From positions 533 through 64,532 of the forward strand of contig CAOJRT010000005.1 of the NCBI GenBank assembly GCA_948442255.1: a stretch of 64,000 bases of DNA, read 5' to 3'. Below, piece by piece: positions 1-64,000 of the stretch. Made by a program: the position numbers and the translations under genes. This DNA comes from an uncultured Bacillales bacterium. Its GTDB lineage: Bacteria > Bacillota_I > Bacilli_A > RF39 > UBA660. The stretch's first letter is position 1. Each line of letters opens with the position of its first letter. Below the pieces are notes generated by a model. It saw only the letters and a program-made list of their open reading frames with translations, was not told the origin of the DNA and did not search any database.

Positions 1-134
1 CACACCCTTAACAACATTTAAACACTATTAGAAGAGAGTCTCTATTTTATCTACCTTATCACTATAACATCAAAGCAACAATACATTCAATAGTAATTAT
101 ATACACCTTTACAATTAGTAGGCACTTCTACATC

Positions 135-176
135 AAAAAACAGAATTAACTCTTTTAGTTACTCTGTTTTTTCTTT
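135..176 (-). terminator. Imperfect hairpin flanked by an A-run and a T-run; probable rho-independent terminator of the 229..708 gene
   Basis: AAAAAACAGAattaac-loop-gttaCTCTGTTTTTT. The AACAGA/TCTGTT and TAAC/GTTA arms pair, and a T-run follows on the minus strand. Confidence 0.5.
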
Positions 177-228
177 TCTATTATTTTAATTTTCACTATA
201 ACACACCTATTACATGGCAAGTATAGCA

Positions 229-708
229 TTATTCAAGAACTTTATTTTCTATATAGTAAATAGCATGGAAGCCTCTATCCATAAATAATAGTAATTTCCC
301 ATTTTCATTCTCTATAAATAAATAATAACAATTTTTGGGGATAATTTGTAAGTATTCCTCTATTTTCTCTTTATTTTCAGAAGAAACATTACTTTCTATT
401 TTTTCTATTACATATATTAACTCACTATCATTTGACTCTGTTTCTAAAAAGTTGTACTTTTTAATCAAATAATCAACATCCATTGTATAATACAGAGTAG
501 CAATATCAACTTCTTCACTTTCTAATATTCTTTCTCCTCCGCCTCCATAGGCATCAAAGGAACCTAATGGTATATACACATCATATTTTAGTATAAATCT
601 ATCAATACTAAAAAAGAATACAATCAAATCACAAATGAAAAAAATTAGAAATATACTTAGTGAACAGATTAAAATTCTTTTAACATACTTTTTTAAATTT
701 TTTTTCAT
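229..708 (-). CDS. Hypothetical N-terminally membrane-anchored protein
   Basis: The ORF track gives 229..732 from a TTG. An ATG at 708 is preceded by AGGTG, 10 nt after the upstream stop. One hydrophobic helix (ILICSLSIFLIFFICDLIVFFF) is present; no motif recognised. Confidence 0.55.
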   Translation of the reverse strand: MKKNLKKYVKRILICSLSIFLIFFICDLIVFFFSIDRFILKYDVYIPLGSFDAYGGGGERILESEEVDIATLYYTMDVDYLIKKYNFLETESNDSELIYVIEKIESNVSSENKEKIEEYLQIIPKNCYYLFIENENGKLLLFMDRGFHAIYYIENKVLE

Positions 709-718
709 TCTACACCTA

Positions 719-2389
719 CTATCTATATTCAAATGTCATACTAATATTATATGGTTTTAATTGTCCATTTTTTTGCATTTCATAGCCCAAATTATTTACA
801 TATTCCCCTAAGTTATCTGGATTTTCATAGTATTCAGTAAAATCATATGTATCTGAAATTGTTCCATCTTCATCTGTAAATTTTAATACTTCTTGGTCTT
901 CTATCGTTTCTTTTACTAAAGTTTGTACAAGGTTTGGCTTAATCCCTAAACCAAATCCATAATCAGTATTTAACTCTACATCCGTTGTATTATAAACTAA
1001 ATACAAATTAACTGGTAAGGAACTACCAACTGTATTAGCAACATGAAAAGTAGTCGTAAGATTTCCTGTATTATTATTTACATAAGAAGAACCAAAATCA
1101 TGTTTTTGTGATGTATAAGATAGATAAGATTCTAAACCATTAAAATTTTTATAGACAATAGAAAGAAATGGTTTTGCATAACTTGTATCATTATAATCTT
1201 TTGAAATATAAAATGCAGGTCTACTTTTTTCTTGAACGACTTCTTTATATTCTTTAAGCATAATTCCATAATTAGGTTCCCCATTATACCACCTTTGTAC
1301 TAAGTCGGTAAGTTGAAAACTATTTTTATAATCAAAGTTTGGATTTATATTATTTTTATCCATTCTTGAGCCCCAAAAATAATCTTCGATGTGAGGGGAA
1401 TATTTATCATGCATATTACTCCATTTGGCTCCTGATTCTGTCCAATCTTGTGTTAATTTATGTACAGAAATTAATGGATTAACATCTTGATATGCAAGTC
1501 CAAATTCATCTGGACAACAAGAGAGACTGACATTTGCTTCCACAACTTTAAAGCCAGCAGGAATTTTGGGTAAAGTAAACTTTAATAAAGTTCTATAAAT
1601 CTTATTACTTTTATCAGTCCCTACATATAAAACAGATTTATTGTAAGTCGTATCTTCACTATCTCCTTCATAAATATAAGTATCTATAACACTTGTACTT
1701 GATTGTACACTCGTTATAGTAGGATCAATAATAATAGGATAAACTCTTTCTTTATCTTCTAACCATTCTTTATCTACCGTAATTGTAATTTCATAACCAT
1801 TCTCTATTTTTGTTAAATCGTAGGTTACAGATTCTGAATAAACTTGATTGGCATCTACCATATAAGGTTTTTCTATTTTATAATCAATATTTTCTTTAGA
1901 CATCATATAGATAGTATTATCTTCATTTAAGACTAAATCTAAAGTAGTATTGATAATAAAGACATACTGATTCGTTTCTGGTTTTTTATTTAATATAATG
2001 GATTCTTTTAATTGATTAGATAAAGCTTTATATTCAAGAGAAACCTCATCATTCATTTCTTCATAAGTTATAACACTTCTTTTTAGATTTTTGGATAAAG
2101 GTGAAACTCTTAGCTTCCTATTTTTAGGAAACATAGAGAGTTTTTTATCTTTACAAGAAATATTAACTAATGCGTTATCTTTTTCTTCGGTAAAAGTAAC
2201 TTGAAAGTCATTTCTTTTATTTTTAAATCCTTCTTTGGTTTGCACTAAAGTATTATCTATTTCTTGATAAACACCATTTTCTAAATAATGAACAGGATCT
2301 TTATAAAGCTCTACTGTAATTGTCCCATCAGTATTAAGAAAATGTTTTGTATTAGGAGTTCTATACTCTATTAATTCTTTTTTACTCAT
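719..2389 (-). CDS. DNRLRE-domain protein resembling the N-terminal region of WapA/RHS-type wall-associated proteins; appears truncated after the first RHS-like repeat
   Basis: The N-terminus (RTPNTKHFLNTDGTITVELYKDPVHY..NGVYQEID) and the central DTYIYEGDSEDTTYNKSVLYVG..IYRTLLKFTLP segment are typical of DNRLRE-domain proteins. The C-terminus has a YGFGLGIKPNLVQTL..FTDEDGT RHS-like repeat start and then a stop. No signal peptide. RBS GGTGA. Confidence 0.6.
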   Translation of the reverse strand: MSKKELIEYRTPNTKHFLNTDGTITVELYKDPVHYLENGVYQEIDNTLVQTKEGFKNKRNDFQVTFTEEKDNALVNISCKDKKLSMFPKNRKLRVSPLSKNLKRSVITYEEMNDEVSLEYKALSNQLKESIILNKKPETNQYVFIINTTLDLVLNEDNTIYMMSKENIDYKIEKPYMVDANQVYSESVTYDLTKIENGYEITITVDKEWLEDKERVYPIIIDPTITSVQSSTSVIDTYIYEGDSEDTTYNKSVLYVGTDKSNKIYRTLLKFTLPKIPAGFKVVEANVSLSCCPDEFGLAYQDVNPLISVHKLTQDWTESGAKWSNMHDKYSPHIEDYFWGSRMDKNNINPNFDYKNSFQLTDLVQRWYNGEPNYGIMLKEYKEVVQEKSRPAFYISKDYNDTSYAKPFLSIVYKNFNGLESYLSYTSQKHDFGSSYVNNNTGNLTTTFHVANTVGSSLPVNLYLVYNTTDVELNTDYGFGLGIKPNLVQTLVKETIEDQEVLKFTDEDGTISDTYDFTEYYENPDNLGEYVNNLGYEMQKNGQLKPYNISMTFEYR

Positions 2390-2401
2390 AAAATCACCTA
2401 A

Positions 2402-3064
2402 TTAAGATACTCGTTTCCATATAGAAACAACAAGATAAGGGGGCATATTATTATGGTATGCATCTCCTCCTGTATAATCAGTACAAAAACGACCTCCTTG
2501 CGCAATATCACTTTGTTGTAACCAACCCTCACGAGTTCCCCATCCTTTATAATATCCAGAATCATTATCTGGCATCATATGATTATGGACTGGCATTTCT
2601 TCAACACTTAATTTATGAGTTGGTTCTCCACCCAATTCTCCTACTGGGAAATTAAGTAAATCTTTTCTATAAGAACCCCAAGCATTTGTTGTATTCTCTT
2701 CATTGAAACCAGTTCCAAGCAAAAATCTTCCTTTAATTTGTTTCCAAGCTCCTCCAAATAAAGCAGATGGGTTTACACTCCCTACATTCATATAAATAGA
2801 TCCTACAGGATAAATTTGATTAAAATCTAAAGTTTTTTCTTCTGGTTGATTTGTAGTTATACTATTACAAGTAATATTCCCTTCTTCATCAATATGAATC
2901 GTATTCTTTTTTGATGTTAAACACCCAATTTCTACATGGTTAGCTTCTATATCCAAACCCGCCTCTGTTTTAGTAAAATAAGCATCATAATAATTTTCAC
3001 TTGTTTCTTTAAGAAAAGAATCTAACTCTTCTACCATATTTTTTTCTTTTTTATTTTCTAACAT
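2402..3064 (-). CDS. Phage tail-collar / tail-fibre-like protein
   Basis: The C-terminal half (IYPVGSIYM..ALFGGAWKQIKGRFLLG..GGEPTHKLSVEEMPVHNH..AYHNNMPPYLVVSIWKRV) matches the phage Tail_Collar/MdpB-type pattern. No signal peptide. Confidence 0.65.
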   Translation of the reverse strand: MLENKKEKNMVEELDSFLKETSENYYDAYFTKTEAGLDIEANHVEIGCLTSKKNTIHIDEEGNITCNSITTNQPEEKTLDFNQIYPVGSIYMNVGSVNPSALFGGAWKQIKGRFLLGTGFNEENTTNAWGSYRKDLLNFPVGELGGEPTHKLSVEEMPVHNHMMPDNDSGYYKGWGTREGWLQQSDIAQGGRFCTDYTGGDAYHNNMPPYLVVSIWKRVS

Positions 3065-3082
3065 AATTACTTCCTACTTCCT

Positions 3083-4057
3083 TTATTTTATTTTTAATTT
3101 CCAACCTATTTGTATATAGGATGGATTCGTTAATAAACTAGGATATATTTCTTTATTTCTGTCTATTAACTTTGTTATTGTTGTATTATACTTTCTTGCT
3201 AAGGTAAAAAGACTATCTCCTTTTACGACAATATGTATTTGTTCTCTTTGTTCTTTTTCTTTACAAAGTGCATTTACTTTTTGTTGTACTTCTAAATAGT
3301 TATATCCTTCTTCTTCTAACTTTTCTTTTCTCTCTTTTCCGTTTCCATAGTTACCAGAAAGAACTTCATAAGTTATTTCTAATATATTTTTTAAAGGAGA
3401 ACTTGTTTTAGTAAGTCCATTAAGTCCTTTACTTTTTATTATTTTAGGATAATATATATAAGCATAATTTTGATCAACTGTAAAAGAAGCGATTTGATTA
3501 CTTCTTAACAAATTTGTTTCTCCGCCAAATTGCCACATTCCTGCATAGGGACTTGTTGGTTTTTTACTCCCCCAATTCGCCACCCACTTGTCATAAGATG
3601 CAACTTCTTCTAAATCAATATAATGAGTAAACCAATTGGAATTAGCATAGATTCCAACATAAAAATTCTTTGCTTCAAGGTATTCACAAAACCCTTTTAT
3701 CGCTTCGGTTACTAATTTTTTTCCTGCCTTTTGTTGAAAACGAGTATCTTCCACATCAATATAGATAGGATAAAGAAACTCTTTTCCTTTTAAACAATTT
3801 TCGTATAGATAAATGGCTTCTAATTTTCCTTTTTCATAACTTGTAGCACAACTATACCAATAAGCTCCAACAGGAATTCCAACTTTCTTGCATTCTTTAT
3901 AAAAGGTTTCAAATTCTTTATCTTTATTTTTAGTAAATCCGTCTCCATAACCAGTAAACCCAGCTCTTAATATCGCAAATGTGACTCCTTCTTTTTTGGC
4001 TTGTAGAAAAGAAAATCCTTTTTGGTAAGAAGAGACATCTATTCCAAATTTATTCAT
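3083..4057 (-). CDS. Endolysin: GH25 muramidase with a C-terminal LysM domain
   Basis: GH25 start (GIDVSSYQKGFSF..GVTFAILRAG) and YIDVED catalytic region. LysM-like C-terminus (HIVVKGDSLFTLARKYNTTITKLIDRN..IQIGWKLKI). Overlaps the holin stop by 8 nt. Confidence 0.85.
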   Translation of the reverse strand: MNKFGIDVSSYQKGFSFLQAKKEGVTFAILRAGFTGYGDGFTKNKDKEFETFYKECKKVGIPVGAYWYSCATSYEKGKLEAIYLYENCLKGKEFLYPIYIDVEDTRFQQKAGKKLVTEAIKGFCEYLEAKNFYVGIYANSNWFTHYIDLEEVASYDKWVANWGSKKPTSPYAGMWQFGGETNLLRSNQIASFTVDQNYAYIYYPKIIKSKGLNGLTKTSSPLKNILEITYEVLSGNYGNGKERKEKLEEEGYNYLEVQQKVNALCKEKEQREQIHIVVKGDSLFTLARKYNTTITKLIDRNKEIYPSLLTNPSYIQIGWKLKIK

Positions 4058-4391
4058 AGATAGTCTCCTCTTTAATGAATTGAAAAGAATTACATATTTC
4101 TTCGATTAACATATTGAGTTCTAGGTCGGTAATCCGTATTCCTTTTTCTGAAAGCATTTCAACAATAAATATTTTTGCTTTTTCTAATTTTTCTGTTCCA
4201 TTTAAATCTTTATAAATTTGTTCTACAGCATTAACTACAGTTTTTACTACTTTTCTTTTTGTATCATCATTTATATTCTCTTTATAAATGTCTTTTATCT
4301 TTGTTCCAATAAATGTAATAACAGCGGTTAAAAAACTATAAATAAGCGTCGAACCATAATTGGAAACAAATTCTTCTAATACTTCTATTAT
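4050..4391 (-). CDS. Phage holin, LL-H-family-like (not in the supplied ORF track)
   Basis: My translation gives 113 codons open: IIEVLEEFVSNYGSTLIYSFLTAVITFIGTKIKDIYKEN..KRKVVKTVVNAVEQIYKDLNGTEKLEKAKIFIVEMLSEKGIRITDLELNMLIEEI. This is one N-terminal TM helix plus a charged tail, as in LL-H holins. GGAGG lies 8 nt upstream of an ATA codon, and there is no in-frame ATG/GTG/TTG near the RBS. The stop overlaps the endolysin ATG. Confidence 0.6.
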   Translation of the reverse strand: MIEVLEEFVSNYGSTLIYSFLTAVITFIGTKIKDIYKENINDDTKRKVVKTVVNAVEQIYKDLNGTEKLEKAKIFIVEMLSEKGIRITDLELNMLIEEICNSFQFIKEETIYE

Positions 4392-4538
4392 ATTTACTAC
4401 CTCCTTTAATAGAATGTATTTTTTACTTCTTACTGCTCACCTTCCTTCTACTAAAGAGACTTTTTTCGTCTCTCTAAAACCAAGATAAACAAATTGCCAA
4501 TTATTTCCAACCGCTTATTTGGCGATTTTTAAAGGAAA

Positions 4539-4562
4539 TAAAAAAATCGCTTTTTAAGCGAC
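4539..4562 (-). terminator. Rho-independent terminator after the 4567..5346 gene
   Basis: The minus strand reads TCGCTT-AAA-AAGCGA followed by TTTTTTT, starting 5 nt after the stop. Confidence 0.6.
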
Positions 4563-4566
4563 TTTT

Positions 4567-5346
4567 CTACCAATTTCCAATCCATTCTACCAAAGCACGA
4601 TTTATCTCATCGTAATAACTTTTTATAGAAGTATCAAGCACTATTCCTGAACCATTCACACTATATTTTTTAGCATTTTCAAAAGAAATACTTTTCTGGG
4701 CATGGGAGTAATCTCCATAAGCTTCTTGACTAATTAAAGTAAGAGTTGTATTTTTTTCAACATCAAAATAAAAGGTTTGTTTTAAAGAGCTTAAATCTCC
4801 TGTTGGTAAAGAGAAGGTTGTTCCAACCCCAGCAGCAAATACTTGATAAGAGTGAGCGCCCGATGTATAACACTTTCCGTTTGTATAACAATATTCTTGT
4901 TGAAAAGTAGGTGTTCCCTTTATCTTCACTGTTTTGTAATATCCAATTCCCATAATATCAAAACTTCTTGTACTAGGTATGTTCTTCCAAAGTAAGACGT
5001 TTTTATAACGATAGTAACTCCCATTTGTAGCAATAGAAGTAGTCATTTTTTTATAATTCGTAGAAACACTAGCTGAACTATATGGAGATATTATATTTGC
5101 ATCTACTGGTGCTGCGTTATATTCCTCCTCACTTATTTCATAAGTCTTAGATATACTTCCGCTCTTTGCACTTAAAGAATACGCACTGATTTGATTGGGA
5201 TGATAAGTAACTGTCTTATAATACTTGGTTACTTCAGAAACAACTTCAAACTGTTCTTCCTCTTGCTTATTTTCAGCGTGAACAGGTAATGCAAGTAAAC
5301 TAAAAACAATAATACTTAAGAAAAAATAAAGCCAATTCTTTTTCAT
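4567..5346 (-). CDS. Secreted protein of unknown function (signal peptide)
   Basis: An ATG at 5346 is preceded by AAAGGAG. Signal peptide MKKNWLYFFLSIIVFSLLALPVHA/ENK. No sorting signal or recognisable domain. Confidence 0.6.
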   Translation of the reverse strand: MKKNWLYFFLSIIVFSLLALPVHAENKQEEEQFEVVSEVTKYYKTVTYHPNQISAYSLSAKSGSISKTYEISEEEYNAAPVDANIISPYSSASVSTNYKKMTTSIATNGSYYRYKNVLLWKNIPSTRSFDIMGIGYYKTVKIKGTPTFQQEYCYTNGKCYTSGAHSYQVFAAGVGTTFSLPTGDLSSLKQTFYFDVEKNTTLTLISQEAYGDYSHAQKSISFENAKKYSVNGSGIVLDTSIKSYYDEINRALVEWIGNW

Positions 5347-5409
5347 TTTCTCTTCTCCTTTCTCTTTCATTATATTATCTTTGAAGAAAAAATATTTCTA
5401 AAAAGGAGT

Positions 5410-6174
5410 TTAATGTTTACTATATTGATTAAAATAGATAATATCTAATTTTTCTTCATCATATTGGTCTTTGTACTGAATGAGTAGTTTTATTTCTTTC
5501 TCCTTGTGAAATTTTATAGAACTACTCACATCATAAAAATAAATATTCTGTAATGCTTTATGAAATGTGACAAATTCGTTAAAAACAAATTCTTTTTCTC
5601 CTAATAATTGTTCTTCTAAATATAATTGAGCAGATATTTCTTTTACAATTGGTTCTTTTGTAGTTCCAATATAATTCGCATTATATAAAACTGAATCAAT
5701 ATAATAGTTGCTTTCCGACTGATTATAAAGAACAGATCCCTGTATAACATAGGTATCATTTGTTTTATCAAAGTCAACTCTACGCCATTGATGATACTCC
5801 AAGACAAGATAAAAGCCACCAAGAACGAAAAGAATGAGCAAAAGAGAAAAAACAATAATGAGCAAAGGCGGAAGAAAACGCTTCTTCTCCTGTTTTGTAT
5901 AAGTAATTAGATTATTTACTATAAAATCATCTTTTTCTGTCGTATTTTCTTTTTCTAAAGCAGGATTCTTTTCACCTGCTAGCAACTCATTAATTGTAAT
6001 ACCAAGCGCTTCACTTAATGGTCTTAAAAATTTAATATCAGGGGCATATGTTCCACATTCCCATTTTGATATCATTTTGTGATCTGCATGAATAAGAAGT
6101 CCTAATTGTACTTGCGTATATTTTTTCTCTTTCCGCAATTTGGCTATAAATTTCCCTACTTTTTCTTGATCCAT
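5410..6174 (-). CDS. Membrane-tethered XRE-family helix-turn-helix regulator
   Basis: N-terminal HTH_3 pattern (FIAKLRKEKKYTQVQLGLLIHADHKMISKWECG..P), a TM helix (FLPPLLIIVFSLLLILFVLGGFYLVL) and a ~130-aa extracytoplasmic C-terminal domain. Confidence 0.75.
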   Translation of the reverse strand: MDQEKVGKFIAKLRKEKKYTQVQLGLLIHADHKMISKWECGTYAPDIKFLRPLSEALGITINELLAGEKNPALEKENTTEKDDFIVNNLITYTKQEKKRFLPPLLIIVFSLLLILFVLGGFYLVLEYHQWRRVDFDKTNDTYVIQGSVLYNQSESNYYIDSVLYNANYIGTTKEPIVKEISAQLYLEEQLLGEKEFVFNEFVTFHKALQNIYFYDVSSSIKFHKEKEIKLLIQYKDQYDEEKLDIIYFNQYSKH

Positions 6175-6318
6175 AAACTACCACCTAACACAACCCAATT
6201 TTTCTATTCTATCAAGATATTAATATTTATCTTTGCCAAACCCACTATTATTCATAATACATTATTTTTCAAACATTTTCATAAATGTAACCAATAAAAA
6301 AGTAGAAATACCCTTTCT

Positions 6319-6350
6319 AAAAAAAAGAAGCTTTCCATAAGCTACTCTTC
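6319..6350 (-). terminator. Probable terminator downstream of ylmH
   Basis: The minus strand reads GAAGAgtAGCTT-atgga-AAGCTTCTT followed by TTTTTTTT. Confidence 0.5.
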
Positions 6351-6351
6351 T

Positions 6352-7041
6352 CTATTTATACTCTAAAACTTCAATAATAAATCCCCCCTTTTTTGTTTCT
6401 TTTAAAACTCCATTAAATTTATATTTCCCACACTTCCTAACACTAAAGACATCTCCTACTCGTAAGGTTCGTGTAGGTTTTATGGTTTCTACATAATTGC
6501 AAACAACTTCTTTGTTTTTAAATTTATCTAAAATTCCACTTCTGCTACTATGTAATAAAGAAGATAAAACATTATCTAAACGCAAGGAAGAAACAAAAAG
6601 AGAAATTATATTATATTCTTGTACGAAGTTCTCTTTTAATGATAAAGGAGCCTCTTCCAAATGAACTTTCTCATTCTTTATTTCAACCAAAAATTGAAGC
6701 AAATAATCTTTAATAGAAGAAATTACAAAAAGATAAAAAGCATCCTGGTATTTCACGATATCTCCAAAGGTCTCTTCCTTAATACCTAAATGATATAAAG
6801 ACCCCAAGATATCTTGGTGCCTTAAAGAGGGAGCTTCTATTTTCAGTAAAGAAATGGGAGGAATTTCTTTATTATATAAAAGAACATAATTAGAATCTGG
6901 ATATAAAGAATAGAGGGAATACTCTTCTTTACGAATCTTTCCTTTCATAAATAAAAACTCTTTCTGACTAATGAAGTTTGTATACCCATTATGATAAAGC
7001 TCTTCTATAAAATGTTCTACAAAATATTGATTTTTTTTCAT
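6352..7041 (-). CDS. ylmH: YlmH-like S4-domain RNA-binding protein (division-cluster associated)
   Basis: C-terminal S4 motif (RLDNVLSSLLHSSRSGILDKFKNKEVVCNYV..VGDVFSVRKCGKYKF); size and context fit YlmH. Only 1 nt separates it from the upstream gene. Confidence 0.7.
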   Translation of the reverse strand: MKKNQYFVEHFIEELYHNGYTNFISQKEFLFMKGKIRKEEYSLYSLYPDSNYVLLYNKEIPPISLLKIEAPSLRHQDILGSLYHLGIKEETFGDIVKYQDAFYLFVISSIKDYLLQFLVEIKNEKVHLEEAPLSLKENFVQEYNIISLFVSSLRLDNVLSSLLHSSRSGILDKFKNKEVVCNYVETIKPTRTLRVGDVFSVRKCGKYKFNGVLKETKKGGFIIEVLEYK

Positions 7042-7042
7042 C

Positions 7043-7534
7043 TTATTTTCTTCTTATAATTTTAATTAATAATTCATAAATTAGTTTACTGATAAAAACA
7101 ATAACATAATTAAAGAAACTATAGCCAAATAAAACATAATAAGTAACTAAATAATTTCTTGTTGACACATAAAAAACAATAGGGATTAAAGTTAATAATA
7201 GAATAATTAAAGCAATGCTAATATCTTTTATTTCTAATTTATCTTTGCTATTATTTTTATCATAAAAACGATTCAAATATAAAAACAAATTAATAACAGT
7301 AAATAAAAGAATTTCCACTAACCATATCTGATTGGCATTTGGATAGTTTTTTGAAAAAAAAGTAAAAATCGCAAATAAAATCAAATTATCAAAATGAAAA
7401 ATATTCATAAAGTTCTTTTTTATCCAAGTTTTTGTTATTTTATTCTTATTTAAATCTTTTAATGCATTTTTACAAGCAGATTGGAAATACAAATACCATG
7501 GGATAAAAGTTAAATAAATAATTAAATTCTTCAT
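7043..7534 (-). CDS. Polytopic membrane protein, by eye similar to the N-terminal membrane domain of the MurF at 59758..61365
   Basis: An ATG at 7534 has a GAGGTG RBS (the ORF track starts at a GTG at 7543). About 5 hydrophobic helices. Landmarks shared with the MurF N-terminus are listed in the findings. Confidence 0.6.
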   Translation of the reverse strand: MKNLIIYLTFIPWYLYFQSACKNALKDLNKNKITKTWIKKNFMNIFHFDNLILFAIFTFFSKNYPNANQIWLVEILLFTVINLFLYLNRFYDKNNSKDKLEIKDISIALIILLLTLIPIVFYVSTRNYLVTYYVLFGYSFFNYVIVFISKLIYELLIKIIRRK

Positions 7535-7577
7535 GCAAAACACCTCTTCAACTACCCTTATTATACTGGTGTTTTTT

Positions 7578-7805
7578 CTATTTTACAATAAGTATCCCTT
7601 GAAATTTACTATTATAGTCATTTATAAAATCATCTAATAAAGAAGAATCAAAATGTTCATTATTTAAAATGCTGACTTCTACAAGTTGAATTCCATACTG
7701 CGTTAAAATACGATAAAGTTTTCTTTTTAATTGATGTATTAAAGAAAAATTAATTCGATCTTCTATATTAATATAAAGTTTGTTATCCATATAATATATT
7801 TCCAT
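7578..7805 (-). CDS. Small hypothetical protein (75 aa), faint STAS-like look
   Basis: Good RBS (GGCGGTGA). First gene of an apparent 75aa / membrane protein / ylmH operon. No confident motif. Confidence 0.45.
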   Translation of the reverse strand: MEIYYMDNKLYINIEDRINFSLIHQLKRKLYRILTQYGIQLVEVSILNNEHFDSSLLDDFINDYNSKFQGILIVK

Positions 7806-7895
7806 ATTATCACCGCCTTAAATGTATCAAATAAATATGTAAAGTTCCATATATTCGACAAATAATGTCAAAATTAGTGGTTTTTATCTTTATTT

Positions 7896-7904
7896 CTGTT
7901 ATAA
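7896..7904 (+). promoter_or_regulatory. Extended -10 element (TGtTATAAT) upstream of murT
   Basis: TGTTATAAT lies 20 nt upstream of the murT ATG region; the -35 is not obvious. Confidence 0.5.
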
Positions 7905-7923
7905 TTTTTCTAAGGTGATAAAT

Positions 7924-9273
7924 ATGAAATTAAAGATATGTATCTTTATTAATAAATTATGCACAAAAATTCTAAAATTATGTAAACGTAATGGTAGTGT
8001 TTACCCTGGTTTTATTATTTATGATGTATTAAAACAAAAAAAGATATTAGAACATGTAAAATATCCCAAATATATAATTGCTGTAACTGGCTCCTCTGGA
8101 AAAGGTTCAACAGTTGATTTAATTCATAAAGTATTAACTGACAACGGATATGATGTATGTTATAACAAAAATGGTAGTAACGGGGTATTAGCTGCTGTTA
8201 CCTTAATACTAAATAACTGTAATCTAAAAGGTGAATTCACACACGATGTCTTACTTTTAGAATGTGATGAAAGACACTTAAAATTAATCTTTGGTCAAAA
8301 TAAGATGACTCATTTAGTAATCACCAACATTACAAGAGACCAGCCTGCTAGAAATGGACATCCAGACATTGTCTTTGAAGATATCAAAAAGGCAATTGGG
8401 GAAAAAACAACTTTAATAATCAATGCCGATGATCCAGAAGTTAATAGTTTAGCTTATTCTCATGAAAATAAATGTATCACTTTTGGCATTCTTAAAACTA
8501 AAGATAGTTATAGTAAAAGTAATTTAGTGGTTGATTACGCTTACTGTCCGTTTTGTCATAAAAAATTAGTCTACGATTATTATCATTATGGGCACTTAGG
8601 AAAATATCTTTGTCCAAATTGTCATTTTAATCGTGGAAACGTCTCGTATGAAGCTAGCGAAGTTGAATTAGACAAGGAAAAAATGAAAATCAACGGACAA
8701 GATATCACTCTAAACAAAGACGTTTTATATGCTGCTTATTATACAGTAGCCGCCTATGCTCTACTTGCCACTTTAGGAATAGAAGAAGAGAAAATCTTAA
8801 AAACCATCAATAATCAGCACTATGAAACAAAACGTGGAAAAACACTAACATTCGATAATCGAAAACTAACTATGTTAGAAACTAAAAATGAAAACAACCT
8901 AAGTTATTACCAATCTATAAAATACATTCAAAACCAAATTGGGAAAAAAACAATTATTTTAGGTTTTGATAATGTATCTAGAAGATACCAATTTAATGAC
9001 CTATCTTGGTTATGGGATGTAGAATTTGAATTATTAAATCATAAAAGTATTGACAAAATATTTATTATTGGAAGATTTCGATATGATATTATGACTCGTC
9101 TAGAATTTGCTCATATCGAGAAAGAGAAAATTGTTTTAATCGAAGACATAAATAATTTATTAGAGGAAGTCAAAACAATAAGTATAGGAGATATTTATAC
9201 CATGGTCTGCTTTGATATGACCACCAATATATTACATTTATTAAAGGAGTACGAAAATCATGAAAACAATTAA
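7924..9273 (+). CDS. murT: Lipid II isoglutaminyl synthase, Mur-ligase subunit MurT
   Basis: P-loop VTGSSGKGST, Cys4 ribbon CPFCHKKL..CPNCHF, and a C-terminal DUF1727-like DLSWLWDVEFE. An ATG at 7924 follows a GGTGA RBS (the ORF track starts at a GTG at 7915). Overlaps gatD. Confidence 0.9.
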   Translation: MKLKICIFINKLCTKILKLCKRNGSVYPGFIIYDVLKQKKILEHVKYPKYIIAVTGSSGKGSTVDLIHKVLTDNGYDVCYNKNGSNGVLAAVTLILNNCNLKGEFTHDVLLLECDERHLKLIFGQNKMTHLVITNITRDQPARNGHPDIVFEDIKKAIGEKTTLIINADDPEVNSLAYSHENKCITFGILKTKDSYSKSNLVVDYAYCPFCHKKLVYDYYHYGHLGKYLCPNCHFNRGNVSYEASEVELDKEKMKINGQDITLNKDVLYAAYYTVAAYALLATLGIEEEKILKTINNQHYETKRGKTLTFDNRKLTMLETKNENNLSYYQSIKYIQNQIGKKTIILGFDNVSRRYQFNDLSWLWDVEFELLNHKSIDKIFIIGRFRYDIMTRLEFAHIEKEKIVLIEDINNLLEEVKTISIGDIYTMVCFDMTTNILHLLKEYENHENN

Positions 9274-9976
9274 AATTGCTCACTTATATTATGATTTAAT
9301 GAATTTGTATGGAGAAAACGGGAATGTTAGGTTTTTACAAAGCAGATTAGAAAGACAAGGCTTCAAAGTCCAAATTCATTTTTTAACCATTGATGATAAA
9401 ATTGACTTTAACTCCTATGATATTTATTATATTGGAACAGGAAGTGAAAAAAACGAAAAAATCGTTTTAGAAGACATTTTAAAATATAAAAAAGAAATCA
9501 AAGCAGCCTTTTTAAAAAACAAGTTTTTCTTAATTACAGGAAACGCTTTAAATTTCTTTGGTACAAAAATACAAGAAAACGATAAAGAAACAAAAGCTTT
9601 AGATATTTTTCCATATATTTCTACAATTGAGGACTTCCGTATTGTTGGCGAACAAAGATATCTTGATAGAAATGGAAAAGAAATCATTGGCTTTAATAAT
9701 CGAAACTGTATTACCGATATAAAAGAAAATCATCTATTTACTAAAATAATGGGTTGTGGTTGTAACCCAAATAGTCAAAAGGAAGGAATACATGAAAAAA
9801 ACTTTTATGGCACCTACTTACTCGGCCCTCTGCTCGTGAGAAATCCTCACTTTTGTGACAAATTGGTAAAAGAACTATGTAGGACTTATGAAGTTCCATT
9901 TAAAGAGCCAGATAGGGACGATGTTTCTTATATAGCTTACGAAAGATATTTAAATAATTTCCCTAAAAAAAGCTAA
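9260..9976 (+). CDS. gatD: Lipid II isoglutaminyl synthase, glutaminase subunit GatD (CobQ-type amidotransferase)
   Basis: IAHLYYDLMNLYGENGN start, CobB/CobQ GATase-like pattern, and a 14-nt overlap with murT as in known murT-gatD operons. Confidence 0.88.
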   Translation: MKTIKIAHLYYDLMNLYGENGNVRFLQSRLERQGFKVQIHFLTIDDKIDFNSYDIYYIGTGSEKNEKIVLEDILKYKKEIKAAFLKNKFFLITGNALNFFGTKIQENDKETKALDIFPYISTIEDFRIVGEQRYLDRNGKEIIGFNNRNCITDIKENHLFTKIMGCGCNPNSQKEGIHEKNFYGTYLLGPLLVRNPHFCDKLVKELCRTYEVPFKEPDRDDVSYIAYERYLNNFPKKS

Positions 9977-9994
9977 CTCTTGCTAGCTTTTTTC
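9965..9994. terminator. Bidirectional hairpin shared by convergent gatD and queH
   Basis: AAAAAAGCTA-actcttgc-TAGCTTTTTT. The two stop codons overlap by 4 nt inside the left arm of this stem. Confidence 0.55.
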
Positions 9995-10614
9995 TTTTGT
10001 TCTTCTCTTTCTATTTTAGAATAAACACATCCACAGTAATCTTGTCTATATAAACCATATTCCTTCGCCATCTGAATACTTTCATAATATCCATTCTTCT
10101 TTTTAAAATCAGAATATAAAAAAGGAACTTCATACTCTTTTTCTAAAGACTTACCAATTTGATTTAATATTTGACTATCTTTTAAAGGACTTATGGTTAA
10201 CGTTGTACCAAAATAATCATACCCAAGTTTTTTGGCTAACTGAGCTGTCTTAGAAAGGCGGAGCGTATAACAAGCAAAACATCGTTCTCCTCCTTCAGGG
10301 CATTTTTCTAAACCTTTTACCCTGGCATGATATAATGTATTATCATAATCTGTATCTACAATATCTAAAGTGTGTTCGTGCGGAAATTCGTTTATAAAGC
10401 GAATTTCTTCTTGTTTTCTTTTTTCGTATTCCTCTCTTGGCTCAATATTTGGATTATAATACAATATCGTTATATGAAAAAAAGGTGTTAATGTTTTAAT
10501 ACAATGTGTCGAACAAGGAGCACAACAGCTATGTAGTAAAATATGAGGAATATTTCCTCTTTTTTGTTCTTCTAAAATAGTATTTTCCATTACCTCATTA
10601 TAATTCATACTCAA
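9973..10614 (-). CDS. queH: Epoxyqueuosine reductase QueH (DUF208)
   Basis: HSCCAPCS and C-terminal DYCGCVYS cysteine motifs, characteristic of QueH. Confidence 0.85.
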   Translation of the reverse strand: MSMNYNEVMENTILEEQKRGNIPHILLHSCCAPCSTHCIKTLTPFFHITILYYNPNIEPREEYEKRKQEEIRFINEFPHEHTLDIVDTDYDNTLYHARVKGLEKCPEGGERCFACYTLRLSKTAQLAKKLGYDYFGTTLTISPLKDSQILNQIGKSLEKEYEVPFLYSDFKKKNGYYESIQMAKEYGLYRQDYCGCVYSKIEREEQKKKASKS

Positions 10615-10615
10615 T

Positions 10616-11386
10616 CTACTCCACTTTATCCTCTTCTGGAATCTCTTCTTTTTCTTTATAAATTTCGAAATAAATATTATCTTCTGTGATTGTATCTAAG
10701 TAAAGAGTGCCCTTATTCTGGTCCATTCCCAAAGAAGCATATATCTTTGTATACTCATTTAATTTCTTGATATTAACTGTATCTATTAAAACTGTATTTA
10801 AATCATTCATATGCAATGTAAACCTTGTTGCATCCACAATGACTCCTTCTGTACTTTTATAAGGATTATACTCTATTTCATTAATCATTTTAATAATATT
10901 TTGATCAATTTTAGATAGTCCTTTTACTAATTCATCAAAAATAGTATCAGGAGTAAAGTTAATTAACGTAGGATATCCATACACATTCTCTTTTATATCA
11001 ACAGAATCCCCATTCTTCGTAATATATTTATTATTGTATTTATAAAAGAACAAAATTTCTGTCTCTTTAACCTCTAAAGTTAGTTTCCCAAAAATACTCT
11101 TCTTTATCTTAACTGACTCAATAAGAGGCAAACTCTCAATATTTTCTTTCACCTTTTTATTACGTAATCGATAAAGTTTCGGGTAATCTTCCACTCCTGC
11201 TTTTTCAATAATTTCAATATCTTTTGTATAGATATTTCCCTTTATATAAATATTTTTTATATCCAATTGATAGAAATAAAATGCCCCTATAAAAAAGACA
11301 AAAAACACACCTAGAATTTTTAGTGCTACTTTTACATTACTTCTCATTTGTAATTTTTTCTTTTTTATATTGGCCCTTTTATTCAT
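10616..11386 (-). CDS. divIB: Cell division protein DivIB/FtsQ
   Basis: Basic N-terminus, a single TM helix (ILGVFFVFFIGAFYFY) and a POTRA-like IKNIYIKGN..DIEIIEKAGV, located after murB. ATG at 11386, 5 nt after the murB stop. Confidence 0.8.
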   Translation of the reverse strand: MNKRANIKKKKLQMRSNVKVALKILGVFFVFFIGAFYFYQLDIKNIYIKGNIYTKDIEIIEKAGVEDYPKLYRLRNKKVKENIESLPLIESVKIKKSIFGKLTLEVKETEILFFYKYNNKYITKNGDSVDIKENVYGYPTLINFTPDTIFDELVKGLSKIDQNIIKMINEIEYNPYKSTEGVIVDATRFTLHMNDLNTVLIDTVNIKKLNEYTKIYASLGMDQNKGTLYLDTITEDNIYFEIYKEKEEIPEEDKVE

Positions 11387-11391
11387 TATTT

Positions 11392-12288
11392 CTACTCCCA
11401 ATCAATAAACTCTTGTTCTACTTTTAAATCAACGGTTGTTTTTTCTTTTACAACATCATGCACGTAATGAATCAACTGGTAAACATCTTTACTCGTCGCA
11501 TTATTTTTATTAATAATAAAATTAGCATGTTTTGTAGAAACTTCTGCTCCTCCTAATTGGTATCCTTTTAAGCCACAGGCTTCAATCAAGCGCCCTGCAA
11601 AATCTCCTTCTGGATTTCGAAATACGGAACCAGCCGAAGGATAAGCAAGAGGTTGTGCTTCTAGGCGACGAACTCTTCTTTCTTCCATCATAAGAAGTGA
11701 ATTCTCTCTATCTCCATGTTTCAAAAAGAATTTAGCTCCTACAATTATATACCCCTTATTTTCTTTAAACATACTCGTTCGGTAACCGTAAGAAATCTCT
11801 TCGTGTTCAAGTGTTTTAATATCTAAATTTTCATCAATAACAGTAACCGAAGTTACATAATCCATAATACAAGAATTATAAGCCCCTGCATTCCCTGCTA
11901 TAGAACCTCCTATAGTACCAGGAATACCATAAGCAAACTCTAAACCAGTTAAGGAAGCCTCTACACTTTCCTTTACTAGTTTAGGAAGCATAACACCTGC
12001 TTCTGCATAAGCCATTTGCATATCGGCATTAATTTGAATTCCACATAAGTTTCCTAAACGAATAACAACTCCATTATATTCTCTATCATTTAAGATAATG
12101 TTAGAACCATTCCCAAGGATAAAATATTTCTCTTGATTTTTCTTAATCACTTTTAATCCTTCTACTAAATCAGTAATAGAATGAGGAGAGAATAAGACTT
12201 TAGCAGTCCCCCCTATTTTATAAGTATTTAGATTTCTTAATGATGCATGTAAAACTACTTCTCCTAAAGCCTCTAACTCTTTTATCAT
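11392..12288 (-). CDS. murB: UDP-N-acetylenolpyruvoylglucosamine reductase MurB
   Basis: NTYKIGG, ILGNGSN, PSAGSVFRNP and GGAEVSTKHANFIIN motifs. ATGA overlap with murG. Confidence 0.93.
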   Translation of the reverse strand: MIKELEALGEVVLHASLRNLNTYKIGGTAKVLFSPHSITDLVEGLKVIKKNQEKYFILGNGSNIILNDREYNGVVIRLGNLCGIQINADMQMAYAEAGVMLPKLVKESVEASLTGLEFAYGIPGTIGGSIAGNAGAYNSCIMDYVTSVTVIDENLDIKTLEHEEISYGYRTSMFKENKGYIIVGAKFFLKHGDRENSLLMMEERRVRRLEAQPLAYPSAGSVFRNPEGDFAGRLIEACGLKGYQLGGAEVSTKHANFIINKNNATSKDVYQLIHYVHDVVKEKTTVDLKVEQEFIDWE

Positions 12289-13370
12289 TTTATCAAATCC
12301 TTTATTTTCTTGTAAATAACATCCCCACTATTATTCATACTCATTTTACGCAAACTTTCTTTCATAGAAGAATAAAGTGCAGGGTTGTTAAGCACTCCAT
12401 TAATTTTATGCATTAATGCGTCCGATGTCAAATATTTTTCTTCAATCATGTCTCCACCACCCGCATTTTTTACTTCTAAAGCATTAAAATATTGATGATT
12501 ATTTGCTACATAAGGGGAAGGAATAAAGATAGCTGGTAATGCTAAAGAGAAAATCTCACTCATTGTGGAAGCTCCTGCTCTTGTAACAATTAAATCTGCA
12601 CTTTTTAATAAAGCAGGCAAATTATCAACGAACGGAACTACCTTTACATTAGTAGGAAACTTTTCTTCTTTAATAAAAGCATCATATAAATTCTTTCCTG
12701 TAATATATAAAACTTCATAGTTTTCCTTTTTAACTTGCTTTAAAAACTCTTTCATTTTTTCATTCATAGTCTGAGATCCCAAACTTCCAGCTACTACAAT
12801 CACCAATTTTTTATCTTTATGAAATCCAAGTGTTGTTTTATCTTGAGGTGGTGTATGAAGAGCGCTCTCTCCGCAAGGATTTCCAGCATAGAAAACTTTC
12901 CCTTTAGCATGGTTAAAATAAGGAATTGACTCTTTAAAAGAAACTCCTACTAAATCTGCTTTTTTCTGTAATAATAAATTAGATTTACCTGGATGCGAAT
13001 TTTGTTCATGAATAAATGTTTTTATTCCCAATTTAGAAGCAGCCCATATAACTGGATAAGTCACATACCCACCAAGTCCTAAGACAATATCAGGTTGAAA
13101 ATCCTTTATAATCTGCAAACACTTCTTTTTAGCCTTTTGTATACAAAACATATTTTTTACATCTAAAAATAAATCTCTTTTAGAAAAACCATATATCTCT
13201 AGTTCTTCATAACGAATCCCCTTTTTAGGGACGATATCTTTCTCCATACGATTGTGTGTTCCTATATATAATACTTCTACATGTTCTTCTTTTTCTTTAA
13301 ATTTATTTATAATAGCAAGGGCTGGATAAATATGTCCGCCTGTCCCTCCTGCTGAAACAATAATTTTCAT
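12285..13370 (-). CDS. murG: Lipid II glycosyltransferase MurG
   Basis: SAGGTGGHIYPALA N-terminus, TRAGASTMSE and NHQYFNA motifs. Confidence 0.93.
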   Translation of the reverse strand: MKIIVSAGGTGGHIYPALAIINKFKEKEEHVEVLYIGTHNRMEKDIVPKKGIRYEELEIYGFSKRDLFLDVKNMFCIQKAKKKCLQIIKDFQPDIVLGLGGYVTYPVIWAASKLGIKTFIHEQNSHPGKSNLLLQKKADLVGVSFKESIPYFNHAKGKVFYAGNPCGESALHTPPQDKTTLGFHKDKKLVIVVAGSLGSQTMNEKMKEFLKQVKKENYEVLYITGKNLYDAFIKEEKFPTNVKVVPFVDNLPALLKSADLIVTRAGASTMSEIFSLALPAIFIPSPYVANNHQYFNALEVKNAGGGDMIEEKYLTSDALMHKINGVLNNPALYSSMKESLRKMSMNNSGDVIYKKIKDLIK

Positions 13371-13536
13371 GCAATCACCTAATATAATTATACTATACTA
13401 TTCTTTTTTTTTTACAAATATTCTCTTTTTAAGACGTAAATCGACTGTCTTTTTTTCTATTTCTAATTTTCAATAGAAGAATTTGCTTTTTTAAATTTTT
13501 GATGTTAGTATACAACCCAACAAAGGAGGAAAAGCT

Positions 13537-14520
13537 ATGGAAAAAAATACAACCAACGCTTTGTTAAAAGGAATTATAGATAAAGTAGATAGTCTATGTA
13601 AAAAGAAATCCTATCCTCCAAGCCTTTTAAATTATTTATATTTAATTGCTTATGGCATGATAAGTACTTATGGAACAGATTATAGTGATCTTATTTATAC
13701 AACTATTGAAGAAATTGAACTCCTTTTAGGATATGAGGCTTTAAATAAACAAAATAGTAAAGAAATAATTGAATCTGCCATGACATTTACATCTAACCAT
13801 AAAGATGCTTTTGTCTTACGAAAAGTCACAAAAAAAGAACACTCTTATGAAGTGCAAAAACAAATCTGTATTCTTTATGATTTCGAAAAAGAACCAAAGA
13901 TAAATCCTATTTTTATTTTAGAGTTTTTAGCTCATGAATATAATCGTAGTTTAACAAGTGTTAAAAGAAGCTTTTTCTACTTAAATGATAATCTAGCTTG
14001 TCGTTGTGGGTTATATCGTTATGTATTAGCTCAAAATAGCCAAGCTTACGCAAGTGGAAAAATAATAAGCGAAGTCGTTAATACTTTGCAAACAGAAGAT
14101 ATCATAAAAGAAATTCTAGCTTTAGACTATCATGATATAAAATATTCAGGCATTACTTCTATTTTGAAAGCTCTTTCTCTTTTATCTCCTGAAACATATG
14201 CCAGTACAAGATTTGCTAATGAAACCGCTTTATATCGAGATTTATACAATATTCCCACTTATAAAGAATTTATTAATACTAATATTTTAGAAGGAGATAT
14301 TGATGCCATTATCAATGATTTTGATGGAACGGTTGGTGCAAATGCCTTTGATGCATTCACTACTTTGTATGAAGAATATAATGCATCTTTAAAAAGAGGC
14401 GGAGAAAACAATTGGCAGAAGGAAGATGTTGCAATAACAGCTGCTCTTGCACAAAAAGGAAAAAGTATTATTTCTCTTTATACAGAAAAAAAATATCCAT
14501 GCATAAAGTATGATGTATAA
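13537..14520 (+). CDS. Hypothetical soluble protein (327 aa)
   Basis: Strong RBS (AAAGGAGGA). Long ORF in AT-rich DNA, mostly helical-looking, no motif recognised. Confidence 0.6.
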   Translation: MEKNTTNALLKGIIDKVDSLCKKKSYPPSLLNYLYLIAYGMISTYGTDYSDLIYTTIEEIELLLGYEALNKQNSKEIIESAMTFTSNHKDAFVLRKVTKKEHSYEVQKQICILYDFEKEPKINPIFILEFLAHEYNRSLTSVKRSFFYLNDNLACRCGLYRYVLAQNSQAYASGKIISEVVNTLQTEDIIKEILALDYHDIKYSGITSILKALSLLSPETYASTRFANETALYRDLYNIPTYKEFINTNILEGDIDAIINDFDGTVGANAFDAFTTLYEEYNASLKRGGENNWQKEDVAITAALAQKGKSIISLYTEKKYPCIKYDV

Positions 14521-14530
14521 TGGATATTTT

Positions 14531-16417
14531 TTATTGATCATTAATATGTTTAATAGCATCATCAGTAATTTCATAAAGTTCTTGAGGTAAAGGAGCAAAA
14601 GAGATGCTCTTTTTCTCATTATTTAAATATTTCCGAAAAACTCTTTCCAGTTCTATTTTTTCAATAGGTTTAGCTAAATAATCAGCAAACCCTTCTTTAA
14701 TATATTTATCTCGCATACCCTCAATAGCATTCGCTGTCAGGGCAATAACTCTTGTATCAAACTCAGGTATTTCTTGTAAAAGGTGTAATGTTTCTGTCCC
14801 AGATAACTTAGGCATCATATCATCCATAAAAATGAGATCATATGTTTTGCCAGCTTTTAATAGATACAAGCACTCGTCCCCACTAGTACAAGATTCTACT
14901 ATAAGACCATAACCTTTAAATAAACGTTCTGCCACTTTTATATTTAAAGCATTATCATCTACAAGTAAAACCCTTTTGTTAGTCAAAAGAAGTTCTGCCT
15001 CTTCCTTTTCAAACTCTTTAACTTTCTTTTCCACTATTTTTTGTTTTATATAAAAAGTAAATTTAGAACCACTACCAAAGACAGACTGTACAACTATTCT
15101 ACCTCCTAGCATTTCAACCAACTTTTTCGTAATAGCAAGTCCTAACCCCACTCCTTCAATCGTTGTATTCTTGTCTTCTTCTAATCTTTCAAATTTATTA
15201 AACAGCTTATCTATTTTTTCTGGTTTTATCCCACGCCCTGTATCTTCAACAGATACTACAAGAGAGGATTCATCATTTTTATTAATACAATTAACAGAAA
15301 AAGTAATTACTCCCTCATCTGTATATTTTACTGCATTTGTTAAAAGATTTGTGATAACTTCTTTCATTTTTCCTTTATCACCATATAAGAAATCTGGGAT
15401 ATCAGGAGCTAGAGAAAGCCGAAGTTCTACTTGCTTCTCCCCTATCCTTGGTTTTACTAATTTTACTAAAGTTTCACACTCTTCCTTTAAATTATATTCT
15501 CCATTAATAATTTCCATCTTATTCGCTTCAATTTTAGAGATATCCAAAATACCATTCACTATTTCTAAAAGATTCTCTGATGCTAAGATAATATCTTTAG
15601 CATCTTCTTTTGCTGCCTCCATAGTATCTTCCTCTAAAATAGCATTGCTAAATCCTACAATAGCATTAAGAGGTGTACGAATTTCATGAGACATACTAGA
15701 TAAAAAATCTGTCTTAGCCGTATTCGCTTTTTCTGCTTGATTTTTTGCAAGTTCTACTTGATTTAACATTTTTACATCAGGATTTTCCATGGTAAAATAC
15801 ATAACTAACAATACAAAAGCAACGATATAAGATTCTGTAATTAACTCAGGAAAATGCAATCGCAAAAGGAATCCAAAGATAAAGAAAACAAGAAAGACAA
15901 TAAAAGGTATACTTTTCTTAAAATTTCCCTTGTCTTTTACTAAATTAAGTACAATCAAAATTAGTATACTAATAAAATCAAATAGAATTCCCACCATAGC
16001 CGCTTCATAGGAAAGCCCTCCTACGTCTAAAACGCCATCAAAAATAATTACATCCACAGGAAGAATAAATACACATCCTACAAGACCAATTATAAAAATT
16101 AAAACAATAAAAGATAATATCTTTTTTGTCGTTTCTTTCAACTGATTAATTGCCAAGCAATATAAATATAATAAAAAACTAATAATGACTAATAAAGACA
16201 AATGGACCTTTTGCATCAATCCCGTTAAAAAAATATTACCATTTAATTGGGAAAACAAATAAACAACCAAAGCATTTAAAGAAAAAATTAAATTGCTAGT
16301 AATCATCCATTTATATAATGTTACTTCATGGTTATTAATATTTTTTTTGCTAAAAAAAATGATAAAAAGAAATAGACTGATTGTTAAAGCAGTTCCTGGC
16401 AACCATACACCACTCAT
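14531..16417 (-). CDS. Hybrid sensor histidine kinase / response regulator (polytopic sensor-HisKA-HATPase-REC)
   Basis: About 6-7 N-terminal TM helices, H-box SHEIRTPLNAIVGF, G-boxes DTGRGI and GVGLGLAI, and a C-terminal REC (VLLVDDNALN..FMDDMMP..KP). Confidence 0.9.
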   Translation of the reverse strand: MSGVWLPGTALTISLFLFIIFFSKKNINNHEVTLYKWMITSNLIFSLNALVVYLFSQLNGNIFLTGLMQKVHLSLLVIISFLLYLYCLAINQLKETTKKILSFIVLIFIIGLVGCVFILPVDVIIFDGVLDVGGLSYEAAMVGILFDFISILILIVLNLVKDKGNFKKSIPFIVFLVFFIFGFLLRLHFPELITESYIVAFVLLVMYFTMENPDVKMLNQVELAKNQAEKANTAKTDFLSSMSHEIRTPLNAIVGFSNAILEEDTMEAAKEDAKDIILASENLLEIVNGILDISKIEANKMEIINGEYNLKEECETLVKLVKPRIGEKQVELRLSLAPDIPDFLYGDKGKMKEVITNLLTNAVKYTDEGVITFSVNCINKNDESSLVVSVEDTGRGIKPEKIDKLFNKFERLEEDKNTTIEGVGLGLAITKKLVEMLGGRIVVQSVFGSGSKFTFYIKQKIVEKKVKEFEKEEAELLLTNKRVLLVDDNALNIKVAERLFKGYGLIVESCTSGDECLYLLKAGKTYDLIFMDDMMPKLSGTETLHLLQEIPEFDTRVIALTANAIEGMRDKYIKEGFADYLAKPIEKIELERVFRKYLNNEKKSISFAPLPQELYEITDDAIKHINDQ

Positions 16418-16446
16418 ACTACCACCTCTATTATTAGAATACCATC

Positions 16447-17436
16447 TTAATTACATTTTTTCAACAAATGTTTCACCATACCTTTATCCATTTCTCTTCT
16501 TAAAATTGTACTAGGAGATAAATCTGTTTTTGGTTTATATTGTGTATTTTCTATTTCTTCAATTGTATAGCCATTTTCTGTATCATACATAATAGAATTT
16601 ATAAAATCTGCATAAGCAAATAACCAATCTTTATCCAGTAAAGCTCTCTTTGTTTGCCCTTTTTTCTCCCATATTCTCCATTTTAAATCCATCATTTTTT
16701 GTCTTACTTCTCTCGCAATCCCAGCAGCATCCTCTACATTTGCACCTTGGATATTCATGTTTTCTCCAATATTTACATAATAGCGTTTTAAAAATTGCCC
16801 CCGATATTGCTCTATTGCTACAGGTACAATATCAGCATTCGTTTTAATCGCTCTTCTAATAGGAGCAGGATTTATATCACCTACAGGATAGACAGGATCC
16901 AAATGCCAAGCCTGTTCAGGAAAAGAAAGCTCATTTCCTCCTTGTGACAAAATCTTTGTCTGCCTAACATTAACTGTATGAGCATCTAGTTTTAACTCTT
17001 GGATTAATGCTTCATCTAAATTTTCATAGTCATTTTCCAACATATCAAACCAGCTTACTCCATTAAGACGTAAAATAAGACCATTTAAGTCAATATAAGT
17101 CTTCCCAGGATTACCCATAATAAACCAAGCACTTTCTCCAATAGAGGAAAGAGCACTTTCAATATCATATCTCCCTATATGCGTACATAGATACATTTTA
17201 GGCCTATCATTTAATATATGTTGATCTCCAATAATTTTCACAGTCCTTCGAGAAAATAGTTTATCTAAAAATAAAATAAAACGAATTAAAAAATAAATTT
17301 TTTTTCGCAAGCTTATACCCTCAACAGGTAAATCTTGCATCATTTCGTATTTACGATATTCTCGATAATATTTATTTAATTCAAAAAGAGCCATTTTTCT
17401 TTGTTCCCAAAAATTTTTCTTTTCAAAAGCCTCCAT
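16447..17436 (-). CDS. PlsC/LPLAT-family acyltransferase
   Basis: HX4D motif in CTHIGRYDIE, ~330 aa. An ATG at 17436 follows an AGAGGA RBS (the ORF track extends to 17499). Confidence 0.6.
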   Translation of the reverse strand: MEAFEKKNFWEQRKMALFELNKYYREYRKYEMMQDLPVEGISLRKKIYFLIRFILFLDKLFSRRTVKIIGDQHILNDRPKMYLCTHIGRYDIESALSSIGESAWFIMGNPGKTYIDLNGLILRLNGVSWFDMLENDYENLDEALIQELKLDAHTVNVRQTKILSQGGNELSFPEQAWHLDPVYPVGDINPAPIRRAIKTNADIVPVAIEQYRGQFLKRYYVNIGENMNIQGANVEDAAGIAREVRQKMMDLKWRIWEKKGQTKRALLDKDWLFAYADFINSIMYDTENGYTIEEIENTQYKPKTDLSPSTILRREMDKGMVKHLLKKCN

Positions 17437-17517
17437 AGTTTTTCCTCTTTTCACATATTCATTATAGCATTTAAAAATTCTTTTACCAAATTTTACCAAA
17501 TAAAAAGTAGAAAAAAG

Positions 17518-18330
17518 CTATTTAGAGTAACTTATCGTCTTTTCTACTACTTCCTTAATTTTCTGTTCACTAAAAGGCTTATTAATCATATCGACAATCG
17601 GATAAGTAAATGCTTTATGAATCGCTTCAGTAGAAGAGTCTCCACTAATAATCGTAACAGGCATTTTTAAAAATAAGTCCGCCTGATTTAAATACTCTAA
17701 AACCGCAAAGCCATCTACTTTAGGCATATTAAGGTCTAAAAGAATTGCTTTAATCTTTCCATCTTTTTCGTGCTCTTTAATAATATTTAGAGCTTCTTCT
17801 CCATTAGAAGCAAAAGAAAGTTCATAATTCGCATCAAATATCTTCTTTACAAAAATGCGAATAACTTCTGAATCATCGGCAACTAGAATAATATCTTCTG
17901 TATTTAGTGTCTCTACTTCACTATCAATCGTTGTCACATTTACAGGAGTAAACCCTTCCTCTTCTATATCCGCCCCATAAATATATTCATTGGTCATACC
18001 TTTTACATGCTTAATTTCATCTAACAAGGTAGAATAATATTGTTTCACAAATGCATAATGATTTGCTTTACTTTCTAGTTCATGTTGGTACGCAATATCC
18101 GCAAGTTTCATAAATCCTAAATATTTACAATCACTTTTTAATGAATGTACATAAATAGCATAATTAGGCATATCTGCCCTTTGATAATATTCCTCTATAA
18201 GACGAACTTTTTCTTCTAATCCTTTTTGAAATTCCAATATAGTATCATTGTAAGTATCTATATCACCAAGTAACTCTAAAGCATGATTTATATCGACTCC
18301 CTTACTCTTCAAATATTCTATACTTCTCAT
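17518..18330 (-). CDS. Hpt-REC phosphorelay protein (histidine phosphotransfer domain fused to a receiver)
   Basis: Hpt signature VHSLKSDCKYLG in the N-terminal four-helix-like region. The C-terminal REC has VADDSE, LLDLNMP and INKPF. No output domain. Confidence 0.8.
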   Translation of the reverse strand: MRSIEYLKSKGVDINHALELLGDIDTYNDTILEFQKGLEEKVRLIEEYYQRADMPNYAIYVHSLKSDCKYLGFMKLADIAYQHELESKANHYAFVKQYYSTLLDEIKHVKGMTNEYIYGADIEEEGFTPVNVTTIDSEVETLNTEDIILVADDSEVIRIFVKKIFDANYELSFASNGEEALNIIKEHEKDGKIKAILLDLNMPKVDGFAVLEYLNQADLFLKMPVTIISGDSSTEAIHKAFTYPIVDMINKPFSEQKIKEVVEKTISYSK

Positions 18331-18367
18331 TTTAATCACCTATCCTTGTTTTATCATATAAAAAGTT

Positions 18368-20620
18368 TTAATGCAATATTTCACCAATAATTTTTTCTAA
18401 ATCTTCTTTAGAGAATGGTTTGCTTAAATATCCTGCAAAAGGATGACTCTGTAATTTCTCTTTTACCTCTTCTTCACTAGACGCTGTCATCATTATAACA
18501 GGAGTACTAAAGTTTTCTAAAGAACTCAAATTATCTAACGTAGAACAGCCATCTAACTCAGGCATCATTTCATCAAGAAAAATAAGATCGAAGTTTTCTT
18601 CAATACATTTTTCTATAGCCTGACTTCCACTTGTTACCGTAGTAACAACACAATCATATTGTTTTAATGCATTTAAGGCAACTTTTAAATTTAATTCATT
18701 ATCATCTACTAGTAGAATCTTCTTCCCTTTATAACTCACTTTATTATCACTTTCTAACAAAGAAGAATCAAGTATAGAAGAAGCATAATTCGTGCTACTT
18801 GCATTCATCGTATCTGTACTTTTTTTATGGAGATAAGTTTTAATAACACGCTCTAATTCCTTTTTTTCAATTGGTTTAGATAAATAATCATCAAATCCAC
18901 AAGCAAGATATTCTTCTTTCATTCCTGTTATTGCATTCGCTGTTAAAGCTATTGTAGGGATATGAAAATTAGGATTACTTTTTAATCTTTTGATGGTTTC
19001 CTTCCCAGATAGTTTTGGCATCATATCATCTAAGAATATCAAATCGTAGGAATCGTCTTTTTTTATTTTTGCTAGACATTCTAATCCGCCACTCGCTGTA
19101 TCAATCGTAAAATTATACTTTTTTAATAAAGTAGAAGCTACTTTAATATTTAAAGCATTATCATCTACAAGTAAGATTCTAGCTCCCTTTGCATCTATAA
19201 TTTTAGAATTAGACAAAGCATCTTCGATTTTTTTAGGTGCTTCTACCGAAATAATTCTTTGATCAATCGAAATAGTAAACTTAGAACCTTCTCCATAAAC
19301 CGATTGTACAACAATTTTTCCATTCATCAACTCAATTAGTTTTTTAGTAATTGCAAGGCCTAAACCTGTTCCTTCGATTGTCAGTTGTTTTTCCACATCC
19401 AATCGTTCAAATTTAGAAAACAATTTAGGCAAAGATTCTTCTTTAATACCAATACCACTATCTTCTACAGAAACAATTAATCGGCATACATTATCTTTTA
19501 CAACACTAGAAACTGTGAAATCAACATACCCTTCTTTCGTATATTTAACAGCATTCGTTAATATATTTAAAATAATTTGTTTTAAACGAATATTATCTCC
19601 ATATAATACTCTTGGTAAAGAAGGATCTATATGGACTCTAAAAGCAAGTCCTTTATCTCCAATACGAGCCTTAGTTAAAGCGATTAGTTCATCAAATACT
19701 TCTTTTATATCATATTCTTTATTAATAATTTCTAATTTATTCGCCTCTATTTTCGATATATCTAGAATTCCATTTACTATTTCAAGTAAATTATTTGAAG
19801 CCATAATGATATCATCTACTTTTTCTCGAGCAGATAGAGGGATTGAGTCATCTTTTAAACTTTCAGAAAAACCAACAATTGCATTTAAAGGGGTTCTAAT
19901 CTCATGGGACATATTACTTAAGAAGTCTGATTTGGCATGATTTGCTTTTTCTGCCGCTTCTTTAGCCGTTCCTAATTCCTCAATTAACTTCATATCAGGA
20001 TTTTCAATTGTAAAATAGGTTATATATGTAATAAATGTCTCTAAAGGCGTAATTAATAGTAGTCCAGGCACTTTAAATTGTATAATAGCAACTATCCCAC
20101 TTAATAAGGTATAAATAAAAATAGGATAATACTTTCTAGCCTGCATATGTTTAAAATGAATTATAACACTTATAATATTTATAAAAACAAAAATGACACT
20201 TATAAAATACACAAAGTTTTGGGCACTTCCCACAATAGCAGGTCCAAATTTAGTATTTATAAAGGAAATATCCCCTAATAGTACACTTATACAACAAAAA
20301 ATTATAAAAATATAGTATAAACATAAAACTTTTTTACTTCGTTCCTTAGAAAGAAATAAAATATACAATGTAAATAGAGCTATCCATATAATTAAAATTA
20401 ACAAATATGCTTTAAGAATGGCCTCACTAAAAATAGGAATTATATTAACTGAAAAAAAAGTACAAAAAAACTCCATAAACAAAGAAATACAGTTAACTAT
20501 CATTATATATTTAAATATTTTATTCTGTTTATTTTGCAGTCTTTTTTTCGAAAAGAATTCTAAAATTAATAACAGGCTAAAAAATATACTAAGAATTGGC
20601 AGCATTAATGCAATCGTCAT
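18368..20620 (-). CDS. Hybrid sensor histidine kinase with two receiver domains (paralogue of 14531..16417)
   Basis: Polytopic N-terminus, H-box SHEIRTPLNAIVGF, DSGIGI and GTGLGLAI, then two REC domains (ILLVDDNALN..FLDDMMP and ILLVDDNELN..FLDEMMP). Confidence 0.9.
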   Translation of the reverse strand: MTIALMLPILSIFFSLLLILEFFSKKRLQNKQNKIFKYIMIVNCISLFMEFFCTFFSVNIIPIFSEAILKAYLLILIIWIALFTLYILFLSKERSKKVLCLYYIFIIFCCISVLLGDISFINTKFGPAIVGSAQNFVYFISVIFVFINIISVIIHFKHMQARKYYPIFIYTLLSGIVAIIQFKVPGLLLITPLETFITYITYFTIENPDMKLIEELGTAKEAAEKANHAKSDFLSNMSHEIRTPLNAIVGFSESLKDDSIPLSAREKVDDIIMASNNLLEIVNGILDISKIEANKLEIINKEYDIKEVFDELIALTKARIGDKGLAFRVHIDPSLPRVLYGDNIRLKQIILNILTNAVKYTKEGYVDFTVSSVVKDNVCRLIVSVEDSGIGIKEESLPKLFSKFERLDVEKQLTIEGTGLGLAITKKLIELMNGKIVVQSVYGEGSKFTISIDQRIISVEAPKKIEDALSNSKIIDAKGARILLVDDNALNIKVASTLLKKYNFTIDTASGGLECLAKIKKDDSYDLIFLDDMMPKLSGKETIKRLKSNPNFHIPTIALTANAITGMKEEYLACGFDDYLSKPIEKKELERVIKTYLHKKSTDTMNASSTNYASSILDSSLLESDNKVSYKGKKILLVDDNELNLKVALNALKQYDCVVTTVTSGSQAIEKCIEENFDLIFLDEMMPELDGCSTLDNLSSLENFSTPVIMMTASSEEEVKEKLQSHPFAGYLSKPFSKEDLEKIIGEILH

Positions 20621-20680
20621 ACTATCACCTATATTATTATAACATTTCTAAAAAAGAAAAAGAAGATTTTATTATAGCAT

Positions 20681-22705
20681 TTATCTTCTTTTTCTTAATT
20701 TAGCTTCGTCTTCAATTAATTGTTTTGTTCCTTCTATACCTAGTTCTTTTATCTTTTGTACACTTCTTTTACAACTTCCAGTAACTGGGAAGTCCCCTTT
20801 TATTCTTCTAATTCTTACTTTGGATAAAATACTATTTCCAAACTTTTGTATCAAAACATTTCTTATATCTTCCTCTATTTCTTTCTCTAAAGAGGAGGTC
20901 ATTTTTAAAACTTTTCTGTTACGATCCATTTTAGTTTTACAAGGGATATAATTGATTATTAAAAATTCTTGATTATATTCAATCGTGGTTACTGAAAATA
21001 TTCTATTCAAATTGGAAATAGTTTCATTTATTAAATTAGCACTATATTTTACATTTTCCTCAGAAGTATATATTTGCTCATACCTACCATGTATACTTAC
21101 TGTATTATTTCTATTTATTTTACCCTCAGTGTGCATAAAACACCAAGTTCTTCCATAAGCATCTGTAATTTGAGTTTTAAGCGTCTCTTCATCATTCCCT
21201 TTATAACCCTTAAAAGTTCCATGAGTTGGGCTAGTAACTATAATACCATTTTGATCATAATCTTTTTCTTCTAAAGTATCAGGATCTAAAACAGCAACAA
21301 TTACATCAGAATAGCTTTCTAAACTATATTTCACTTTGTCTTGATTATTTATATTTAATAAATTTTTAAAAGACCTAAACATTGTAAAAAAGATTCCTCC
21401 TCTTTCACAATCTCCCCCCCCTACAGACATAGTAATAGGGATTGGAATAGTATAATTGCCTAATTTAAAACCTTTTCCTGCCTTAAAGAAATGAAGAAAT
21501 GAATTTAATAATTTTTCTTCATTTACCATTAAGCCCTCTCCTACTGCGCATGGGACAAGTAGCCATTTCATTGGTTCATATATACCCTCTCGATAATATT
21601 TTTTACCCATTTTGGCAGCAGCAATATATAAACTAGTTGTGCTCGCAGCTATATTAGGCTGATTTATATATAAAACATCCAAAAAAGTTTCTAAACTATA
21701 TTCTGGTTCAAAAGCTACAATTCCTCCTTGAAAAATAATATCTAGCATTTGTGTTATATTTCCTGTATTAGAATCTACATGTATATTAAATAACGATTTT
21801 AGTCCTTTCATAGAAGCCGTTTTTGCAATTTCTGGTTTATGCCTAATTGAACTAATAATAACAGAACCATTATCGTGAAACATAGCTTTAGGATTTAAAG
21901 CTGTAGACCCACTAGTGTAAGTTACAGAAGAAACTTCTTCAAATGAAGCATTCCTATCATATATTTTTTTTATTAAATCCTTATCAATTTCTAAATCTAA
22001 GAGTTTAGAAAAAGGTGTAATATTAGAATTTTCTTTCTTTAATTGTTCTACACTACTTTGATAAGAGTAGTACTTATTTAGCTTTTTCCTCATCTCATTA
22101 GAATATTCTTTTGGAGGACAACATTCACTTGTCAAAGAGTCCGCCAAAGAATTAAGGACTATCTTTCTTCCACATGGTATTATGTTTTTTAGAAGAATAT
22201 AATCTTTATCTGTCATAAATATAGCTTTACAAGAAGTCGAAGTTATGATAGATTCGAGCATTTCTGTAGAATAAGCACTAACAAAGCTATTACATATTGC
22301 TCCAATTGCGTTTAGAGCACATTTTATATACAAATACTCTGGCGTATTTGACATACAAATAGCAATTTCATCTCCCTGACGAATTCCTAAAACTTTATAT
22401 ACATAAGTAATTGTTTTTTCAATGTTTTCAATAAGTTCTCTTCCAGAAATATTTCTTCCTCTATAAAATGCACAAATTCTGTTTAAGTCCTCTTCTAAAA
22501 CTTTTTTCATTTGATAGAACCAACTTTGATTCTTTTCTCTAGTATAATCACTCCATTTTTGTTCAATAAGTTCTTTCCTAGCTGCTTTAGTTCTTTCTTG
22601 GACCTGTGATGGTTTATTAAATAAAGCTAAACCTCTTTCATTTATTTGGCAATTGTTCAACTTTTTTATATATTCTTTTGCTTTTTTCAAGCCGATTTTA
22701 TCCAT
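20681..22705 (-). CDS. Divergent ANL-superfamily adenylate-forming enzyme (acyl-CoA/acyl-ACP synthetase-like)
   Basis: AMP-binding core TYTSGSTALNPKA and a C-terminal PVTGSCKRS (the A10-like lysine). An ATG at 22705 follows GGGGGA (the ORF track extends to 22804). Contains a G8 tract at 21414..21421. Confidence 0.65.
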   Translation of the reverse strand: MDKIGLKKAKEYIKKLNNCQINERGLALFNKPSQVQERTKAARKELIEQKWSDYTREKNQSWFYQMKKVLEEDLNRICAFYRGRNISGRELIENIEKTITYVYKVLGIRQGDEIAICMSNTPEYLYIKCALNAIGAICNSFVSAYSTEMLESIITSTSCKAIFMTDKDYILLKNIIPCGRKIVLNSLADSLTSECCPPKEYSNEMRKKLNKYYSYQSSVEQLKKENSNITPFSKLLDLEIDKDLIKKIYDRNASFEEVSSVTYTSGSTALNPKAMFHDNGSVIISSIRHKPEIAKTASMKGLKSLFNIHVDSNTGNITQMLDIIFQGGIVAFEPEYSLETFLDVLYINQPNIAASTTSLYIAAAKMGKKYYREGIYEPMKWLLVPCAVGEGLMVNEEKLLNSFLHFFKAGKGFKLGNYTIPIPITMSVGGGDCERGGIFFTMFRSFKNLLNINNQDKVKYSLESYSDVIVAVLDPDTLEEKDYDQNGIIVTSPTHGTFKGYKGNDEETLKTQITDAYGRTWCFMHTEGKINRNNTVSIHGRYEQIYTSEENVKYSANLINETISNLNRIFSVTTIEYNQEFLIINYIPCKTKMDRNRKVLKMTSSLEKEIEEDIRNVLIQKFGNSILSKVRIRRIKGDFPVTGSCKRSVQKIKELGIEGTKQLIEDEAKLRKRR

Positions 22706-22842
22706 TCTATTTTCCCCCACAATCTCTAAATAATTGTACGTTATTTTTAGTAAATTGGCAAGATTTACTAAACATTTTTTAAAGATTATATGCAAATTTA
22801 GCATTAAAATTCCGTTTTAGAAAGAATAATATTAAGATTTTC

Positions 22843-24390
22843 TTATTCCTTCTCCATTATTTTTATAGCCACTTTAATTCCATCTACTGCAGCAGAAGTA
22901 ATTCCTCCCGCATAACCAGCTCCTTCCCCACAAGGATAAATGCCCTCTATATTCGATTCTAAAACCTCATTGCGCAAAATAGTAACTGGAGAGGAAGAAC
23001 GTGTTTCTACTCCCGTTAAAATAGCATCAGGATGGGCAAAACCATTTATCTTTGTATCAAAATACTTAATTCCATCTTTTAGAGTCTTGGCTACAAAGGA
23101 AGGTAATATATCATTTAGATTAGATAATGTATACCCTGGCTTATAGGTAGGAATAATACTTCCTATTGAAGCAGATTTCCGATTAAGTAAGAAATCTTCT
23201 ACTCTCTGTACAGGCGCAAAGCCATTCTCTCCTCCAATAAGGTAAGCACTCTTTTCTAATTTTTCTTGAAAATACATACCAGCAAGAGGATCTTCACTTG
23301 CAAAATCAGATTCTAATATATTCACAAGGATAGCACTATTTGCATTTTCTTTATCTCTTTTGAAAGTTGACATCCCATTCGTAACAATGGCTCCCTTTTC
23401 TGAAGAAGAAGCAATAACTTCTCCACCAGGACACATACAGAAGGTAAAACAACTTCTTTCTGCATTATGATAAGCAAGTTTATACTCAGCTGGCGGTAAT
23501 GCTAACTTAGAATAAGTTCCATACTGACTTTCATTTATCATTTGCTGTTTATGCTCTATACGAAGCCCTACAGCAAAATTCTTCTTTCGTAAAGCAAAGT
23601 TATTTTTCTGTAACATTCTATATGTGTCTCTTGCACTATGTCCTATAGCTAAAACCAAAGCATCTGTCTTAAATTCTTGATTTTCACAAATTACATGAAT
23701 CATATCTTCTCTTTTTATATCTATCATTTTAGTACCAAAATAATAAGTACCACCCTTTTTTTCAATATAATCTCGTATATTCTTTAGAATATAAACTAAA
23801 TTATCTGTTCCAATGTGCGGTTTATTTAAATAGGTAATTTCTTTTGGTGCACCAAATTGATGAAAATAGGATAAAACTTTTTTTATATAAGGAGAAGAAA
23901 TTCCTGTTGTTAGTTTGCCATCACTGAACGTTCCTGCTCCTCCTTCGCCGAATTGAACATTGCATCGCTCATTTAGATTACCTGTATTTCGATATTCTTC
24001 GACAAAACGCATTCTTTCTTCAACACTTGCTCCCTGTTCCAAAATAATAGGTTGAAATCCATGATCAACAAGAGTAAGTGCGCAAAAAAGACCCGCAGGA
24101 CCCGCCCCTACAATAATAGGTCGCCATTGTGATTTCCTTACAACTTGTATTAGTTCTTCTTCTTTTTCTTCTACTTTTTTAAACTTGGGATATTTACTTT
24201 CTTTTTTTACATTAACTGCTAAAGAATAGTTATAATAAATATCTTTTTTATCTCTTGCATCTATCGACTTTTTCAATATCCTAATAGCAAGAACATCTTC
24301 TTTAGCAATTTTATACTTAGTTAAAACAAAAGAAATAATTTCTTCTTCCGCTAAATCTTCTCTAATTTTTATATTATCTATGCGTAACAT
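22843..24390 (-). CDS. FAD-dependent oxidoreductase (COG2509-like, function unknown)
   Basis: Rossmann GxGxxG (IIVGAGPAGLFCAL) after a ~85-aa N-terminal domain, and a C-terminal GEGAGYAGGI. Confidence 0.75.
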   Translation of the reverse strand: MLRIDNIKIREDLAEEEIISFVLTKYKIAKEDVLAIRILKKSIDARDKKDIYYNYSLAVNVKKESKYPKFKKVEEKEEELIQVVRKSQWRPIIVGAGPAGLFCALTLVDHGFQPIILEQGASVEERMRFVEEYRNTGNLNERCNVQFGEGGAGTFSDGKLTTGISSPYIKKVLSYFHQFGAPKEITYLNKPHIGTDNLVYILKNIRDYIEKKGGTYYFGTKMIDIKREDMIHVICENQEFKTDALVLAIGHSARDTYRMLQKNNFALRKKNFAVGLRIEHKQQMINESQYGTYSKLALPPAEYKLAYHNAERSCFTFCMCPGGEVIASSSEKGAIVTNGMSTFKRDKENANSAILVNILESDFASEDPLAGMYFQEKLEKSAYLIGGENGFAPVQRVEDFLLNRKSASIGSIIPTYKPGYTLSNLNDILPSFVAKTLKDGIKYFDTKINGFAHPDAILTGVETRSSSPVTILRNEVLESNIEGIYPCGEGAGYAGGITSAAVDGIKVAIKIMEKE

Positions 24391-24408
24391 AAAATTTCAC
24401 CCATAAAA

Positions 24409-24417
24409 ATTATAACA
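24409..24417 (-). promoter_or_regulatory. Extended -10 (TGtTATAAT on the minus strand) for the FAD-protein/phosphorelay operon
   Basis: Immediately follows the rbr terminator T-run; the downstream RBS is GGGTGA. Confidence 0.5.
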
Positions 24418-24437
24418 AAAAAAAGACACGAAGTCTT
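24417..24437 (-). terminator. Rho-independent terminator of rubrerythrin
   Basis: The minus strand reads AAGAC-ttcgt-GTCTT followed by T8, starting 5 nt after the stop. Confidence 0.65.
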
Positions 24438-24441
24438 CTTC

Positions 24442-24981
24442 TTAATAATTTTCTGCTTGAAGTTCAAAATAACTTTTTGGATGTGCACATACAGGACATA
24501 CTTCTGGCGCTTTTTTACCAATAACAATATGACCACAATTTCTACAAATCCAGATTGCATCTTCGTCTTTACTAAATACAACTTGATCTTCCATATTTTT
24601 TAGAAGTTTTCTATATCTTTCTTCATGATGTTTTTCAATAGCTCCCACTGCTCTAAATTTAGCAGCTATTGCTTTGAATCCTTCTTCTTCAGCTACACGA
24701 GCAAACTCATCATACATGTCAGTCCACTCGTAGTTTTCTCCTCCAGCAGCTGCAAGTAAATTTTCTTCTGTAGATGGAATATCTCCACCATTTAATTCTT
24801 TAAACCACATTTTAGCATGTTCTTTTTCATTATTTGCTGTTTCTTCAAAAATAGCTGCAATTTGTTCATATCCATCCTTTTTAGCTTTTGATGCAAAATA
24901 AGTATACTTATTTCTAGCTTGAGATTCCCCTGCAAAAGCTGTCATTAAATTTTGTTCTGTTTTTGAACCTTTTAATTCCAT
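24442..24981 (-). CDS. rbr: Rubrerythrin
   Basis: [30 protein letters not shown], the EH pair of the diiron site, and a C-terminal rubredoxin CRNCGH..CPVCAH. An ATG at 24981 follows AAGGAG (the ORF-track extension to 25074 is rejected). Confidence 0.92.
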
Positions 24982-25082
24982 ATATAACACTCCTTCTTTA
25001 TGAACTGATTGTTCTTCTTTATTATAGCAAATTTTTTCAAAAGTGAATAGAAAAGAAATACTTTTTTCTATCATTTTAGAAA

Positions 25083-25862
25083 CTATTTTATATCTTTATT
25101 CTCAAATGATAAACGCTGTAATTCTAATCTTTCCTGCCTACGAGCAGATAAAACTTCTTTTGGCAAACGTATCTTGCGTATATTTTCTATCATTTCTTTA
25201 AATGGTTGACAATCTTGCACTGTTTTCGTAAGAAAAAATTGCAAAACAACTTCTGGAGAAAACCAAAATAACAAGTTCCCATCTTTATCAATGGCAAAAG
25301 CAAGTATAGATTTTTTTTCTGTATCTTCCATAATAAGAGTCGAATGAAGGGTATGAGGGTCAATTACCACAGTAGCAGTCCCTGCTTCATTTTTAGAAAT
25401 AGAAACGATTGGGTCTACATCTGCAAAAACATCCTCGTGAGAAATATAGGTAGAAATTAAAGAGTATATAGTTTCCTTCTTAGCAACGAGGAAATGATAG
25501 CAATTCATAGAATCGAAAGCTACATCCTCTCCCATTTCCTTTATAAAAAAAGAAGCTGGAAAAAGAGAACTAATTTCTTCTTTTTGTAAACATTTTTCTC
25601 CCGCTATGTCAATAACAAAATAGCGCTGTTTTGATAGTTGAACAATAAGATAAAGTCTCCCATTTACTTTTTGACACTTTATCTTAGATACAACAAATGT
25701 TTTTTCTAAATTCTCTTTTTGAAGCAAAGTATTTACCCCTTGCCAAACGAAACTTTCCTCTTTAATCGCTTGAAGAGCATCTTCTAACAACAATGTATCT
25801 GCTTTAGGAGCAAGTAAATCTTCCATTAAGCTTTTTTCGTAATCTTGTACTACACTTTCCAT
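25083..25862 (-). CDS. Hypothetical protein (259 aa)
   Basis: An ATG at 25862 follows AAGGAAGG. No motif recognised. Confidence 0.55.
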
Positions 25863-26086
25863 AACAAAACCTTCCTTTACTATCATTATACAAGAAAATA
25901 AATAGATATACTTATAACTTTTTGTTATAGAAGCATTCGTTTTATCTATAAAATAGTATGATATTTTAAAGGATTTGCGATTTTTTTTATTTTAAAATCT
26001 AAGGCTCTATGTTGATAGACCTTAAGAATCCCTATCAAGATGTTCTCTTTTTCTCCTCTCATTTTGGTAGGAGAAAAACACACATA

Positions 26087-27169
26087 TTATTCTTTTTTAC
26101 TAATTCCTAGAATAATTCCAACAGAAATCAATGAAACAAGTAAAGATGATCCTCCATAAGAAATAAAAGGTAAAGTAACTCCTGTAGTCGGTATAATTCC
26201 GCATACAACGCATAGATTTAGTGTGGCTTGTAACAAGATTCCAAAAGAAAGACCGAACACTAAATATTTTTTAAACAAATCACTTTCATTTAATGCTATT
26301 TTAACAGAACGATAAAATAAAAAGACAAATAAACCGATAACAAATAAAGCTCCTGGGAACCCTAACTCTTCTACAATAATACTAAAAATAAAATCCGTTT
26401 GTGGTTCTGGTAAATAAAAGTTTTTCTGTACAGAAGAGCCAAGCCCTGTCCCTAGAAGTCCAGAAGGAGCTATGGCATATAAACTTTGAATAATTTGAAA
26501 TCCACTTCCTAAAGGATCACTCCAGGGATTTAAATAAGCAACAATTCTGGCCATGCGGTAAGGGGCGATTGCAATTAAAAGGGCAATACCAAACAATCCC
26601 ACCAAGCCAATTTTGATAAAAAAGGACAAATTGGGTCCTGCCACAAAAATCATAACAATCAAAGTTAAAATTATAACCATAGCTGTACCAAAATCAGGTT
26701 CTAACATGATAAGTAAGAAAAAAACACAAATCACTAAAAATAAAGGCAAAATCCCCTTTTTTATACTTTTAATATCTCGTTCATTGTGCGCTAAATACTT
26801 TGCTGTAAAAATAATTAACGCTATTTTGGAAAATTCAGAAGGTTGGATTCCTAAAGAACCAATTCCAAACCAACTTCTAGAACCATTTCTTACACTTCCA
26901 ATTCCAGGAATTAGAACGAGTATTAAAAAAATTAACGATAAAAATAACAAACGATTCGCATTTTTTTTATAAAAATCAGGTGGAATACGTATTAATAAAA
27001 ATATAAGAAAAATCCCTACTCCAAAGAAAATTGCTTGAGCAGTCACAAATTTGTAGGGATTATGGAACTTATATTCTGCCCATATATTCGAAGAAGAATA
27101 AATCATCAGTATTCCAAATAAGATAAGAAGGATAACAGAGAAAAATAAAGATTTATCTATTTTTTTCAT
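26087..27169 (-). CDS. ftsW: SEDS-family peptidoglycan polymerase FtsW/RodA/SpoVE
   Basis: About 10 TM helices, GSRSWF..GSLGIQPSEFSK and PFISYGGSS motifs, in dcw context. Confidence 0.88.
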   Translation of the reverse strand: MKKIDKSLFFSVILLILFGILMIYSSSNIWAEYKFHNPYKFVTAQAIFFGVGIFLIFLLIRIPPDFYKKNANRLLFLSLIFLILVLIPGIGSVRNGSRSWFGIGSLGIQPSEFSKIALIIFTAKYLAHNERDIKSIKKGILPLFLVICVFFLLIMLEPDFGTAMVIILTLIVMIFVAGPNLSFFIKIGLVGLFGIALLIAIAPYRMARIVAYLNPWSDPLGSGFQIIQSLYAIAPSGLLGTGLGSSVQKNFYLPEPQTDFIFSIIVEELGFPGALFVIGLFVFLFYRSVKIALNESDLFKKYLVFGLSFGILLQATLNLCVVCGIIPTTGVTLPFISYGGSSLLVSLISVGIILGISKKE

Positions 27170-27207
27170 AGGACCACCTATAGTATCTTATGGTAAAACT
27201 CCTTTTT

Positions 27208-28413
27208 TTAGTATTTTTTCTTCTTGTTTGATAAAACATTTGATAGAAAAAGGAGGAGAATAACAATTAACAAGACAACCATAACTAGAATAGAAATTCT
27301 TTTCTGCTCTTCCATTTGAAAGATAGAATCAGTTAAATAAACATGATAAGTAGCGACAATATCATTTCCACTATATATATCAATATACCCCAAATTATCT
27401 CCTTTTTTATAGGAAGAATCAATCGCATCAACTATATGATAATCCAACGTAACATTTTGATAATCTTCATCTGATAAGACTGCTTTTACATCCCTTTCTG
27501 CTGTTACTACATATTCATTTATTGTACTCTCTTCTACTTTAATCTTTTTTAATATTGTTCCTTTTTTTATAAACGTTCTCTCTGCATAATAATTGGTACG
27601 AACGTAATCTAAAATTTGATAAGATTCTAAAATATGCGTAGTTAATTTCTCATTTAAAGAAGCATTACATAGAATAAGGATATAATCTGTATTTTGAATC
27701 GTTGCTGTAGAAGCAAGAAGTAAATTAGCCACCTCTGTATAACCTGGTTTATTCCCTGTAAAAATTGTATCATCTAGTCCATAATAAGTTAGCCATGATC
27801 TGGTATAATTAACTACTTCGACTCCATTAGACATTCTATATTGGGTTGTCGTAAATATTTTTTTAAATGTTTCGTTTTTCAAAGCTTCATTCAGTAAATA
27901 AGCCATCTCTCTAGGAGTTGATACATTGTGATCATCGCGACCAAAAGAGTCTGCAAAATAAGAATTACGCATATGGAGTTTCTGTGCTTCTATATTCATA
28001 AGAGCGACAAAATCCGCATCATTGCCTGCAACAACATGAGCAAGTGCCTGTGAGGCATCCGCAGCCGAATAAAGAAGCATTGCATATAATAAATCTTCTA
28101 TCGTAACGACATCATCTACTTCTAACCCAATTTGTGTAAATCCATATAAGTTATATAAATCGCTTTCATCTATTCGAACTTTTTCTTTTATATTTGGTAC
28201 ATGTTCTAATACCGTATATGCAGTCATAATCTTCGTTAATGAAGCAAGAACTACTTCCTGATCAGGATTTTTCTCATAAAGTGCCTTATCTTTTTCAATA
28301 TCGTACAAAAAAACACCCGTTGCTGTTACATCAACAGGAAGTTCTAAAGCATATAGAGTTGTAGGGAATAAAAGAAGAAAAAGAAAAAGAACTACTTTTT
28401 TCAACAAAATCAC
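27208..28413 (-). CDS. D-alanyl-D-alanine carboxypeptidase (S11, PBP5/DacA-like) with a C-terminal membrane anchor
   Basis: Signal peptide, SxxK (ASLTKIMT), KPGYT (KTG-like) and a C-terminal TM helix (ILVMVVLLIVILLLFL). The start codon is uncertain (GTG at 28413 or a nearby TTG). Confidence 0.8.
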   Translation of the reverse strand: MILLKKVVLFLFLLLFPTTLYALELPVDVTATGVFLYDIEKDKALYEKNPDQEVVLASLTKIMTAYTVLEHVPNIKEKVRIDESDLYNLYGFTQIGLEVDDVVTIEDLLYAMLLYSAADASQALAHVVAGNDADFVALMNIEAQKLHMRNSYFADSFGRDDHNVSTPREMAYLLNEALKNETFKKIFTTTQYRMSNGVEVVNYTRSWLTYYGLDDTIFTGNKPGYTEVANLLLASTATIQNTDYILILCNASLNEKLTTHILESYQILDYVRTNYYAERTFIKKGTILKKIKVEESTINEYVVTAERDVKAVLSDEDYQNVTLDYHIVDAIDSSYKKGDNLGYIDIYSGNDIVATYHVYLTDSIFQMEEQKRISILVMVVLLIVILLLFLSNVLSNKKKKY

Positions 28414-28470
28414 TTCCTCTATTTTTTAATATTACCATATTTCTAAGATGAAAAAAAGCACTTTCCGTGC

Positions 28471-29463
28471 TTATAACCATATTCCATAAGTAATTGCTCC
28501 CATTGCTAAGATTAATCCTACAACATAAAATAATTTCACGATATCTATCTCTTGCCAACCCAATTGCTCAAAGTGATGGTGTAAAGGAGCCATTTTAAAT
28601 ATTTTTTTATTAAAAAATTTAATGGATAAAATTTGTACCAAAGAAGACAAGGTTTCTATAACAAAGACTCCTCCTACCAGAGCTAAAGAAAGCTCATGTT
28701 TCGTTAAAATAGCAATCGCTGCAAGAGCTCCTCCTAAAGCCAAAGACCCCGTATCTCCCATAAATACTTTTGCTGGGTGGGTATTAAAGACTAAAAAGCC
28801 GAATAAAGTACCAACAAGGACAAAACAGAAAATTCCTACTTCCTGATAACCTTCCATCCAAGTAGCATTCCATGCTAAGAGTCCATATGCCAAAAAAGCA
28901 ATCAAAGAAAGTCCTGCACATAAACCATCTAATCCGTCTGTAATATTAACTCCATTAGAGGTTCCAACTAATAAGAATAAAATGAAAAGCCCATAAAACC
29001 AACGTAAATCCACATCAATTCCTAAAGAAGATATTTCTAAGGTAGGAGATCCGCCATTACTAATATAGATATAAAAGAATACTAACGCAATCGCCATTTG
29101 GCACAACAATTTAAAAGTAATACTTAATCCTTTATTATTATGCAATTTAATTTTTAGAAAATCATCTAAAAAACCAAGTAAACCATAAGCACCAAATACA
29201 AATAAGATAATTAATAAGTTATAAGATATATCAATGCTCCCTTTTACTTTTAAGACAAGTAAAGTAATAATAGTTGGTAAAATAAATATTAATCCTCCCA
29301 AAGTTGGTGTTCCATCCTTAGAAATATGTCTAGACCCAATCATCTTACTCACACATTGTTTTATATTTAACTTCTTTAATATAGGTATTAATATTAAACC
29401 TGCTATTATGGATAAAATAAACCCTAACATCATCGCCATAGCAGCTTTAGCTAATATTAGCAT
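28471..29463 (-). CDS. mraY: Phospho-N-acetylmuramoyl-pentapeptide transferase MraY
   Basis: NGVNITDGLDGL, MGDTGSLALGG and APLHHHFE motifs. Confidence 0.95.
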   Translation of the reverse strand: MLILAKAAMAMMLGFILSIIAGLILIPILKKLNIKQCVSKMIGSRHISKDGTPTLGGLIFILPTIITLLVLKVKGSIDISYNLLIILFVFGAYGLLGFLDDFLKIKLHNNKGLSITFKLLCQMAIALVFFYIYISNGGSPTLEISSLGIDVDLRWFYGLFILFLLVGTSNGVNITDGLDGLCAGLSLIAFLAYGLLAWNATWMEGYQEVGIFCFVLVGTLFGFLVFNTHPAKVFMGDTGSLALGGALAAIAILTKHELSLALVGGVFVIETLSSLVQILSIKFFNKKIFKMAPLHHHFEQLGWQEIDIVKLFYVVGLILAMGAITYGIWL

Positions 29464-29551
29464 AGAAACACCTCTTTCTTACTTGATTATACTACAAATT
29501 ATTTTTTATTATTTGATTAAACTTATAGTTTTACGTTTCTTATACAAATTT

Positions 29552-31456
29552 TTAATCAAGCATGACTTTGATAACTGCATTTTCTTTTATATAAGTTCCA
29601 GCTTCTGGTTCTTGATATATTATATTTTCCCCACTCCCACTATATTCTAGTTTGAATAATTTTGTTTCTTTTATAACTTCTTTTTTAGTTAAACCAACTA
29701 AATTAGGAACTTCATAATACTTTGTATCTAACCAAGTATATGTTCTTCTAGTAACCTCTTTACTTGGGGGAATTCCTTTAATACTAATAATATTCTGCAT
29801 AATGTTTTTAGCAATTGGAGCGGAAACAGTTCCTCCATATTGGGTTACACCTTTTGGGTAATCAACAGCAACATAAACGATATATTCGGGCTTATCGGCA
29901 GGTAAAAATCCCATAAAAGAAACAATATAATTTCCAACCATATAACTTCCATTATTAACTTTTTGGGCCGTTCCTGTCTTTCCTCCTACCCGATAATTTT
30001 CAATATAAGCATTTTTACCTGTTCCTTGGGAAACAACACTTTCTAATGCTTCCCTTACCATTTTAGATGTTTCTTCACTAATCACTTGTCGAACAGCAGT
30101 CGGTTTATTTTCTAAGACAATTTCCTTTGTTTCGGGAACCGATAAATATTTAACGACATAGGGAGTATATAAAGTTCCTCCATTAATAGCGGCTCCAACT
30201 CCAGCCACTTGTTGAATAGGTGTTACAGAAATACCTTGACCAAAAGAAATAGTTGCTTGTTCTACAGGACCAATTGCTTCTTTAGCAAACATAATTCCTT
30301 TCGACTCTCCATTTAAATCAATTCCTGTTTTTTCTGTAAAGCCAAAATCCTTAACATATTGATATAACGTATCGGTTCCTAATTTTTGTCCCATAACAAC
30401 AAAGCCTGGGTTACAAGAGTTTTGTACCACTTGTAAAAATGTTTCTGCTCCGTGGCCTCCTGCTTTCCAGCATTTAATACGCGCCCCTTCTACGTTAATA
30501 GAGCCACCATCAAAATAATGGTCTTCAAACAAATTAATCGTTTTCTCTTCCAAAGAAGCGGCCAAAGTAATAATCTTAAAAGTAGATCCTGGTTCATAAT
30601 TCTTCCAAATAGGTAGATTCCGATTAATCGTTTCTAAATCAAAATTTTGATAATGATTCGAATCAAATGTTGGGCGAGATGCCATAGCAAGAATTTCTCC
30701 TGTATTAGGATCCGTTACAATAGCCAAAGCTTCTTCAGGTGTATATTTGGCATCTGTATTTTCGAGTTCCTTTTCTACTGCAAGTTGTATATCAATATCA
30801 ATTGTTAAATAAATATCAATACCATTTTGTGGTTGTTCATAGACTTCATTACTGGTTAGACGATTTCCTTTTCCATCAGAAGTATATTTGATAGAACCAT
30901 CTTTTCCTGTTAAATAACTATCGTATTGTAGTTCTAATCCAGATAAACCTTGGTTATCAATTCCTACATATCCAAGTACATGAGAAAGAACCGTATCATA
31001 AGGATAATAACGCTTTGATTCTTTCATCAAATAAAGCCCATCAATGTGTAAATCATTAATTTTATCTGCCGTTTCTGAATCCAATTGTCTTCCTTCAGGA
31101 TTTACCTTTTCTAAAGAGGTTCTTTTCGTAACATGCTTATACATAGCATCATAATCACATTCAAGTATCTCACTTAAAAGACGAGCTGTTTCTTCTTTAT
31201 TGACAATTTGGTTTGGAACAATATACAAAGTAGTCGTTGTAATATTAGTAGCTAAGACTTTTCCATTTCGATCAAGAATTCTCCCTCTATCAGCTGTAAC
31301 AGGCAAATTTCTCTGCCATAAAGATTCTGCTAAAGCATGCAATCTTTTATATTCAACAACTTGCACATAAAAAATACGAATTAAAATACAGACAGAGAGA
31401 AATAAAAAGAAGAAAAAAACAAAACGAATACGCGATTGCTTAATCTTTTGGAACAT
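29552..31456 (-). CDS. Class B penicillin-binding protein (PBP2B/SpoVD-like) with one PASTA domain
   Basis: N-terminal TM helix, SxxK (GSTFK), SCN, KTGTAQ and a C-terminal PASTA (VPNLVGLTKKEV..). Confidence 0.9.
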   Translation of the reverse strand: MFQKIKQSRIRFVFFFFLFLSVCILIRIFYVQVVEYKRLHALAESLWQRNLPVTADRGRILDRNGKVLATNITTTTLYIVPNQIVNKEETARLLSEILECDYDAMYKHVTKRTSLEKVNPEGRQLDSETADKINDLHIDGLYLMKESKRYYPYDTVLSHVLGYVGIDNQGLSGLELQYDSYLTGKDGSIKYTSDGKGNRLTSNEVYEQPQNGIDIYLTIDIDIQLAVEKELENTDAKYTPEEALAIVTDPNTGEILAMASRPTFDSNHYQNFDLETINRNLPIWKNYEPGSTFKIITLAASLEEKTINLFEDHYFDGGSINVEGARIKCWKAGGHGAETFLQVVQNSCNPGFVVMGQKLGTDTLYQYVKDFGFTEKTGIDLNGESKGIMFAKEAIGPVEQATISFGQGISVTPIQQVAGVGAAINGGTLYTPYVVKYLSVPETKEIVLENKPTAVRQVISEETSKMVREALESVVSQGTGKNAYIENYRVGGKTGTAQKVNNGSYMVGNYIVSFMGFLPADKPEYIVYVAVDYPKGVTQYGGTVSAPIAKNIMQNIISIKGIPPSKEVTRRTYTWLDTKYYEVPNLVGLTKKEVIKETKLFKLEYSGSGENIIYQEPEAGTYIKENAVIKVMLD

Positions 31457-31539
31457 AGTATCACCAATGCATTATATGTTTTATTAAAAAAAATATTAAA
31501 TTGGTGTTATAATAAATAGTTAAACAAGGAGGAATTTAT

Positions 31540-33015
31540 ATGGCATATAATCCGTTAGAAGAATTAAAATGTGGAAATTGTTCTTTTCTTGGTAGACTTA
31601 CTATATATGATACAAAAACGATCATCCAAAGTATTAGAGAATCTTTTGAAAAAGATGTCATTATTAATGGTTTTTTACCTCTTATTATGGATGAAATGCC
31701 TCATTTTTGTTTTAAAATCATCTATGATAATCCTTCTTTTACAAAAGAAACACTTTATCTACTTAATAAGTATGTAGAACTCAAATATATGGATACAGAA
31801 ATGTTTGAAAATTTCTTTTCTTCCCCTATTGCAGAAGAATATGTATATACGCATTTTGATAAAATGCTTACAAGCGATGAAAAACTAGATAGTTTATTTT
31901 CCTTCTTATGCATTGATTATAAAAAACATGGAAAATTTCTCTCTTTTTTACGTCTACACCCTAATCTACACATCCGTGCTCGTTTTATGATTTATTTAGC
32001 TAAAAACAAGCCTTCTCTCTTGCAAGTGATTTATGATAATTTCATGAAGTATTTAACAAGTTATACCCATCAAGAATTTGAACAACTTACCTTTCTTCCT
32101 ACTTTAATGGATAAAGAAGATATTTCTATCCTTGCCATAACTCTTGCGCAAAATGATACTACTTTACCACTATATTACAGATTAAAAGATTACATTTTCA
32201 AAACTTATCCAGAGAACGATTTAGCTAAAATCTTACTTGACCTTGATAATAAACACCAATTTAATAGGGAAACAAATAAGACTCTTTTGCTTGAAGATAT
32301 TCAGCGTTTATTTCAAACTTCATATAATGAGCAGATATATCTTTTTGAGCACTATACAGAATATTTAAGTAAAGAAATTCTAAGCTCATTTGCTAAGTTT
32401 TTATCTTATTTTGATGAAAATCAGAATAGAAAAAGTTATTCTAACTATTCTTATTTATCTCATATTTTTTATAATGGACTTGGAAAAAGGCTAAAGGAAT
32501 TACTTGATCGTTATCTGTCTTTAAGCAACAATACATCTACCGAATTTATACGTCATGGTTCTACTGCTGCTGCTTTTCGTATCGGCGACTATGTTTTTAA
32601 ACTAAGTCATATGAAATGGTCTTATGAGGATCTTATTTGCCCTAATCTTTATTTGTTCCACCAAAATTTAGAGGAAATACTCCTACGTAATCCTAAATCA
32701 CAGCGAGTAATTGTTGGAATCGAAGTCCAATATTATTTGCCAAGAGACGCTTTGAATGTACCTTCTTTCATTTTTAAACTCTGGGAAGATGCTTTACGTG
32801 CACTTGGTTGGAAGACAAGCGATTCCTTAATGCATGGAAGATGTGGCGATAATTGTCGTTTACTAAATTCTTATAAAGATGCTTATACCAATAACTTGGA
32901 AGCTTTACCAGATTGGTTTAAAGAATATCCTGTTGTCTCAGTAGATAGAGATCGTGTTTATAGATTAGCAAATTACAAACATAGGAAAGAAATTCCAGAG
33001 TATTTTATTGACTAA
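31540..33015 (+). CDS. Hypothetical protein: helical N-terminal region plus a possible atypical kinase-like C-terminal domain
   Basis: RBS AAGGAGG. The C-terminus reads GSTAAAFRIGDYVFKL ... IEVQYYL ... MHGRCGDNCRLL ... VSVDRDR, which loosely resembles the P-loop/Lys, hinge, catalytic-loop and DxD layout of APH/choline-kinase-type folds. This is a by-eye reading only. Confidence 0.5.
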   Translation: MAYNPLEELKCGNCSFLGRLTIYDTKTIIQSIRESFEKDVIINGFLPLIMDEMPHFCFKIIYDNPSFTKETLYLLNKYVELKYMDTEMFENFFSSPIAEEYVYTHFDKMLTSDEKLDSLFSFLCIDYKKHGKFLSFLRLHPNLHIRARFMIYLAKNKPSLLQVIYDNFMKYLTSYTHQEFEQLTFLPTLMDKEDISILAITLAQNDTTLPLYYRLKDYIFKTYPENDLAKILLDLDNKHQFNRETNKTLLLEDIQRLFQTSYNEQIYLFEHYTEYLSKEILSSFAKFLSYFDENQNRKSYSNYSYLSHIFYNGLGKRLKELLDRYLSLSNNTSTEFIRHGSTAAAFRIGDYVFKLSHMKWSYEDLICPNLYLFHQNLEEILLRNPKSQRVIVGIEVQYYLPRDALNVPSFIFKLWEDALRALGWKTSDSLMHGRCGDNCRLLNSYKDAYTNNLEALPDWFKEYPVVSVDRDRVYRLANYKHRKEIPEYFID

Positions 33016-33063
33016 AGCTTGTCATTAAAAAGTTATTATAATAAAAAAGAAGAGGAAAAAATT

Positions 33064-33765
33064 ATGACAGAAACTATATTAAACAGTTTGTATTATCAAA
33101 TATTATTTTTAACAGAAAATGAGGAAACAATTATAAGAAATATTCGCACATCAAGTAAATCTATTATATTCATAGATGCTATTTCATATACTTTACTTCA
33201 TACCCAATTTTTTCAAATAAATAGCTCTCGTATGGAAAAATTAAAAAGAATTCTCGAATATTTGTTAAATAATCCAGAATTTTTTGTAAGTCTTCTTGAA
33301 AAAAGAGATAACACCATTACTAATTTAATCACTTTTTGCACCAAAGAGATAGAAAAAATAAAACATAGTAATCGAGAAGATTTAGAGTTTTCTTATGCAA
33401 CAGAAGAAGCCAAAAAAAGAAACCTTTTATACACGGAATTTATCCTTCCTTCCGCTGAAGAAGCGGCCCAATATGTGTTAAAAGAATATCCTTTTATCGA
33501 ATTGCTTATCCAACATCATAAGTTACCAAGTGAAAAAACAAATTTAAAAAATAGATTAAGTGCTATGAGTCTACTTGTTACGACTTATAAAGAAGTCTTA
33601 TGGGAAAACAAAGGATTATATCGTTTCATCCTAAAGTATTTACAACAACTGGCAAATACGCCTTTAAAAGTCATAGGAAACAGAAAAAGATTAAATGCTA
33701 TTCTTACAGAGTATGTAGCATTTGAATTTCCAGATAAAGAAGAAAAGCTAACGTTTACTAATTAA
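33064..33765 (+). CDS. Hypothetical helical protein (233 aa), co-transcribed with 31540..33015
   Basis: An ATG at 33064 follows AGAGGA (the ORF track starts at a TTG at 33019). It lies 48 nt after the upstream stop. Confidence 0.5.
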   Translation: MTETILNSLYYQILFLTENEETIIRNIRTSSKSIIFIDAISYTLLHTQFFQINSSRMEKLKRILEYLLNNPEFFVSLLEKRDNTITNLITFCTKEIEKIKHSNREDLEFSYATEEAKKRNLLYTEFILPSAEEAAQYVLKEYPFIELLIQHHKLPSEKTNLKNRLSAMSLLVTTYKEVLWENKGLYRFILKYLQQLANTPLKVIGNRKRLNAILTEYVAFEFPDKEEKLTFTN

Positions 33766-33791
33766 AAAGGGATTATTATTTAATCCTTTTT
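33764..33791. terminator. Bidirectional terminator between the convergent 33064..33765 gene and the rRNA methyltransferase
   Basis: AAAAAGGGATTA-ttatt-TAATCCTTTTT. Confidence 0.55.
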
Positions 33792-34666
33792 AATTTGGCC
33801 ACAAAAAATCCCTCATAAAAGTCCGTAGGACATATGGTAAGTGTTCCTTCTATTGTACTTGGAAGCGTAGGAAGTTCCTTATATGCATATAAATCCAAAG
33901 GAAGTATAACAATCTTTCCACTTTGTAAAAATTCAGTTAAAACGAGTTCATTCTCCTCTTTTAAAATACTACACGTAGAATATACCATTTCTCCTCCAAC
34001 TTTTAGGTGTGTAATCGCCTTATGAAGCAATTCTTTTTGTGTTTTTATACTACGTCCAATTAACTCTTCTGAAAAAGAAGAAATAGCCGACATTTTAAGA
34101 GTACCCGTTCCACTACAAGGGGCATCTAATAAAATTTTGTCAAATAGGAAATAAGAATCTAACTTTCTAGCATCCATCTGTAAAACAGTTGCACGTTTCA
34201 CTCCTTGTTTTTTTAGATTGTATTGTAATCGTTCTGCTCTAATTTTATTTTTTTCTATCGCCGTAATCATTGCTTTATTACATGTTAAAGCAGCCATTTC
34301 TGTTGTTTTACCTCCAGGTGCTGCTGCCATATCTAAAATTTGCTCTCCCTCTTTAGGTTCTAAAAAAATAGGTGGTAACATCGAAGAAAGACTTTGTAAA
34401 TAAACCTTTCCCTCTTCATATAAAGAAAGTTTTTCTATGTCCTCTTCTTTGGCATAAGGGAAAAAAAGGGCATTCGGATACCAAGAAGCCGTTTCATAAG
34501 ATAAACTTTCTTTTTTTAAAGATGCACAAACCTCTTCTTTACTTGCTTTAATTGTATTTACGCGTAAGCTAAGAACTCGATTTACTTTATATCCTTCTAT
34601 TATACGTTTTATATCCTCTTCTTTATAAAATGAGCATAATCGTTTATATAGAAAATTTGGTATCAT
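33776..34666 (-). CDS. RsmB/NOP2-family SAM-dependent RNA (cytosine-C5) methyltransferase
   Basis: DMAAAPGGKT, LLDAPCSGTG and VYSTCS motifs. An ATG at 34666 follows GAGGAGGAG. Confidence 0.85.
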   Translation of the reverse strand: MIPNFLYKRLCSFYKEEDIKRIIEGYKVNRVLSLRVNTIKASKEEVCASLKKESLSYETASWYPNALFFPYAKEEDIEKLSLYEEGKVYLQSLSSMLPPIFLEPKEGEQILDMAAAPGGKTTEMAALTCNKAMITAIEKNKIRAERLQYNLKKQGVKRATVLQMDARKLDSYFLFDKILLDAPCSGTGTLKMSAISSFSEELIGRSIKTQKELLHKAITHLKVGGEMVYSTCSILKEENELVLTEFLQSGKIVILPLDLYAYKELPTLPSTIEGTLTICPTDFYEGFFVAKLKRIK

Positions 34667-34725
34667 TAGTCTCCTCCTCAAATGTATTTTACCACAATAA
34701 TAAAATAGCACCTAATGCTATTTTA

Positions 34726-36039
34726 TTATTTCATTTCATATTCATAATCTTTAGGAACAAGCGCTAATGTTTGTCCTATTTTATTTTTTAACTCTGCTTC
34801 AAAAAAAGTTACTTCTTCTTCCTGCTTTTTTAATATACTTTCTTCAAGTGGCTGTTGCTTCTTATCTTCTGCTAAGGAAATATATGTAGAACTTGCTTCC
34901 AATATAGCTTCTATATATTGTTCTATTTCTTCTAATTCACTTGAAATATCTAAAGCTTCTTCATAATATTTTAACTTTTTATAAAGAAGACCATACTGCA
35001 CCACAGGATCCATAGTAGAAATTTGTTTATAAGCACTGCTTAAAAATTGTAAAATTGTAGGAAGAGGTAACTGAATCAGTTTAGCATAAGTAACCCAATT
35101 AAGAATAACCTCATTAGTTGGTATAATAAGGAACTCCCTCTTTTCCATATCATAAATATCGCGCATCTTTTTATATATTATTTTTTCATCTCTTCTTTTT
35201 TTATTATCTGCTAATAAAGCTTCGTCTCTCTTTTGTCTTGCTCTGTTTTGTAGTTCTTTTTCTTGCTTTTCTCTTTCTTGCTTATCTTTTTCACTTTCTT
35301 TATACGTAGTACTCTCTTCTTTGATTAAAGATGTTTGTCCAAATTTTCTTTCTTTTCTTAATGTCTTATTAACTGAATCAAGTACAATTGCAGAAACTTT
35401 CAAGTTTTTTAAAGCTTCTAATACAAGAGCAATATCTTCAAAGTCGAAAGAGTCCGATTTATCAAAATAGTGTGCTTCTATCAATTGATGATATGATAAA
35501 ACGGCATTAAAAGAAGTGGCATTTATATTGTTACATCTCTCAATTTCACTTAATAAAAGTTTTTCCTTCTCACTTAAATCTTTTTCTTCTTTATGAGAAG
35601 CCTGATAAAAGGCATCAGTTGTAATAAATTGATATACTTCCTGTATACTTACGCCATGAAAAGGAAAAGAGAACAAATCCTGTTCTTGTAGAATACGATT
35701 AGGACACTCAGTCAACCCAGAAGCAAGATTTTTCTTAATCAAATAAAAAACAATTTCACTTATATCTTTATCCGAAAAATTAGAATTTTCTAAAACCTCT
35801 GATAAAATAGAAAATTCGGTATAAACCTCACGTATTTTATTCCAATCCTCTATAGGACAACTATATATTCTTTTTAAGGTATCCAAACAAGCAATAAAAT
35901 CCATTGCATCTTCTGTCATGCTAGCATTGTTTCTTGCGCTCAAATATAACCTAGTTTTATTTTCTAAATTAGTAAGCTTATTCAGAAACTCAATTAGTTT
36001 TTGAACAGATGTTGGAACACTTTTATTTTCTTTTTCCAT
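34726..36039 (-). CDS. Hypothetical protein with a central highly charged (KE-rich) segment
   Basis: RBS AAAGGGG. 437 aa; KESEKDKQEREKQEKELQNRARQKRDE is coiled-coil-like. No catalytic motif. Confidence 0.55.
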   Translation of the reverse strand: MEKENKSVPTSVQKLIEFLNKLTNLENKTRLYLSARNNASMTEDAMDFIACLDTLKRIYSCPIEDWNKIREVYTEFSILSEVLENSNFSDKDISEIVFYLIKKNLASGLTECPNRILQEQDLFSFPFHGVSIQEVYQFITTDAFYQASHKEEKDLSEKEKLLLSEIERCNNINATSFNAVLSYHQLIEAHYFDKSDSFDFEDIALVLEALKNLKVSAIVLDSVNKTLRKERKFGQTSLIKEESTTYKESEKDKQEREKQEKELQNRARQKRDEALLADNKKRRDEKIIYKKMRDIYDMEKREFLIIPTNEVILNWVTYAKLIQLPLPTILQFLSSAYKQISTMDPVVQYGLLYKKLKYYEEALDISSELEEIEQYIEAILEASSTYISLAEDKKQQPLEESILKKQEEEVTFFEAELKNKIGQTLALVPKDYEYEMK

Positions 36040-36095
36040 ATAAAAACCCCTTTTCTAGGAGCTTATTATAAAATACAGAACTGTAACTGTCAATT

Positions 36096-36548
36096 TTAAC
36101 TTTTCTTTTTAATAACTTCTACTTTTACTTTTTCTTTCTTCTGTTTTTTAAAAGAAAGAAGGGTAACTCTATTCCCACAAGATGGACATTTGGCGTGCAA
36201 AATACCAATTCTTTTAGGTAAAGGTAATTTAAGTATAGTTCCACATGCATGACATTTCTTATAAATGGAATCTTTACTTTTTCGCTTTTTAGAAAAAGGG
36301 TGAAGAATTCTATTTTTCACTTTTAAGTAAGTGGCATTTTCTTTTGTTCTTTGTACCTTATTTTTAGAAAACAAACGAAATAGAAAAAAACAAAAAAATA
36401 AGAATGGGATAAAATCTAAAAAGAAATTCTTAAAAAAGAAAGAAACAAGAAAAAGAACCAATGTCACAAGTAATAAAAAACGATTAAAAGCATCTATAAA
36501 ATGGGCAAGAATTATTTTTAAAATATTTTTATAGTCCAAAAAATACAC
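36096..36548 (-). CDS. Membrane protein with a C-terminal zinc ribbon
   Basis: Two hydrophobic helices, then CHACG..(17)..CPSCG and a Lys-rich tail. Abuts the upstream stop with no gap. Confidence 0.55.
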   Translation of the reverse strand: MYFLDYKNILKIILAHFIDAFNRFLLLVTLVLFLVSFFFKNFFLDFIPFLFFCFFLFRLFSKNKVQRTKENATYLKVKNRILHPFSKKRKSKDSIYKKCHACGTILKLPLPKRIGILHAKCPSCGNRVTLLSFKKQKKEKVKVEVIKKKS

Positions 36549-37178
36549 CTACTTTATATATATTTCACATTTTATAGAAGAATCTAAATGCTTTTGAAAA
36601 CAAAGAGCATCCTCAAAAGTTCCTACTAAAGAGTTATAGTGAATTGGAATAACTTCTTTAGGTTGAATTTTATTAGCACACAAAGCAGCTTCTTCTGCAT
36701 TCATAGTATAAGTTCCACCAATTGGCAAGAAAAGAACATCACAAAAAATATCTTCCATCTCCGAAATAAAATCAGTATCTCCTGGAATATAGTATCTTTT
36801 TCCGTGGAAAAGAAGGATATAACCACACCAATCTTTCTCTTTCGGATGATAAGGTTTATTTATATTATAACTAGGTATTGTTTCCACATAGAAAGAATCT
36901 ATCGTATATTTATTATTTGGTAATACATCTTTAATCTGTGAAGCAGGAATATCTATCTCCTTAACATTTTCCTTCATTTGAAAAGGGACAATTATTTTGG
37001 TCGAATCTTTTACTATCTTTTGCATAGAAGGTGGGTCAAAATGGTCATAATGATCATGTGTTAAAAAGATATAATCCGCATCATGGGATTCCTGCTCTAT
37101 GTTATAAGGATCAAAATAAAGAACACTTTCTCCTTCTATACGAATGCTACTATGACAATTAATATCTATTTTACACAT
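36549..37178 (-). CDS. MBL-fold metallo-hydrolase
   Basis: THDHYDH metal motif. An ATG at 37178 follows AGGAGATGG (the ORF track extends to 37241). Confidence 0.75.
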   Translation of the reverse strand: MCKIDINCHSSIRIEGESVLYFDPYNIEQESHDADYIFLTHDHYDHFDPPSMQKIVKDSTKIIVPFQMKENVKEIDIPASQIKDVLPNNKYTIDSFYVETIPSYNINKPYHPKEKDWCGYILLFHGKRYYIPGDTDFISEMEDIFCDVLFLPIGGTYTMNAEEAALCANKIQPKEVIPIHYNSLVGTFEDALCFQKHLDSSIKCEIYIK

Positions 37179-37216
37179 ACCACCATCTCCTAGTTCTATT
37201 ATACTATACCCTCTTT

Positions 37217-37924
37217 TCAAAAAGTATCTTTTTCTTTCCATATTTCTTCATCAAACAGAAACTTCTTCTTCACTCGATTGATAATATCCTCTATCTTTTT
37301 TGGTAATCTATGAATAATTGAAGTACAAATTAAAATTTGAAAAGAAATGTAGCTTATCCATTCTAAAACATAAAAGAAGGTTGTATCAACAGAAAGTCGA
37401 AATTCTGAAATACAGGATAACAAGAAAAGATTAGTATCACAAATATACAAAAAGACAAAAGAAATATAATAAGCAAATGGAATCTTTCTTTTTCTTACTT
37501 TCTTAGTAGAAATAACACAAGTGACAATAGATACCACCGCATAGACAAAAGCCTCTAAAAACAACATATTCTCTTTCAAAATGGTACAGCAAATAAAATT
37601 AATTGTGGTAAGCAAAGCAATTCCCTCTTTATTTTTATAATCAGTTAAATAGAGATAATAACAAATTTGGGAAAGAAAGAAAAAGAAAATACCATATACA
37701 TTATTGATATAGATTAAGAACAAATCGCCAAAAATAGCAAATAAAATAGCAACATAGAGAATTTTACTCCCTTTCTCTATTTGATGACGATATTTAGAGG
37801 TATAAAGAGCAGTTGTAAGAATAGGCAAAAAAGTTAAGACATTTAAAAGATTCGTTTGGGTACTAAAAAATATTTTAACAAGCAATATGAAAAATAAAAA
37901 TAGTAATTCTGTCGCAATATACAT
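37217..37924 (-). CDS. Polytopic membrane protein, possibly YhhN/lysoplasmalogenase family
   Basis: About 7-8 TM helices and an FGDLFL motif. An ATG at 37924 follows AAGGAGA. The family call is tentative. Confidence 0.45.
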   Translation of the reverse strand: MYIATELLFLFFILLVKIFFSTQTNLLNVLTFLPILTTALYTSKYRHQIEKGSKILYVAILFAIFGDLFLIYINNVYGIFFFFLSQICYYLYLTDYKNKEGIALLTTINFICCTILKENMLFLEAFVYAVVSIVTCVISTKKVRKRKIPFAYYISFVFLYICDTNLFLLSCISEFRLSVDTTFFYVLEWISYISFQILICTSIIHRLPKKIEDIINRVKKKFLFDEEIWKEKDTF

Positions 37925-37996
37925 AAAATTTCTCCTTATATTTAAACATTTTATCATAATACCTTATGAATGCAAGAAAAAAATAGAACCGCAGTT

Positions 37997-38887
37997 CTAT
38001 TGATCATTAATGACACCATTAATTAAATTCAAATCAGAAGGTATAACATAAGGAACATTCGCTTTTTTAAACAAAGTAAGAGGAATAATCGCTCCAGCTC
38101 TTGCGCCATCCATCCATTTTTGGTTTTGTGGCATAAGCGCATAAAGCTCATCAAGAGTCATTTCATAAAAAACTTTTTCTGTCCCTTTAATATAATCTTC
38201 TAAAGAAACCATGTAATGGTGAATAGAATCATGAAACAAAGTATTTTCTACTAGATGAAACCCTGTTAAAAGCTCAAAACGTTCTTCTCCTCCAGTAAAT
38301 ATCGCACAATCATAATCAGTATCTAGAGTAAGAGAAGCTAATTTTTCACTAACAAAAGCATCCATTTCTTCAATAGCATTTCCACTAAAGGGCTCATTTA
38401 CTTTATCAAATTGATTTAACATATCGGCCACCCCAATAGTCAAATTATCAGTTCTTGTAATTTTGTTATTACAAAAGGTAACTAACTCTGTTGTTTTCCC
38501 TCCCATTTTAATAATCAATACTTTTTTATTATCGTAATCATTTTCCATTGCTTTTGCCAAATAATAGTTTTCTATATCATGACTAATGATTTGAAAATGT
38601 AAATCAAAACGGTCATTAAATTCTTTAATTAATTCTGTTTTTCTTGTATCAACTAAATTCCTAAAAATTCCTGTAACATAAATATGCGTATTATAATAAA
38701 GCAATTGGTATTTTTCTTTTAATTCTTTAAAATAAGTAAATAAAGCTTCTTTATTTTCTTCGCTAATTCCTTTTTCTGCATCAAAACCATTTTTAAAATA
38801 AATAGAATGTTCCTCTAATAACGTTAATGCATCTTCATAACGATAAACTTTAATAGTAGAAGAACCCAAATCAATGTAATACTCCAT
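37997..38887 (-). CDS. Ppx/GppA-like ASKHA-fold phosphatase/ATPase family protein
   Basis: IDLGSSTIKVY (phosphate-1), VTGIFRNL, ISHDIENYYLAKA and IKMGGKTTEL (phosphate-2) follow the Ppx-GppA pattern. Confidence 0.55.
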   Translation of the reverse strand: MEYYIDLGSSTIKVYRYEDALTLLEEHSIYFKNGFDAEKGISEENKEALFTYFKELKEKYQLLYYNTHIYVTGIFRNLVDTRKTELIKEFNDRFDLHFQIISHDIENYYLAKAMENDYDNKKVLIIKMGGKTTELVTFCNNKITRTDNLTIGVADMLNQFDKVNEPFSGNAIEEMDAFVSEKLASLTLDTDYDCAIFTGGEERFELLTGFHLVENTLFHDSIHHYMVSLEDYIKGTEKVFYEMTLDELYALMPQNQKWMDGARAGAIIPLTLFKKANVPYVIPSDLNLINGVINDQ

Positions 38888-38945
38888 ATATAAACCTACC
38901 TTTTTTTATTATATCTTAATTAATAAAAAAAAGAAAAGAATTATA

Positions 38946-39404
38946 TTAGAGACTCTTTCTATAAATCCCGAATTGTTTAGAAACTGGTTGGTAGCCCAAA
39001 GAAGTATAAATTTTTATACTTTTTTCATCTATAGGAGTAAGTGAAGATACAGAGAAAACTTGTTCAAAATAGGCTTCAAAGCTTTCTTTATCATCTAAGA
39101 TAAATTGTAATAATATCCTTCCTAAATGCAAATGCTTATTTTGTTTACTTTTTCTTACAAAAAGTTGTTCTATATAAAAAGAGTCATGCGAATTACTCAC
39201 GTAGGCAACAGCATCTAGTGTGTCATCAACAAAAAGTCCAACAGCAACAAAGCTTTTAGTTCCTTGCCTAGCCATCATTGGAAACATTTTTTTAGCATAC
39301 TCTTCACAAAAAGAAGGTTCGAATCCAAAAGCTTCCATACGCATTCGTTCATACGCAATCATATGTCTCGTATCCATTAATAAAGGTTTATAAACTAAGT
39401 TCAT
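38946..39404 (-). CDS. GNAT-family N-acetyltransferase
   Basis: IEQLFVRKSKQNKHLHLGRILLQFIL resembles GNAT motif A. An ATG at 39404 follows AAAGGAGC. Confidence 0.55.
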   Translation of the reverse strand: MNLVYKPLLMDTRHMIAYERMRMEAFGFEPSFCEEYAKKMFPMMARQGTKSFVAVGLFVDDTLDAVAYVSNSHDSFYIEQLFVRKSKQNKHLHLGRILLQFILDDKESFEAYFEQVFSVSSLTPIDEKSIKIYTSLGYQPVSKQFGIYRKSL

Positions 39405-39462
39405 AAAAATGCTCCTTTGTACTAAAGAGTCTAACAAAATATAGAATACCTGTCAAAATAAT

Positions 39463-40677
39463 CTATTTTAAATATTTGATTGTAAAGGTTGTTCCTTTTC
39501 CTAAAGTAGGCTTCACCATAATATGACCATTTTCCTTTTCAATAATTGATTTTGCTAAAGAAAGACCTATTCCAACACTTTCTAAGGAAGAATTAGTTCC
39601 CTTATAAAAACGATCGAATATATGAGAACACTCTTTTGTGGTCATACCACTCCCATAATCAGTAATAACAATCTTCGTAAAGACTTCATTCGTCTCATAA
39701 GTTATCAAAATATTAGAATGAAAAAGAGAATATTCTAAACAATTTTTAACAATATTAGTCAGTGCTTCTACTTGCCATTTATAATCACAAAAAAGTGTAT
39801 AAGATGGCTCTCCCTTAATATGTATTTCAATATCTTTTAAATCACACAATATAGATAAATTGTCTTTTACTTCATAAAGGATATCTTCTATTTTATAATA
39901 CTTGTCATGAAAAGGAACTGCATTTGCATCAAGTTTAGATAATTTTAACAAAGAATGAACTAAAAAATTAATATGGCTTATCTTACGATGAATATCCATT
40001 AAAAGCTTTTCTCTTTCATCTTTTGTCATCTCCTCTCCCCCTCGCAATCGTTCTATCATAAGGTTTATTGAAGTAAGAGGAGTTTTTAATTGATGCGAAA
40101 TATCGGACAAAGAATCTTTTAAAGTTTCTTTTTCTTTCTTTAAAAGAAGCGCTTGTTCATTTAAAGTAATTGTTGTTTTATAAATTTCATTTTTTAGAAT
40201 CGACAAATCATCTTCACTATTAGATAAAATATCTAAAGCATAATTTCCTCTATTTATTTCTTTTATATAGTGGGTAATTTCTTTTATCTTTTTATTTTCT
40301 CTTCTTCTAGAAAGAAAAAGAAGGAAAAAAAGACAAATAAAGTAAAGAAAGAATAGAAGAAAAAAGGCTAGAAGCATATTTCGTAATATTTTTTTATGAG
40401 ATAAACTCATGCTATCCTTTTGAATATCAATACCATAAGGGAATAAAAAAGAAGAACTTTCTTTTAAATCTTTTGTATTAATTATTTCTATTATCTCTTC
40501 TTCCTCTAAATAAGGATATTGTTCTTGAATAACAGAGAAAATTTTACTAAGTAATAAATTATTGTTATATTGATATTTCTTTATAAAAGAAAAATGAATA
40601 AGGACAAAAAGAAGAATATAAAAGAAAGAAAAAAGAAAAAAAGATACAAATAGAACTTTAGTTGTTTTATTTTTCAT
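39463..40677 (-). CDS. Sensor histidine kinase (two TM helices, ~75-aa external loop, HisKA-HATPase)
   Basis: H-box SDISHQLKTPLT, N-box NIVKNCLEY and G-boxes DYGSGM and GIGLSLA. 11-nt overlap with the response regulator. Confidence 0.88.
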   Translation of the reverse strand: MKNKTTKVLFVSFFLFSFFYILLFVLIHFSFIKKYQYNNNLLLSKIFSVIQEQYPYLEEEEIIEIINTKDLKESSSFLFPYGIDIQKDSMSLSHKKILRNMLLAFFLLFFLYFICLFFLLFLSRRRENKKIKEITHYIKEINRGNYALDILSNSEDDLSILKNEIYKTTITLNEQALLLKKEKETLKDSLSDISHQLKTPLTSINLMIERLRGGEEMTKDEREKLLMDIHRKISHINFLVHSLLKLSKLDANAVPFHDKYYKIEDILYEVKDNLSILCDLKDIEIHIKGEPSYTLFCDYKWQVEALTNIVKNCLEYSLFHSNILITYETNEVFTKIVITDYGSGMTTKECSHIFDRFYKGTNSSLESVGIGLSLAKSIIEKENGHIMVKPTLGKGTTFTIKYLK

Positions 40678-41326
40678 CTGCGTCCACCCTGTACCCTATT
40701 CCTTTTATCGTTATAACGATATCGCTCCCTAATTTTTCTCGAATGCGTTTTAAATAGACAGTAACAGTATTATCGTTTACGTCATTGCCTGTCCATTCCC
40801 AAATATGTTCTAGAATAGAATCTCTTGTCACTACTTTATTTATATGGTTTATTAATAAAAATAAGATTTTCAACTCTAAACTTGTAAGAGCAATCTTTTC
40901 TCCCTTTTTACACACTTCCATTTTATCTAAGTCTACTTGGATATCTTTTATCTTTATCACATTACTTTTTTGCTGACGAGCTATAATTTTTTGAATACGC
41001 ACAATAAGTTCTCGCGAAGAAAAAGGTTTCGTAATATAATCTTCTGCACCTAATAATAATCCTTTTACAATGCTTTCTTCTTCCTCTTTTGCTGTTAAAA
41101 ATATAGTTGGTTTCTTAAGCGGACAAATAAAATGAGAAAAAAGAGAAAAGCCATCACCATCTGGCAAAGATATATCCAAAATAAAAAAGTCATATAAAGT
41201 ACTAGAAATTTTTTCTATAGCTTCTTGTTCTGTCAAAGCTAGATCAACAAAATAATGCTCTTCTTCTAATAAAAATTTTAAATTCGTAGCAATAGCAAAA
41301 TCATCTTCTACTAAAAGTAAATGCAT
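40667..41326 (-). CDS. OmpR/PhoB-type response regulator
   Basis: MHLLLVEDD, ILDISLPDGDG, and a winged-helix C-terminus (LTSLELKILFLL..VTVYLKRIREKL..TIKGIGYR). Confidence 0.9.
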   Translation of the reverse strand: MHLLLVEDDFAIATNLKFLLEEEHYFVDLALTEQEAIEKISSTLYDFFILDISLPDGDGFSLFSHFICPLKKPTIFLTAKEEEESIVKGLLLGAEDYITKPFSSRELIVRIQKIIARQQKSNVIKIKDIQVDLDKMEVCKKGEKIALTSLELKILFLLINHINKVVTRDSILEHIWEWTGNDVNDNTVTVYLKRIREKLGSDIVITIKGIGYRVDADEK

Positions 41327-41379
41327 AAGTTTCACCTCTCTTTCATTATAACACAAAAAGAAGGTTTCCCTTCTTTTAC

Positions 41380-44079
41380 CTAAATATTCTCCTTACGAAT
41401 TGTCTCAATTGTATTCTGCTTATTAATTTTTCCTAAAGAATACTTCATAATACAGCCAACTAAGAAGAACACAGCTACAATAGATAAGATAATAGGCATA
41501 TATGGTAATTCATACTTTATAGAGGAATCTCCATCTGTTAGAAAGTGGTATATTAAGTAAGATAAAAGACCTCCAATAGGAATTCCTATAAGTAAAGATT
41601 TCATTCCATAAAAGATACTTTCTAAACGTATCATTCGATTAAATTCCTTTTTTGTCATTCCGATGCTTTTTAAGGTAGCAAACTCACGACTTCTAAGTTC
41701 CATATTCGTCGTAATTGTATTAAAGATATTCGTAATACCAATTAAAGCAATAACCGTAATAAACCCATATAAGAAGATAGCTACTAAAGTATAGAAAGAA
41801 CGCATCATTTTAACAGACTCTTCTGTATTCGTCAAAGTATAATCTTCTTCATTTAAATGTTCTTCAATTTGATCTTGCAGTTTTGTCGCCTCACTCGAAT
41901 CAATTGCAATCATTTCATAAATCGTATTGACTTTCTCTTGAAAAAGAGTAGCAAAATAAGAATCACTTACAATTAAAACTCCATCTTCCCCATATGTAGA
42001 GCTAAGTCCAAAAGGTTTTTTTTCTGTAACTAGTGCTAAAGGAATATGTACACTTTCCATTATTAATTCATTATTTTCATCAAATCTATCTGTATATAGA
42101 TTCCACTCTAAAGTATCACCTTTCTTATAATCATAAAGAGGAATTGTTACTTTTTCAAAAGTATTGCTATTCTTTCCTTGACGATAAACTGTTGTATAAT
42201 TGATTAAGATTCCTTTTTCTTTAGCATCATCATAAGAAAGCCCTAGACTTTTTATATAATTTTGATATGCATGATCTCCTACACGATAAACACGAATTGT
42301 ATTTTCATTATATATTTCTATTGGATTTCCCTCTTTATCTACGCTAGCAATTGGCTCTTTAATATTAGGATATACGTCCATATATTCTTTAGAAAAGGAA
42401 ACGTATCTATTTTCAAGAAAAATACTATGATTAGATAAGACAGAATAATCACGAATCGAATCAAATTGTAGCACTTCCAGTGCTTTATTTTGAATAGTGC
42501 TAGAGGAGTCTAAGTGATAAGATAAAGAGATATTATAATCTGCTGTATCAAACTCGTTTTGAACTGAACGGAAGGCAAGTTGAATAAAGGAAGAAAGTGC
42601 AATAAAGATTGATACACATACAATAATAGAAATAACAGTAGCTCGATATTTTTTCTTATTACGTTTTAAATTTTTATAAGAAATATCTCCTCCAACTCCG
42701 AAAAGTTTTTTAATATACTTAGGAGATTTTACTTTTTTAGGGTTTATTTTGATTTCTTCACTGTTGCGAATAGCTATAATTGGTGTGATTTTAGAAGCTT
42801 TGTGAGCACTCCCCCAAGCTGACAAATAAAGAGTAACAAGTCCTAAAAGTACAGCAAACAAAATAGATAACCAAGAAAAACTATATATCAAATCAAATCC
42901 AATTGTCTCCCCAATAAGCGCATTACTAATCAAAATCAAAACATAAGAAGCAAATAAACCACATAGGATGCCTAAAGGAATACCAAATAGTCCTAACAAA
43001 AAGGCTTCATAAAAAACATTTCTCTTAATCTGTTTACTTGTCGCACCGACAGTACTTAACATACCATATTGCTTTGTCTTTTCTGTTATCGAAATATTAA
43101 AACTATTTTTAATACAGAAAACAGAAGTAAAAATAATAATGAGAACGACGATTAAAACAACAATTCCTAAAGATTGAGTAGTAGAATCATTAAAAAACCC
43201 TTTTTCTAATATAATAAGATAACTATTTGTATCAAAATTATATTTTGCTTTATCCACTTTTTCTAAAAAATATTTTGTCTTTTCTGGATTATATTCTTCA
43301 GTATTTCCATAAATATAACGAAAAGCTTCGCGGTCTACACCCAATATATCTGCTGTTACCTCATACTCATTTTTTAAAGCTTCTTTATTATATTTCGCAT
43401 AAATAGAATAAGGCCCTTTTGCGATATCCCCTCGCAATAAAGTAACCAATGTATATCCTGGTGCACTATAATCCTCCACTGTACTAGAAGGGCGCTCCAT
43501 AATGCCTACTATTTTAAGTGACATTTTCTTGGTATCCAAAATCTCTTCCTCATCTTTTTGATAAGGATTGTGTTGATTTAGTTCTTCTCCTTCGCTTACT
43601 CTCCTTCCTATCTCTAATTCTAATGTGTCGCCAATAGAGTAACTGACTCTTCCATTTGTTTTTAAATGGGTTGGAATTAAAATTTCATTATCATTTTCAG
43701 GCAAACGCCCTTCTACTAATTTAATCCCTAGATCTTCTAACGCAGAAGAGTCAAACCCTTTCAAAAAAAGATAAGGTTTAAATTCATTTTTACTTTCATT
43801 AAGAAGCGCATACCCAAAATCTTTTGTATAATAGATTTTTTCAAAATTTCGATTCTCTTTAAAATATTTCAAATCTTCTATTGGGACATCAAAGAAAACA
43901 TAGTGAAAATCCCCTTTCTGTCTTGTCTCAAAAGCCACAAGAGAATCTCTAGCACTAAAAAACATGGCAGCAACCGCAGTAATTAAAGCAACTGAAAGAA
44001 TAATCCCAATTACTGTTACAATAGTTCTTTTTTTGTTTAATTTTAAACTTTTCATTGTTAATTTGCTAAGTAAGTGCAT
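41380..44079 (-). CDS. FtsX-family ABC permease with a duplicated architecture (two large extracytoplasmic domains)
   Basis: The layout is TM, ~290-aa loop, 3 TM, TM, ~270-aa loop, 3 TM. An ATG at 44079 lies 1 nt after the ATPase stop and follows GGGAGG. Confidence 0.85.
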   Translation of the reverse strand: MHLLSKLTMKSLKLNKKRTIVTVIGIILSVALITAVAAMFFSARDSLVAFETRQKGDFHYVFFDVPIEDLKYFKENRNFEKIYYTKDFGYALLNESKNEFKPYLFLKGFDSSALEDLGIKLVEGRLPENDNEILIPTHLKTNGRVSYSIGDTLELEIGRRVSEGEELNQHNPYQKDEEEILDTKKMSLKIVGIMERPSSTVEDYSAPGYTLVTLLRGDIAKGPYSIYAKYNKEALKNEYEVTADILGVDREAFRYIYGNTEEYNPEKTKYFLEKVDKAKYNFDTNSYLIILEKGFFNDSTTQSLGIVVLIVVLIIIFTSVFCIKNSFNISITEKTKQYGMLSTVGATSKQIKRNVFYEAFLLGLFGIPLGILCGLFASYVLILISNALIGETIGFDLIYSFSWLSILFAVLLGLVTLYLSAWGSAHKASKITPIIAIRNSEEIKINPKKVKSPKYIKKLFGVGGDISYKNLKRNKKKYRATVISIIVCVSIFIALSSFIQLAFRSVQNEFDTADYNISLSYHLDSSSTIQNKALEVLQFDSIRDYSVLSNHSIFLENRYVSFSKEYMDVYPNIKEPIASVDKEGNPIEIYNENTIRVYRVGDHAYQNYIKSLGLSYDDAKEKGILINYTTVYRQGKNSNTFEKVTIPLYDYKKGDTLEWNLYTDRFDENNELIMESVHIPLALVTEKKPFGLSSTYGEDGVLIVSDSYFATLFQEKVNTIYEMIAIDSSEATKLQDQIEEHLNEEDYTLTNTEESVKMMRSFYTLVAIFLYGFITVIALIGITNIFNTITTNMELRSREFATLKSIGMTKKEFNRMIRLESIFYGMKSLLIGIPIGGLLSYLIYHFLTDGDSSIKYELPYMPIILSIVAVFFLVGCIMKYSLGKINKQNTIETIRKENI

Positions 44080-44080
44080 T

Positions 44081-44752
44081 TTAATCCTCCCTAACAATAT
44101 GGCCATCTTCTATTTTTATAATACGATCGGCAACACTGGCAATTTCTAAATTATGTGTAATCATAATAATTGTTTGCTTGTATTTTTTATTAGATAGTTT
44201 AAGTAACTCAACAATCTCCTCACTTGCTTTTGAATCCAAGTTTCCTGTTGGTTCATCAGCAAGAATCAAAGCTGGGTGAGTAATCATCGCGCGTCCAATC
44301 GATGTTCTTTGTTGCTGCCCTCCTGATAATTCATTAGGAAGATGCCCCTTTCTTTCTTTTAAACCTAACGTTTGCAAAAGCTCGTCTAACTCTTTTTTGT
44401 CAACTTTTCGGCCATCTAATTCTAGAGGAAGAGTTATGTTTTCTTCCACATTTAAGATAGGAATCAAATTGTAAAATTGATAAATAAGTCCTATTTGACG
44501 TCTTCTAAAGATAGCTAAAGTATCATTATCCATTTGGTAAATATCTTTTCCGTCGATAAATATTTTCCCCGAAGTAGGTCGATCGACACCTCCAATCAAA
44601 TGAAGTAAGGTAGACTTCCCACTACCAGAAGCTCCAACAATAGCAACAAATTCTCCTTGTTCTACGGAAAAAGAGACATGATCAAGAGCTTTTACTTCTG
44701 TTGTTCCTTTCCCATATACTTTTGTTAAATCATCTACACGTAAAATTTCCAT
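44081..44752 (-). CDS. ABC transporter ATP-binding protein (MacB/BceA-like)
   Basis: Walker A GASGSGKST, signature LSGGQQQR and Walker B ILADEPTGNLD. Confidence 0.93.
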   Translation of the reverse strand: MEILRVDDLTKVYGKGTTEVKALDHVSFSVEQGEFVAIVGASGSGKSTLLHLIGGVDRPTSGKIFIDGKDIYQMDNDTLAIFRRRQIGLIYQFYNLIPILNVEENITLPLELDGRKVDKKELDELLQTLGLKERKGHLPNELSGGQQQRTSIGRAMITHPALILADEPTGNLDSKASEEIVELLKLSNKKYKQTIIMITHNLEIASVADRIIKIEDGHIVRED

Positions 44753-44887
44753 AAATCTTTTCCTTTCTTACTTCTCCATTATATTATTTAAAAATGACTA
44801 GTAAGTGACTTTTTATTATTCCGTCAAAAATAGAAGAAATTTTGCATACAAAATCTACTATTTAAAGATAATTGTATCATATATACA

Positions 44888-45508
44888 CTACTCTTTAACG
44901 AGCCCTGCTGCTAAAATCAAATATTTTTCTTTGTAACGTTTAAACTTTTTATGATAAGAACAAGTCTGCAAAAGTAATAAAGAATCCTCCTTTTTGGGAA
45001 GGTATAATGTGCTATACCAAGACGCTTCTTTTAAATGATTCACATAAGCAAGAAACTCTTCCTCTGTCTTAGGAATTTGCATATAAAAGAAATCTTGATA
45101 AGCAACAAAAACTGAAAATATCTTATAAGTATAAACAGCATTTCCCTCTTCTAATAAGATAGTGTCATGTCTTTGCAAATAGGCTTCTTGATAATACTCT
45201 TCTAAAAGATGAAAAGGTATATCATAAGTAGCAGAATTATGTCCATAGATAATAGTAACTTTATCTTCCACTTTGGTTCGATAATCTAAGAAAATCGCCC
45301 CTAATTTACTTTCTTGACCTTCTTTATCATGCGACAAATAGTAGGTATTATCATTTCCTTGTACTACTTCTTCAAATAAAGAAGTATTTGGTATAGAAAG
45401 ATACACTTTTCCTACCTCTTTTTCATGTAAAGAGGAGCTGGAGTAAGGTCGATACCATAATGAAAGAAGACATAGAAAAATCCATAAATATTTAAGAATT
45501 GTTTTCAT
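44888..45508 (-). CDS. srtB: Class B sortase
   Basis: N-terminal anchor, IIYGHNS histidine motif, LLLLQTCSY catalytic Cys motif; ~200 aa. Confidence 0.8.
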   Translation of the reverse strand: MKTILKYLWIFLCLLSLWYRPYSSSSLHEKEVGKVYLSIPNTSLFEEVVQGNDNTYYLSHDKEGQESKLGAIFLDYRTKVEDKVTIIYGHNSATYDIPFHLLEEYYQEAYLQRHDTILLEEGNAVYTYKIFSVFVAYQDFFYMQIPKTEEEFLAYVNHLKEASWYSTLYLPKKEDSLLLLQTCSYHKKFKRYKEKYLILAAGLVKE

Positions 45509-45672
45509 ACATACACCTAATAAATAGATTAAAAAATGAAATTAAAAATGTCAAAGCAAATTTTAAGCCTCAAAAAAGAGGTAAAAAGAAGAACAAAAAA
45601 AGAAGAGATTTTTTCCTTTTACTCTTCTCTTTTACCATATAAAAGTTTTTTAACTTAAAGAAAATCGCAAAT

Positions 45673-46176
45673 TTAAGAAATAGAAGAAAACGTAATTTGA
45701 AAAGAGACCTTCGTTTCAAGAGCTTCATATATTTTCTTTTCTTGCTTAGGATAAGAAATTCGTATCCGAATACTTTTCGTTTCTCCACTCTTTATTAAAT
45801 CCCCTTGTTTTAATTCTTGATGATCTAAGTAGAAAAGTTCTGTTTTTAACACTTTATCTTCATTTTCTATATCTGTATGAATAGCAGTAATTAAAGCATC
45901 CATAGATCCATTATTACACATATCGACCTGAAACTCATAGAATTCTTCTTCTTTTTCAAAAACCACTTCCATAGCCAAAGAATTATCTTGAAGAAAAACC
46001 TTTCCTTCTTTACTTCCTTCTGTAAACTGAAGATTTAAATAAGAAATATTCCACATATATGAAGTATCTACTTCTTCTTTTTCAATATGATAAATAAGCT
46101 TTATCCCAACGAAAAAGAAGAAAAAGAAAAGAAAAAGAATTCCTATTTTTAAAATATGATGTAATACTTTTTTCAT
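45673..46176 (-). CDS. Membrane-anchored hypothetical protein (beta-rich ectodomain)
   Basis: N-terminal TM helix (IGILFLFFFFFFVGIKLI), no sorting signal. Followed by the hairpins AGAAGAG..CTCTTCT+T7 and CCTC-T6-GAGG. Confidence 0.55.
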   Translation of the reverse strand: MKKVLHHILKIGILFLFFFFFFVGIKLIYHIEKEEVDTSYMWNISYLNLQFTEGSKEGKVFLQDNSLAMEVVFEKEEEFYEFQVDMCNNGSMDALITAIHTDIENEDKVLKTELFYLDHQELKQGDLIKSGETKSIRIRISYPKQEKKIYEALETKVSFQITFSSIS

Positions 46177-46276
46177 ACTCACTTGTCCTTTGTCCTACTA
46201 TTATACAGAAATATCTTTATCTAGCAAGTGGTATTTATAGGAAAGAAAAAAGAGTTTAAACTCTTTTGAAATCTTC

Positions 46277-48814
46277 TTACTCTGTACGTAATGCTTCCAC
46301 TGGGTCTTTTTTAGAAGCAATCTTGGCAGGTATAAATCCGGCTACAACGGTTAAAATAACACTAATTAAAATCAAAACAATTGCTCCTACAAAAGGTAAC
46401 TTAGCAATGTTACTAATATTAAGTGCCGATTTAATAATCGCATTAATTGGAATGGTCAGTAAGAATGTAACTACAATACCAAGTACACCAGCTGTTAAAC
46501 CTTCTATTAATGTCTCTGCATTAAATACACGAGAGATGTCTCTTTTTGAAGCTCCTATGGCCCTTAAAATACCAATTTCTTTTGTTCTTTCAATAACAGA
46601 AATATACGTAATAATAGCTATCATAATAGAAGATACAATTAAAGAAATAGCAACAAAGGCAATTAAAACACTACTTATAACATTTACAATAGTAGAAACA
46701 GAACTCATCATAATCCCAACCATATCAGTATATTTAATTTGTTCTCCTTCACTTTTTCCCGCATTATAAGAATCTATTATCTTCGTAATTTCTTCCTTAG
46801 AATCAAAATCTTTTGGGTAAATATAAATAGAATCGGGGTCATCTAAATTTGCAACACCTAACTTTTTTAGATTGCCTTCATAACTAGCATTCATACTCTC
46901 TTTATAAACGGCAAGTTCTTCAGAAGATAAATTTTTAAGTGCAGCTAATTGTTCTTTTGTTAAAGAATTCAAATTAAATTCTGATAGAGTTTCACTAAAC
47001 TCTAGACCAGTAAAAATATTTTTCTTTGGATTCTCTAGTTGTTCTTTTACTATAGAAGACGAATTTATTTTTTGAATTAAATGTTCCCATAAAGCATGTG
47101 TATAATAAACAAATCCCATGTTGTTTTCGTTTCCGACAGCCTCTTCATTAGCTTTAATTATACCAACTACCTTAATTTCGTCTGCTTCCTCTAACACTTT
47201 TTTCATATAGTCTTCATCATTTGATTTATCTAACCAAATACCATTACTTTTCACATAAAAATCTGTATTAGAAACAAGTTTAAAAGATAGTTTTAGTAAT
47301 TCTTCTGTTGTATATGCTGTTTGTTCAAAATGTACTTCTTTCCCTTCTGTCATTTGACTAAATTGTTTTTTTAAATCTTCTTGATTTAAAAGACCTAAAG
47401 AATAAAGTGTATAGTCTGAGATCTCATTGTTTTTATTCACAACTAAAACCACTTCATTATAGGCTTTTGGCCATCTACCAGCGACTACATCATATTGTTG
47501 CTCGTTTAAAGCTTGGTTGTCCATCAACTCTAAAAACACATCATAGTTACCTGTCATATCAGAGTATACACTAGAAATTCCTGTAGTAGGCATCCCTATC
47601 GCATCCATAATTGTTGTTGGATTTACTTTTATTACTTTATTTGCATCATTTTTATATAAATGCAACGAAATATCATACCCATAACGAATATCAGATACAT
47701 ATTCTTTTATTTTTGTTTCATCACTCTCAAAGTATTCTTTTAAAGACTTCAAATCATTTTTCTCTACTTTAATAGAAGAAAACATATTTCCCATAATGTT
47801 ATTGGCATGAATCAAATCATCATCATATTGGTTTTTACTTCCGTCTCCCATAAGAGCATTTAACATCGTAGACATTTCAACGGAATCTTTTTTTATCATC
47901 AAAGGGTAAGAACTTAAAGTTTCTTCTTCTGTCTTCGTTATATAATTTTGGATACCATTTGATAAAGAAAGAATAAGAGCTATTCCAATGATACCAATCG
48001 ATCCAGCAAATGCAGTAAGAATGGTTCTGCCTTTTTTCGTCATTAAATTATTCAAACTTAAAGAAAATGCTGTTTTAAAATTCATTTTACTTTTTTTGCT
48101 TTTTCTTATCTTTTCTTCTTTTTTCTCTTCTTTTCCGTCAAAAGGATTAGAATCATCTAAAATTTCTCCATCTAACACTTTGACAATACGTGTAGAATAC
48201 TCTTCTGCAAGTTCAGGGTTATGAGTAACCATAATAACGAGTTTATCTTTAGCAATCTCACTTAACAAATTCATAATCTGTACACTTGTTTCTGAATCCA
48301 AAGCTCCTGTTGGCTCATCAGCAAGTAAAATATCAGGATTATTCACCAACGCACGAGCAATCGCAATTCTCTGCATTTGACCACCAGACATTTGATTAGG
48401 TTTTTTATGCATTTGATTCGAAAGTCCTACCTTTTTAAGAACTTGTATTGCTCTTTTTCTTCTTTCTTCTTTTCCTACACCAGATAAAGTAAGTGCAAGT
48501 TCTACATTTTGTAAAGCAGTTTGATGAGGAATCAAGTTATAACTTTGAAAAACAAAGCCAACTCGATGATTACGATAGGTATCCCAATCTCGATCGGTAA
48601 AATCTTTAGTTGAAATACCATTGATAATTAAATCTCCAGAGGTATAGTCATCTAATCCCCCAATAATGTTTAACATCGTTGTCTTTCCACTTCCACTTTG
48701 TCCTAAAATAGATACAAATTCACTCTTACGAAAAGCAATATCTATCTTATTTAAAGCTTTTTGTTTTGTGGAAGCAACCTCATAAACTTTTGTTATCTTT
48801 TTTAATTCTAACAT
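46277..48814 (-). CDS. MacB-type fused ABC transporter (N-terminal ATPase + FtsX permease with a ~400-aa extracytoplasmic domain)
   Basis: GQSGSGKTT, MSGGQMQR and LLADEPTGALD, then a TM helix, a large loop and 3 TM helices. An ATG at 48814 follows AAGGAGA. Confidence 0.88.
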   Translation of the reverse strand: MLELKKITKVYEVASTKQKALNKIDIAFRKSEFVSILGQSGSGKTTMLNIIGGLDDYTSGDLIINGISTKDFTDRDWDTYRNHRVGFVFQSYNLIPHQTALQNVELALTLSGVGKEERRKRAIQVLKKVGLSNQMHKKPNQMSGGQMQRIAIARALVNNPDILLADEPTGALDSETSVQIMNLLSEIAKDKLVIMVTHNPELAEEYSTRIVKVLDGEILDDSNPFDGKEEKKEEKIRKSKKSKMNFKTAFSLSLNNLMTKKGRTILTAFAGSIGIIGIALILSLSNGIQNYITKTEEETLSSYPLMIKKDSVEMSTMLNALMGDGSKNQYDDDLIHANNIMGNMFSSIKVEKNDLKSLKEYFESDETKIKEYVSDIRYGYDISLHLYKNDANKVIKVNPTTIMDAIGMPTTGISSVYSDMTGNYDVFLELMDNQALNEQQYDVVAGRWPKAYNEVVLVVNKNNEISDYTLYSLGLLNQEDLKKQFSQMTEGKEVHFEQTAYTTEELLKLSFKLVSNTDFYVKSNGIWLDKSNDEDYMKKVLEEADEIKVVGIIKANEEAVGNENNMGFVYYTHALWEHLIQKINSSSIVKEQLENPKKNIFTGLEFSETLSEFNLNSLTKEQLAALKNLSSEELAVYKESMNASYEGNLKKLGVANLDDPDSIYIYPKDFDSKEEITKIIDSYNAGKSEGEQIKYTDMVGIMMSSVSTIVNVISSVLIAFVAISLIVSSIMIAIITYISVIERTKEIGILRAIGASKRDISRVFNAETLIEGLTAGVLGIVVTFLLTIPINAIIKSALNISNIAKLPFVGAIVLILISVILTVVAGFIPAKIASKKDPVEALRTE

Positions 48815-48861
48815 ATGAAATCTCCTTATTTTCTTATACATACTATTCCGTATTAGATAGA

Positions 48862-48890
48862 ATTTTACTCTTTTATTAAAAGAGTGTCAA
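48862..48890 (-). promoter_or_regulatory. Sigma-A-type promoter of the MacB-type transporter with a palindromic spacer
   Basis: The minus strand reads TTGACA-17 nt-TAAAAT. The 19-nt perfect palindrome ACTCTTTTA-A-TAAAAGAGT (48867..48885) fills the spacer. Confidence 0.55.
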
Positions 48891-48967
48891 TCCATTCTAT
48901 TAAATAAGAAAAATTTTTTATCTTATTAGAAGTGTGCTATAATAAATCCTAGTGAAGGGGAGAAAAC

Positions 48968-49750
48968 ATGATTGTAGTAAGAACAGAAGAAGAGATTAAT
49001 AAATTACGTATTGCCGGAAAAGTAGTTGGTTTAACACATAAATATCTTGAACAATTTTTAAAACCAGGGATTACAACAAAAGAATTAGATAGATTAGCTA
49101 AAGAATTTATTGAAAAAAAAGGGTGCACCTGTTCTTTTGAAGGACTCTATGGATTCCCAGGATCTATTTGCATTAGTATTAATAATGAAGTAGTACATGG
49201 TATACCTGGAAATAGAAAGCTAAAAGAAGGCGATATTGTTAAATTAGATATTGGTGCTTGTTATGAAGGATACCATGGAGACTCAGCTTGGAGTTACATT
49301 GTGGGAAAACCAAATACAAAAAAAGACGAAAGTTTACTAAAGGAAACAGAAGAAGCCTTAATGGCTGGATTAGGAGCTATTCATAATGGCTGCACAACGG
49401 GCGATATTGGACATTCTGTAGAAAAAGTAGCAAAAAAATATAATCTAGGGATAGTAAGAGAATTAGTCGGTCATGGCGTTGGCGATAAAGTGCATTTAGA
49501 GCCAGATGTCCCTAATTATGGAAAAGAACGAAAAGGCCCTGTTTTGCATACAGGCAATGTTATTGCTGTAGAACCAATGTTAAATCTAGGAAGTCGTGAT
49601 ATTTATATGTTAGAGGATGAGTGGACAATCGTTACAGATGATGACTCTAACAGTGCCCATTTTGAACATACTGTATTAATAACTGAAAATGGCTATGAAA
49701 TTTTAACAAGACGAGATGTAGAACTAGAGGAAGAAGATAAAAAAAACTAA
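48968..49750 (+). CDS. map: Type I methionine aminopeptidase
   Basis: VVHGIPG, DIGACYEGYHGD, GHGVG, EPM and EHT metal-ligand pattern. TGcTATAAT extended -10 upstream. Confidence 0.93.
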   Translation: MIVVRTEEEINKLRIAGKVVGLTHKYLEQFLKPGITTKELDRLAKEFIEKKGCTCSFEGLYGFPGSICISINNEVVHGIPGNRKLKEGDIVKLDIGACYEGYHGDSAWSYIVGKPNTKKDESLLKETEEALMAGLGAIHNGCTTGDIGHSVEKVAKKYNLGIVRELVGHGVGDKVHLEPDVPNYGKERKGPVLHTGNVIAVEPMLNLGSRDIYMLEDEWTIVTDDDSNSAHFEHTVLITENGYEILTRRDVELEEEDKKN

Positions 49751-49775
49751 AAAAGAAGGACACCCCTTCTTTTTA
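49751..49775. terminator. Bidirectional terminator between map and the surface-protein gene
   Basis: AAAAAGAAGG-acacc-CCTTCTTTTT. Confidence 0.65.
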
Positions 49776-52700
49776 TTATTCTATAGAAAATATTTTTTTG
49801 AATTTTTTCTTATATAGAACTAAAAGAACAAACATTCCTATTAAAATAGAAAAGAATAAAAGAATTTTAGCTCCCGTATTTGGGTTTTCTGTTTTTCTCC
49901 ATGCGGCATAATATATTAAACCATCTGTATCTAAGGCAGTGCCAGAAACAAATTTATCTCCTTTTCCTTCTTTTTCAGAAAACCATCCTAAAAATTCAAA
50001 TAAACCTGTATCACTTGCAAAGTCTTTTTTTTCTTCTTTTTCTACTTCATCATTCGGAAAGAAATATATAATATCCTCTTCTTCTCCATCAATAAAAGTT
50101 ACTTTCATAACAGGAGTCCAAAACATTTCTTTAGTTTCTGTATTATAACGTAAACGATACTCACTATGATAAGGATTTACAAATAAAAGACATTTAGCAT
50201 TCATCTCTTTATAATTTGTCTCAAAATCAATAGCAAATACAGGTATTTTAATATCTTGTTCTATCTCTTCGTTAAAAATACCCGCTTCTTCCATTAAATA
50301 GAAATCTTTTCCAAGCTTGATATTATTTAATTGATTTAAGTAAATGGAATAATCCCCAACGGAAGTAACAATTGTCTCCCCATCTAAAGTAAAAGGTCCC
50401 ATTAAAGCAACATTCGTATCGGTACGTATCGTATCTCCTTTATAAGTAGCATATCCCCCAGTAAATAAAGTAATGTCCTTATTTAAAGCGGAAAAGATAA
50501 TTTCTGTATTTTCAACAAAAATTGCTTTTTGATCATCTACATCCTCTCCTGTAATTGAAAAAGCTTCTCCATTATTAGTATAAATATAAAGATTGGAATC
50601 TCTAATTTCTATGTCAAACTCTTCTTCATACCCTGCTTGTAAACGCCCACCAATATAATTCATATGGTCAAATATAAGCTTCTTATAAGCCCATACACCT
50701 GCTCGATCATCATCCGTTTCACTCGCTAATTGATCCTTTTCCCCAATTTTAATTTCGCTATTTTTAGCATCTATATTTTTATAAACCCGAATAAAATCCA
50801 AATAAGGAGAAGAACTATCTTTCGACAACTCCATTTTAGTTCCATCTAAAACAAGAACTCCTTCACAAGTAAAAGCAGGGGCTTCCCCATCATGCGCAAC
50901 TTCCAAATTAGAGTTTGTAATCGTTGCATTATTATGGAAAATAAAAGGTCCTCCAAAATAAGTTACATTATCAAGATTCGCTTCTTTAGTTACATATATT
51001 TCAGCATCCTTACTTGTTTTTAATGTACCATGCTCTCTTGTCTCCATTTCTACATCTTTCATAGTTAAAGTTCCTTTAATTTGAAAAAAAGAATTAGATT
51101 TTGTCGCACTTTCTGGAGCTCTTTTGAGCTTTGAATTAATAATTTCTGTATTTTGCGAACTTAAACTGGCTGTTCCTGCATCTTGAAATATTTCTAAATT
51201 AGAATCTACAATACGAACTTCACCACCACTATTATAGCTTCCAACAATCATGACGCCTCCCCTGTAGTTGACATTATTCCAATTCAGATTTCCAGAAATA
51301 CTTATTTCTGCTGCTCCGTTTGTTTTTATAGTTCCACGTTCTCTAGAAACGACTTCTACATTTGTAAAAATACAATCTTTTTGTGTCAAAATAAAGGCAT
51401 TATTTTTCGCTTCCGCATTTAATTTGTTTTTTATAATTTTAGAATCATTTGCTATCAAAGTTCCTGTTACAGGAGTTACAAAAGGACCAGCACTTACATA
51501 AAAGCAAGTCTGCCCTCCAGAGCAAAAAATTTCAATAGAAGAAGAATTTACAGTCGCATCTCCATAGACTAATAAGGGACCTCCCTCATAGGTAACATCT
51601 GTAAACTGCATACTTTTAATCTTCATATCTTCATAATTTTTATCAGGATTTAAGAAATTAAGAGTCGAATTTTCCGCTATAACTTCTGCACTAGGTGCCG
51701 TAATAGAAATATTACTATTAATAGCCTGAATAGAAGAATCTTTTATAGTAACATTAATACATCCTCCTCCATTAAGAAGTGTAAAAATAGTTTCTATTTC
51801 ACTATCTGTTATCGTAACAGTTTTAGAATAACCTAATAAAGCCGTTCCATTAGTAGATTTTGTCTTATCATGTTTTAAAACATGGCAATTATCTATAACG
51901 ACATTTCTAAATCCAGAAACAAGTTCACCAGCTATTGTAAGTGTGCTATCTTTAAACAAAATATCTGCCGAATAGTCAGCTGTTGAACTATAAGGTCCCA
52001 AAAGATTGAAAGAAGATCCACCATTAGAGAGCAGAACAAATTCACAGTTTTCTATAAGCGTTTGCTTCGTAGCTCCAGAGCGTATTTCAATACGGGCTAA
52101 ATTTGTTAAAGAGGAATTCTTCGCAACCAACCAATTCGTACTAATAGAAGGATCCGCTCCTAATTCTTCTTTTGTTATTGATATTTGACTATCCGTTATA
52201 GTAAGCTCACTTGTTGCAGAACTTACATTTGTCCCAAAAAATAGTTTGGAATCTGAGGTAATCGTTGAGTTTTGAATAGAACCTATACTATTAGCCATAT
52301 ACCGAATAGCACAATCCGAAGCTGTATAAAAATGAAGCGTAGAATCAACTATATCCACCAAACTAGAAACATACATACTTGTTATTTTTAAATCCGCGTT
52401 TTTATATTTAGCAGCACCTACCACAAAAGAAGCAGCACCTGCATGATTAATATCATTGACAGAAGAATCATATATTTCTAACGTTCCAGAAGTTATAATT
52501 AAATTACGCCAAGCAGAAGCATTATAACTCATATGTTTTAAAATAATATTTTCAAATCCTTCTGCTAAAGAAAAATCAATATCGATACTATTACCATCTT
52601 TTGAATCAAATATGTAAAGATTTCCGTTCGTTCCATAAAAAGCAGCGTTAATAGTTCCTAAGTAATTTGCTGGTACTCCTTCACTTTCCCAGTTGGCCCA

Positions 52701-52973
52701 GCCACCATACGTTAGCTTATGTCCGTTTAAATCAATATAGACTGACTCTCCCTTATTTAAGTTACTTGTCATTTGTTTATCAAAATAATAGTCTCCTTTT
52801 AATTCATAATAACCAGCTGTTAAAGTAGTTCCCACACTAGAAAGATCAGTCCAAGTAATACCAGAGGTATTCTTAAGGGTATCCACGTCAAAATCTTCTG
52901 CTTTTGCTTGATTTATAAAAACGAAAAAAGCAGCGAATAAAAGAATAAAAATAGGAAACACCTGTCGCCTCAT
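49776..52973 (-). CDS. Large cell-wall-anchored surface protein: signal peptide, beta-helix-like repeats, Listeria-Bacteroides (Flg_new) repeat, NPNTG sorting signal
   Basis: Signal peptide ..FINQAKA/EDF. Ser/Thr/Asn/Ile-rich repetitive body. VTFIDGEE..FEFLGWFSEKEG..DTDGLIYYAAW is the InlB-B/Flg_new repeat pattern. The C-terminus is NPNTG, a hydrophobic helix and KKKFKK. ATG at 52973. Confidence 0.8.
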   Translation of the reverse strand: MRRQVFPIFILLFAAFFVFINQAKAEDFDVDTLKNTSGITWTDLSSVGTTLTAGYYELKGDYYFDKQMTSNLNKGESVYIDLNGHKLTYGGWANWESEGVPANYLGTINAAFYGTNGNLYIFDSKDGNSIDIDFSLAEGFENIILKHMSYNASAWRNLIITSGTLEIYDSSVNDINHAGAASFVVGAAKYKNADLKITSMYVSSLVDIVDSTLHFYTASDCAIRYMANSIGSIQNSTITSDSKLFFGTNVSSATSELTITDSQISITKEELGADPSISTNWLVAKNSSLTNLARIEIRSGATKQTLIENCEFVLLSNGGSSFNLLGPYSSTADYSADILFKDSTLTIAGELVSGFRNVVIDNCHVLKHDKTKSTNGTALLGYSKTVTITDSEIETIFTLLNGGGCINVTIKDSSIQAINSNISITAPSAEVIAENSTLNFLNPDKNYEDMKIKSMQFTDVTYEGGPLLVYGDATVNSSSIEIFCSGGQTCFYVSAGPFVTPVTGTLIANDSKIIKNKLNAEAKNNAFILTQKDCIFTNVEVVSRERGTIKTNGAAEISISGNLNWNNVNYRGGVMIVGSYNSGGEVRIVDSNLEIFQDAGTASLSSQNTEIINSKLKRAPESATKSNSFFQIKGTLTMKDVEMETREHGTLKTSKDAEIYVTKEANLDNVTYFGGPFIFHNNATITNSNLEVAHDGEAPAFTCEGVLVLDGTKMELSKDSSSPYLDFIRVYKNIDAKNSEIKIGEKDQLASETDDDRAGVWAYKKLIFDHMNYIGGRLQAGYEEEFDIEIRDSNLYIYTNNGEAFSITGEDVDDQKAIFVENTEIIFSALNKDITLFTGGYATYKGDTIRTDTNVALMGPFTLDGETIVTSVGDYSIYLNQLNNIKLGKDFYLMEEAGIFNEEIEQDIKIPVFAIDFETNYKEMNAKCLLFVNPYHSEYRLRYNTETKEMFWTPVMKVTFIDGEEEDIIYFFPNDEVEKEEKKDFASDTGLFEFLGWFSEKEGKGDKFVSGTALDTDGLIYYAAWRKTENPNTGAKILLFFSILIGMFVLLVLYKKKFKKIFSIE
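50358..51602 (-). repeat. Four tandem ~100-108-aa protein-level repeats inside the surface protein
   Basis: The units begin at TDVTYEGGP (aa 461), NNVNYRGGV (aa 569), DNVTYFGGP (aa 671) and DHMNYIGGR (aa 772). Each is followed by a [ST]SN[LI]E[IV]-type strand. Confidence 0.65.
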
Positions 52974-53100
52974 TAAAATCACTATCCTTTTTTTATTATA
53001 ACATTATTTATAGTATTTTGACAAACAATCAAATTTATACACAAAATCCGTTTTGCATAAATTAAACTTGCTTAGCAAAAATAGAAAATTTCCTTTTACT

Positions 53101-53129
53101 TTGACTTTTCCGATTCCCTATTATATAAT
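53101..53129 (+). promoter_or_regulatory. Near-consensus sigma-A promoter of pyk
   Basis: TTGACT-17 nt-TATAAT, 32 nt upstream of the pyk ATG. Confidence 0.7.
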
Positions 53130-53161
53130 GAGATGCGTACTGAATGAAAGGAAGTAATAAT

Positions 53162-54568
53162 ATGAAAAAGACAAAAATAATTTGTTCTATTGGTCCTTCT
53201 ACCCAAAACTGGGAGGCATTTCAAGGATTAATAAAAGCTGGTATGAATGTAGCAAGAATTAATTTTTCTCACGCTACTATGGAAGAAAGGGCTTTAGATG
53301 AAAGTTTAGTTTACAAAGCAAGAAAAGAACTAAAAGCCAATATCGCTATTTTATATGACACAAAAGGACCTGATTTAAGAACATGTAGTTTTAAAGAGGA
53401 AACAATTGAATTAATAAAAGGAAATAAAATTCGTATCTTAGAAGAAGACTTAGGAGACCAAGGTACACAATCTGCTATTTCATTTAATTATAGAAATGTA
53501 GTAAAAGACCTAACCCTAGGACAAGAAATTCTATTAGATGATGGTTTCTATAAATTGGTAGTCACTTCTATCGAAGCAGATGGGGTTACTTGTGAAATTA
53601 AAAACTCTGGAACAATAAAATCAAGAAGAGGAGTTTGTATTCCTGGAATAAAGTTAGATGTTCCTTATGTATCTGAAAAAGATAAAGAAGATATTAAATA
53701 TGCGTGTGAAAAAGAAGGGGATTATTTAGCCATTTCTTTTGTGAATAGTGCTGAAAATATAAGAGAAGTAAGAGCTCTTTGTAAAGAATTTGGTTGTCCT
53801 AACATGCCAATTATCTCTAAAGTAGAAACGCAATATGCGATGGATAATTTAAAGGAAATCGTTGCCGAATCAGATTATATCATGATTGCTCGTGGAGATT
53901 TAGGTATTGAAACAGGTATTGAAAATTTACCATTATATCAACAAATGATGATTGATGAATGCCATGCGCAAGGAAAGGGCGTAATTATGGCAACACAAAT
54001 GATGACTTCAATGAAGAAAAGCATTCGTCCTACAAATGCTGAGGTAACTGATGTTGCAAATGCAATATTACGTGGTTGTGATGCCATTATGACAAGCGAT
54101 GAAACAACTATAGGGGATTATCCTGTAGAAACCATTGAAGCTATGGCAAAAATTGCAAAGAGTGCTGAACAAATTACTCAATATAATCTTAACGATTACA
54201 AACTACTTGGTTCAGCAATTCATAATACAATTGCCAAATGTGCTGTTGATGCAACAAAGGAACTTCCTATTAAAGCTATTGTTGCTTCTACATTAACAGG
54301 AAAAACGGCACAAGATTTATCCTCTTTACGCCCAAACTCTTTAATCGTTGCTGCTGTCACATCAGAAAAAGTAGCACGTAGTTTAGCCCTAAAATGGGGA
54401 ATTTACCCTATTCTTGTTCCAAATTTAAATTCAACAGATGATATCGTAATAAACGGAGTCCAAGCAACTAAGGAACTAATGCAACTACAAAATGGCGACT
54501 TAGTAGCTGTCATTGGTGGTTTCCCAAGCGAAGCTCATACAAACTTCTTAAAAATTGATCAAATATAA
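53162..54568 (+). CDS. pyk: Pyruvate kinase
   Basis: MKKTKIICSIGPS, NVARINFSH, DTKGP, MIARGDLG and MATQML motifs. An ATG at 53162 follows AAAGGAAG (the ORF track starts at 53144). Confidence 0.95.
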   Translation: MKKTKIICSIGPSTQNWEAFQGLIKAGMNVARINFSHATMEERALDESLVYKARKELKANIAILYDTKGPDLRTCSFKEETIELIKGNKIRILEEDLGDQGTQSAISFNYRNVVKDLTLGQEILLDDGFYKLVVTSIEADGVTCEIKNSGTIKSRRGVCIPGIKLDVPYVSEKDKEDIKYACEKEGDYLAISFVNSAENIREVRALCKEFGCPNMPIISKVETQYAMDNLKEIVAESDYIMIARGDLGIETGIENLPLYQQMMIDECHAQGKGVIMATQMMTSMKKSIRPTNAEVTDVANAILRGCDAIMTSDETTIGDYPVETIEAMAKIAKSAEQITQYNLNDYKLLGSAIHNTIAKCAVDATKELPIKAIVASTLTGKTAQDLSSLRPNSLIVAAVTSEKVARSLALKWGIYPILVPNLNSTDDIVINGVQATKELMQLQNGDLVAVIGGFPSEAHTNFLKIDQI

Positions 54569-54572
54569 AAAA

Positions 54573-54595
54573 AATTCCAATCATGGAATTTTTTT
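54573..54595. terminator. Bidirectional terminator between pyk and the PBP gene
   Basis: AATTCCA-atca-TGGAATT flanked by A7 and T5; overlaps the PBP stop codon. Confidence 0.7.
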
Positions 54596-56699
54596 ATGGT
54601 TCTAAATTCACTTCCAAAACCATGCCTGTTGTGATAGGAGTACCAACTTCCGCATGAAATGAGACAACTTTCCCATAACCATTTGACTTATATTCAATAT
54701 GCATAAGTTTACAAAGAGTAGAAACCTCACTACTACTCCATCCTGTAATATCTGGTAAAACATAGTTTTTATCATTTGTTACTAAAAACACTTTATTTCC
54801 CGCCAAAACGACTTGTCCTTTAACAGGATATTGCTTTACTACGTATTTTCCGCCTCCTAAACGGACCACATCCAAATGCATTGTCTTTAATTTTTCTTCT
54901 ATTTCTAAAACATCATGACTTACATAATTTTCCATAATAACGATTTTAGAAGTATCAATTGTTTCTGTCAATTCGGTAATGTTCTTATATTTTGCTATTT
55001 CATCTACGACTTTAGTAACCATCTCAGCAACACTTCTAAAATTCCCCTGAAATTGCTTTACAGAGATATAAATAACATATTGTGGATCATCATAAGGAAA
55101 AAGACCAGCAAAACTTTTGACATAATCATAAGTTCCAGTCAAATATTGTCCATTGGGTCCTGCTATCTGTGCTGTTCCTGTCTTTCCTACTAACTTTACA
55201 GTATCTGACTGAAAAAATTTAGCATCTGTCTTGCCACTATACACAACATCATACATTAAAGAAAGCATCTTATCTGCATTCTCTTTCTTAATCTTAGCCC
55301 CCAACTCCGTTCTTCCTTGTTCAAAAGTAACTTCTCCTGTATTACGATTAACAATCTTCTCAACAATATATGGTTGTAGTTCTACTCCTCCATTCGCCAA
55401 CATTGTAAGCGCTTGTAAATTCTGAATTGGAGTAGTTGTAATACCTTGACCAAAAGAAGCTGTTGCTATCTCTGTTGCATAAGTAAAATCAATATCACCA
55501 GTCAACTCATTTGGGAGACTAATACCCGTTTTCGCTCCAAAGCCAATCTTTTTATAGAAATCATGTAATTTGTCTCGTCCCATAGTTAAAGCCAAATTTG
55601 TGGCGGCAGTATTAGATGAATAGGCAAATCCCGAATCATAAGTAATAACGCCCCATCCTACATTATTAAAGTCTTTTATATTAGCATCGTCAACTCGAAT
55701 CGTTCCTGATTGATAGGTAGCATTGCCGTCATACAATCCATTTTCCATAGCTGCTAGAAAAGAATAAATCTTCATCGTACTACCAGGTTCATAAGTATAA
55801 GAAGTAAGGGGATTTAAGTAACTTTCAATTTCAAGTGTATTAGGATTAAAATTAGGACTTGAACTTGTGGCAACTATGGCTCCTGTCTTCGCATCAACTA
55901 CTGAAAAAGTAAGCCATGACATATCATAAGCGTTAGTTAATTCTTTAATCCCATTTTCTAAGAATAACTGAATTTTACTATCTAAAGTAAGATAAATATC
56001 TTGTCCAGGATCAGCTTCTTCACGTATGGTTTGTGAATTTGGCATTGTATACCCATAAGGGTCTTTTTGAGCAATAACAGAACCATCCTTTCCTTCCAAA
56101 ATCGAATTGTAGTAGCCTTCGATTCCCATCTCTCCAACAATGTCTCCCTCATCGTTCGTTTTGGCATATCCAATAATATAGGAGGCAAAAGGTCCCATAG
56201 TATAATAACGTTTTGAAGTTTCAATAAAATCGATTCCTGGCAAATCCAAATTCTCAATCTGTTTTTTTATTGTTTCCGTAATCCCTCTTCCATTTGGACC
56301 TAATTCCACTTGATATAAATCTTTATTTAAAAGGCGAAGAATATATTCTTTATCCATTCCTAAAATCCCAGATAAGCTTTCGGCAGTATATTCTTTATTG
56401 ACCACATGTTTAGGATTATCATCCTTCGTTGTCCTTGAAGGAGATAAGTAAGCAATAACAGTATAAGAGTTTATGCTTTGGGCTAACACTTCCCCATCCG
56501 TCGATAATATTGCACCTCTACTCGCTTTAATAATCGTTTTATCTGTGTTTCTTTCTTGAACAAACTTAGTTAAGTTAATCCCATTTGTCTCTTCTTTTAA
56601 AGCCACACAAAAAAGCTGAAAGACTATTGCAAAAAAAGAAAGACCTAAAACAACAAAAATCAATTTATTAACTTTTATTGTATCATTCTTTCTTTTCAT
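54594..56699 (-). CDS. Division-type class B penicillin-binding protein (PBP2B/FtsI-like) with two PASTA domains
   Basis: TM anchor, SxxK (GSTMK), SSN, KTGTAQ and two C-terminal PASTA-like units. Follows ftsL. Confidence 0.9.
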   Translation of the reverse strand: MKRKNDTIKVNKLIFVVLGLSFFAIVFQLFCVALKEETNGINLTKFVQERNTDKTIIKASRGAILSTDGEVLAQSINSYTVIAYLSPSRTTKDDNPKHVVNKEYTAESLSGILGMDKEYILRLLNKDLYQVELGPNGRGITETIKKQIENLDLPGIDFIETSKRYYTMGPFASYIIGYAKTNDEGDIVGEMGIEGYYNSILEGKDGSVIAQKDPYGYTMPNSQTIREEADPGQDIYLTLDSKIQLFLENGIKELTNAYDMSWLTFSVVDAKTGAIVATSSSPNFNPNTLEIESYLNPLTSYTYEPGSTMKIYSFLAAMENGLYDGNATYQSGTIRVDDANIKDFNNVGWGVITYDSGFAYSSNTAATNLALTMGRDKLHDFYKKIGFGAKTGISLPNELTGDIDFTYATEIATASFGQGITTTPIQNLQALTMLANGGVELQPYIVEKIVNRNTGEVTFEQGRTELGAKIKKENADKMLSLMYDVVYSGKTDAKFFQSDTVKLVGKTGTAQIAGPNGQYLTGTYDYVKSFAGLFPYDDPQYVIYISVKQFQGNFRSVAEMVTKVVDEIAKYKNITELTETIDTSKIVIMENYVSHDVLEIEEKLKTMHLDVVRLGGGKYVVKQYPVKGQVVLAGNKVFLVTNDKNYVLPDITGWSSSEVSTLCKLMHIEYKSNGYGKVVSFHAEVGTPITTGMVLEVNLEP

Positions 56700-56723
56700 A
56701 TCGAATACTCCTTTTTGAAGTTA

Positions 56724-57029
56724 CTATTCATTAGTTACAACTTTTATATTATCATTTTTATAAGTCAACCCATTTTCTTGCGCTATTATTTGTATCTTAT
56801 CTAAAGAAGCAAGTTCACTTATTTCCATTTTCAAGCTATTGTTCATATCTTCTTGCTCTCTAATTTTATTTTCTACTTCTTGTAGAGCAATATTACTCTC
56901 TGATAGTATAGCTTTAGTATAAACGTTAACTACAGGAATTGCAAGCAATATAAAAACCAAAGTCAGCCAAATAAGACCTTCTCCTTTAAGTAATCCCTTT
57001 TTCTTTCCGTTTTTAATAGTAGCTTTCAT
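56724..57029 (-). CDS. ftsL: Cell division protein FtsL
   Basis: About 100 aa, with a single TM helix plus a coiled coil, between rsmH and the PBP. Confidence 0.8.
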   Translation of the reverse strand: MKATIKNGKKKGLLKGEGLIWLTLVFILLAIPVVNVYTKAILSESNIALQEVENKIREQEDMNNSLKMEISELASLDKIQIIAQENGLTYKNDNIKVVTNE

Positions 57030-57033
57030 ATTG

Positions 57034-57957
57034 TCAAATCCTTTCCATTATACGAAGTTTAGCGCTTCTACTTCTTGTATTCTCTTCCAACTCTTTCTCG
57101 GAGGGAAGAATTGGCTTTTTATTAATTATTTTGATACGAGGTTTATATTGCTCTGGAATTTGCGGAAGTCCTCGAACAAGTTCGTCTATTTCACTCTCTT
57201 TTTTAAACAGCTGTTTTACAATACGGTCTTCTAACGAATGAAATGAGATAACAGCCATTCTACCTTCTGGTTTTAACAAATCTATCGCATCTGGTAAAAC
57301 ACTTCCCAGTACTTTAAGTTCGCTATTTACTTCAATACGTATTGCCTGAAAAATCTGTCTTTCAGGATGAAATTTATTAAAGTACTTCGCTCCTACACTA
57401 GACTCTATTATCTTAACTAATTCTTTTGTCGTATTTATGGCTTTTTTGTTTCTTTCCATCACTATCTTTTTGGCAATCGAATAGGACATTCTTTCTTCAC
57501 CATAAAGATAAAAGATAGCGGTAAGTTCTTTTTCTCCATAAGTATTCACTATATAGCGAGCATCTAGCTTCTTTGTTTGATCCATACGCATATCTAAAGG
57601 AGCATCACTCATAAAAGAAAATCCCCTTACCATAGTATCTATCTGTGGACTAGAAAGCCCTAAGTCAAACAAAATACCATCTACTTGTGTAATCCCTAAT
57701 TCCGCTAGTTTTTCTTTCATCGCTACAAAGTTACTATGAATAAGCGTAAAATTAGGACTTATAGAAGATAATCTTTCTTTTGCATAGACAATTGCGTCCT
57801 GATCCTGATCAAATGCATACAAATGCCCAGTTGTTAGTTTTTTTAAAATCGCACTACTATGTCCCCCATAACCTAATGTAGCATCTATATAGATACCATT
57901 TTCTTTAATTTGAAGTCCATTAATGCTTTCTTCCAATAACACACTATAATGTTTCAT
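57034..57957 (-). CDS. rsmH: 16S rRNA (cytosine1402-N4)-methyltransferase RsmH (MraW)
   Basis: [28 protein letters not shown] and FHSLEDR motifs. An ATG at 57957 follows GGGGGT and overlaps the mraZ end by 14 nt. Confidence 0.93.
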
Positions 57958-58390
57958 CAAAGATACCCCCACTAAATAGATTTTCAGCAATATCTTCTAT
58001 CTTATCTTCATTCTCTAAGAAGAAGTTATCCCAACCATCCTTTGACCATATTTCTATGCGGTCGTTTGCGCCGATAACGACACATTCTTTTTCGATATCA
58101 GCGTAACTAACCAATGGGGAGGTAATGTTAATTCGACCTTGTCGATCAAATTCACATTCAGTGGCACCAGAAAAGAAGGATCTTACAAATGTACGGACAT
58201 CTTTTTTGGTAAAAGGTAGAGTTTTTATTTTGGATACTATACGATTCCATTCCGTCTCAGAATAAACATATAGACATTTTTCTAAGCCTCGGGTCACAAT
58301 AAAATGTTCTCCGAGTTCATTACGGAATTTGGCAGGAATGATAAGTCGTCCTTTTTCGTCAATATTATGACGATATTCGCCCATGAACAT
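57944..58390 (-). CDS. mraZ: Transcriptional regulator MraZ
   Basis: [23 protein letters not shown] and a second DxxGR repeat (FDRQGRI). Confidence 0.95.
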
Positions 58391-58402
58391 GCTTCAAATC
58401 CC

Positions 58403-58426
58403 CCACTTTCCTCCACAATGTACCAC
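58403..58426 (-). promoter_or_regulatory. Putative MraZ operator: three GTGG boxes at exact 10-nt spacing
   Basis: The minus strand reads caGTGGtacattGTGGaggaaaGTGGggg (CCAC on the plus strand at 58403, 58413 and 58423), between the -10 box and the mraZ RBS. Confidence 0.65.
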
Positions 58427-58434
58427 TGTCTAAC

Positions 58435-58465
58435 ATTATATTACTTTAAATTAAGCTTTTTGTAA
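58435..58465 (-). promoter_or_regulatory. Probable dcw (Pmra-like) promoter
   Basis: The minus strand reads TTTACA-19 nt-TATAAT, preceded by an A11 tract. The spacer is longer than optimal. Confidence 0.5.
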
Positions 58466-58508
58466 ACATTTTTCTTTTTTTTTTTGTGAATTTATGTAAA
58501 TAATCCCA

Positions 58509-58534
58509 ATAAAAAAATATGCTTTTTTGCATAT
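58509..58534 (-). terminator. Rho-independent terminator of ddl
   Basis: The minus strand reads ATATGC-aaaaaa-GCATAT followed by T7, 4 nt after the ddl stop. Confidence 0.7.
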
Positions 58535-58537
58535 CTC

Positions 58538-59743
58538 TTATAGTGTTCCCGCTTTCGCTCCTTTAGTTCCTTTAGCACCACCATCAAAAGTACTTAATAC
58601 ATTAGATTCAAAACTAGTCACTTTTTTCTTGGCTTTTTTGTAATCTTTTACTGCCCCTGAAATTAGTTCATCTAACATTTTTTTATAACTTTTTCCCATA
58701 GGCGTATAAAAGAAGAATGCCAGACATCCAGGAATTGTATTGGGTTCATTTACATAAACCTTTTTTGTCTCCTTATCTACTAGAAAATCAAATCGTGTAA
58801 CGCCACTTAAATTTAGGGCTCGAAATGCTGCTTTGGCAAAAGCATAAATATCTTCTTCAATCTTTTTATCTAACAAAGCAGGAATTTTAAAACCAGCAGT
58901 AGAAAGCGAATCGCCACTTTTAGCCCCACTTTTTGCACCTTTAGATCCTTCAGCCATATATTTATCTTCAAACGTTAAAAGTTCATTTGATGTAATCATT
59001 TCGCCAATTAGAGAACATTCCATATTCTCTGCATTTCCTAAAACAGCACAATCAACTTCTAACAAATTCTTTACCATTTTCTCAATAATGATTTTTTCAT
59101 CATAAGAAATTGCCTCTTCAATAGCAGGAATCACTTCTTTTTCATTATGAGCCACTTGGATGCCTACACTACTACCAAGCCGCGCAGGCTTTACAATAAC
59201 AGGGTATCCTAATGTTTTTATGTCTTTTAAGATTCTTTTTTCTTCTTCCTTATATTCAAAATCATAAAACCAAAGATAATCAACAACAGGAATAGAAGAA
59301 GCTTGCATCACTTGCTTTTGCACAACTTTGTCTTGCCCAATAGACGCACCTAACATAGAAGAACCGACATAAGGAATACCAAGCGTTTCAAAATATCCAG
59401 ATAAAGATCCATCCTCGACTCCTTTTCCATGAACAATTGGAAAAGCCATATCTATCGTTTCTACGACTTTATTAAATAAACCTTTTTTCTTTTGCAAAAC
59501 AAAATTTTCTCCTACTTTCGTCAAAGTAACTTCTACCGCTTTAGTAGCAACACCACTTAAATCTTTATAAGTTTCCATATGACGCAAAGCTTCCCCTGTA
59601 TACATATTTTTATCTTTGCCTATATAAATAGGAACCACTTCGTATTTCGCTTTATCCATATAATTCATTGCTTGAACAGCTGTAATAATACTTACCTCAT
59701 GCTCTACAGATTCTCCCCCAAATAGTACACCAACTTTTATCAT
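58538..59743 (-). CDS. ddl: D-alanine--D-alanine ligase
   Basis: KVGVLFGGESVEHEVS, ATP-grasp GYPVIVKPARLGSSVG and NEPNTIPG motifs. An ATG at 59743 follows GAGGAG. Has a Gly/Ala/Lys-rich insertion and tail. Confidence 0.92.
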   Translation of the reverse strand: MIKVGVLFGGESVEHEVSIITAVQAMNYMDKAKYEVVPIYIGKDKNMYTGEALRHMETYKDLSGVATKAVEVTLTKVGENFVLQKKKGLFNKVVETIDMAFPIVHGKGVEDGSLSGYFETLGIPYVGSSMLGASIGQDKVVQKQVMQASSIPVVDYLWFYDFEYKEEEKRILKDIKTLGYPVIVKPARLGSSVGIQVAHNEKEVIPAIEEAISYDEKIIIEKMVKNLLEVDCAVLGNAENMECSLIGEMITSNELLTFEDKYMAEGSKGAKSGAKSGDSLSTAGFKIPALLDKKIEEDIYAFAKAAFRALNLSGVTRFDFLVDKETKKVYVNEPNTIPGCLAFFFYTPMGKSYKKMLDELISGAVKDYKKAKKKVTSFESNVLSTFDGGAKGTKGAKAGTL

Positions 59744-59757
59744 ATCAATCACTCCTC

Positions 59758-61365
59758 TTATTTTTCATTAAATGTATCAGGCAAATCATTCTCAAGTAAA
59801 CAATAAGTTTCTCCTTCTTTTAATTTTAACAATAAAGGAAATGCATCCAATACATTATTCAATATATATATATGTTCTTTTTTATATTTTTTTTCCATTA
59901 AACCTTCATAAATAGGTCTCGTTTTTTCTTCACCAATCAAAATAACCTCATCAGCTACATCTGCTATTTCACGCCCAAATTCACGATTTACTTCTTCTTC
60001 TTTTTCTCCGACCTCAATCATCCCAGGAGTAACAACGATGTGTTTGCCAGGCATCATTTGTAATACTTCGAGCGCCATCTTCGCTCCACTCGGATTCGAA
60101 TTATATGCATCATCAATAATATGGACGTCATAATATTCTAATATGGTAAGACGATGGGCAACTGGTTCGGCCCTTTTTACAGCTCGTTGTAAATCAGGAA
60201 TAGAAACACCTAAACTTTTCCCTAAAGCAATACTAGCTAAAATATTATAGATATTATTTCGTCCTAGTAATCTTGTTTCAAAAGCATATTCCTTTTTTAT
60301 TTTTGGAAAATAAACTTTAAAGGATGTTCCCTCGTTTGTAAGTTTTATATCTTTCGCATATAAATCGACTTTCTTATTCTCAATACCAATCCAAATAATT
60401 TGACAATCATTTTGAATAGTATAATTCCTTTGTTTTTCGTCATCTCCATTTAAAATCCCAATACCGTCACTAGGTAAGTTCTCAATCAGTTCAAATTTAG
60501 TCTTTTGAATCATCTCTTCACTACCAAAGGTTTCTAAATGTGCTACTCCTATTTTCGTTAAAATACCATATTTAGGATGTACTAAATCACATAATTCTTT
60601 AATTTCTCCTTTTTTACAGGCTCCCATCTCAGCAATAAAATAATCATTATACTTATCTAAATAATCATTAATAGAAATCATAAGTCCAAAAGGGGTATTA
60701 TAATTCTCTGGCGTTTTAAATACATTGAAAGAAGAATCTAAAACATCATATAATATATTTTTGGTACTCGTCTTCCCATAACTTCCTGTAATTCCAATCA
60801 CTTCCATTTGAGGCATGGTAGCAAGTCTTTTTAAGGTTTTCCTTTTATATAAATAAGCTACTAATTTTTCTATTGGTCTATTTAAGAAATTACAAAACAA
60901 TGCTATGAAATAAGTAAGGTTATATAAAACGCCAAATCCAAGATAATAAAAACTCATATATTGTTCTTCAAAAGTGAAGAAAAGTAAAAGAAGAAAAACA
61001 CCATAGAGAAAAAAACTAGAAAGAATAAGGCGTAGAATTCGCGCTGTATATTTTAAAGGCAATTTCCTCTGTTCTTTATATCGATCAAATAAGAAAACGC
61101 ATCCTGTAAAGAACGTAATAAATATAAATAAATAAGGGCTTATTGCATTTAATGTCTCACTAAAATAAGTAAAGAAAAAGATAAAATACAATAAAGACAC
61201 CTGTAAAAAGTTATCTTTAAAATTTCTTAAAATCCACTTAATATAGCGATACCCTCTATTATATCTGTTTTGTTGTAACATTTGTAGAGCTTTCAATTGA
61301 TAAAGAAAAGCTACTATCAAAAAGAAAAGTATACTTAAAACAAATAGTATTTTCACACTTAACAC
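59758..61365 (-). CDS. murF: MurF-type Mur ligase (UDP-MurNAc-tripeptide--D-Ala-D-Ala ligase) with the N-terminal domain replaced by a ~165-aa polytopic membrane domain
   Basis: P-loop GITGSYGKTSTKN at about aa 190, DDAYNSNP, and TPGMIEVGE near the C-terminus. It lies directly upstream of ddl. About 5 hydrophobic helices are in frame upstream of the P-loop. GGGAGG RBS, with the start at GTG 61365 or GTG 61356. Confidence 0.8.
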   Translation of the reverse strand: MLSVKILFVLSILFFLIVAFLYQLKALQMLQQNRYNRGYRYIKWILRNFKDNFLQVSLLYFIFFFTYFSETLNAISPYLFIFITFFTGCVFLFDRYKEQRKLPLKYTARILRLILSSFFLYGVFLLLLFFTFEEQYMSFYYLGFGVLYNLTYFIALFCNFLNRPIEKLVAYLYKRKTLKRLATMPQMEVIGITGSYGKTSTKNILYDVLDSSFNVFKTPENYNTPFGLMISINDYLDKYNDYFIAEMGACKKGEIKELCDLVHPKYGILTKIGVAHLETFGSEEMIQKTKFELIENLPSDGIGILNGDDEKQRNYTIQNDCQIIWIGIENKKVDLYAKDIKLTNEGTSFKVYFPKIKKEYAFETRLLGRNNIYNILASIALGKSLGVSIPDLQRAVKRAEPVAHRLTILEYYDVHIIDDAYNSNPSGAKMALEVLQMMPGKHIVVTPGMIEVGEKEEEVNREFGREIADVADEVILIGEEKTRPIYEGLMEKKYKKEHIYILNNVLDAFPLLLKLKEGETYCLLENDLPDTFNEK

Positions 61366-61369
61366 CTCC

Positions 61370-62098
61370 CTACTTTATAAAAGATTTTAAAACACGTATC
61401 GTTTGTTGTAATCTTTCTAAATAAGCATAGTGCGTACAATTTTCATAAACCACAACCCCACTATCTGGAATTAATTTTTCAAGGGCATAAGCGTCACTAA
61501 TAGCTACTGCTTCATCTTTTGTGCCCCAAATAAGTAAGGTAGGAACTCTTATCTTTTTCGCATGCTCCGTCAAATCTGTGTTCACATGTTTTACCAAAAT
61601 CTCCCGCATAATGGGATTGGCGTTTTTATAATCCGTCGACCCAATTTTATTTTTCATGATTTGAGCAATCCATTTTAGGCCTGGAATTTTTTTTAGCATC
61701 TTGTAGACTCTTACTTTTAATGGCTGTTTTTTATATTTTACTCGATAAGGACTAGCAAGTAATACCACACGCTTAACTTCATATAAAGAGGCATAAAGAA
61801 TAGCAAGCTTCCCACCAAAAGAATGCCCCACTATATTTGGTTTTTCTATTTTTAGAGATGAAAGTAAGGCGTGAAGCATAGAAACATAGTCTATTAGCTC
61901 CCAAGCTTCTTTTGGTTTCTCTGACTCGCCAAAACCAGGTAAATCGAGGATAATAACGCGATTCGTATCCCTAAAAGGATTGGCAATCGGTTCCATCATC
62001 TCAATATTTTGTCCCCATCCATGGAGATAAAGGATTGTTTCTTTATCTAGTTGTTGATTATCTACATAATTCACATGTATACCCTTATAATAAAACAT
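61370..62098 (-). CDS. Alpha/beta-fold hydrolase
   Basis: HGWG oxyanion region, nucleophile elbow GHSFGG and a C-terminal His. The start is uncertain (62098 with GGGTGA, or 62137). Confidence 0.75.
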   Translation of the reverse strand: MFYYKGIHVNYVDNQQLDKETILYLHGWGQNIEMMEPIANPFRDTNRVIILDLPGFGESEKPKEAWELIDYVSMLHALLSSLKIEKPNIVGHSFGGKLAILYASLYEVKRVVLLASPYRVKYKKQPLKVRVYKMLKKIPGLKWIAQIMKNKIGSTDYKNANPIMREILVKHVNTDLTEHAKKIRVPTLLIWGTKDEAVAISDAYALEKLIPDSGVVVYENCTHYAYLERLQQTIRVLKSFIK

Positions 62099-62257
62099 GT
62101 ACATCACCCAATACATCATATGCTTATAAAAAGCCATTCATAGCATATATTTTACCACTCTTTTTAAAGAAAGACTTCTCTTTTAAGCATTCTTGACAAT
62201 AAGTTTGTCAATTACGGCCCAAAACAATTATAAAATAAGAATAAAGACCGAGACAAA

Positions 62258-62278
62258 TAAAAAAAGAGCTTATGCTCT
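62258..62278 (-). terminator. Rho-independent terminator of efp (overlaps the stop codon)
   Basis: The minus strand reads AGAGC-ataa-GCTCT followed by T7. Confidence 0.65.
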
Positions 62279-62836
62279 ACTGGAATATTTACCATCTAAA
62301 GTAGAAACAATAATCACTTCTCCTTGATTAATAAATAGAGGAACTTTTACAACAAGACCATTTTCTAATACTGCATCTTTTTGGGCATTATTAGTTGTAT
62401 TTCCTTTAACTGCTTCTGTTGTTTCGGCAACTATATATTCAACTTTTTCTGGTAAGGTAACTCCTACAATATCCCCTTGGTAAAAATCAAGTTGTACTTC
62501 CATATTTTCTTTTAAGAATTTTTTTTCTTCTTCCAACTTATTTTCATCCACTTCAATTTGTTCATATGTCTCATTATCCATGAAAACATATCCAGTACCA
62601 CTATTATATAAATAAGCCATTTTTTTCTTATCTACATGTGCTTTTTCTACTTTTACACTACTATTAATTGTTTCTTCAATATTAGCACCTGTTTTAATAT
62701 TACGCATTTTAACCTTCATAAAGGCAGCACCCTTACCTGGTTTAACATGTTGGAAACTTTGTACTAAATATAATTTTCCATCGTAGATAATCGTCATACC
62801 ATTTTTAATATCATTAATATTAATTAAGCCATTCAT
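62270..62836 (-). CDS. efp: Elongation factor P
   Basis: INDIKNGMTI..DGKLY..SFQHVKPGKGAAFMKVKMRN is the canonical EF-P N-terminus; 188 aa. Confidence 0.95.
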   Translation of the reverse strand: MNGLININDIKNGMTIIYDGKLYLVQSFQHVKPGKGAAFMKVKMRNIKTGANIEETINSSVKVEKAHVDKKKMAYLYNSGTGYVFMDNETYEQIEVDENKLEEEKKFLKENMEVQLDFYQGDIVGVTLPEKVEYIVAETTEAVKGNTTNNAQKDAVLENGLVVKVPLFINQGEVIIVSTLDGKYSSRA

Positions 62837-62853
62837 TTTTACACCTTCTTAAA

Positions 62854-63018
62854 TTATTTTTTCTCTTTATGAACAGTTTTCTTATTACACCATTTACAGA
62901 ATTTATTTAACTCTAATTTTTCAGGACTATTTTTTTTGTTTTTTACTGTAACATAGTTTTCATGTTTACATTCTGTACAAACAAGTATAATATTAGGTCT
63001 AGTTTCGTTTTTTGCCAT
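62854..63018 (-). CDS. rpmG: 50S ribosomal protein L33 (not in the supplied ORF track)
   Basis: My translation is [54 protein letters not shown], which has the L33 Cys4 pattern. RBS GGAGGG. Confidence 0.9.
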
Positions 63019-63062
63019 AGTACTGCCCTCCTTTTTTTATCCGTTCCTATTGTATCATAGTT

Positions 63063-64000
63063 TTATTGTTTTTCAAATACTAATTTACTTACTTCTTTCG
63101 CAATATAACGATTTATTGGTGCTAAAGTGTCATTTTTACTATTTTCTATTGATATATTAGGACTCATAACGACAATACTATATTTGGGTGCATCATAAGG
63201 AGCAAACATAGCATAAGACTGATTAATTGTTGTTATGTCTTTATTAAAGACTATTTGAGCAGTCCCAGTCTTTCCTGCTGGTTTTAAAGAAGTATCTGTA
63301 TACCCTCTTCCTGTACCATTATAAACGACCTCTTTAAATCCCTCTTGTATCCTCGCAAAATACCCAGTATCCTCTATTTGGTTTAAAAGATTTGGCTCAT
63401 AAGTAAAGATTGTATTTTCTTGTTCTTTCACTTCTTTTAAATAATGTAAACTATACCGACTCCCCGAAGTAGCAATTGTATTAATATAGTTTAAAAGTTG
63501 TAATGGTGTATAAGTATCATATTGCCCAATACTAAAATTAAGCAATAAGTCATCCGCCACTTGACTTCCTTTTATTCCTAAAAATTCATTTCCCAAATCA
63601 ATCCCTGTTGTCGAACCCAAACCAAATTGCGCAAAAGTATCTCGGTAAACAGCAAAATGTTCTGGTGTTACATTGAGTTTCATATTTGCTTTATAGGTAT
63701 TTCCTGTAAGCTTAATGGCGGTTAGGAACTGATAATAATTACTAGATGTCTTTAGTGCTGTAATATCATCTATAAGCCCTAAACGTTTATAAGAACATTT
63801 CATCGGCACCTGATATAATTTTATGCAAGAATCATTAATCTTTTTCCCTATCGCAATTAAATTATTTTGATATCCTACTGTATGAGAAGCACCTTTAATA
63901 ACAGACCCCACAGTAAAAGAATTGGTTAATACATTACTTGTAACATCGTAATAAGTATCATTAATTTTCTGTAGCCCCGAAGAAGCAAGTATTTCCCCCG
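63063..64000 (-). CDS. Class B penicillin-binding protein (PBP2/elongation-type), 5' end outside the window
   Basis: The frame stays open to position 64000 (..NSFTVGSVIKGASH contains SxxK). KTGTAQ lies near the C-terminus. The ORF-track start at 63911 is an internal GTG. Confidence 0.85.
   Translation of the reverse strand, partial: GEILASSGLQKINDTYYDVTSNVLTNSFTVGSVIKGASHTVGYQNNLIAIGKKINDSCIKLYQVPMKCSYKRLGLIDDITALKTSSNYYQFLTAIKLTGNTYKANMKLNVTPEHFAVYRDTFAQFGLGSTTGIDLGNEFLGIKGSQVADDLLLNFSIGQYDTYTPLQLLNYINTIATSGSRYSLHYLKEVKEQENTIFTYEPNLLNQIEDTGYFARIQEGFKEVVYNGTGRGYTDTSLKPAGKTGTAQIVFNKDITTINQSYAMFAPYDAPKYSIVVMSPNISIENSKNDTLAPINRYIAKEVSKLVFEKQ

Follow-up and report, generated by a model that had tools for sequence, protein, structure and literature searches.

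Acyl-enzyme/hybrid-kinase pairs in uncultured gut Bacilli: a tentative case for two lipid-signal channels feeding one phosphorelay

Introduction

Comparable described systems are quorum-sensing channels in which a synthase is matched to a receptor kinase, such as CqsA/CqsS and LuxM/LuxN of Vibrio, which both feed LuxU, and the Rpf system, a further lipid-signal synthase/receptor channel. In CqsS, the lipid CAI-1 is bound inside a bundle of six transmembrane helices, and the kinase activity of CqsS is inhibited by CqsA bound to the cytoplasmic portion of the receptor (PMC13174287). The REC domain of RpfC sequesters RpfF, and the ANL enzyme of the DSF system, RpfB, serves to recycle free fatty acids and does not make the signal (PMC4504480). 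In Stenotrophomonas maltophilia, the synthase and the sensor input domain co-vary between the rpf-1 and rpf-2 variants (PMC4517397).

The locus described here recalls the Vibrio wiring, with two enzyme-kinase pairs placed around a single Hpt protein, and its membrane-only sensors with polar residues inside the helices recall CqsS. It differs from these systems in its enzyme and sensor families and in its hosts, which are uncultured gut Bacilli.

Layout of the locus

Six co-directional ORFs, all real genes (G1 to G6), occupy positions 14531-24390 on the minus strand of the window, i.e., the whole 64,000-nt stretch of DNA that was analyzed. In order, they encode an FAD-dependent protein, a divergent ANL enzyme, a hybrid histidine kinase with two REC domains (HK1), an Hpt-REC fusion, an acyltransferase (AT) and a hybrid kinase with one REC domain (HK2). 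The ORF calls and the positions of the flanking genes, ftsW (26087-27169) and murG (12285-13370), bear out the arrangement and the ftsW/murG junction reported in an initial annotation. The domain content given there also stands: PF21688 in G1, PF00501 in G2, HisKA-HATPase-REC-REC in G3, Hpt-REC in G4, the HIGRYD motif in G5 and HisKA-HATPase-REC in G6. The intergenic gaps of 18-60 nt do not, since the starts of the ANL and AT ORFs had been over-called; once these are moved to M34 and M22, the gaps measure 137, 60, 28, 81 and 29 nt.

The extended -10-like element that had been noted directly past the rubrerythrin terminator is indeed present (TGTTATAAT, 24409-24417, minus strand), 3' of the hairpin and U-run that follow the rubrerythrin stop codon (~24399-24442; dG -11.7 kcal/mol, z -2.8). 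Judging by its sequence, it is likely the promoter of the FAD gene, and read-through from it into the signaling genes is possible. Both long gaps hold promoter-like sites on the minus strand, recognized as consensus matches. The 137-nt gap 5' of the corrected ANL start contains TTGCCA and TACAAT spaced by 17 nt (22733-22761), possibly a promoter of the signaling module itself, and the 81-nt gap 5' of the corrected AT start contains TTGGTA and TATAAT at the same spacing, with the TG of an extended -10 (17461-17489), from which the AT-HK2 pair may be transcribed. In a region this AT-rich, such sites show no enrichment (75 found vs 68.7 expected). Downstream, a hairpin with an A-run on one side and a U-run on the other (14487-14532; dG -11.5 kcal/mol, z -2.8) lies between HK2 and the convergent G7 and is likely a bidirectional terminator closing the unit. 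G7 (13537-14520, plus strand; 327 aa) belongs to no known family; it adjoins HK2 in all relatives with the six-gene order, including L005, where murG is not adjacent, at 29-32% identity, and its membership of the unit is uncertain.

G1 (22843-24390, minus strand), assigned by Pfam to PF21688 (HI0933-like), is 68-70% identical among related loci. It had been counted as the first gene of the operon, a role that the neighborhoods speak against: just 3 of ~75 have an FAD gene 5' of the enzyme. G1 is thus a conserved neighbor outside the signaling module.

Kinases, enzymes and relay

HK1 (G3; 18368-20620, minus strand) comprises a sensor (aa 1-215, ~19976-20620), a DHp domain with H239, a CA domain and two receivers, REC1 (D531) and REC2 (D683). 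HK2 (G6; 14531-16417, minus strand) comprises a sensor (aa 1-220, ~15758-16417), a DHp domain with H244, a CA domain and one REC (D532). The sole input of each kinase is a bundle of ~220 residues with 6-7 membrane helices, to which no Pfam family corresponds and which matched 2,972 cluster representatives in an exhaustive HMM search. The sensor is confined to the membrane and carries invariant polar residues within its helices (E31, Q69, D131, K168, R186, E191 and E195).

The ANL enzyme G2 (20681-22705, minus strand; ORF extending to 22804) most likely starts at M34 (22705), which is preceded by the Shine-Dalgarno sequence GGGGGA and gives 674 aa, close to the 669-672 aa of its homologues. It matches PF00501 with 56 bits (cut-off 29.9) and contains the A3 motif TYTSGST, the A10 lysine (GSCKRS) and a family-invariant GGGDCE(H/R)GG; the A7 TGD motif is absent, and no membrane segment is predicted. 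Its AlphaFold model (pLDDT 85) resembles generic ANL enzymes in Foldseek (E 4e-28), i.e., luciferase, 4CL, MatB and amide-bond synthetases, one of the last giving the best target-normalised TM-score (0.84). The clade is rare and highly divergent, with 32 matches among 5.8 billion proteins in a word-indexed search.

The acyltransferase G5 (16447-17436, minus strand; ORF extending to 17499) most likely starts at M22 (17436; Shine-Dalgarno AAGAGGA) and has 329 aa. Its initial assignment as PlsC-type holds in part: HIGRYD is present, and a Pfam search with G5 itself gives no match, so that its placement in the LPLAT/PlsC superfamily relies on homologues with PF01553, conserved motifs and the predicted fold. 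HIGRYD, FPEQAW and IVPVAIE are invariant across the family, and the model (pLDDT 80) best matches PatA, plastid GPAT and GPAT1 (E 1e-5), with family-specific N- and C-terminal helical extensions outside the catalytic core. Where PlsC has EGTR, the AT has FPEQAW and hence misses the glycerol-phosphate-binding Arg of motif III, making a role in phospholipid assembly doubtful. G2 and G5 both keep their catalytic motifs and, by their models, have folds typical of condensing or acyl-transfer enzymes.

G4 (17518-18339, minus strand) fuses an Hpt domain (H65) to a receiver (D202, K254) and has no output domain. The Hpt match scores 20-22 bits, below the gathering score of 24.6; the histidine is conserved in 9/9 aligned orthologues, in which the other key residues are kept as well, and all phosphorelay residues of the locus are canonical and conserved. 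No HTH, GGDEF or other output domain occurs in the operon, and every separate Hpt protein at related loci is an Hpt-REC or an Hpt alone. The view of an output-less relay ending in a bare receiver extends to every related locus, none of which holds a further REC protein within +/-10 kb. In two thirds of the loci, no Hpt is seen either.

A two-gene module

The gene-neighborhood check upheld the enzyme-kinase linkage, with synteny kept in dozens of species and in hundreds of loci from metagenomes. Starting from the AT, an HK2-type kinase was found immediately 3' in 32/33 species loci having downstream sequence; starting from the ANL enzyme, a kinase lay directly 3' in 5/5 intermediate homologues (L042, L046, L047, L048 and L049). 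Starting from the sensor in metagenomes, 68 of the 73 kinases with upstream sequence sit 8-135 nt (median 62 nt) behind an AT (37/73) or an ANL enzyme (31/73). No other gene around the pair is conserved, both the downstream and the farther-upstream genes being heterogeneous. Orphan receptors (3/73), an orphan AT (L013) and genomes with more than one pair (L026, L031, L041, L073 and L074) also occur, as in known quorum-sensing families.

Thus, the functional unit is a two-gene module of an acyl enzyme and a polytopic hybrid kinase, not a six-gene lipid-repair operon, and it is present twice at this locus, as ANL-HK1 and AT-HK2. G5 is the partner enzyme of HK2, and G2 that of HK1, whose ligand it is a candidate to make or process. 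It had been proposed that lysophospholipids are re-acylated by a split Aas-like pair, an acyl-ACP synthetase and a 2-acyl-GPE acyltransferase, under the control of a relay that senses damage to the membrane or its lipids. Both Aas superfamilies are present, the sensors are membrane-only and close relatives (L005, L006, L009, L010 and L011) share the six-gene order. However, the two enzymes are not co-inherited, each being tied to its own kinase: AT-HK without ANL is the commonest form among species loci, ANL-HK pairs stand alone in L042, L046, L048 and L049, L001 has a second acyltransferase in place of the ANL enzyme, and L026 has two ATs and no ANL. The enzymes are therefore interchangeable alternatives, not Aas halves. 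In addition, the missing motif III Arg and the generic ANL fold, which does not point to acyl-ACP synthetases in particular, tell against a lysophospholipid acceptor, and the proposal is now very improbable.

The sensor co-varies with the enzyme. The nearest neighbor of a sensor shares its partner enzyme class in 94/95 cases, and the kinase core predicts that class in 70/95 (permuted labels: mean 52, maximum 68). HK1 orthologues share 81-83% identity over the core, more than the housekeeping FAD neighbor shows, but 29-48% over the sensor, and their upstream enzymes share 24-48% identity or belong to different families. Along the kinase, identity steps from 10-37% to 80-100% at residue ~200-225. 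Sensor and upstream enzyme are exchanged as one cassette. The mosaic is seen across species or genera, but not within a species among its strains, and so does not demonstrate a true "pherotype" polymorphism.

Proposed lipid-signal channels and alternative readings

The best explanation, held tentatively at a probability of roughly 0.45, is that the locus comprises two parallel lipid-signal synthase/receptor channels of the quorum-sensing type that feed one relay. Building on the observed domain content, linkage and co-variation, it takes the product of each enzyme to be a self-made ligand of the adjacent kinase. The enzyme would make or tailor a lipophilic acyl compound, e.g., an acyl amide or acyl ester, which would enter the membrane and be bound within the helix bundle of the neighboring kinase, switching its kinase/phosphatase balance. 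Both kinases would then pass phosphate from H1 to D1 and on to H65 of G4, making G4 their presumable point of convergence, and H65 would pass it to D202 of the same protein, whose receiver would act through protein contacts as a single-domain response regulator. Several points weigh against this reading. Neither sequence nor structure revealed homology between the sensor and CqsS, LuxN or RpfC, no locus encodes a DNA-binding regulator, and the mosaic is found above the level of strains. Additionally, to our knowledge no PlsC-like acyltransferase or ANL enzyme has been established as an autoinducer synthase, and HdtS is a contested precedent for a PlsC-family AHL synthase.

The main rival, unlikely on balance, is that scavenged lipids are sensed and used, the bundle detecting a specific exogenous fatty acid or lipid of host, dietary or microbial origin that the ANL enzyme activates or the AT incorporates. 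Linkage and co-variation count for it too, the latter being equally expected if sensor and enzyme merely recognize one imported lipid as common substrate. The hosts are uncultured MAGs of reduced-genome gut and rumen Bacilli. At the level of the order, RF39, which comprises such bacteria, is devoid of fatty-acid synthesis and presumably incorporates fatty acids from outside (PMC6784871). ANL and PlsC-type proteins are the classic enzymes of fatty-acid activation and incorporation, the best NCBIfam matches are long-chain-fatty-acid--CoA ligases, and RpfB offers a precedent for recycling. However, the neighborhoods of the pairs show no conserved gene for a transporter, a FakB-like binding protein or catabolism, and there is no transcription factor to induce the enzyme. 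As noted, phospholipid assembly by the AT is doubtful, the ANL enzyme, with its odd GGGDCEHGG and no A7 motif, is not a FadD-like housekeeping ligase, and wholesale cassette swaps between close relatives are unusual for nutrient pathways.

Less probable still is that the enzyme assists the kinase, or is acted on by it, instead of supplying a diffusible ligand. As a co-sensor, it could inform the kinase of acyl-ACP, acyl-CoA or membrane state by touching the helix bundle, it could be bound and gated post-translationally by the kinase receiver, or its substrate for acylation could be the kinase itself or a lipid tightly associated with the kinase. The tight one-to-one adjacency, the co-variation, the helical extensions of the AT and the RpfC REC/RpfF and CqsA/CqsS precedents all fit, and since 67/97 kinases are HK-REC proteins with neither Hpt nor regulator in the locus, a closed two-protein circuit is plausible. 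Yet it is the membrane sensor that co-varies, while the receiver is conserved along with the core, so that REC-enzyme specificity is unlikely to be the main coupling; moreover, the ANL enzyme has no predicted membrane segment, and a fused or adjacent Hpt in 32/87 loci implies onward phosphotransfer. Finally, adjacency with no functional link, due to common descent or chance alone, a concern because all hosts are uncultured MAGs, is essentially refuted, as the pairing holds in contexts sharing no other gene and from either partner as search seed, and enzyme class is followed far more closely by the sensor than by the kinase core.

A literature search found no published description of this gene combination, and the enzyme-kinase pairs constitute a large, undescribed family. 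If they are lipid-signal channels, the receiver may, among other possible targets, feed back on the enzymes; by analogy with the described systems, a receiver may control its enzyme post-translationally.

Composition of the locus and its surroundings

The initial annotation described a run of six co-directional genes, and these are present on the minus strand (14531-24390); comparison with related loci resolves this "operon" into two enzyme-kinase modules around a shared Hpt-REC protein, one pairing an ANL enzyme with the hybrid histidine kinase HK1, the other a PlsC-superfamily acyltransferase (AT) with the hybrid kinase HK2. The genes encode, in order of transcription, an FAD protein (22843-24390), classed as PF21688/HI0933-like by Pfam and NCBIfam, the ANL enzyme (ORF 20681-22804), HK1 (18368-20620), the Hpt-REC protein (17518-18339), the AT (ORF 16447-17499) and HK2 (14531-16417). 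HK1 has the architecture HisKA-HATPase-REC-REC after a polytopic N-terminus of ~215 residues, and HK2 has HisKA-HATPase-REC after one of ~220 residues. Both enzyme ORFs were over-called at their starts: the ANL gene begins at M34 (22705, giving 20681-22705), which is preceded by the Shine-Dalgarno sequence GGGGGA and agrees with homologues of 669-672 residues, and the AT gene at M22 (17436), preceded by AAGAGGA. With these starts the reported intergenic spacing of 18-60 nt no longer holds, as 137 nt lie before the ANL gene and 81 nt before the AT gene. Each of these gaps contains a promoter-like site, although in DNA so rich in AT the scan found no significant excess of such sites (75 sites found vs 68.7 expected). 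Rfam returned no family at gathering score over the whole 64-kb window and no tRNA, rRNA or riboswitch match, and therefore no riboswitch or leader in either gap. Upstream, the extended -10 element TGTTATAAT (24409-24417) follows a hairpin and U-run behind the rubrerythrin gene, as had been proposed, and a second hairpin (14487-14532), bordered by A- and U-runs, closes the six-gene unit.

One flank of the locus carries mraY, a D-Ala-D-Ala carboxypeptidase gene, ftsW, a 267-aa unknown and rubrerythrin, and the other a convergent 327-aa unknown (here G7) followed by murG, murB, ftsQ and queH; the earlier placement of the insert between ftsW and murG is therefore correct. When the insert was searched for repeats that might border a mobile element, only those due to HK1/HK2 paralogy were recovered. 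The carboxypeptidase is PBP5-like (27208-28413, minus strand) and lies between mraY and ftsW, where dcw clusters usually have murD; the stretch examined contained no recognised murD. The 267-aa ORF between ftsW and rubrerythrin (25083-25886, minus strand) has no family match, with nothing meaningful in Pfam at E <= 10, and is not kept beside the module elsewhere. A gene for a YhhN-family membrane protein (37217-37957, minus strand) lies ~13 kb from the module; the family includes lysoplasmalogenases, and the gene is thus presumably lipid-related. G7 (13537-14520, plus strand) encodes a soluble protein without a Pfam, PDB-sequence or PADLOC match. It is convergent to HK2 in all relatives with the six-gene arrangement (loci L001, L005, L009, L010 and L011), at 29-32% identity, and is kept beside HK2 even in L005, where the next gene is not murG. 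G7 may thus evolve rapidly as a target of the relay or an accessory to it.

Enzyme and kinase genes form a recurrent pair

The initial annotation had proposed a gene-neighbourhood comparison, and synteny of enzyme and kinase was found from all three starting points, the AT, the ANL enzyme and the sensor (the polytopic N-terminal membrane part of the kinase). A search from the AT, with one genome per species, yielded 35 phylogenetically related loci, all in metagenome-assembled genomes (MAGs) of uncultured gut or rumen Bacilli, and an HK2-type hybrid kinase follows the AT immediately in 32 of the 33 with downstream sequence, L013 being the one clear exception. Likewise, a hybrid kinase directly follows intermediate ANL homologues in L042, L046, L047 and L048, and also the ANL gene of L049, a locus found from the sensor (5/5 in total). 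In L001, L026 and L031, other kinases of this family have a different PF01553 acyltransferase ahead of them. Searching metagenome contigs from the sensor gave more than 578 loci, and among the 73 kinases with visible upstream sequence in the best 80 of these, the upstream gene encodes an AT in 37 cases and an ANL enzyme in 31, as classified by local HMMs that were only spot-checked against Pfam; two of the remaining genes encode another kinase and three are unrelated. Enzyme and kinase are thus paired in 68 of 73 cases, with a median gap of 62 nt (range 8-135). The enzyme gene adjoins, and is co-oriented with, a hybrid kinase whose sole input is a polytopic membrane domain.

Beyond this pair the neighbourhoods are heterogeneous. 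One position further upstream, 55 of 76 genes have no relative in the set, and downstream no family recurs except Hpt-REC (6/69). The FAD gene had been counted as part of the system, and genes of its type occur in only three neighbourhoods of the sampled loci; given such rarity and these heterogeneous flanks, it is just a neighbour. The neighbourhood comparison likewise led us to reject the 267-aa protein and rubrerythrin as system members.

Individual loci show further variation. On a 1.26-Mb MAG contig (L026, 6094-9957), genes for an ATP-grasp ligase (PF14397), a PF01553 AT and a hybrid kinase follow one another, and a second AT-kinase pair comes directly after the first; with an amide-forming ligase beside an AT, the product may be an acylated amino acid or of peptide type. 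In L001 (3308-4739) an AT paralogue stands in place of the ANL enzyme, just downstream of two tandem paralogous unknowns of 224 and 218 residues. The same locus encodes a 265-aa unknown protein between Hpt-REC and the second AT, a position taken in L011 by a 251-aa AT-like protein. Modules with differing enzymes lie beside dcw genes (ftsW, murG or murB) in L001, L011, L025, L034, L037, L047, L049 and L105. Such recurrence in several lineages suggests a fixed chromosomal site where cassettes are exchanged.

The sensor co-varies with the enzyme

Neither sensor has a Pfam relative at E <= 10, and the sensor profile matches no PDB sequence. An exhaustive HMM search nevertheless recovered 2,972 cluster representatives (50% clustering) at E <= 1e-3, of which 531 reach E <= 1e-30, and relative to this total the 57 matches of a word-indexed search with the sensor profile, mostly truncated fragments, are a heavy undercount. 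The domain is N-terminal in all cases, in proteins of ~590-650 or 730-1040 residues, and consists of membrane segments only, with 6-7 predicted transmembrane helices, no extracytoplasmic domain, and invariant polar residues inside the predicted helices.

The class of enzyme encoded next to a kinase can be read from its sensor: the nearest-neighbour sensor shares the partner enzyme class in 94 of 95 distinct kinases, whereas the kinase core predicts it in 70 of 95 (mean 52 and maximum 68 with permuted labels). The HK1 genes of the closest relatives display the same association in another form. Identity to the window is 81-83% in the HK1 core (residues 215-600) and 68-70% in the neighbouring FAD gene, falling to 29-48% in the HK1 sensor (residues 1-200) and to 24-48% in the enzyme upstream of HK1, where that enzyme is not of a different family altogether. 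In a sliding window along the HK1 orthologues, identity is 10-37% before residue 200-225 or so and 80-100% after it. This jump, together with the divergence of sensor and enzyme, marks these orthologues, compared between species and genera rather than strains, as mosaics in which the two parts are exchanged together, as one cassette, while the signalling chassis is conserved. Anti-phage defence was considered as a reason for the hypervariability of the cassette and rejected, a PADLOC scan returning only generic REC/HATPase noise. From these patterns, a functional coupling between each enzyme and the membrane sensor of the kinase that it is paired with is very probable; the data do not point to such a coupling between the two enzymes.

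The ANL enzyme and the acyltransferase

The assignment of the first enzyme to the ANL superfamily is well founded. It scores 56 bits against PF00501 (cut-off 29.9), and the A3 motif TYTSGST and the A10 lysine within a GSxKR motif are invariant in the family alignment. Its AlphaFold model (pLDDT 85) has the two-domain ANL fold, with Foldseek matches to E 4e-28; the best target-normalised TM-score, 0.84, is to an amide-bond synthetase, and further neighbours are MatB, 4CL, luciferase and ACS. There is no specific tie to acyl-ACP synthetase or Aas. The family carries an invariant insertion, GGGDCE(H/R)GG (residues 462-470, ORF numbering), within which Cys-Glu-His is near-invariant in the clade of the window enzyme. 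The A7 motif of ANL enzymes is Y/W-x-TGD, with a ribose-binding Asp; at this position, aligned by eye only, the window enzyme has TEG and most family members have YGY, with no conserved Asp. The insertion and the apparent lack of a canonical A7 TGD might be signs of an uncommon acceptor or transfer reaction. For the C-terminal half, Pfam gave nothing meaningful at E <= 10. The most distant members of the clade, from Clostridia (L043 and L045), are not adjacent to kinases.

The AT belongs to a rare family, with 81 matches in 5.8 billion proteins, about half of which carry PF01553. His107 and Asp112 of its HIGRYD sequence, which aligns to the HX4D motif I of Thermotoga maritima PlsC (PDB 5KYM), are invariant in 15 family members, and the family also conserves FPE in motif III and (I/V)PV in motif IV. 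The best PDB matches of its AlphaFold model (pLDDT 80) in Foldseek are PatA, plastid GPAT and human GPAT1, with E 1e-5 to 1e-3, probability 1.0 and TM 0.31-0.44. On these motifs and fold matches, the protein is therefore an LPLAT/PlsC-superfamily acyltransferase. Its membership is at the superfamily level only, because it has no meaningful Pfam match of its own, even at E <= 10, and the family profile reaches 5KYM only marginally (E 0.23); the single sequence has no match among PDB sequences. Unlike PlsC, whose motif III reads FPEGTR, the window AT has FPEQAW, which lacks both the Thr and the Arg, and the position across the family reads (F/Y)(P/G)E(A/G)(A/G)(W/Y). The motif III Arg of PlsC is held to bind the glycerol-phosphate acceptor, and the acceptor of this AT is probably something other than a glycerol phosphate.

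A predicted phosphorelay with a bare receiver at its end

PF00512 and PF02518 score above cut-off in both kinases, each of which has the H-box SHEIRTPLN (H239 in HK1, H244 in HK2). PF00072 matches HK1 in two domains as well as the Hpt-REC protein and HK2, and the phospho-acceptors D531 and D683 (HK1), D532 (HK2) and D202 (Hpt-REC) are each accompanied by a DD pair and a Lys. The Hpt domain itself scores 20-22 bits against PF01627, below the gathering score of 24.6; H65, in an HSLKSD motif, is kept in 9/9 aligned orthologues, and orthologues reach E 7.9e-08 with PF01627. All residues of the predicted H1-D1-H2-D2 pathway are canonical and conserved. The 97 distinct kinases compared include 67 HK-REC, 14 HK-REC-Hpt, 8 HK-REC-REC and 7 HK-REC-REC-Hpt proteins. 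In 32 of 87 loci the kinase either carries an Hpt domain or has one encoded next to it, and every separate Hpt protein is either Hpt-REC or Hpt alone.

The Hpt-REC protein ends after its receiver and no terminal regulator with an effector domain is encoded at the locus, which bears out the earlier view of an output-less relay. No locus has a further receiver protein within +/-10 kb of its modules, so the description holds family-wide; additionally, the 69 downstream neighbours include no HTH or GGDEF family. An OmpR-type protein (40667-41356, minus strand) is the one other regulator encoded in the window and was rejected as a missing output, since it has its own kinase (39463-40677, minus strand) and a BceAB-like ABC transporter consisting of an FtsX/MacB-type permease (41380-44106, minus strand) and an ATPase (44081-44752, minus strand). 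Together these genes form a BceRS/BceAB-like module (39463-44752, minus strand) unrelated to the relay.

Comparison with known signalling systems

In Vibrio, parallel channels such as CqsA/CqsS and LuxM/LuxN converge on one Hpt protein, LuxU, and thence on LuxO; the synthase gene adjoins the receptor gene, and the membrane domain binds a lipid-like ligand in its interior (PMC13174287). CqsS is a hybrid kinase with a 6-TM bundle as its sole input, followed by DHp-CA-REC (PMC13174287). The window locus is similar in having two enzyme-kinase pairs and one Hpt protein. It differs in that its enzymes are an ANL enzyme and a PlsC-superfamily AT rather than PLP-dependent CqsA or a LuxM-type synthase, in that its Hpt is fused to a bare receiver with no LuxO-type sigma-54 regulator, and in that the hosts of the module are gut Bacilli of the Gram-positive lineage, not Gammaproteobacteria. 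Homology to CqsS/LuxN or CqsA/LuxM was not found, the sensor having no Pfam or PDB-sequence match and the enzymes belonging to other superfamilies, and CqsS is absent among the PDB-sequence matches of full-length HK2 at E <= 1e-20.

A second parallel is the DSF system of Xanthomonas and Stenotrophomonas, in which the signal is fatty-acid-derived, the rpf cluster encodes an ANL-family fatty acyl-CoA ligase (RpfB), and RpfC, a hybrid kinase with a 5-TM (or 10-TM) input, REC and HPt, controls the synthase RpfF by direct binding of its REC domain (PMC4504480). Additionally, rpfF and the RpfC input domain co-vary between rpf-1 and rpf-2 variants (PMC4517397), to which the sensor-enzyme mosaic of HK1 is comparable. 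However, the window locus has neither a crotonase-type RpfF nor an HD-GYP regulator like RpfG, and in the rpf cluster it is not the ANL gene that forms a pair with the kinase gene. The order of the genes and their orientation differ as well.

The peptide pherotype loci agrBDCA, comQXPA and comCDE of Gram-positive bacteria likewise combine signal genes and the membrane sensor of a kinase into a hypervariable cassette, with a conserved cytoplasmic kinase domain and regulator, an arrangement that HK1 orthologues resemble. These loci use ribosomal peptides, non-hybrid kinases and DNA-binding regulators, and they vary within species, whereas variation of the module is documented between species or genera. 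As to the enzymes, HdtS-type proteins of the LPA-acyltransferase family have been proposed as putative AHL synthases. HdtS is a genuine LPA acyltransferase as well, and its synthase role is disputed; its homology to the window AT is at the superfamily level only, and to our knowledge HdtS is not encoded beside a receptor kinase. A literature search found no description of the pairing of enzyme and hybrid kinase. The wiring of the module resembles that of known quorum-sensing relays, but the module is not a member of those families, because its sensor has no detectable relative, its enzymes come from other superfamilies and it lacks a LuxO-type, RpfG-type or DNA-binding output.

What the enzyme-kinase pairs may do

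A shared ligand would be the most economical mechanism for the coupling of enzyme and sensor: the enzyme would make or tailor a lipophilic acyl compound and the adjacent helix bundle would bind it, such that two parallel synthase/receptor channels converge on one Hpt. We give this reading, a self-made signal, a probability of roughly 45%. A further step, in which the enzyme would release its product and the adjacent kinase would bind it as ligand, is supported indirectly, by sensor-enzyme co-variation. Alternatively, the modules could serve the sensing and use of scavenged lipids, a reading made plausible by the absence of fatty-acid synthesis from related gut Bacilli such as the order RF39 (PMC6784871), and one that we consider rather unlikely. 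That the enzyme is an accessory or target of its kinase would also account for their adjacency, and appears less probable still.

The initial annotation favoured lipid repair by a split counterpart of E. coli Aas (acyl-ACP synthetase/2-acyl-GPE acyltransferase), and the locus does bring together the same ANL and PlsC/LPLAT superfamilies. Unlike the two activities of Aas, however, the window enzymes are independent of each other and interchangeable upstream of HK1: most species loci have AT-kinase pairs without an ANL gene, ANL-kinase pairs without an AT also occur, and in L001 an AT paralogue replaces the ANL enzyme. We know of no link between Aas and two-component signalling, and the repair model is very improbable. 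That enzyme and kinase have no functional link at all is barely credible beside their recurrent pairing. The remaining confidence is kept for explanations outside these five models.

Returning to the self-made signal, we tentatively envisage, as something rather less likely than not to hold in full, a widespread and so far unrecognised family of lipid quorum-sensing channels in uncultured gut and rumen Bacilli, in which an acylated autoinducer made by the AT or ANL enzyme would be detected within the membrane by hybrid-kinase sensor domains of a novel class, with cassettes swapped between lineages as private "dialects" and the relay ending on a bare receiver that would act by protein-protein contact. 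In textbooks, Bacillota stand for signalling by peptide pheromones and simple kinases; lipid autoinducers, and hybrid kinases that feed Hpt relays, count as traits of Proteobacteria. If true, this picture would mean non-peptide, Vibrio-style quorum sensing in a Gram-positive lineage.

The locus also exposes a large uncharacterised sensor family without a Pfam model, which deserves a family definition and whose hosts are abundant, uncultured gut and rumen Bacilli represented by MAGs only. If the enzymes make the ligands, the modules would amount to a chemical language not yet described from the gut microbiome, together with a list of synthase/receptor pairs to de-orphan; if instead the kinases sense scavenged host or dietary lipids, they would show how some gut Bacilli monitor the lipids on which they depend. 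On either reading, the pairing rule of enzyme and kinase provides a direct experimental handle.

Follow-up and report, generated by a model that had tools for sequence, protein, structure and literature searches.

MurC to MurF are taught as soluble cytoplasmic enzymes, MurF being an antibiotic target and its reaction the last cytoplasmic step in making the cell-wall precursor. The locus described here, found in a 64-kb stretch of DNA (the window) from a gut bacterium, encodes a MurF-type ligase fused to a membrane domain, hereafter TM-MurF, and this fusion raises the question whether the MurF step takes place on the membrane. An earlier note on the same DNA had proposed that domain 1, which in MurF binds the UDP moiety of the substrate, is replaced here by membrane helices. 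The coding sequence and its ligase part comprise the following features:

59758..61356, minus strand: TM-murF coding sequence, 532 aa from the GTG at 61356; the database copy P0001 has the same start codon
61365..61370, minus strand: Shine-Dalgarno GGGAGG, 8 nt upstream of GTG 61356, read from the sequence
60223..60792, minus strand: Mur ligase central (ATP-binding) domain, PF08245 (4.9e-43), aligned to 3zl8 and 1gg4
60769-60795, minus strand: P-loop GITGSYGKT, part of the ATP-binding domain
59806..60156, minus strand: Mur ligase C-terminal domain, PF02875 (3e-10), with DDAYNSNP and TPGMIEVGE

The open reading frame of the earlier note exists and lies on the minus strand (59758..61365, 535 aa in its longest version, from a first GTG at 61365), but its start is probably 9 nt further downstream. 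The GGGAGG that the note took for the ribosome-binding site is indeed present; it overlaps both the first GTG and the stop codon of the upstream hydrolase gene (61370-61372). Because it covers GTG 61365 yet stands at an 8-nt spacing from GTG 61356, the latter is most likely the true start and yields a protein of 532 aa, and a start at GTG 61365, inside the Shine-Dalgarno sequence, was rejected. Residues of TM-MurF are numbered accordingly on the 532-aa protein.

The Pfam domains Mur_ligase_M and Mur_ligase_C span only the last ~345 residues of the protein, the P-loop (residues 188-196) following the last membrane helix by about 30 residues. The NCBIfam murF profile (TIGR01143) is matched from position 73 of 418 onward, and the MurF structures align only from residue 83 (Thermotoga maritima) or 100 (Escherichia coli). 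The UDP-binding domain 1 of MurF is thus truly absent and a five-helix membrane domain stands in its place, as had been claimed; the MurF-like character of the remaining ~345 aa, with DDAYNSNP and TPGMIEVGE, was likewise correctly read. Among the NCBIfam models, murF scores 237 bits, the best MurE model 86, MurC 79, MurD 69 and MurT 25; the score of the whole protein against murF (236.9 bits) is below the cut-off of 288.6 because domain 1 is missing. The best sequence matches in the PDB are all MurF, as are the ten top-ranked Foldseek matches (4qf5 first, with an E of 5e-28, then 3zl8 and 4cvm). The alignments to 3zl8 and 1gg4 take in the P-loop, AEMGA, AHLE, KTKFE, GRNNIYN and DDAYNSNP, the last aligning with DDSYNANV of E. 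coli MurF. By sequence and by fold, ligase domains 2 and 3 match MurF best.

The N-terminal part of the protein and its junction with the ligase are laid out as follows:

60883..61356, minus strand: N-terminal membrane domain, residues 1-158; five predicted TM helices, N-terminus outside, C-terminus inside
61234..61281, minus strand: motif 1, after TM1; M26-x-Q28-Q29-N30-x-Y32 ... R37 ... W41
61030..61059, minus strand: motif 2, before and at the start of TM4; P100-L101-x-x-T104-x-R106-x-x-R109
60868..60876, minus strand: motif 3, end of TM5; P161-x-E163, 100% conserved
60820..60879, minus strand: basic linker helix, residues 160-179, from TM5 to the ligase core; helix in the AlphaFold2 model, pLDDT 93-95

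The five hydrophobic segments listed in the earlier note were recovered by hydropathy (n=5, at about 3-21, 53-65, 73-90, 107-128 and 136-158), and AlphaFold2, run on the full frame, models all of them as helices (pLDDT ~85-94; 88 for the full-length model, with a pTM of 0.81). In 86 diverse homologues the predicted inside loops carry about 5 Lys and Arg per loop vs about 0.5 in the outside ones; by the positive-inside rule, the ligase is predicted, with good support, to lie in the cytoplasm and the N-terminus outside. Integration into the membrane, and with it the suggested tethering of the enzyme, is well supported by hydropathy, positive-inside rule and confident model. The linker is modelled with such confidence that the junction would be fixed rather than floppy, and its residues A174 and L178 are conserved among the 86 representatives. 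For the membrane domain itself, no Pfam family was found (an E<=1 search with 15 members gave scattered single matches), and Foldseek with a pLDDT-90 model found no fold relative in the PDB (best E 3.6).

The cytoplasmic face of this domain bears a near-invariant set of motifs (MxQQNxY..R...W, PLxxTxRxxR and PxE). In the 86 representatives, whose mutual identity is below 70%, all three motifs, motif 1 included, are 87-100% conserved, R106 and R109 being invariant (100%) and T104 nearly so (99%), while the helices themselves vary freely. Because the face motifs are nearly invariant while the helices vary, this pattern points to a putative binding site, beyond a mere anchor. Neither these motifs nor the hydrolase gene as a third partner of the locus appeared in the earlier note.

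The fusion is no oddity of this genome: rather, it is the standard form of a large clade. A scan of GTDB with an alignment of 6 sequences found it intact in at least 515 species, and the carriers include uncultured Bacilli near Candidatus Coprovivens, metagenome-assembled genomes labelled 'Tenericutes', and Erysipelotrichaceae including Anaerorhabdus and Solobacterium. There are about 8000 database matches, those listed being ~530 aa long; the full-length proteins with the N-terminal domain all measure 514-541 aa, and the databases name TM-MurF proteins simply MurF. No description of a membrane MurF was found in the literature searched, and the supplements of PMC10868615 and PMC12786226 contain no table of murF presence. 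The five-helix MurF is thus apparently a form undescribed so far, common to hundreds of related species. One homologue (P0355) misses the phmmer threshold (E<=1e-3) at which the N-terminal extension was counted as conserved, yet the motifs are present on inspection.

TM-murF is the middle gene of a conserved three-gene unit with an alpha/beta hydrolase gene and ddl:

58538..59752, minus strand: ddl, D-Ala-D-Ala ligase, 404 aa (Pfam), 5 nt downstream of TM-murF
61370..62098, minus strand: alpha/beta hydrolase, 242 aa from ATG 62098 (Pfam, NCBIfam), 13 nt upstream of TM-murF
62227..62256, minus strand: promoter-like site TTGTCT-18-TATAAT from a consensus scan, the number of such sites not being above chance
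62265-62278: terminator-like hairpin after efp, just before the promoter-like site

As reported before, ddl begins 5 nt past the stop codon of murF, and the two genes are neighbours in about 70 of 80 loci, the most distant members included. The omega-loop tyrosine of Ddl (Tyr265) is kept in 73 of the 74 homologues, which rules out a D-Ala-D-Lac or vancomycin-resistance role for the unit. The third place, held by the hydrolase, is supported by synteny. Its longest frame reaches 62137, the homologues being 242 aa long; Ser93, Asp195 and His223 are at least 95% conserved among relatives, of which the search returned close ones only. The hydrolase is lipase/esterase-like, with an EstV-family lipase as its nearest model and 6i8w as its nearest solved structure. 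The promoter-like site is a possible start of the operon. In two genomes (loci L056 and L058) the unit is doubled and the copies have diverged.

No second Mur ligase is present in the window, and none occupies the usual dcw position. Likewise, about 1.2 Mb of flanking sequence from 80 carrier genomes contains no canonical murF. The Mur ligases near three of these loci (L049, L057 and L072) were considered as candidates and turned out to be MurE paralogues, the sole other Mur ligases in the flanks of the 80 loci. In related genomes, the MurE genes are matched by the MurE models along almost their whole length, domain 1 included.

Among known systems, the best match is canonical MurF (EC 6.3.2.10; 1GG4 from E. 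coli, 3ZL8 from T. maritima, 4QF5 from Acinetobacter baumannii, 4CVK from Pseudomonas aeruginosa), with which TM-MurF shares the central ATP-binding and C-terminal domains, the segments of the ATP and substrate sites, and the operon linkage to ddl. Unlike canonical MurF, it lacks the soluble domain 1 of ~80-100 residues and possesses a five-helix membrane domain, predicted to be membrane-integral, with invariant motifs of its own. Another Mur-ligase-family amide ligase, the poly-gamma-glutamate synthetase PgsB/CapB, also lacks domain 1 and has an N-terminal hydrophobic membrane anchor; this anchor is single and the enzyme polymerises glutamate, whereas TM-MurF has five helices with conserved motifs. 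No PgsB/CapB model was among its NCBIfam matches. The comparison with MurT, which together with GatD forms the lipid II isoglutaminyl synthase, had been made in the earlier note and is sound as an analogy: MurT, a Mur-family ligase without domain 1, modifies a lipid-linked precursor at the face of the membrane (PMC6113224), and it appears among the Foldseek matches of TM-MurF (6gs2_D). However, TM-MurF is no MurT, its score being 25.4 bits vs a cut-off of 800 (NF045635 / NF052464). MurT is soluble, contains a zinc-ribbon insert, has GatD as its partner and amidates D-Glu, whereas TM-MurF carries its own membrane domain; no gatD gene is adjacent in the window or in the 80 loci, where the neighbours are the alpha/beta hydrolase and ddl. 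The missing domain 1 is thus a trait in common with MurT, insufficient for membership. In Helicobacter pylori, a soluble MurF is recruited peripherally to a membrane complex (Csd5/Csd7/CcmA-MurF; PMC9507126), which likewise brings MurF to the membrane near the lipid-linked steps; there, the recruitment relies on protein-protein contacts and domain 1 is kept, whereas TM-MurF is attached covalently and has its membrane domain instead of domain 1.

The data establish the architecture, topology, conservation, MurF-type catalytic core and gene linkage of TM-MurF. As to what the enzyme does, what the motifs are for and which carrier the substrate bears, we infer, with a probability of roughly one half, that TM-MurF is the MurF of the organism, integral to the membrane and still using UDP-MurNAc-tripeptide, the face motifs standing in for domain 1. 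TM-MurF would be an ATP-dependent ligase joining D-Ala-D-Ala to MurNAc-L-Ala-D-Glu-diamino acid, its five helices keeping ligase domains 2 and 3 rigidly apposed to the membrane on its cytoplasmic side. Domain 1 normally grips the substrate by the diphosphate-linked end that bears the carrier; this task would fall to a small, highly conserved site formed by cytoplasmic helix ends and loops (Q28, Q29, N30, Y32, R37, W41, T104, R106, R109 and E163). UDP-MurNAc-tripeptide from a soluble MurE and D-Ala-D-Ala from the co-transcribed Ddl would be the inputs, and UDP-MurNAc-pentapeptide would be released at the membrane beside MraY. Synthesis of the UDP-linked tripeptide is to be expected because the MurE of relatives keeps domain 1, and operon linkage to a Ddl of the D-Ala-D-Ala type indirectly supports, from sequence data, the addition of D-Ala-D-Ala to it. 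In 2004, David et al. reportedly found pools of UDP-MurNAc-pentapeptide in Clostridium innocuum, a member of the Erysipelotrichales, which would favour a UDP-linked substrate if the MurF of that species is a TM-MurF. Against a UDP-linked substrate, all Mur-family users of such substrates known to us have domain 1, and the members of the family that we know to lack it (MurT, FolC, PgsB/CapB) use non-UDP substrates. Moreover, in substrate-bound MurE and MurF the pyrophosphate is located at the boundary of domains 1 and 2 (PMC6113224); by analogy, this boundary would here be the membrane surface, the very place at which the pyrophosphate of a lipid-linked precursor would be exposed.

The competing explanations differ widely in plausibility. 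That the architecture is an artefact, with two genes read as one or with translation from an internal Met just ahead of the P-loop that would yield a soluble ligase of two domains, is suggested by in-frame ATG codons at residues 181 and 184. These codons have no preceding Shine-Dalgarno sequence, and the Met itself varies: Leu replaces it in P0171, P0185 and P0196, with no Met nearby. The stop-free N-terminal extension is beyond chance, as had been argued (p ~7e-8 for 182 codons at this base composition), and of the 369 full-length homologues collected, 329 also keep it in frame (phmmer E<=1e-3). Not one of these 329 is interrupted by a stop between the membrane and ligase parts. The motifs of the N-terminal domain are strongly constrained, and this domain is found only joined to the ligase. 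The unconserved Met, the missing Shine-Dalgarno sequence and the lack of any homologue with a stop effectively refute an internal start or a split gene, which we consider extremely improbable. A paralogue, with a canonical soluble MurF elsewhere and the membrane form specialised, for instance in repairing lipid-linked precursors without D-Ala-D-Ala or in adding another dipeptide, is also improbable, if less so. The diverged copies in L056 and L058 indicate that sub-functionalisation does occur in the TM-MurF family, and the sub-cut-off murF score fits such a specialised form. However, TM-murF holds the ddl-linked position typical for murF, the window and the flanks of the 80 carrier genomes are devoid of a canonical gene, and Ddl keeps the tyrosine of the D-Ala-D-Ala type. 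Many of the carriers bear the label Tenericutes or Mollicutes, lineages described as genome-reduced (PMC10868615), in which redundant copies are probably less likely.

A more serious competitor, which we regard as possible and tentative, places the reaction on the lipid carrier: MraY would load phospho-MurNAc-tripeptide onto undecaprenyl phosphate, and TM-MurF would add D-Ala-D-Ala to the tripeptide of lipid I or lipid II at the membrane's inner face, its membrane domain binding the polyprenyl chain, with the pyrophosphate bound by T104, R106 and R109. The uridine-binding domain 1 is exactly the part exchanged for membrane helices, and conserved Arg, Thr and Glu residues lie at the predicted membrane-water interface. 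MurT, which acts on lipid II, likewise lacks domain 1; its authors reason that such a domain would collide with the membrane, given that the pyrophosphate of the substrate lies between domains 1 and 2 (PMC6113224). The hydrolase conserved beside TM-murF resembles lipases and esterases and could be a functional partner in such a pathway. On the other hand, MurT acts on lipid II without a membrane domain of its own, and Gln, Asn, Tyr, Trp and Glu, all conserved here, would be found more typically where a nucleotide is recognised than where a lipid is bound. MraY would also have to work normally on the tripeptide nucleotide, and we know of no pathway in which it does so; UDP-MurNAc-pentapeptide is, as said, reported for a species of Erysipelotrichales, C. 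innocuum. That Erysipelotrichales and their uncultured relatives moved the last amino-acid addition to the stem peptide onto the lipid, away from the soluble nucleotide, is in our opinion somewhat unlikely; if true, the order of steps would be rewired in a pathway regarded as universal.

A large clade, cultivable Anaerorhabdus and Solobacterium included, thus apparently uses a polytopic membrane MurF without the domain that recognises the UDP carrier. Either UDP binding was rebuilt from the loops of a membrane protein, with direct handover to MraY, or the D-Ala-D-Ala step occurs on the lipid carrier, and either outcome would be new biochemistry. Experiments are feasible because these two cultivable genera carry TM-murF. 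Since TM-MurF scores below the NCBIfam cut-off, reconstructions based on profile cut-offs can call murF missing. 'Missing steps' in peptidoglycan synthesis have been reported for RF39- and RFN20-type genomes (PMC10868615), and such sub-cut-off scores may contribute to them.

TM-MurF, the MurF-like protein of the window, is an integral-membrane MurF-type ligase whose catalytic core is cytoplasmic and which lacks domain 1, the soluble UDP-binding domain of canonical MurF; it carries a conserved site at the membrane interface and its gene is linked in an operon to ddl. A membrane MurF should genuinely interest researchers in cell-wall biochemistry, and the cultivable carrier genera allow direct tests of it. 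The gene and its surroundings are as follows.

61370-62098, minus strand: alpha/beta hydrolase, 242 aa
61365-61370, minus strand: GGGAGG (Shine-Dalgarno), overlapping the first GTG of TM-murF (61365) and the hydrolase stop codon
59758-61365, minus strand: TM-murF ORF, 535 aa counted from the first GTG
58538-59752, minus strand: ddl, 404 aa (long)

The ORF described in the earlier note exists, and the GGGAGG noted there is present; the start at the first GTG, however, is not retained. The GGGAGG overlaps that codon, a second in-frame GTG (61356) lies 8 nt downstream of GGGAGG, and the database protein P0001 also begins there, so translation most likely starts at 61356 to give 532 aa, the form used for residue numbering throughout. 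P0001 (ENA, 3.4-kb contig), the sole "identical" database copy, has a one-residue deletion (NVFKTP to NVKTP; window 60700-60760, minus strand). The probability of 182 codons without a stop, computed at the window's 30% G+C, is about 7e-8, bearing out the view that such an extension is unlikely by chance, and an annotation artefact behind TM-MurF is effectively excluded.

The assignment of the ligase core to MurF domains 2 and 3, made originally from sequence motifs, is backed by several lines of evidence. The P-loop GITGSYGKT occupies residues 188-196, and the only Pfam matches are Mur_ligase_M and Mur_ligase_C. Among NCBIfam models, murF scores 237 bits, ahead of the best MurE model (86), MurC (79), MurD (69) and MurT (25). 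The best PDB sequence matches are the MurF proteins of T. maritima, E. coli, A. baumannii, P. aeruginosa and S. pneumoniae, with alignments that take in the P-loop as well as five conserved segments (AEMGA, AHLE, KTKFE, GRNNIYN and DDAYNSNP). A confident AlphaFold2 model, for which 19 sequences were aligned (pLDDT 88.4, pTM 0.81), retrieves MurF structures first in Foldseek (4qf5, E 5e-28, 374 columns), above MurE, MurC and MurT. Domain 1 is absent: of the 418 positions in the murF profile only 73-375 are matched, and the PDB alignments start at MurF residue 83 or 100, past that domain. TM-MurF is predicted from its sequence to work like MurF, and databases name it so, but it departs from MurF on two counts, the missing domain 1 and a total score below the curated cut-off of 288.6. 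The analogy with MurT drawn in the earlier note holds for the shared loss of domain 1, whereas TM-MurF itself, at its MurT score, is not a MurT.

Five hydrophobic segments had been proposed at the N-terminus, and five are found by Kyte-Doolittle analysis and inspection of the sequence (at about 3-21, 53-65, 73-90, 107-128 and 136-158), in agreement with AlphaFold2 helices at 2-29, 31-44, 46-51, 54-63, 67-94, 105-128, 131-146 and 148-158. A basic linker helix (160-179, pLDDT 93-95) continues directly into the ligase's first strand. Its confident prediction, together with the high pTM, suggests that the two parts are joined rigidly and not by a flexible tether. In a set of 86 family members with pairwise identity below 70%, Lys+Arg counts are about 5 each for loops 1 and 3 and for the linker, against about 0.5 each for the N-tail and for loops 2 and 4, which by the positive-inside rule places the N-terminus outside and the ligase in the cytoplasm. 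The membrane domain matched no Pfam family, and its model alone (pLDDT 90) had no fold relative in the PDB (best E-value 3.6). It diverges more than the ligase does (30% versus 52% mean identity to the query), and its helices conserve only their hydrophobic character, but the 86 members share three short motifs with almost no variation.

Motif 1, after TM1: M26-x-Q28-Q29-N30-x-Y32..R37...W41
Motif 2, entering TM4: P100-L101-x-x-T104-x-R106-x-x-R109
Motif 3, leaving TM5: P161-x-E163

Each of them is located where the membrane meets the cytoplasm, the side on which the ligase is attached. Since invariance of Gln, Asn, Tyr, Trp, Thr, Arg and Glu residues would be needless in a mere anchor, they look like a putative binding site.

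The hydrolase lies 13 nt upstream of TM-murF and ddl 5 nt downstream, the latter as previously stated. The order hydrolase, TM-murF, ddl is retained in about 70 of 80 GTDB loci (the hydrolase is directly upstream in about 72 of the 80 genomes) and also in the two most distant members examined, where the other neighbors are unrelated. The longest hydrolase ORF begins at ATG 62137 (61370-62137, minus strand, 255 aa); nearly all homologs being 242 aa, the evidence points to ATG 62098 as the true start. This lipase/esterase-like protein (EstV-family lipase model, 133 bits, under its cut-off; nearest PDB entry 6i8w) has a Ser, Asp, His triad that is at least 95% conserved among 77 aligned copies, and it may act together with the membrane MurF. 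In 73 of 74 copies Ddl retains the omega-loop Tyr that characterizes D-Ala-D-Ala ligases, which indicates a D-Ala-D-Ala rather than D-Ala-D-Lac ligase; directly after this residue (Tyr265) comes a variable insert, about 15-20 residues long and rich in Gly/Lys/Ser, and the C-terminal tail is rich in Gly/Lys/Ala. In two loci (L056, 9205-16534; L058, 9202-16522) the whole unit is doubled in tandem, which suggests joint evolution of the three genes as one module whose specificity may have diverged. Identity between the copies is 49-63%, and nearly all motifs are kept, one L058 copy having no match to the exact motif-1 pattern.

The membrane-fused MurF is a family and no accident. TM-MurF has about 8000 database relatives, the best 120 of which are 531-540 aa with query coverage of 95-100%. 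Searching 1.84 billion representative proteins with the membrane domain only gave 136 clusters, in which full-length proteins are all 514-541 aa and the remainder are contig-end fragments; the domain is therefore found only fused to a TM-MurF-type ligase. When each GTDB species was scanned through a single genome, at least 515 carrier species emerged; the 80 best matches all come from metagenome assemblies, labeled uncultured Bacilli, Candidatus Coprovivens, Candidatus Fimihabitans, "Tenericutes", "Mollicutes" or Acholeplasma sp. CAG:878. Among the matches listed, the window organism is nearest a Coprovivens-like group (67-70% identity over the whole protein). An Erysipelotrichaceae-seeded search found the same architecture in Anaerorhabdus sp., Solobacterium sp. 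and an Erysipelotrichia bacterium, in proteins named MurF by NCBI, and the motifs were confirmed in them. Six loci labeled Muribaculaceae or Ignavibacteriales (L016, L026, L027, L045, L058, L076) carry the Bacilli-type operon, and these labels are probably wrong. A literature search found no description of a membrane-embedded MurF, and two recent comparative peptidoglycan-gene studies of the same lineages are silent on it (PMC10868615, PMC12786226).

TM-MurF would add D-Ala-D-Ala to a MurNAc-tripeptide precursor, with the interface motifs standing in for domain 1 by gripping the carrier end of the substrate. We prefer UDP as this carrier, at a probability of about 0.5, because canonical MurE should provide UDP-MurNAc-tripeptide. 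Orthologs usually keep their function, and the conserved motif residue types would fit recognition of a nucleotide diphosphate. David et al. 2004 are, moreover, reported to have measured UDP-MurNAc-pentapeptide pools in Clostridium innocuum, an Erysipelotrichales species. A paper citing that study bears out only the Ser at the end of the precursor.

A lipid-linked carrier is a less probable, tentative alternative, consistent with the position of the domain 1/2 boundary of TM-MurF at the membrane surface. To our knowledge, the Mur-family enzymes without domain 1 all use a non-UDP substrate, which also counts for a lipid. The authors of the MurT structure note that MurE and MurF, when substrate is bound, have its pyrophosphate at the boundary of domains 1 and 2, which for lipid II marks the exit of the substrate from the membrane (PMC6113224). 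That TM-MurF is instead a paralog acting beside a canonical MurF seems unlikely: no second Mur ligase occurs within the 64-kb window, and the MurE paralogs near TM-murF in the few loci without the unit fit MurE models almost from end to end, with domain 1 present.

In one such sub-lineage (L072, 12424-16967; L049, 10731-14953; L057, 5957-7369) TM-murF has neither hydrolase nor ddl as neighbor and MurE paralogs are near; in L072 a GatA-like amidase lies between two murE genes. Three large ORFs of the window are without a Pfam family at E<=1e-5 (49776-52982, minus strand, 1068 aa; 34726-36039, minus strand, 437 aa; 31540-33015, plus strand, 491 aa). The dcw cluster near TM-murF is cut short, comprising mraZ, rsmH, ftsL and pbp2B (54594-58390, minus strand), with no murE, murF, mraY, murD, ftsW or murG at its end, and a convergent pyruvate kinase gene comes after pbp2B (53144-54568, plus strand). 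In L001 and L050, likewise, a convergent minus-strand gene directly follows pbp2B.
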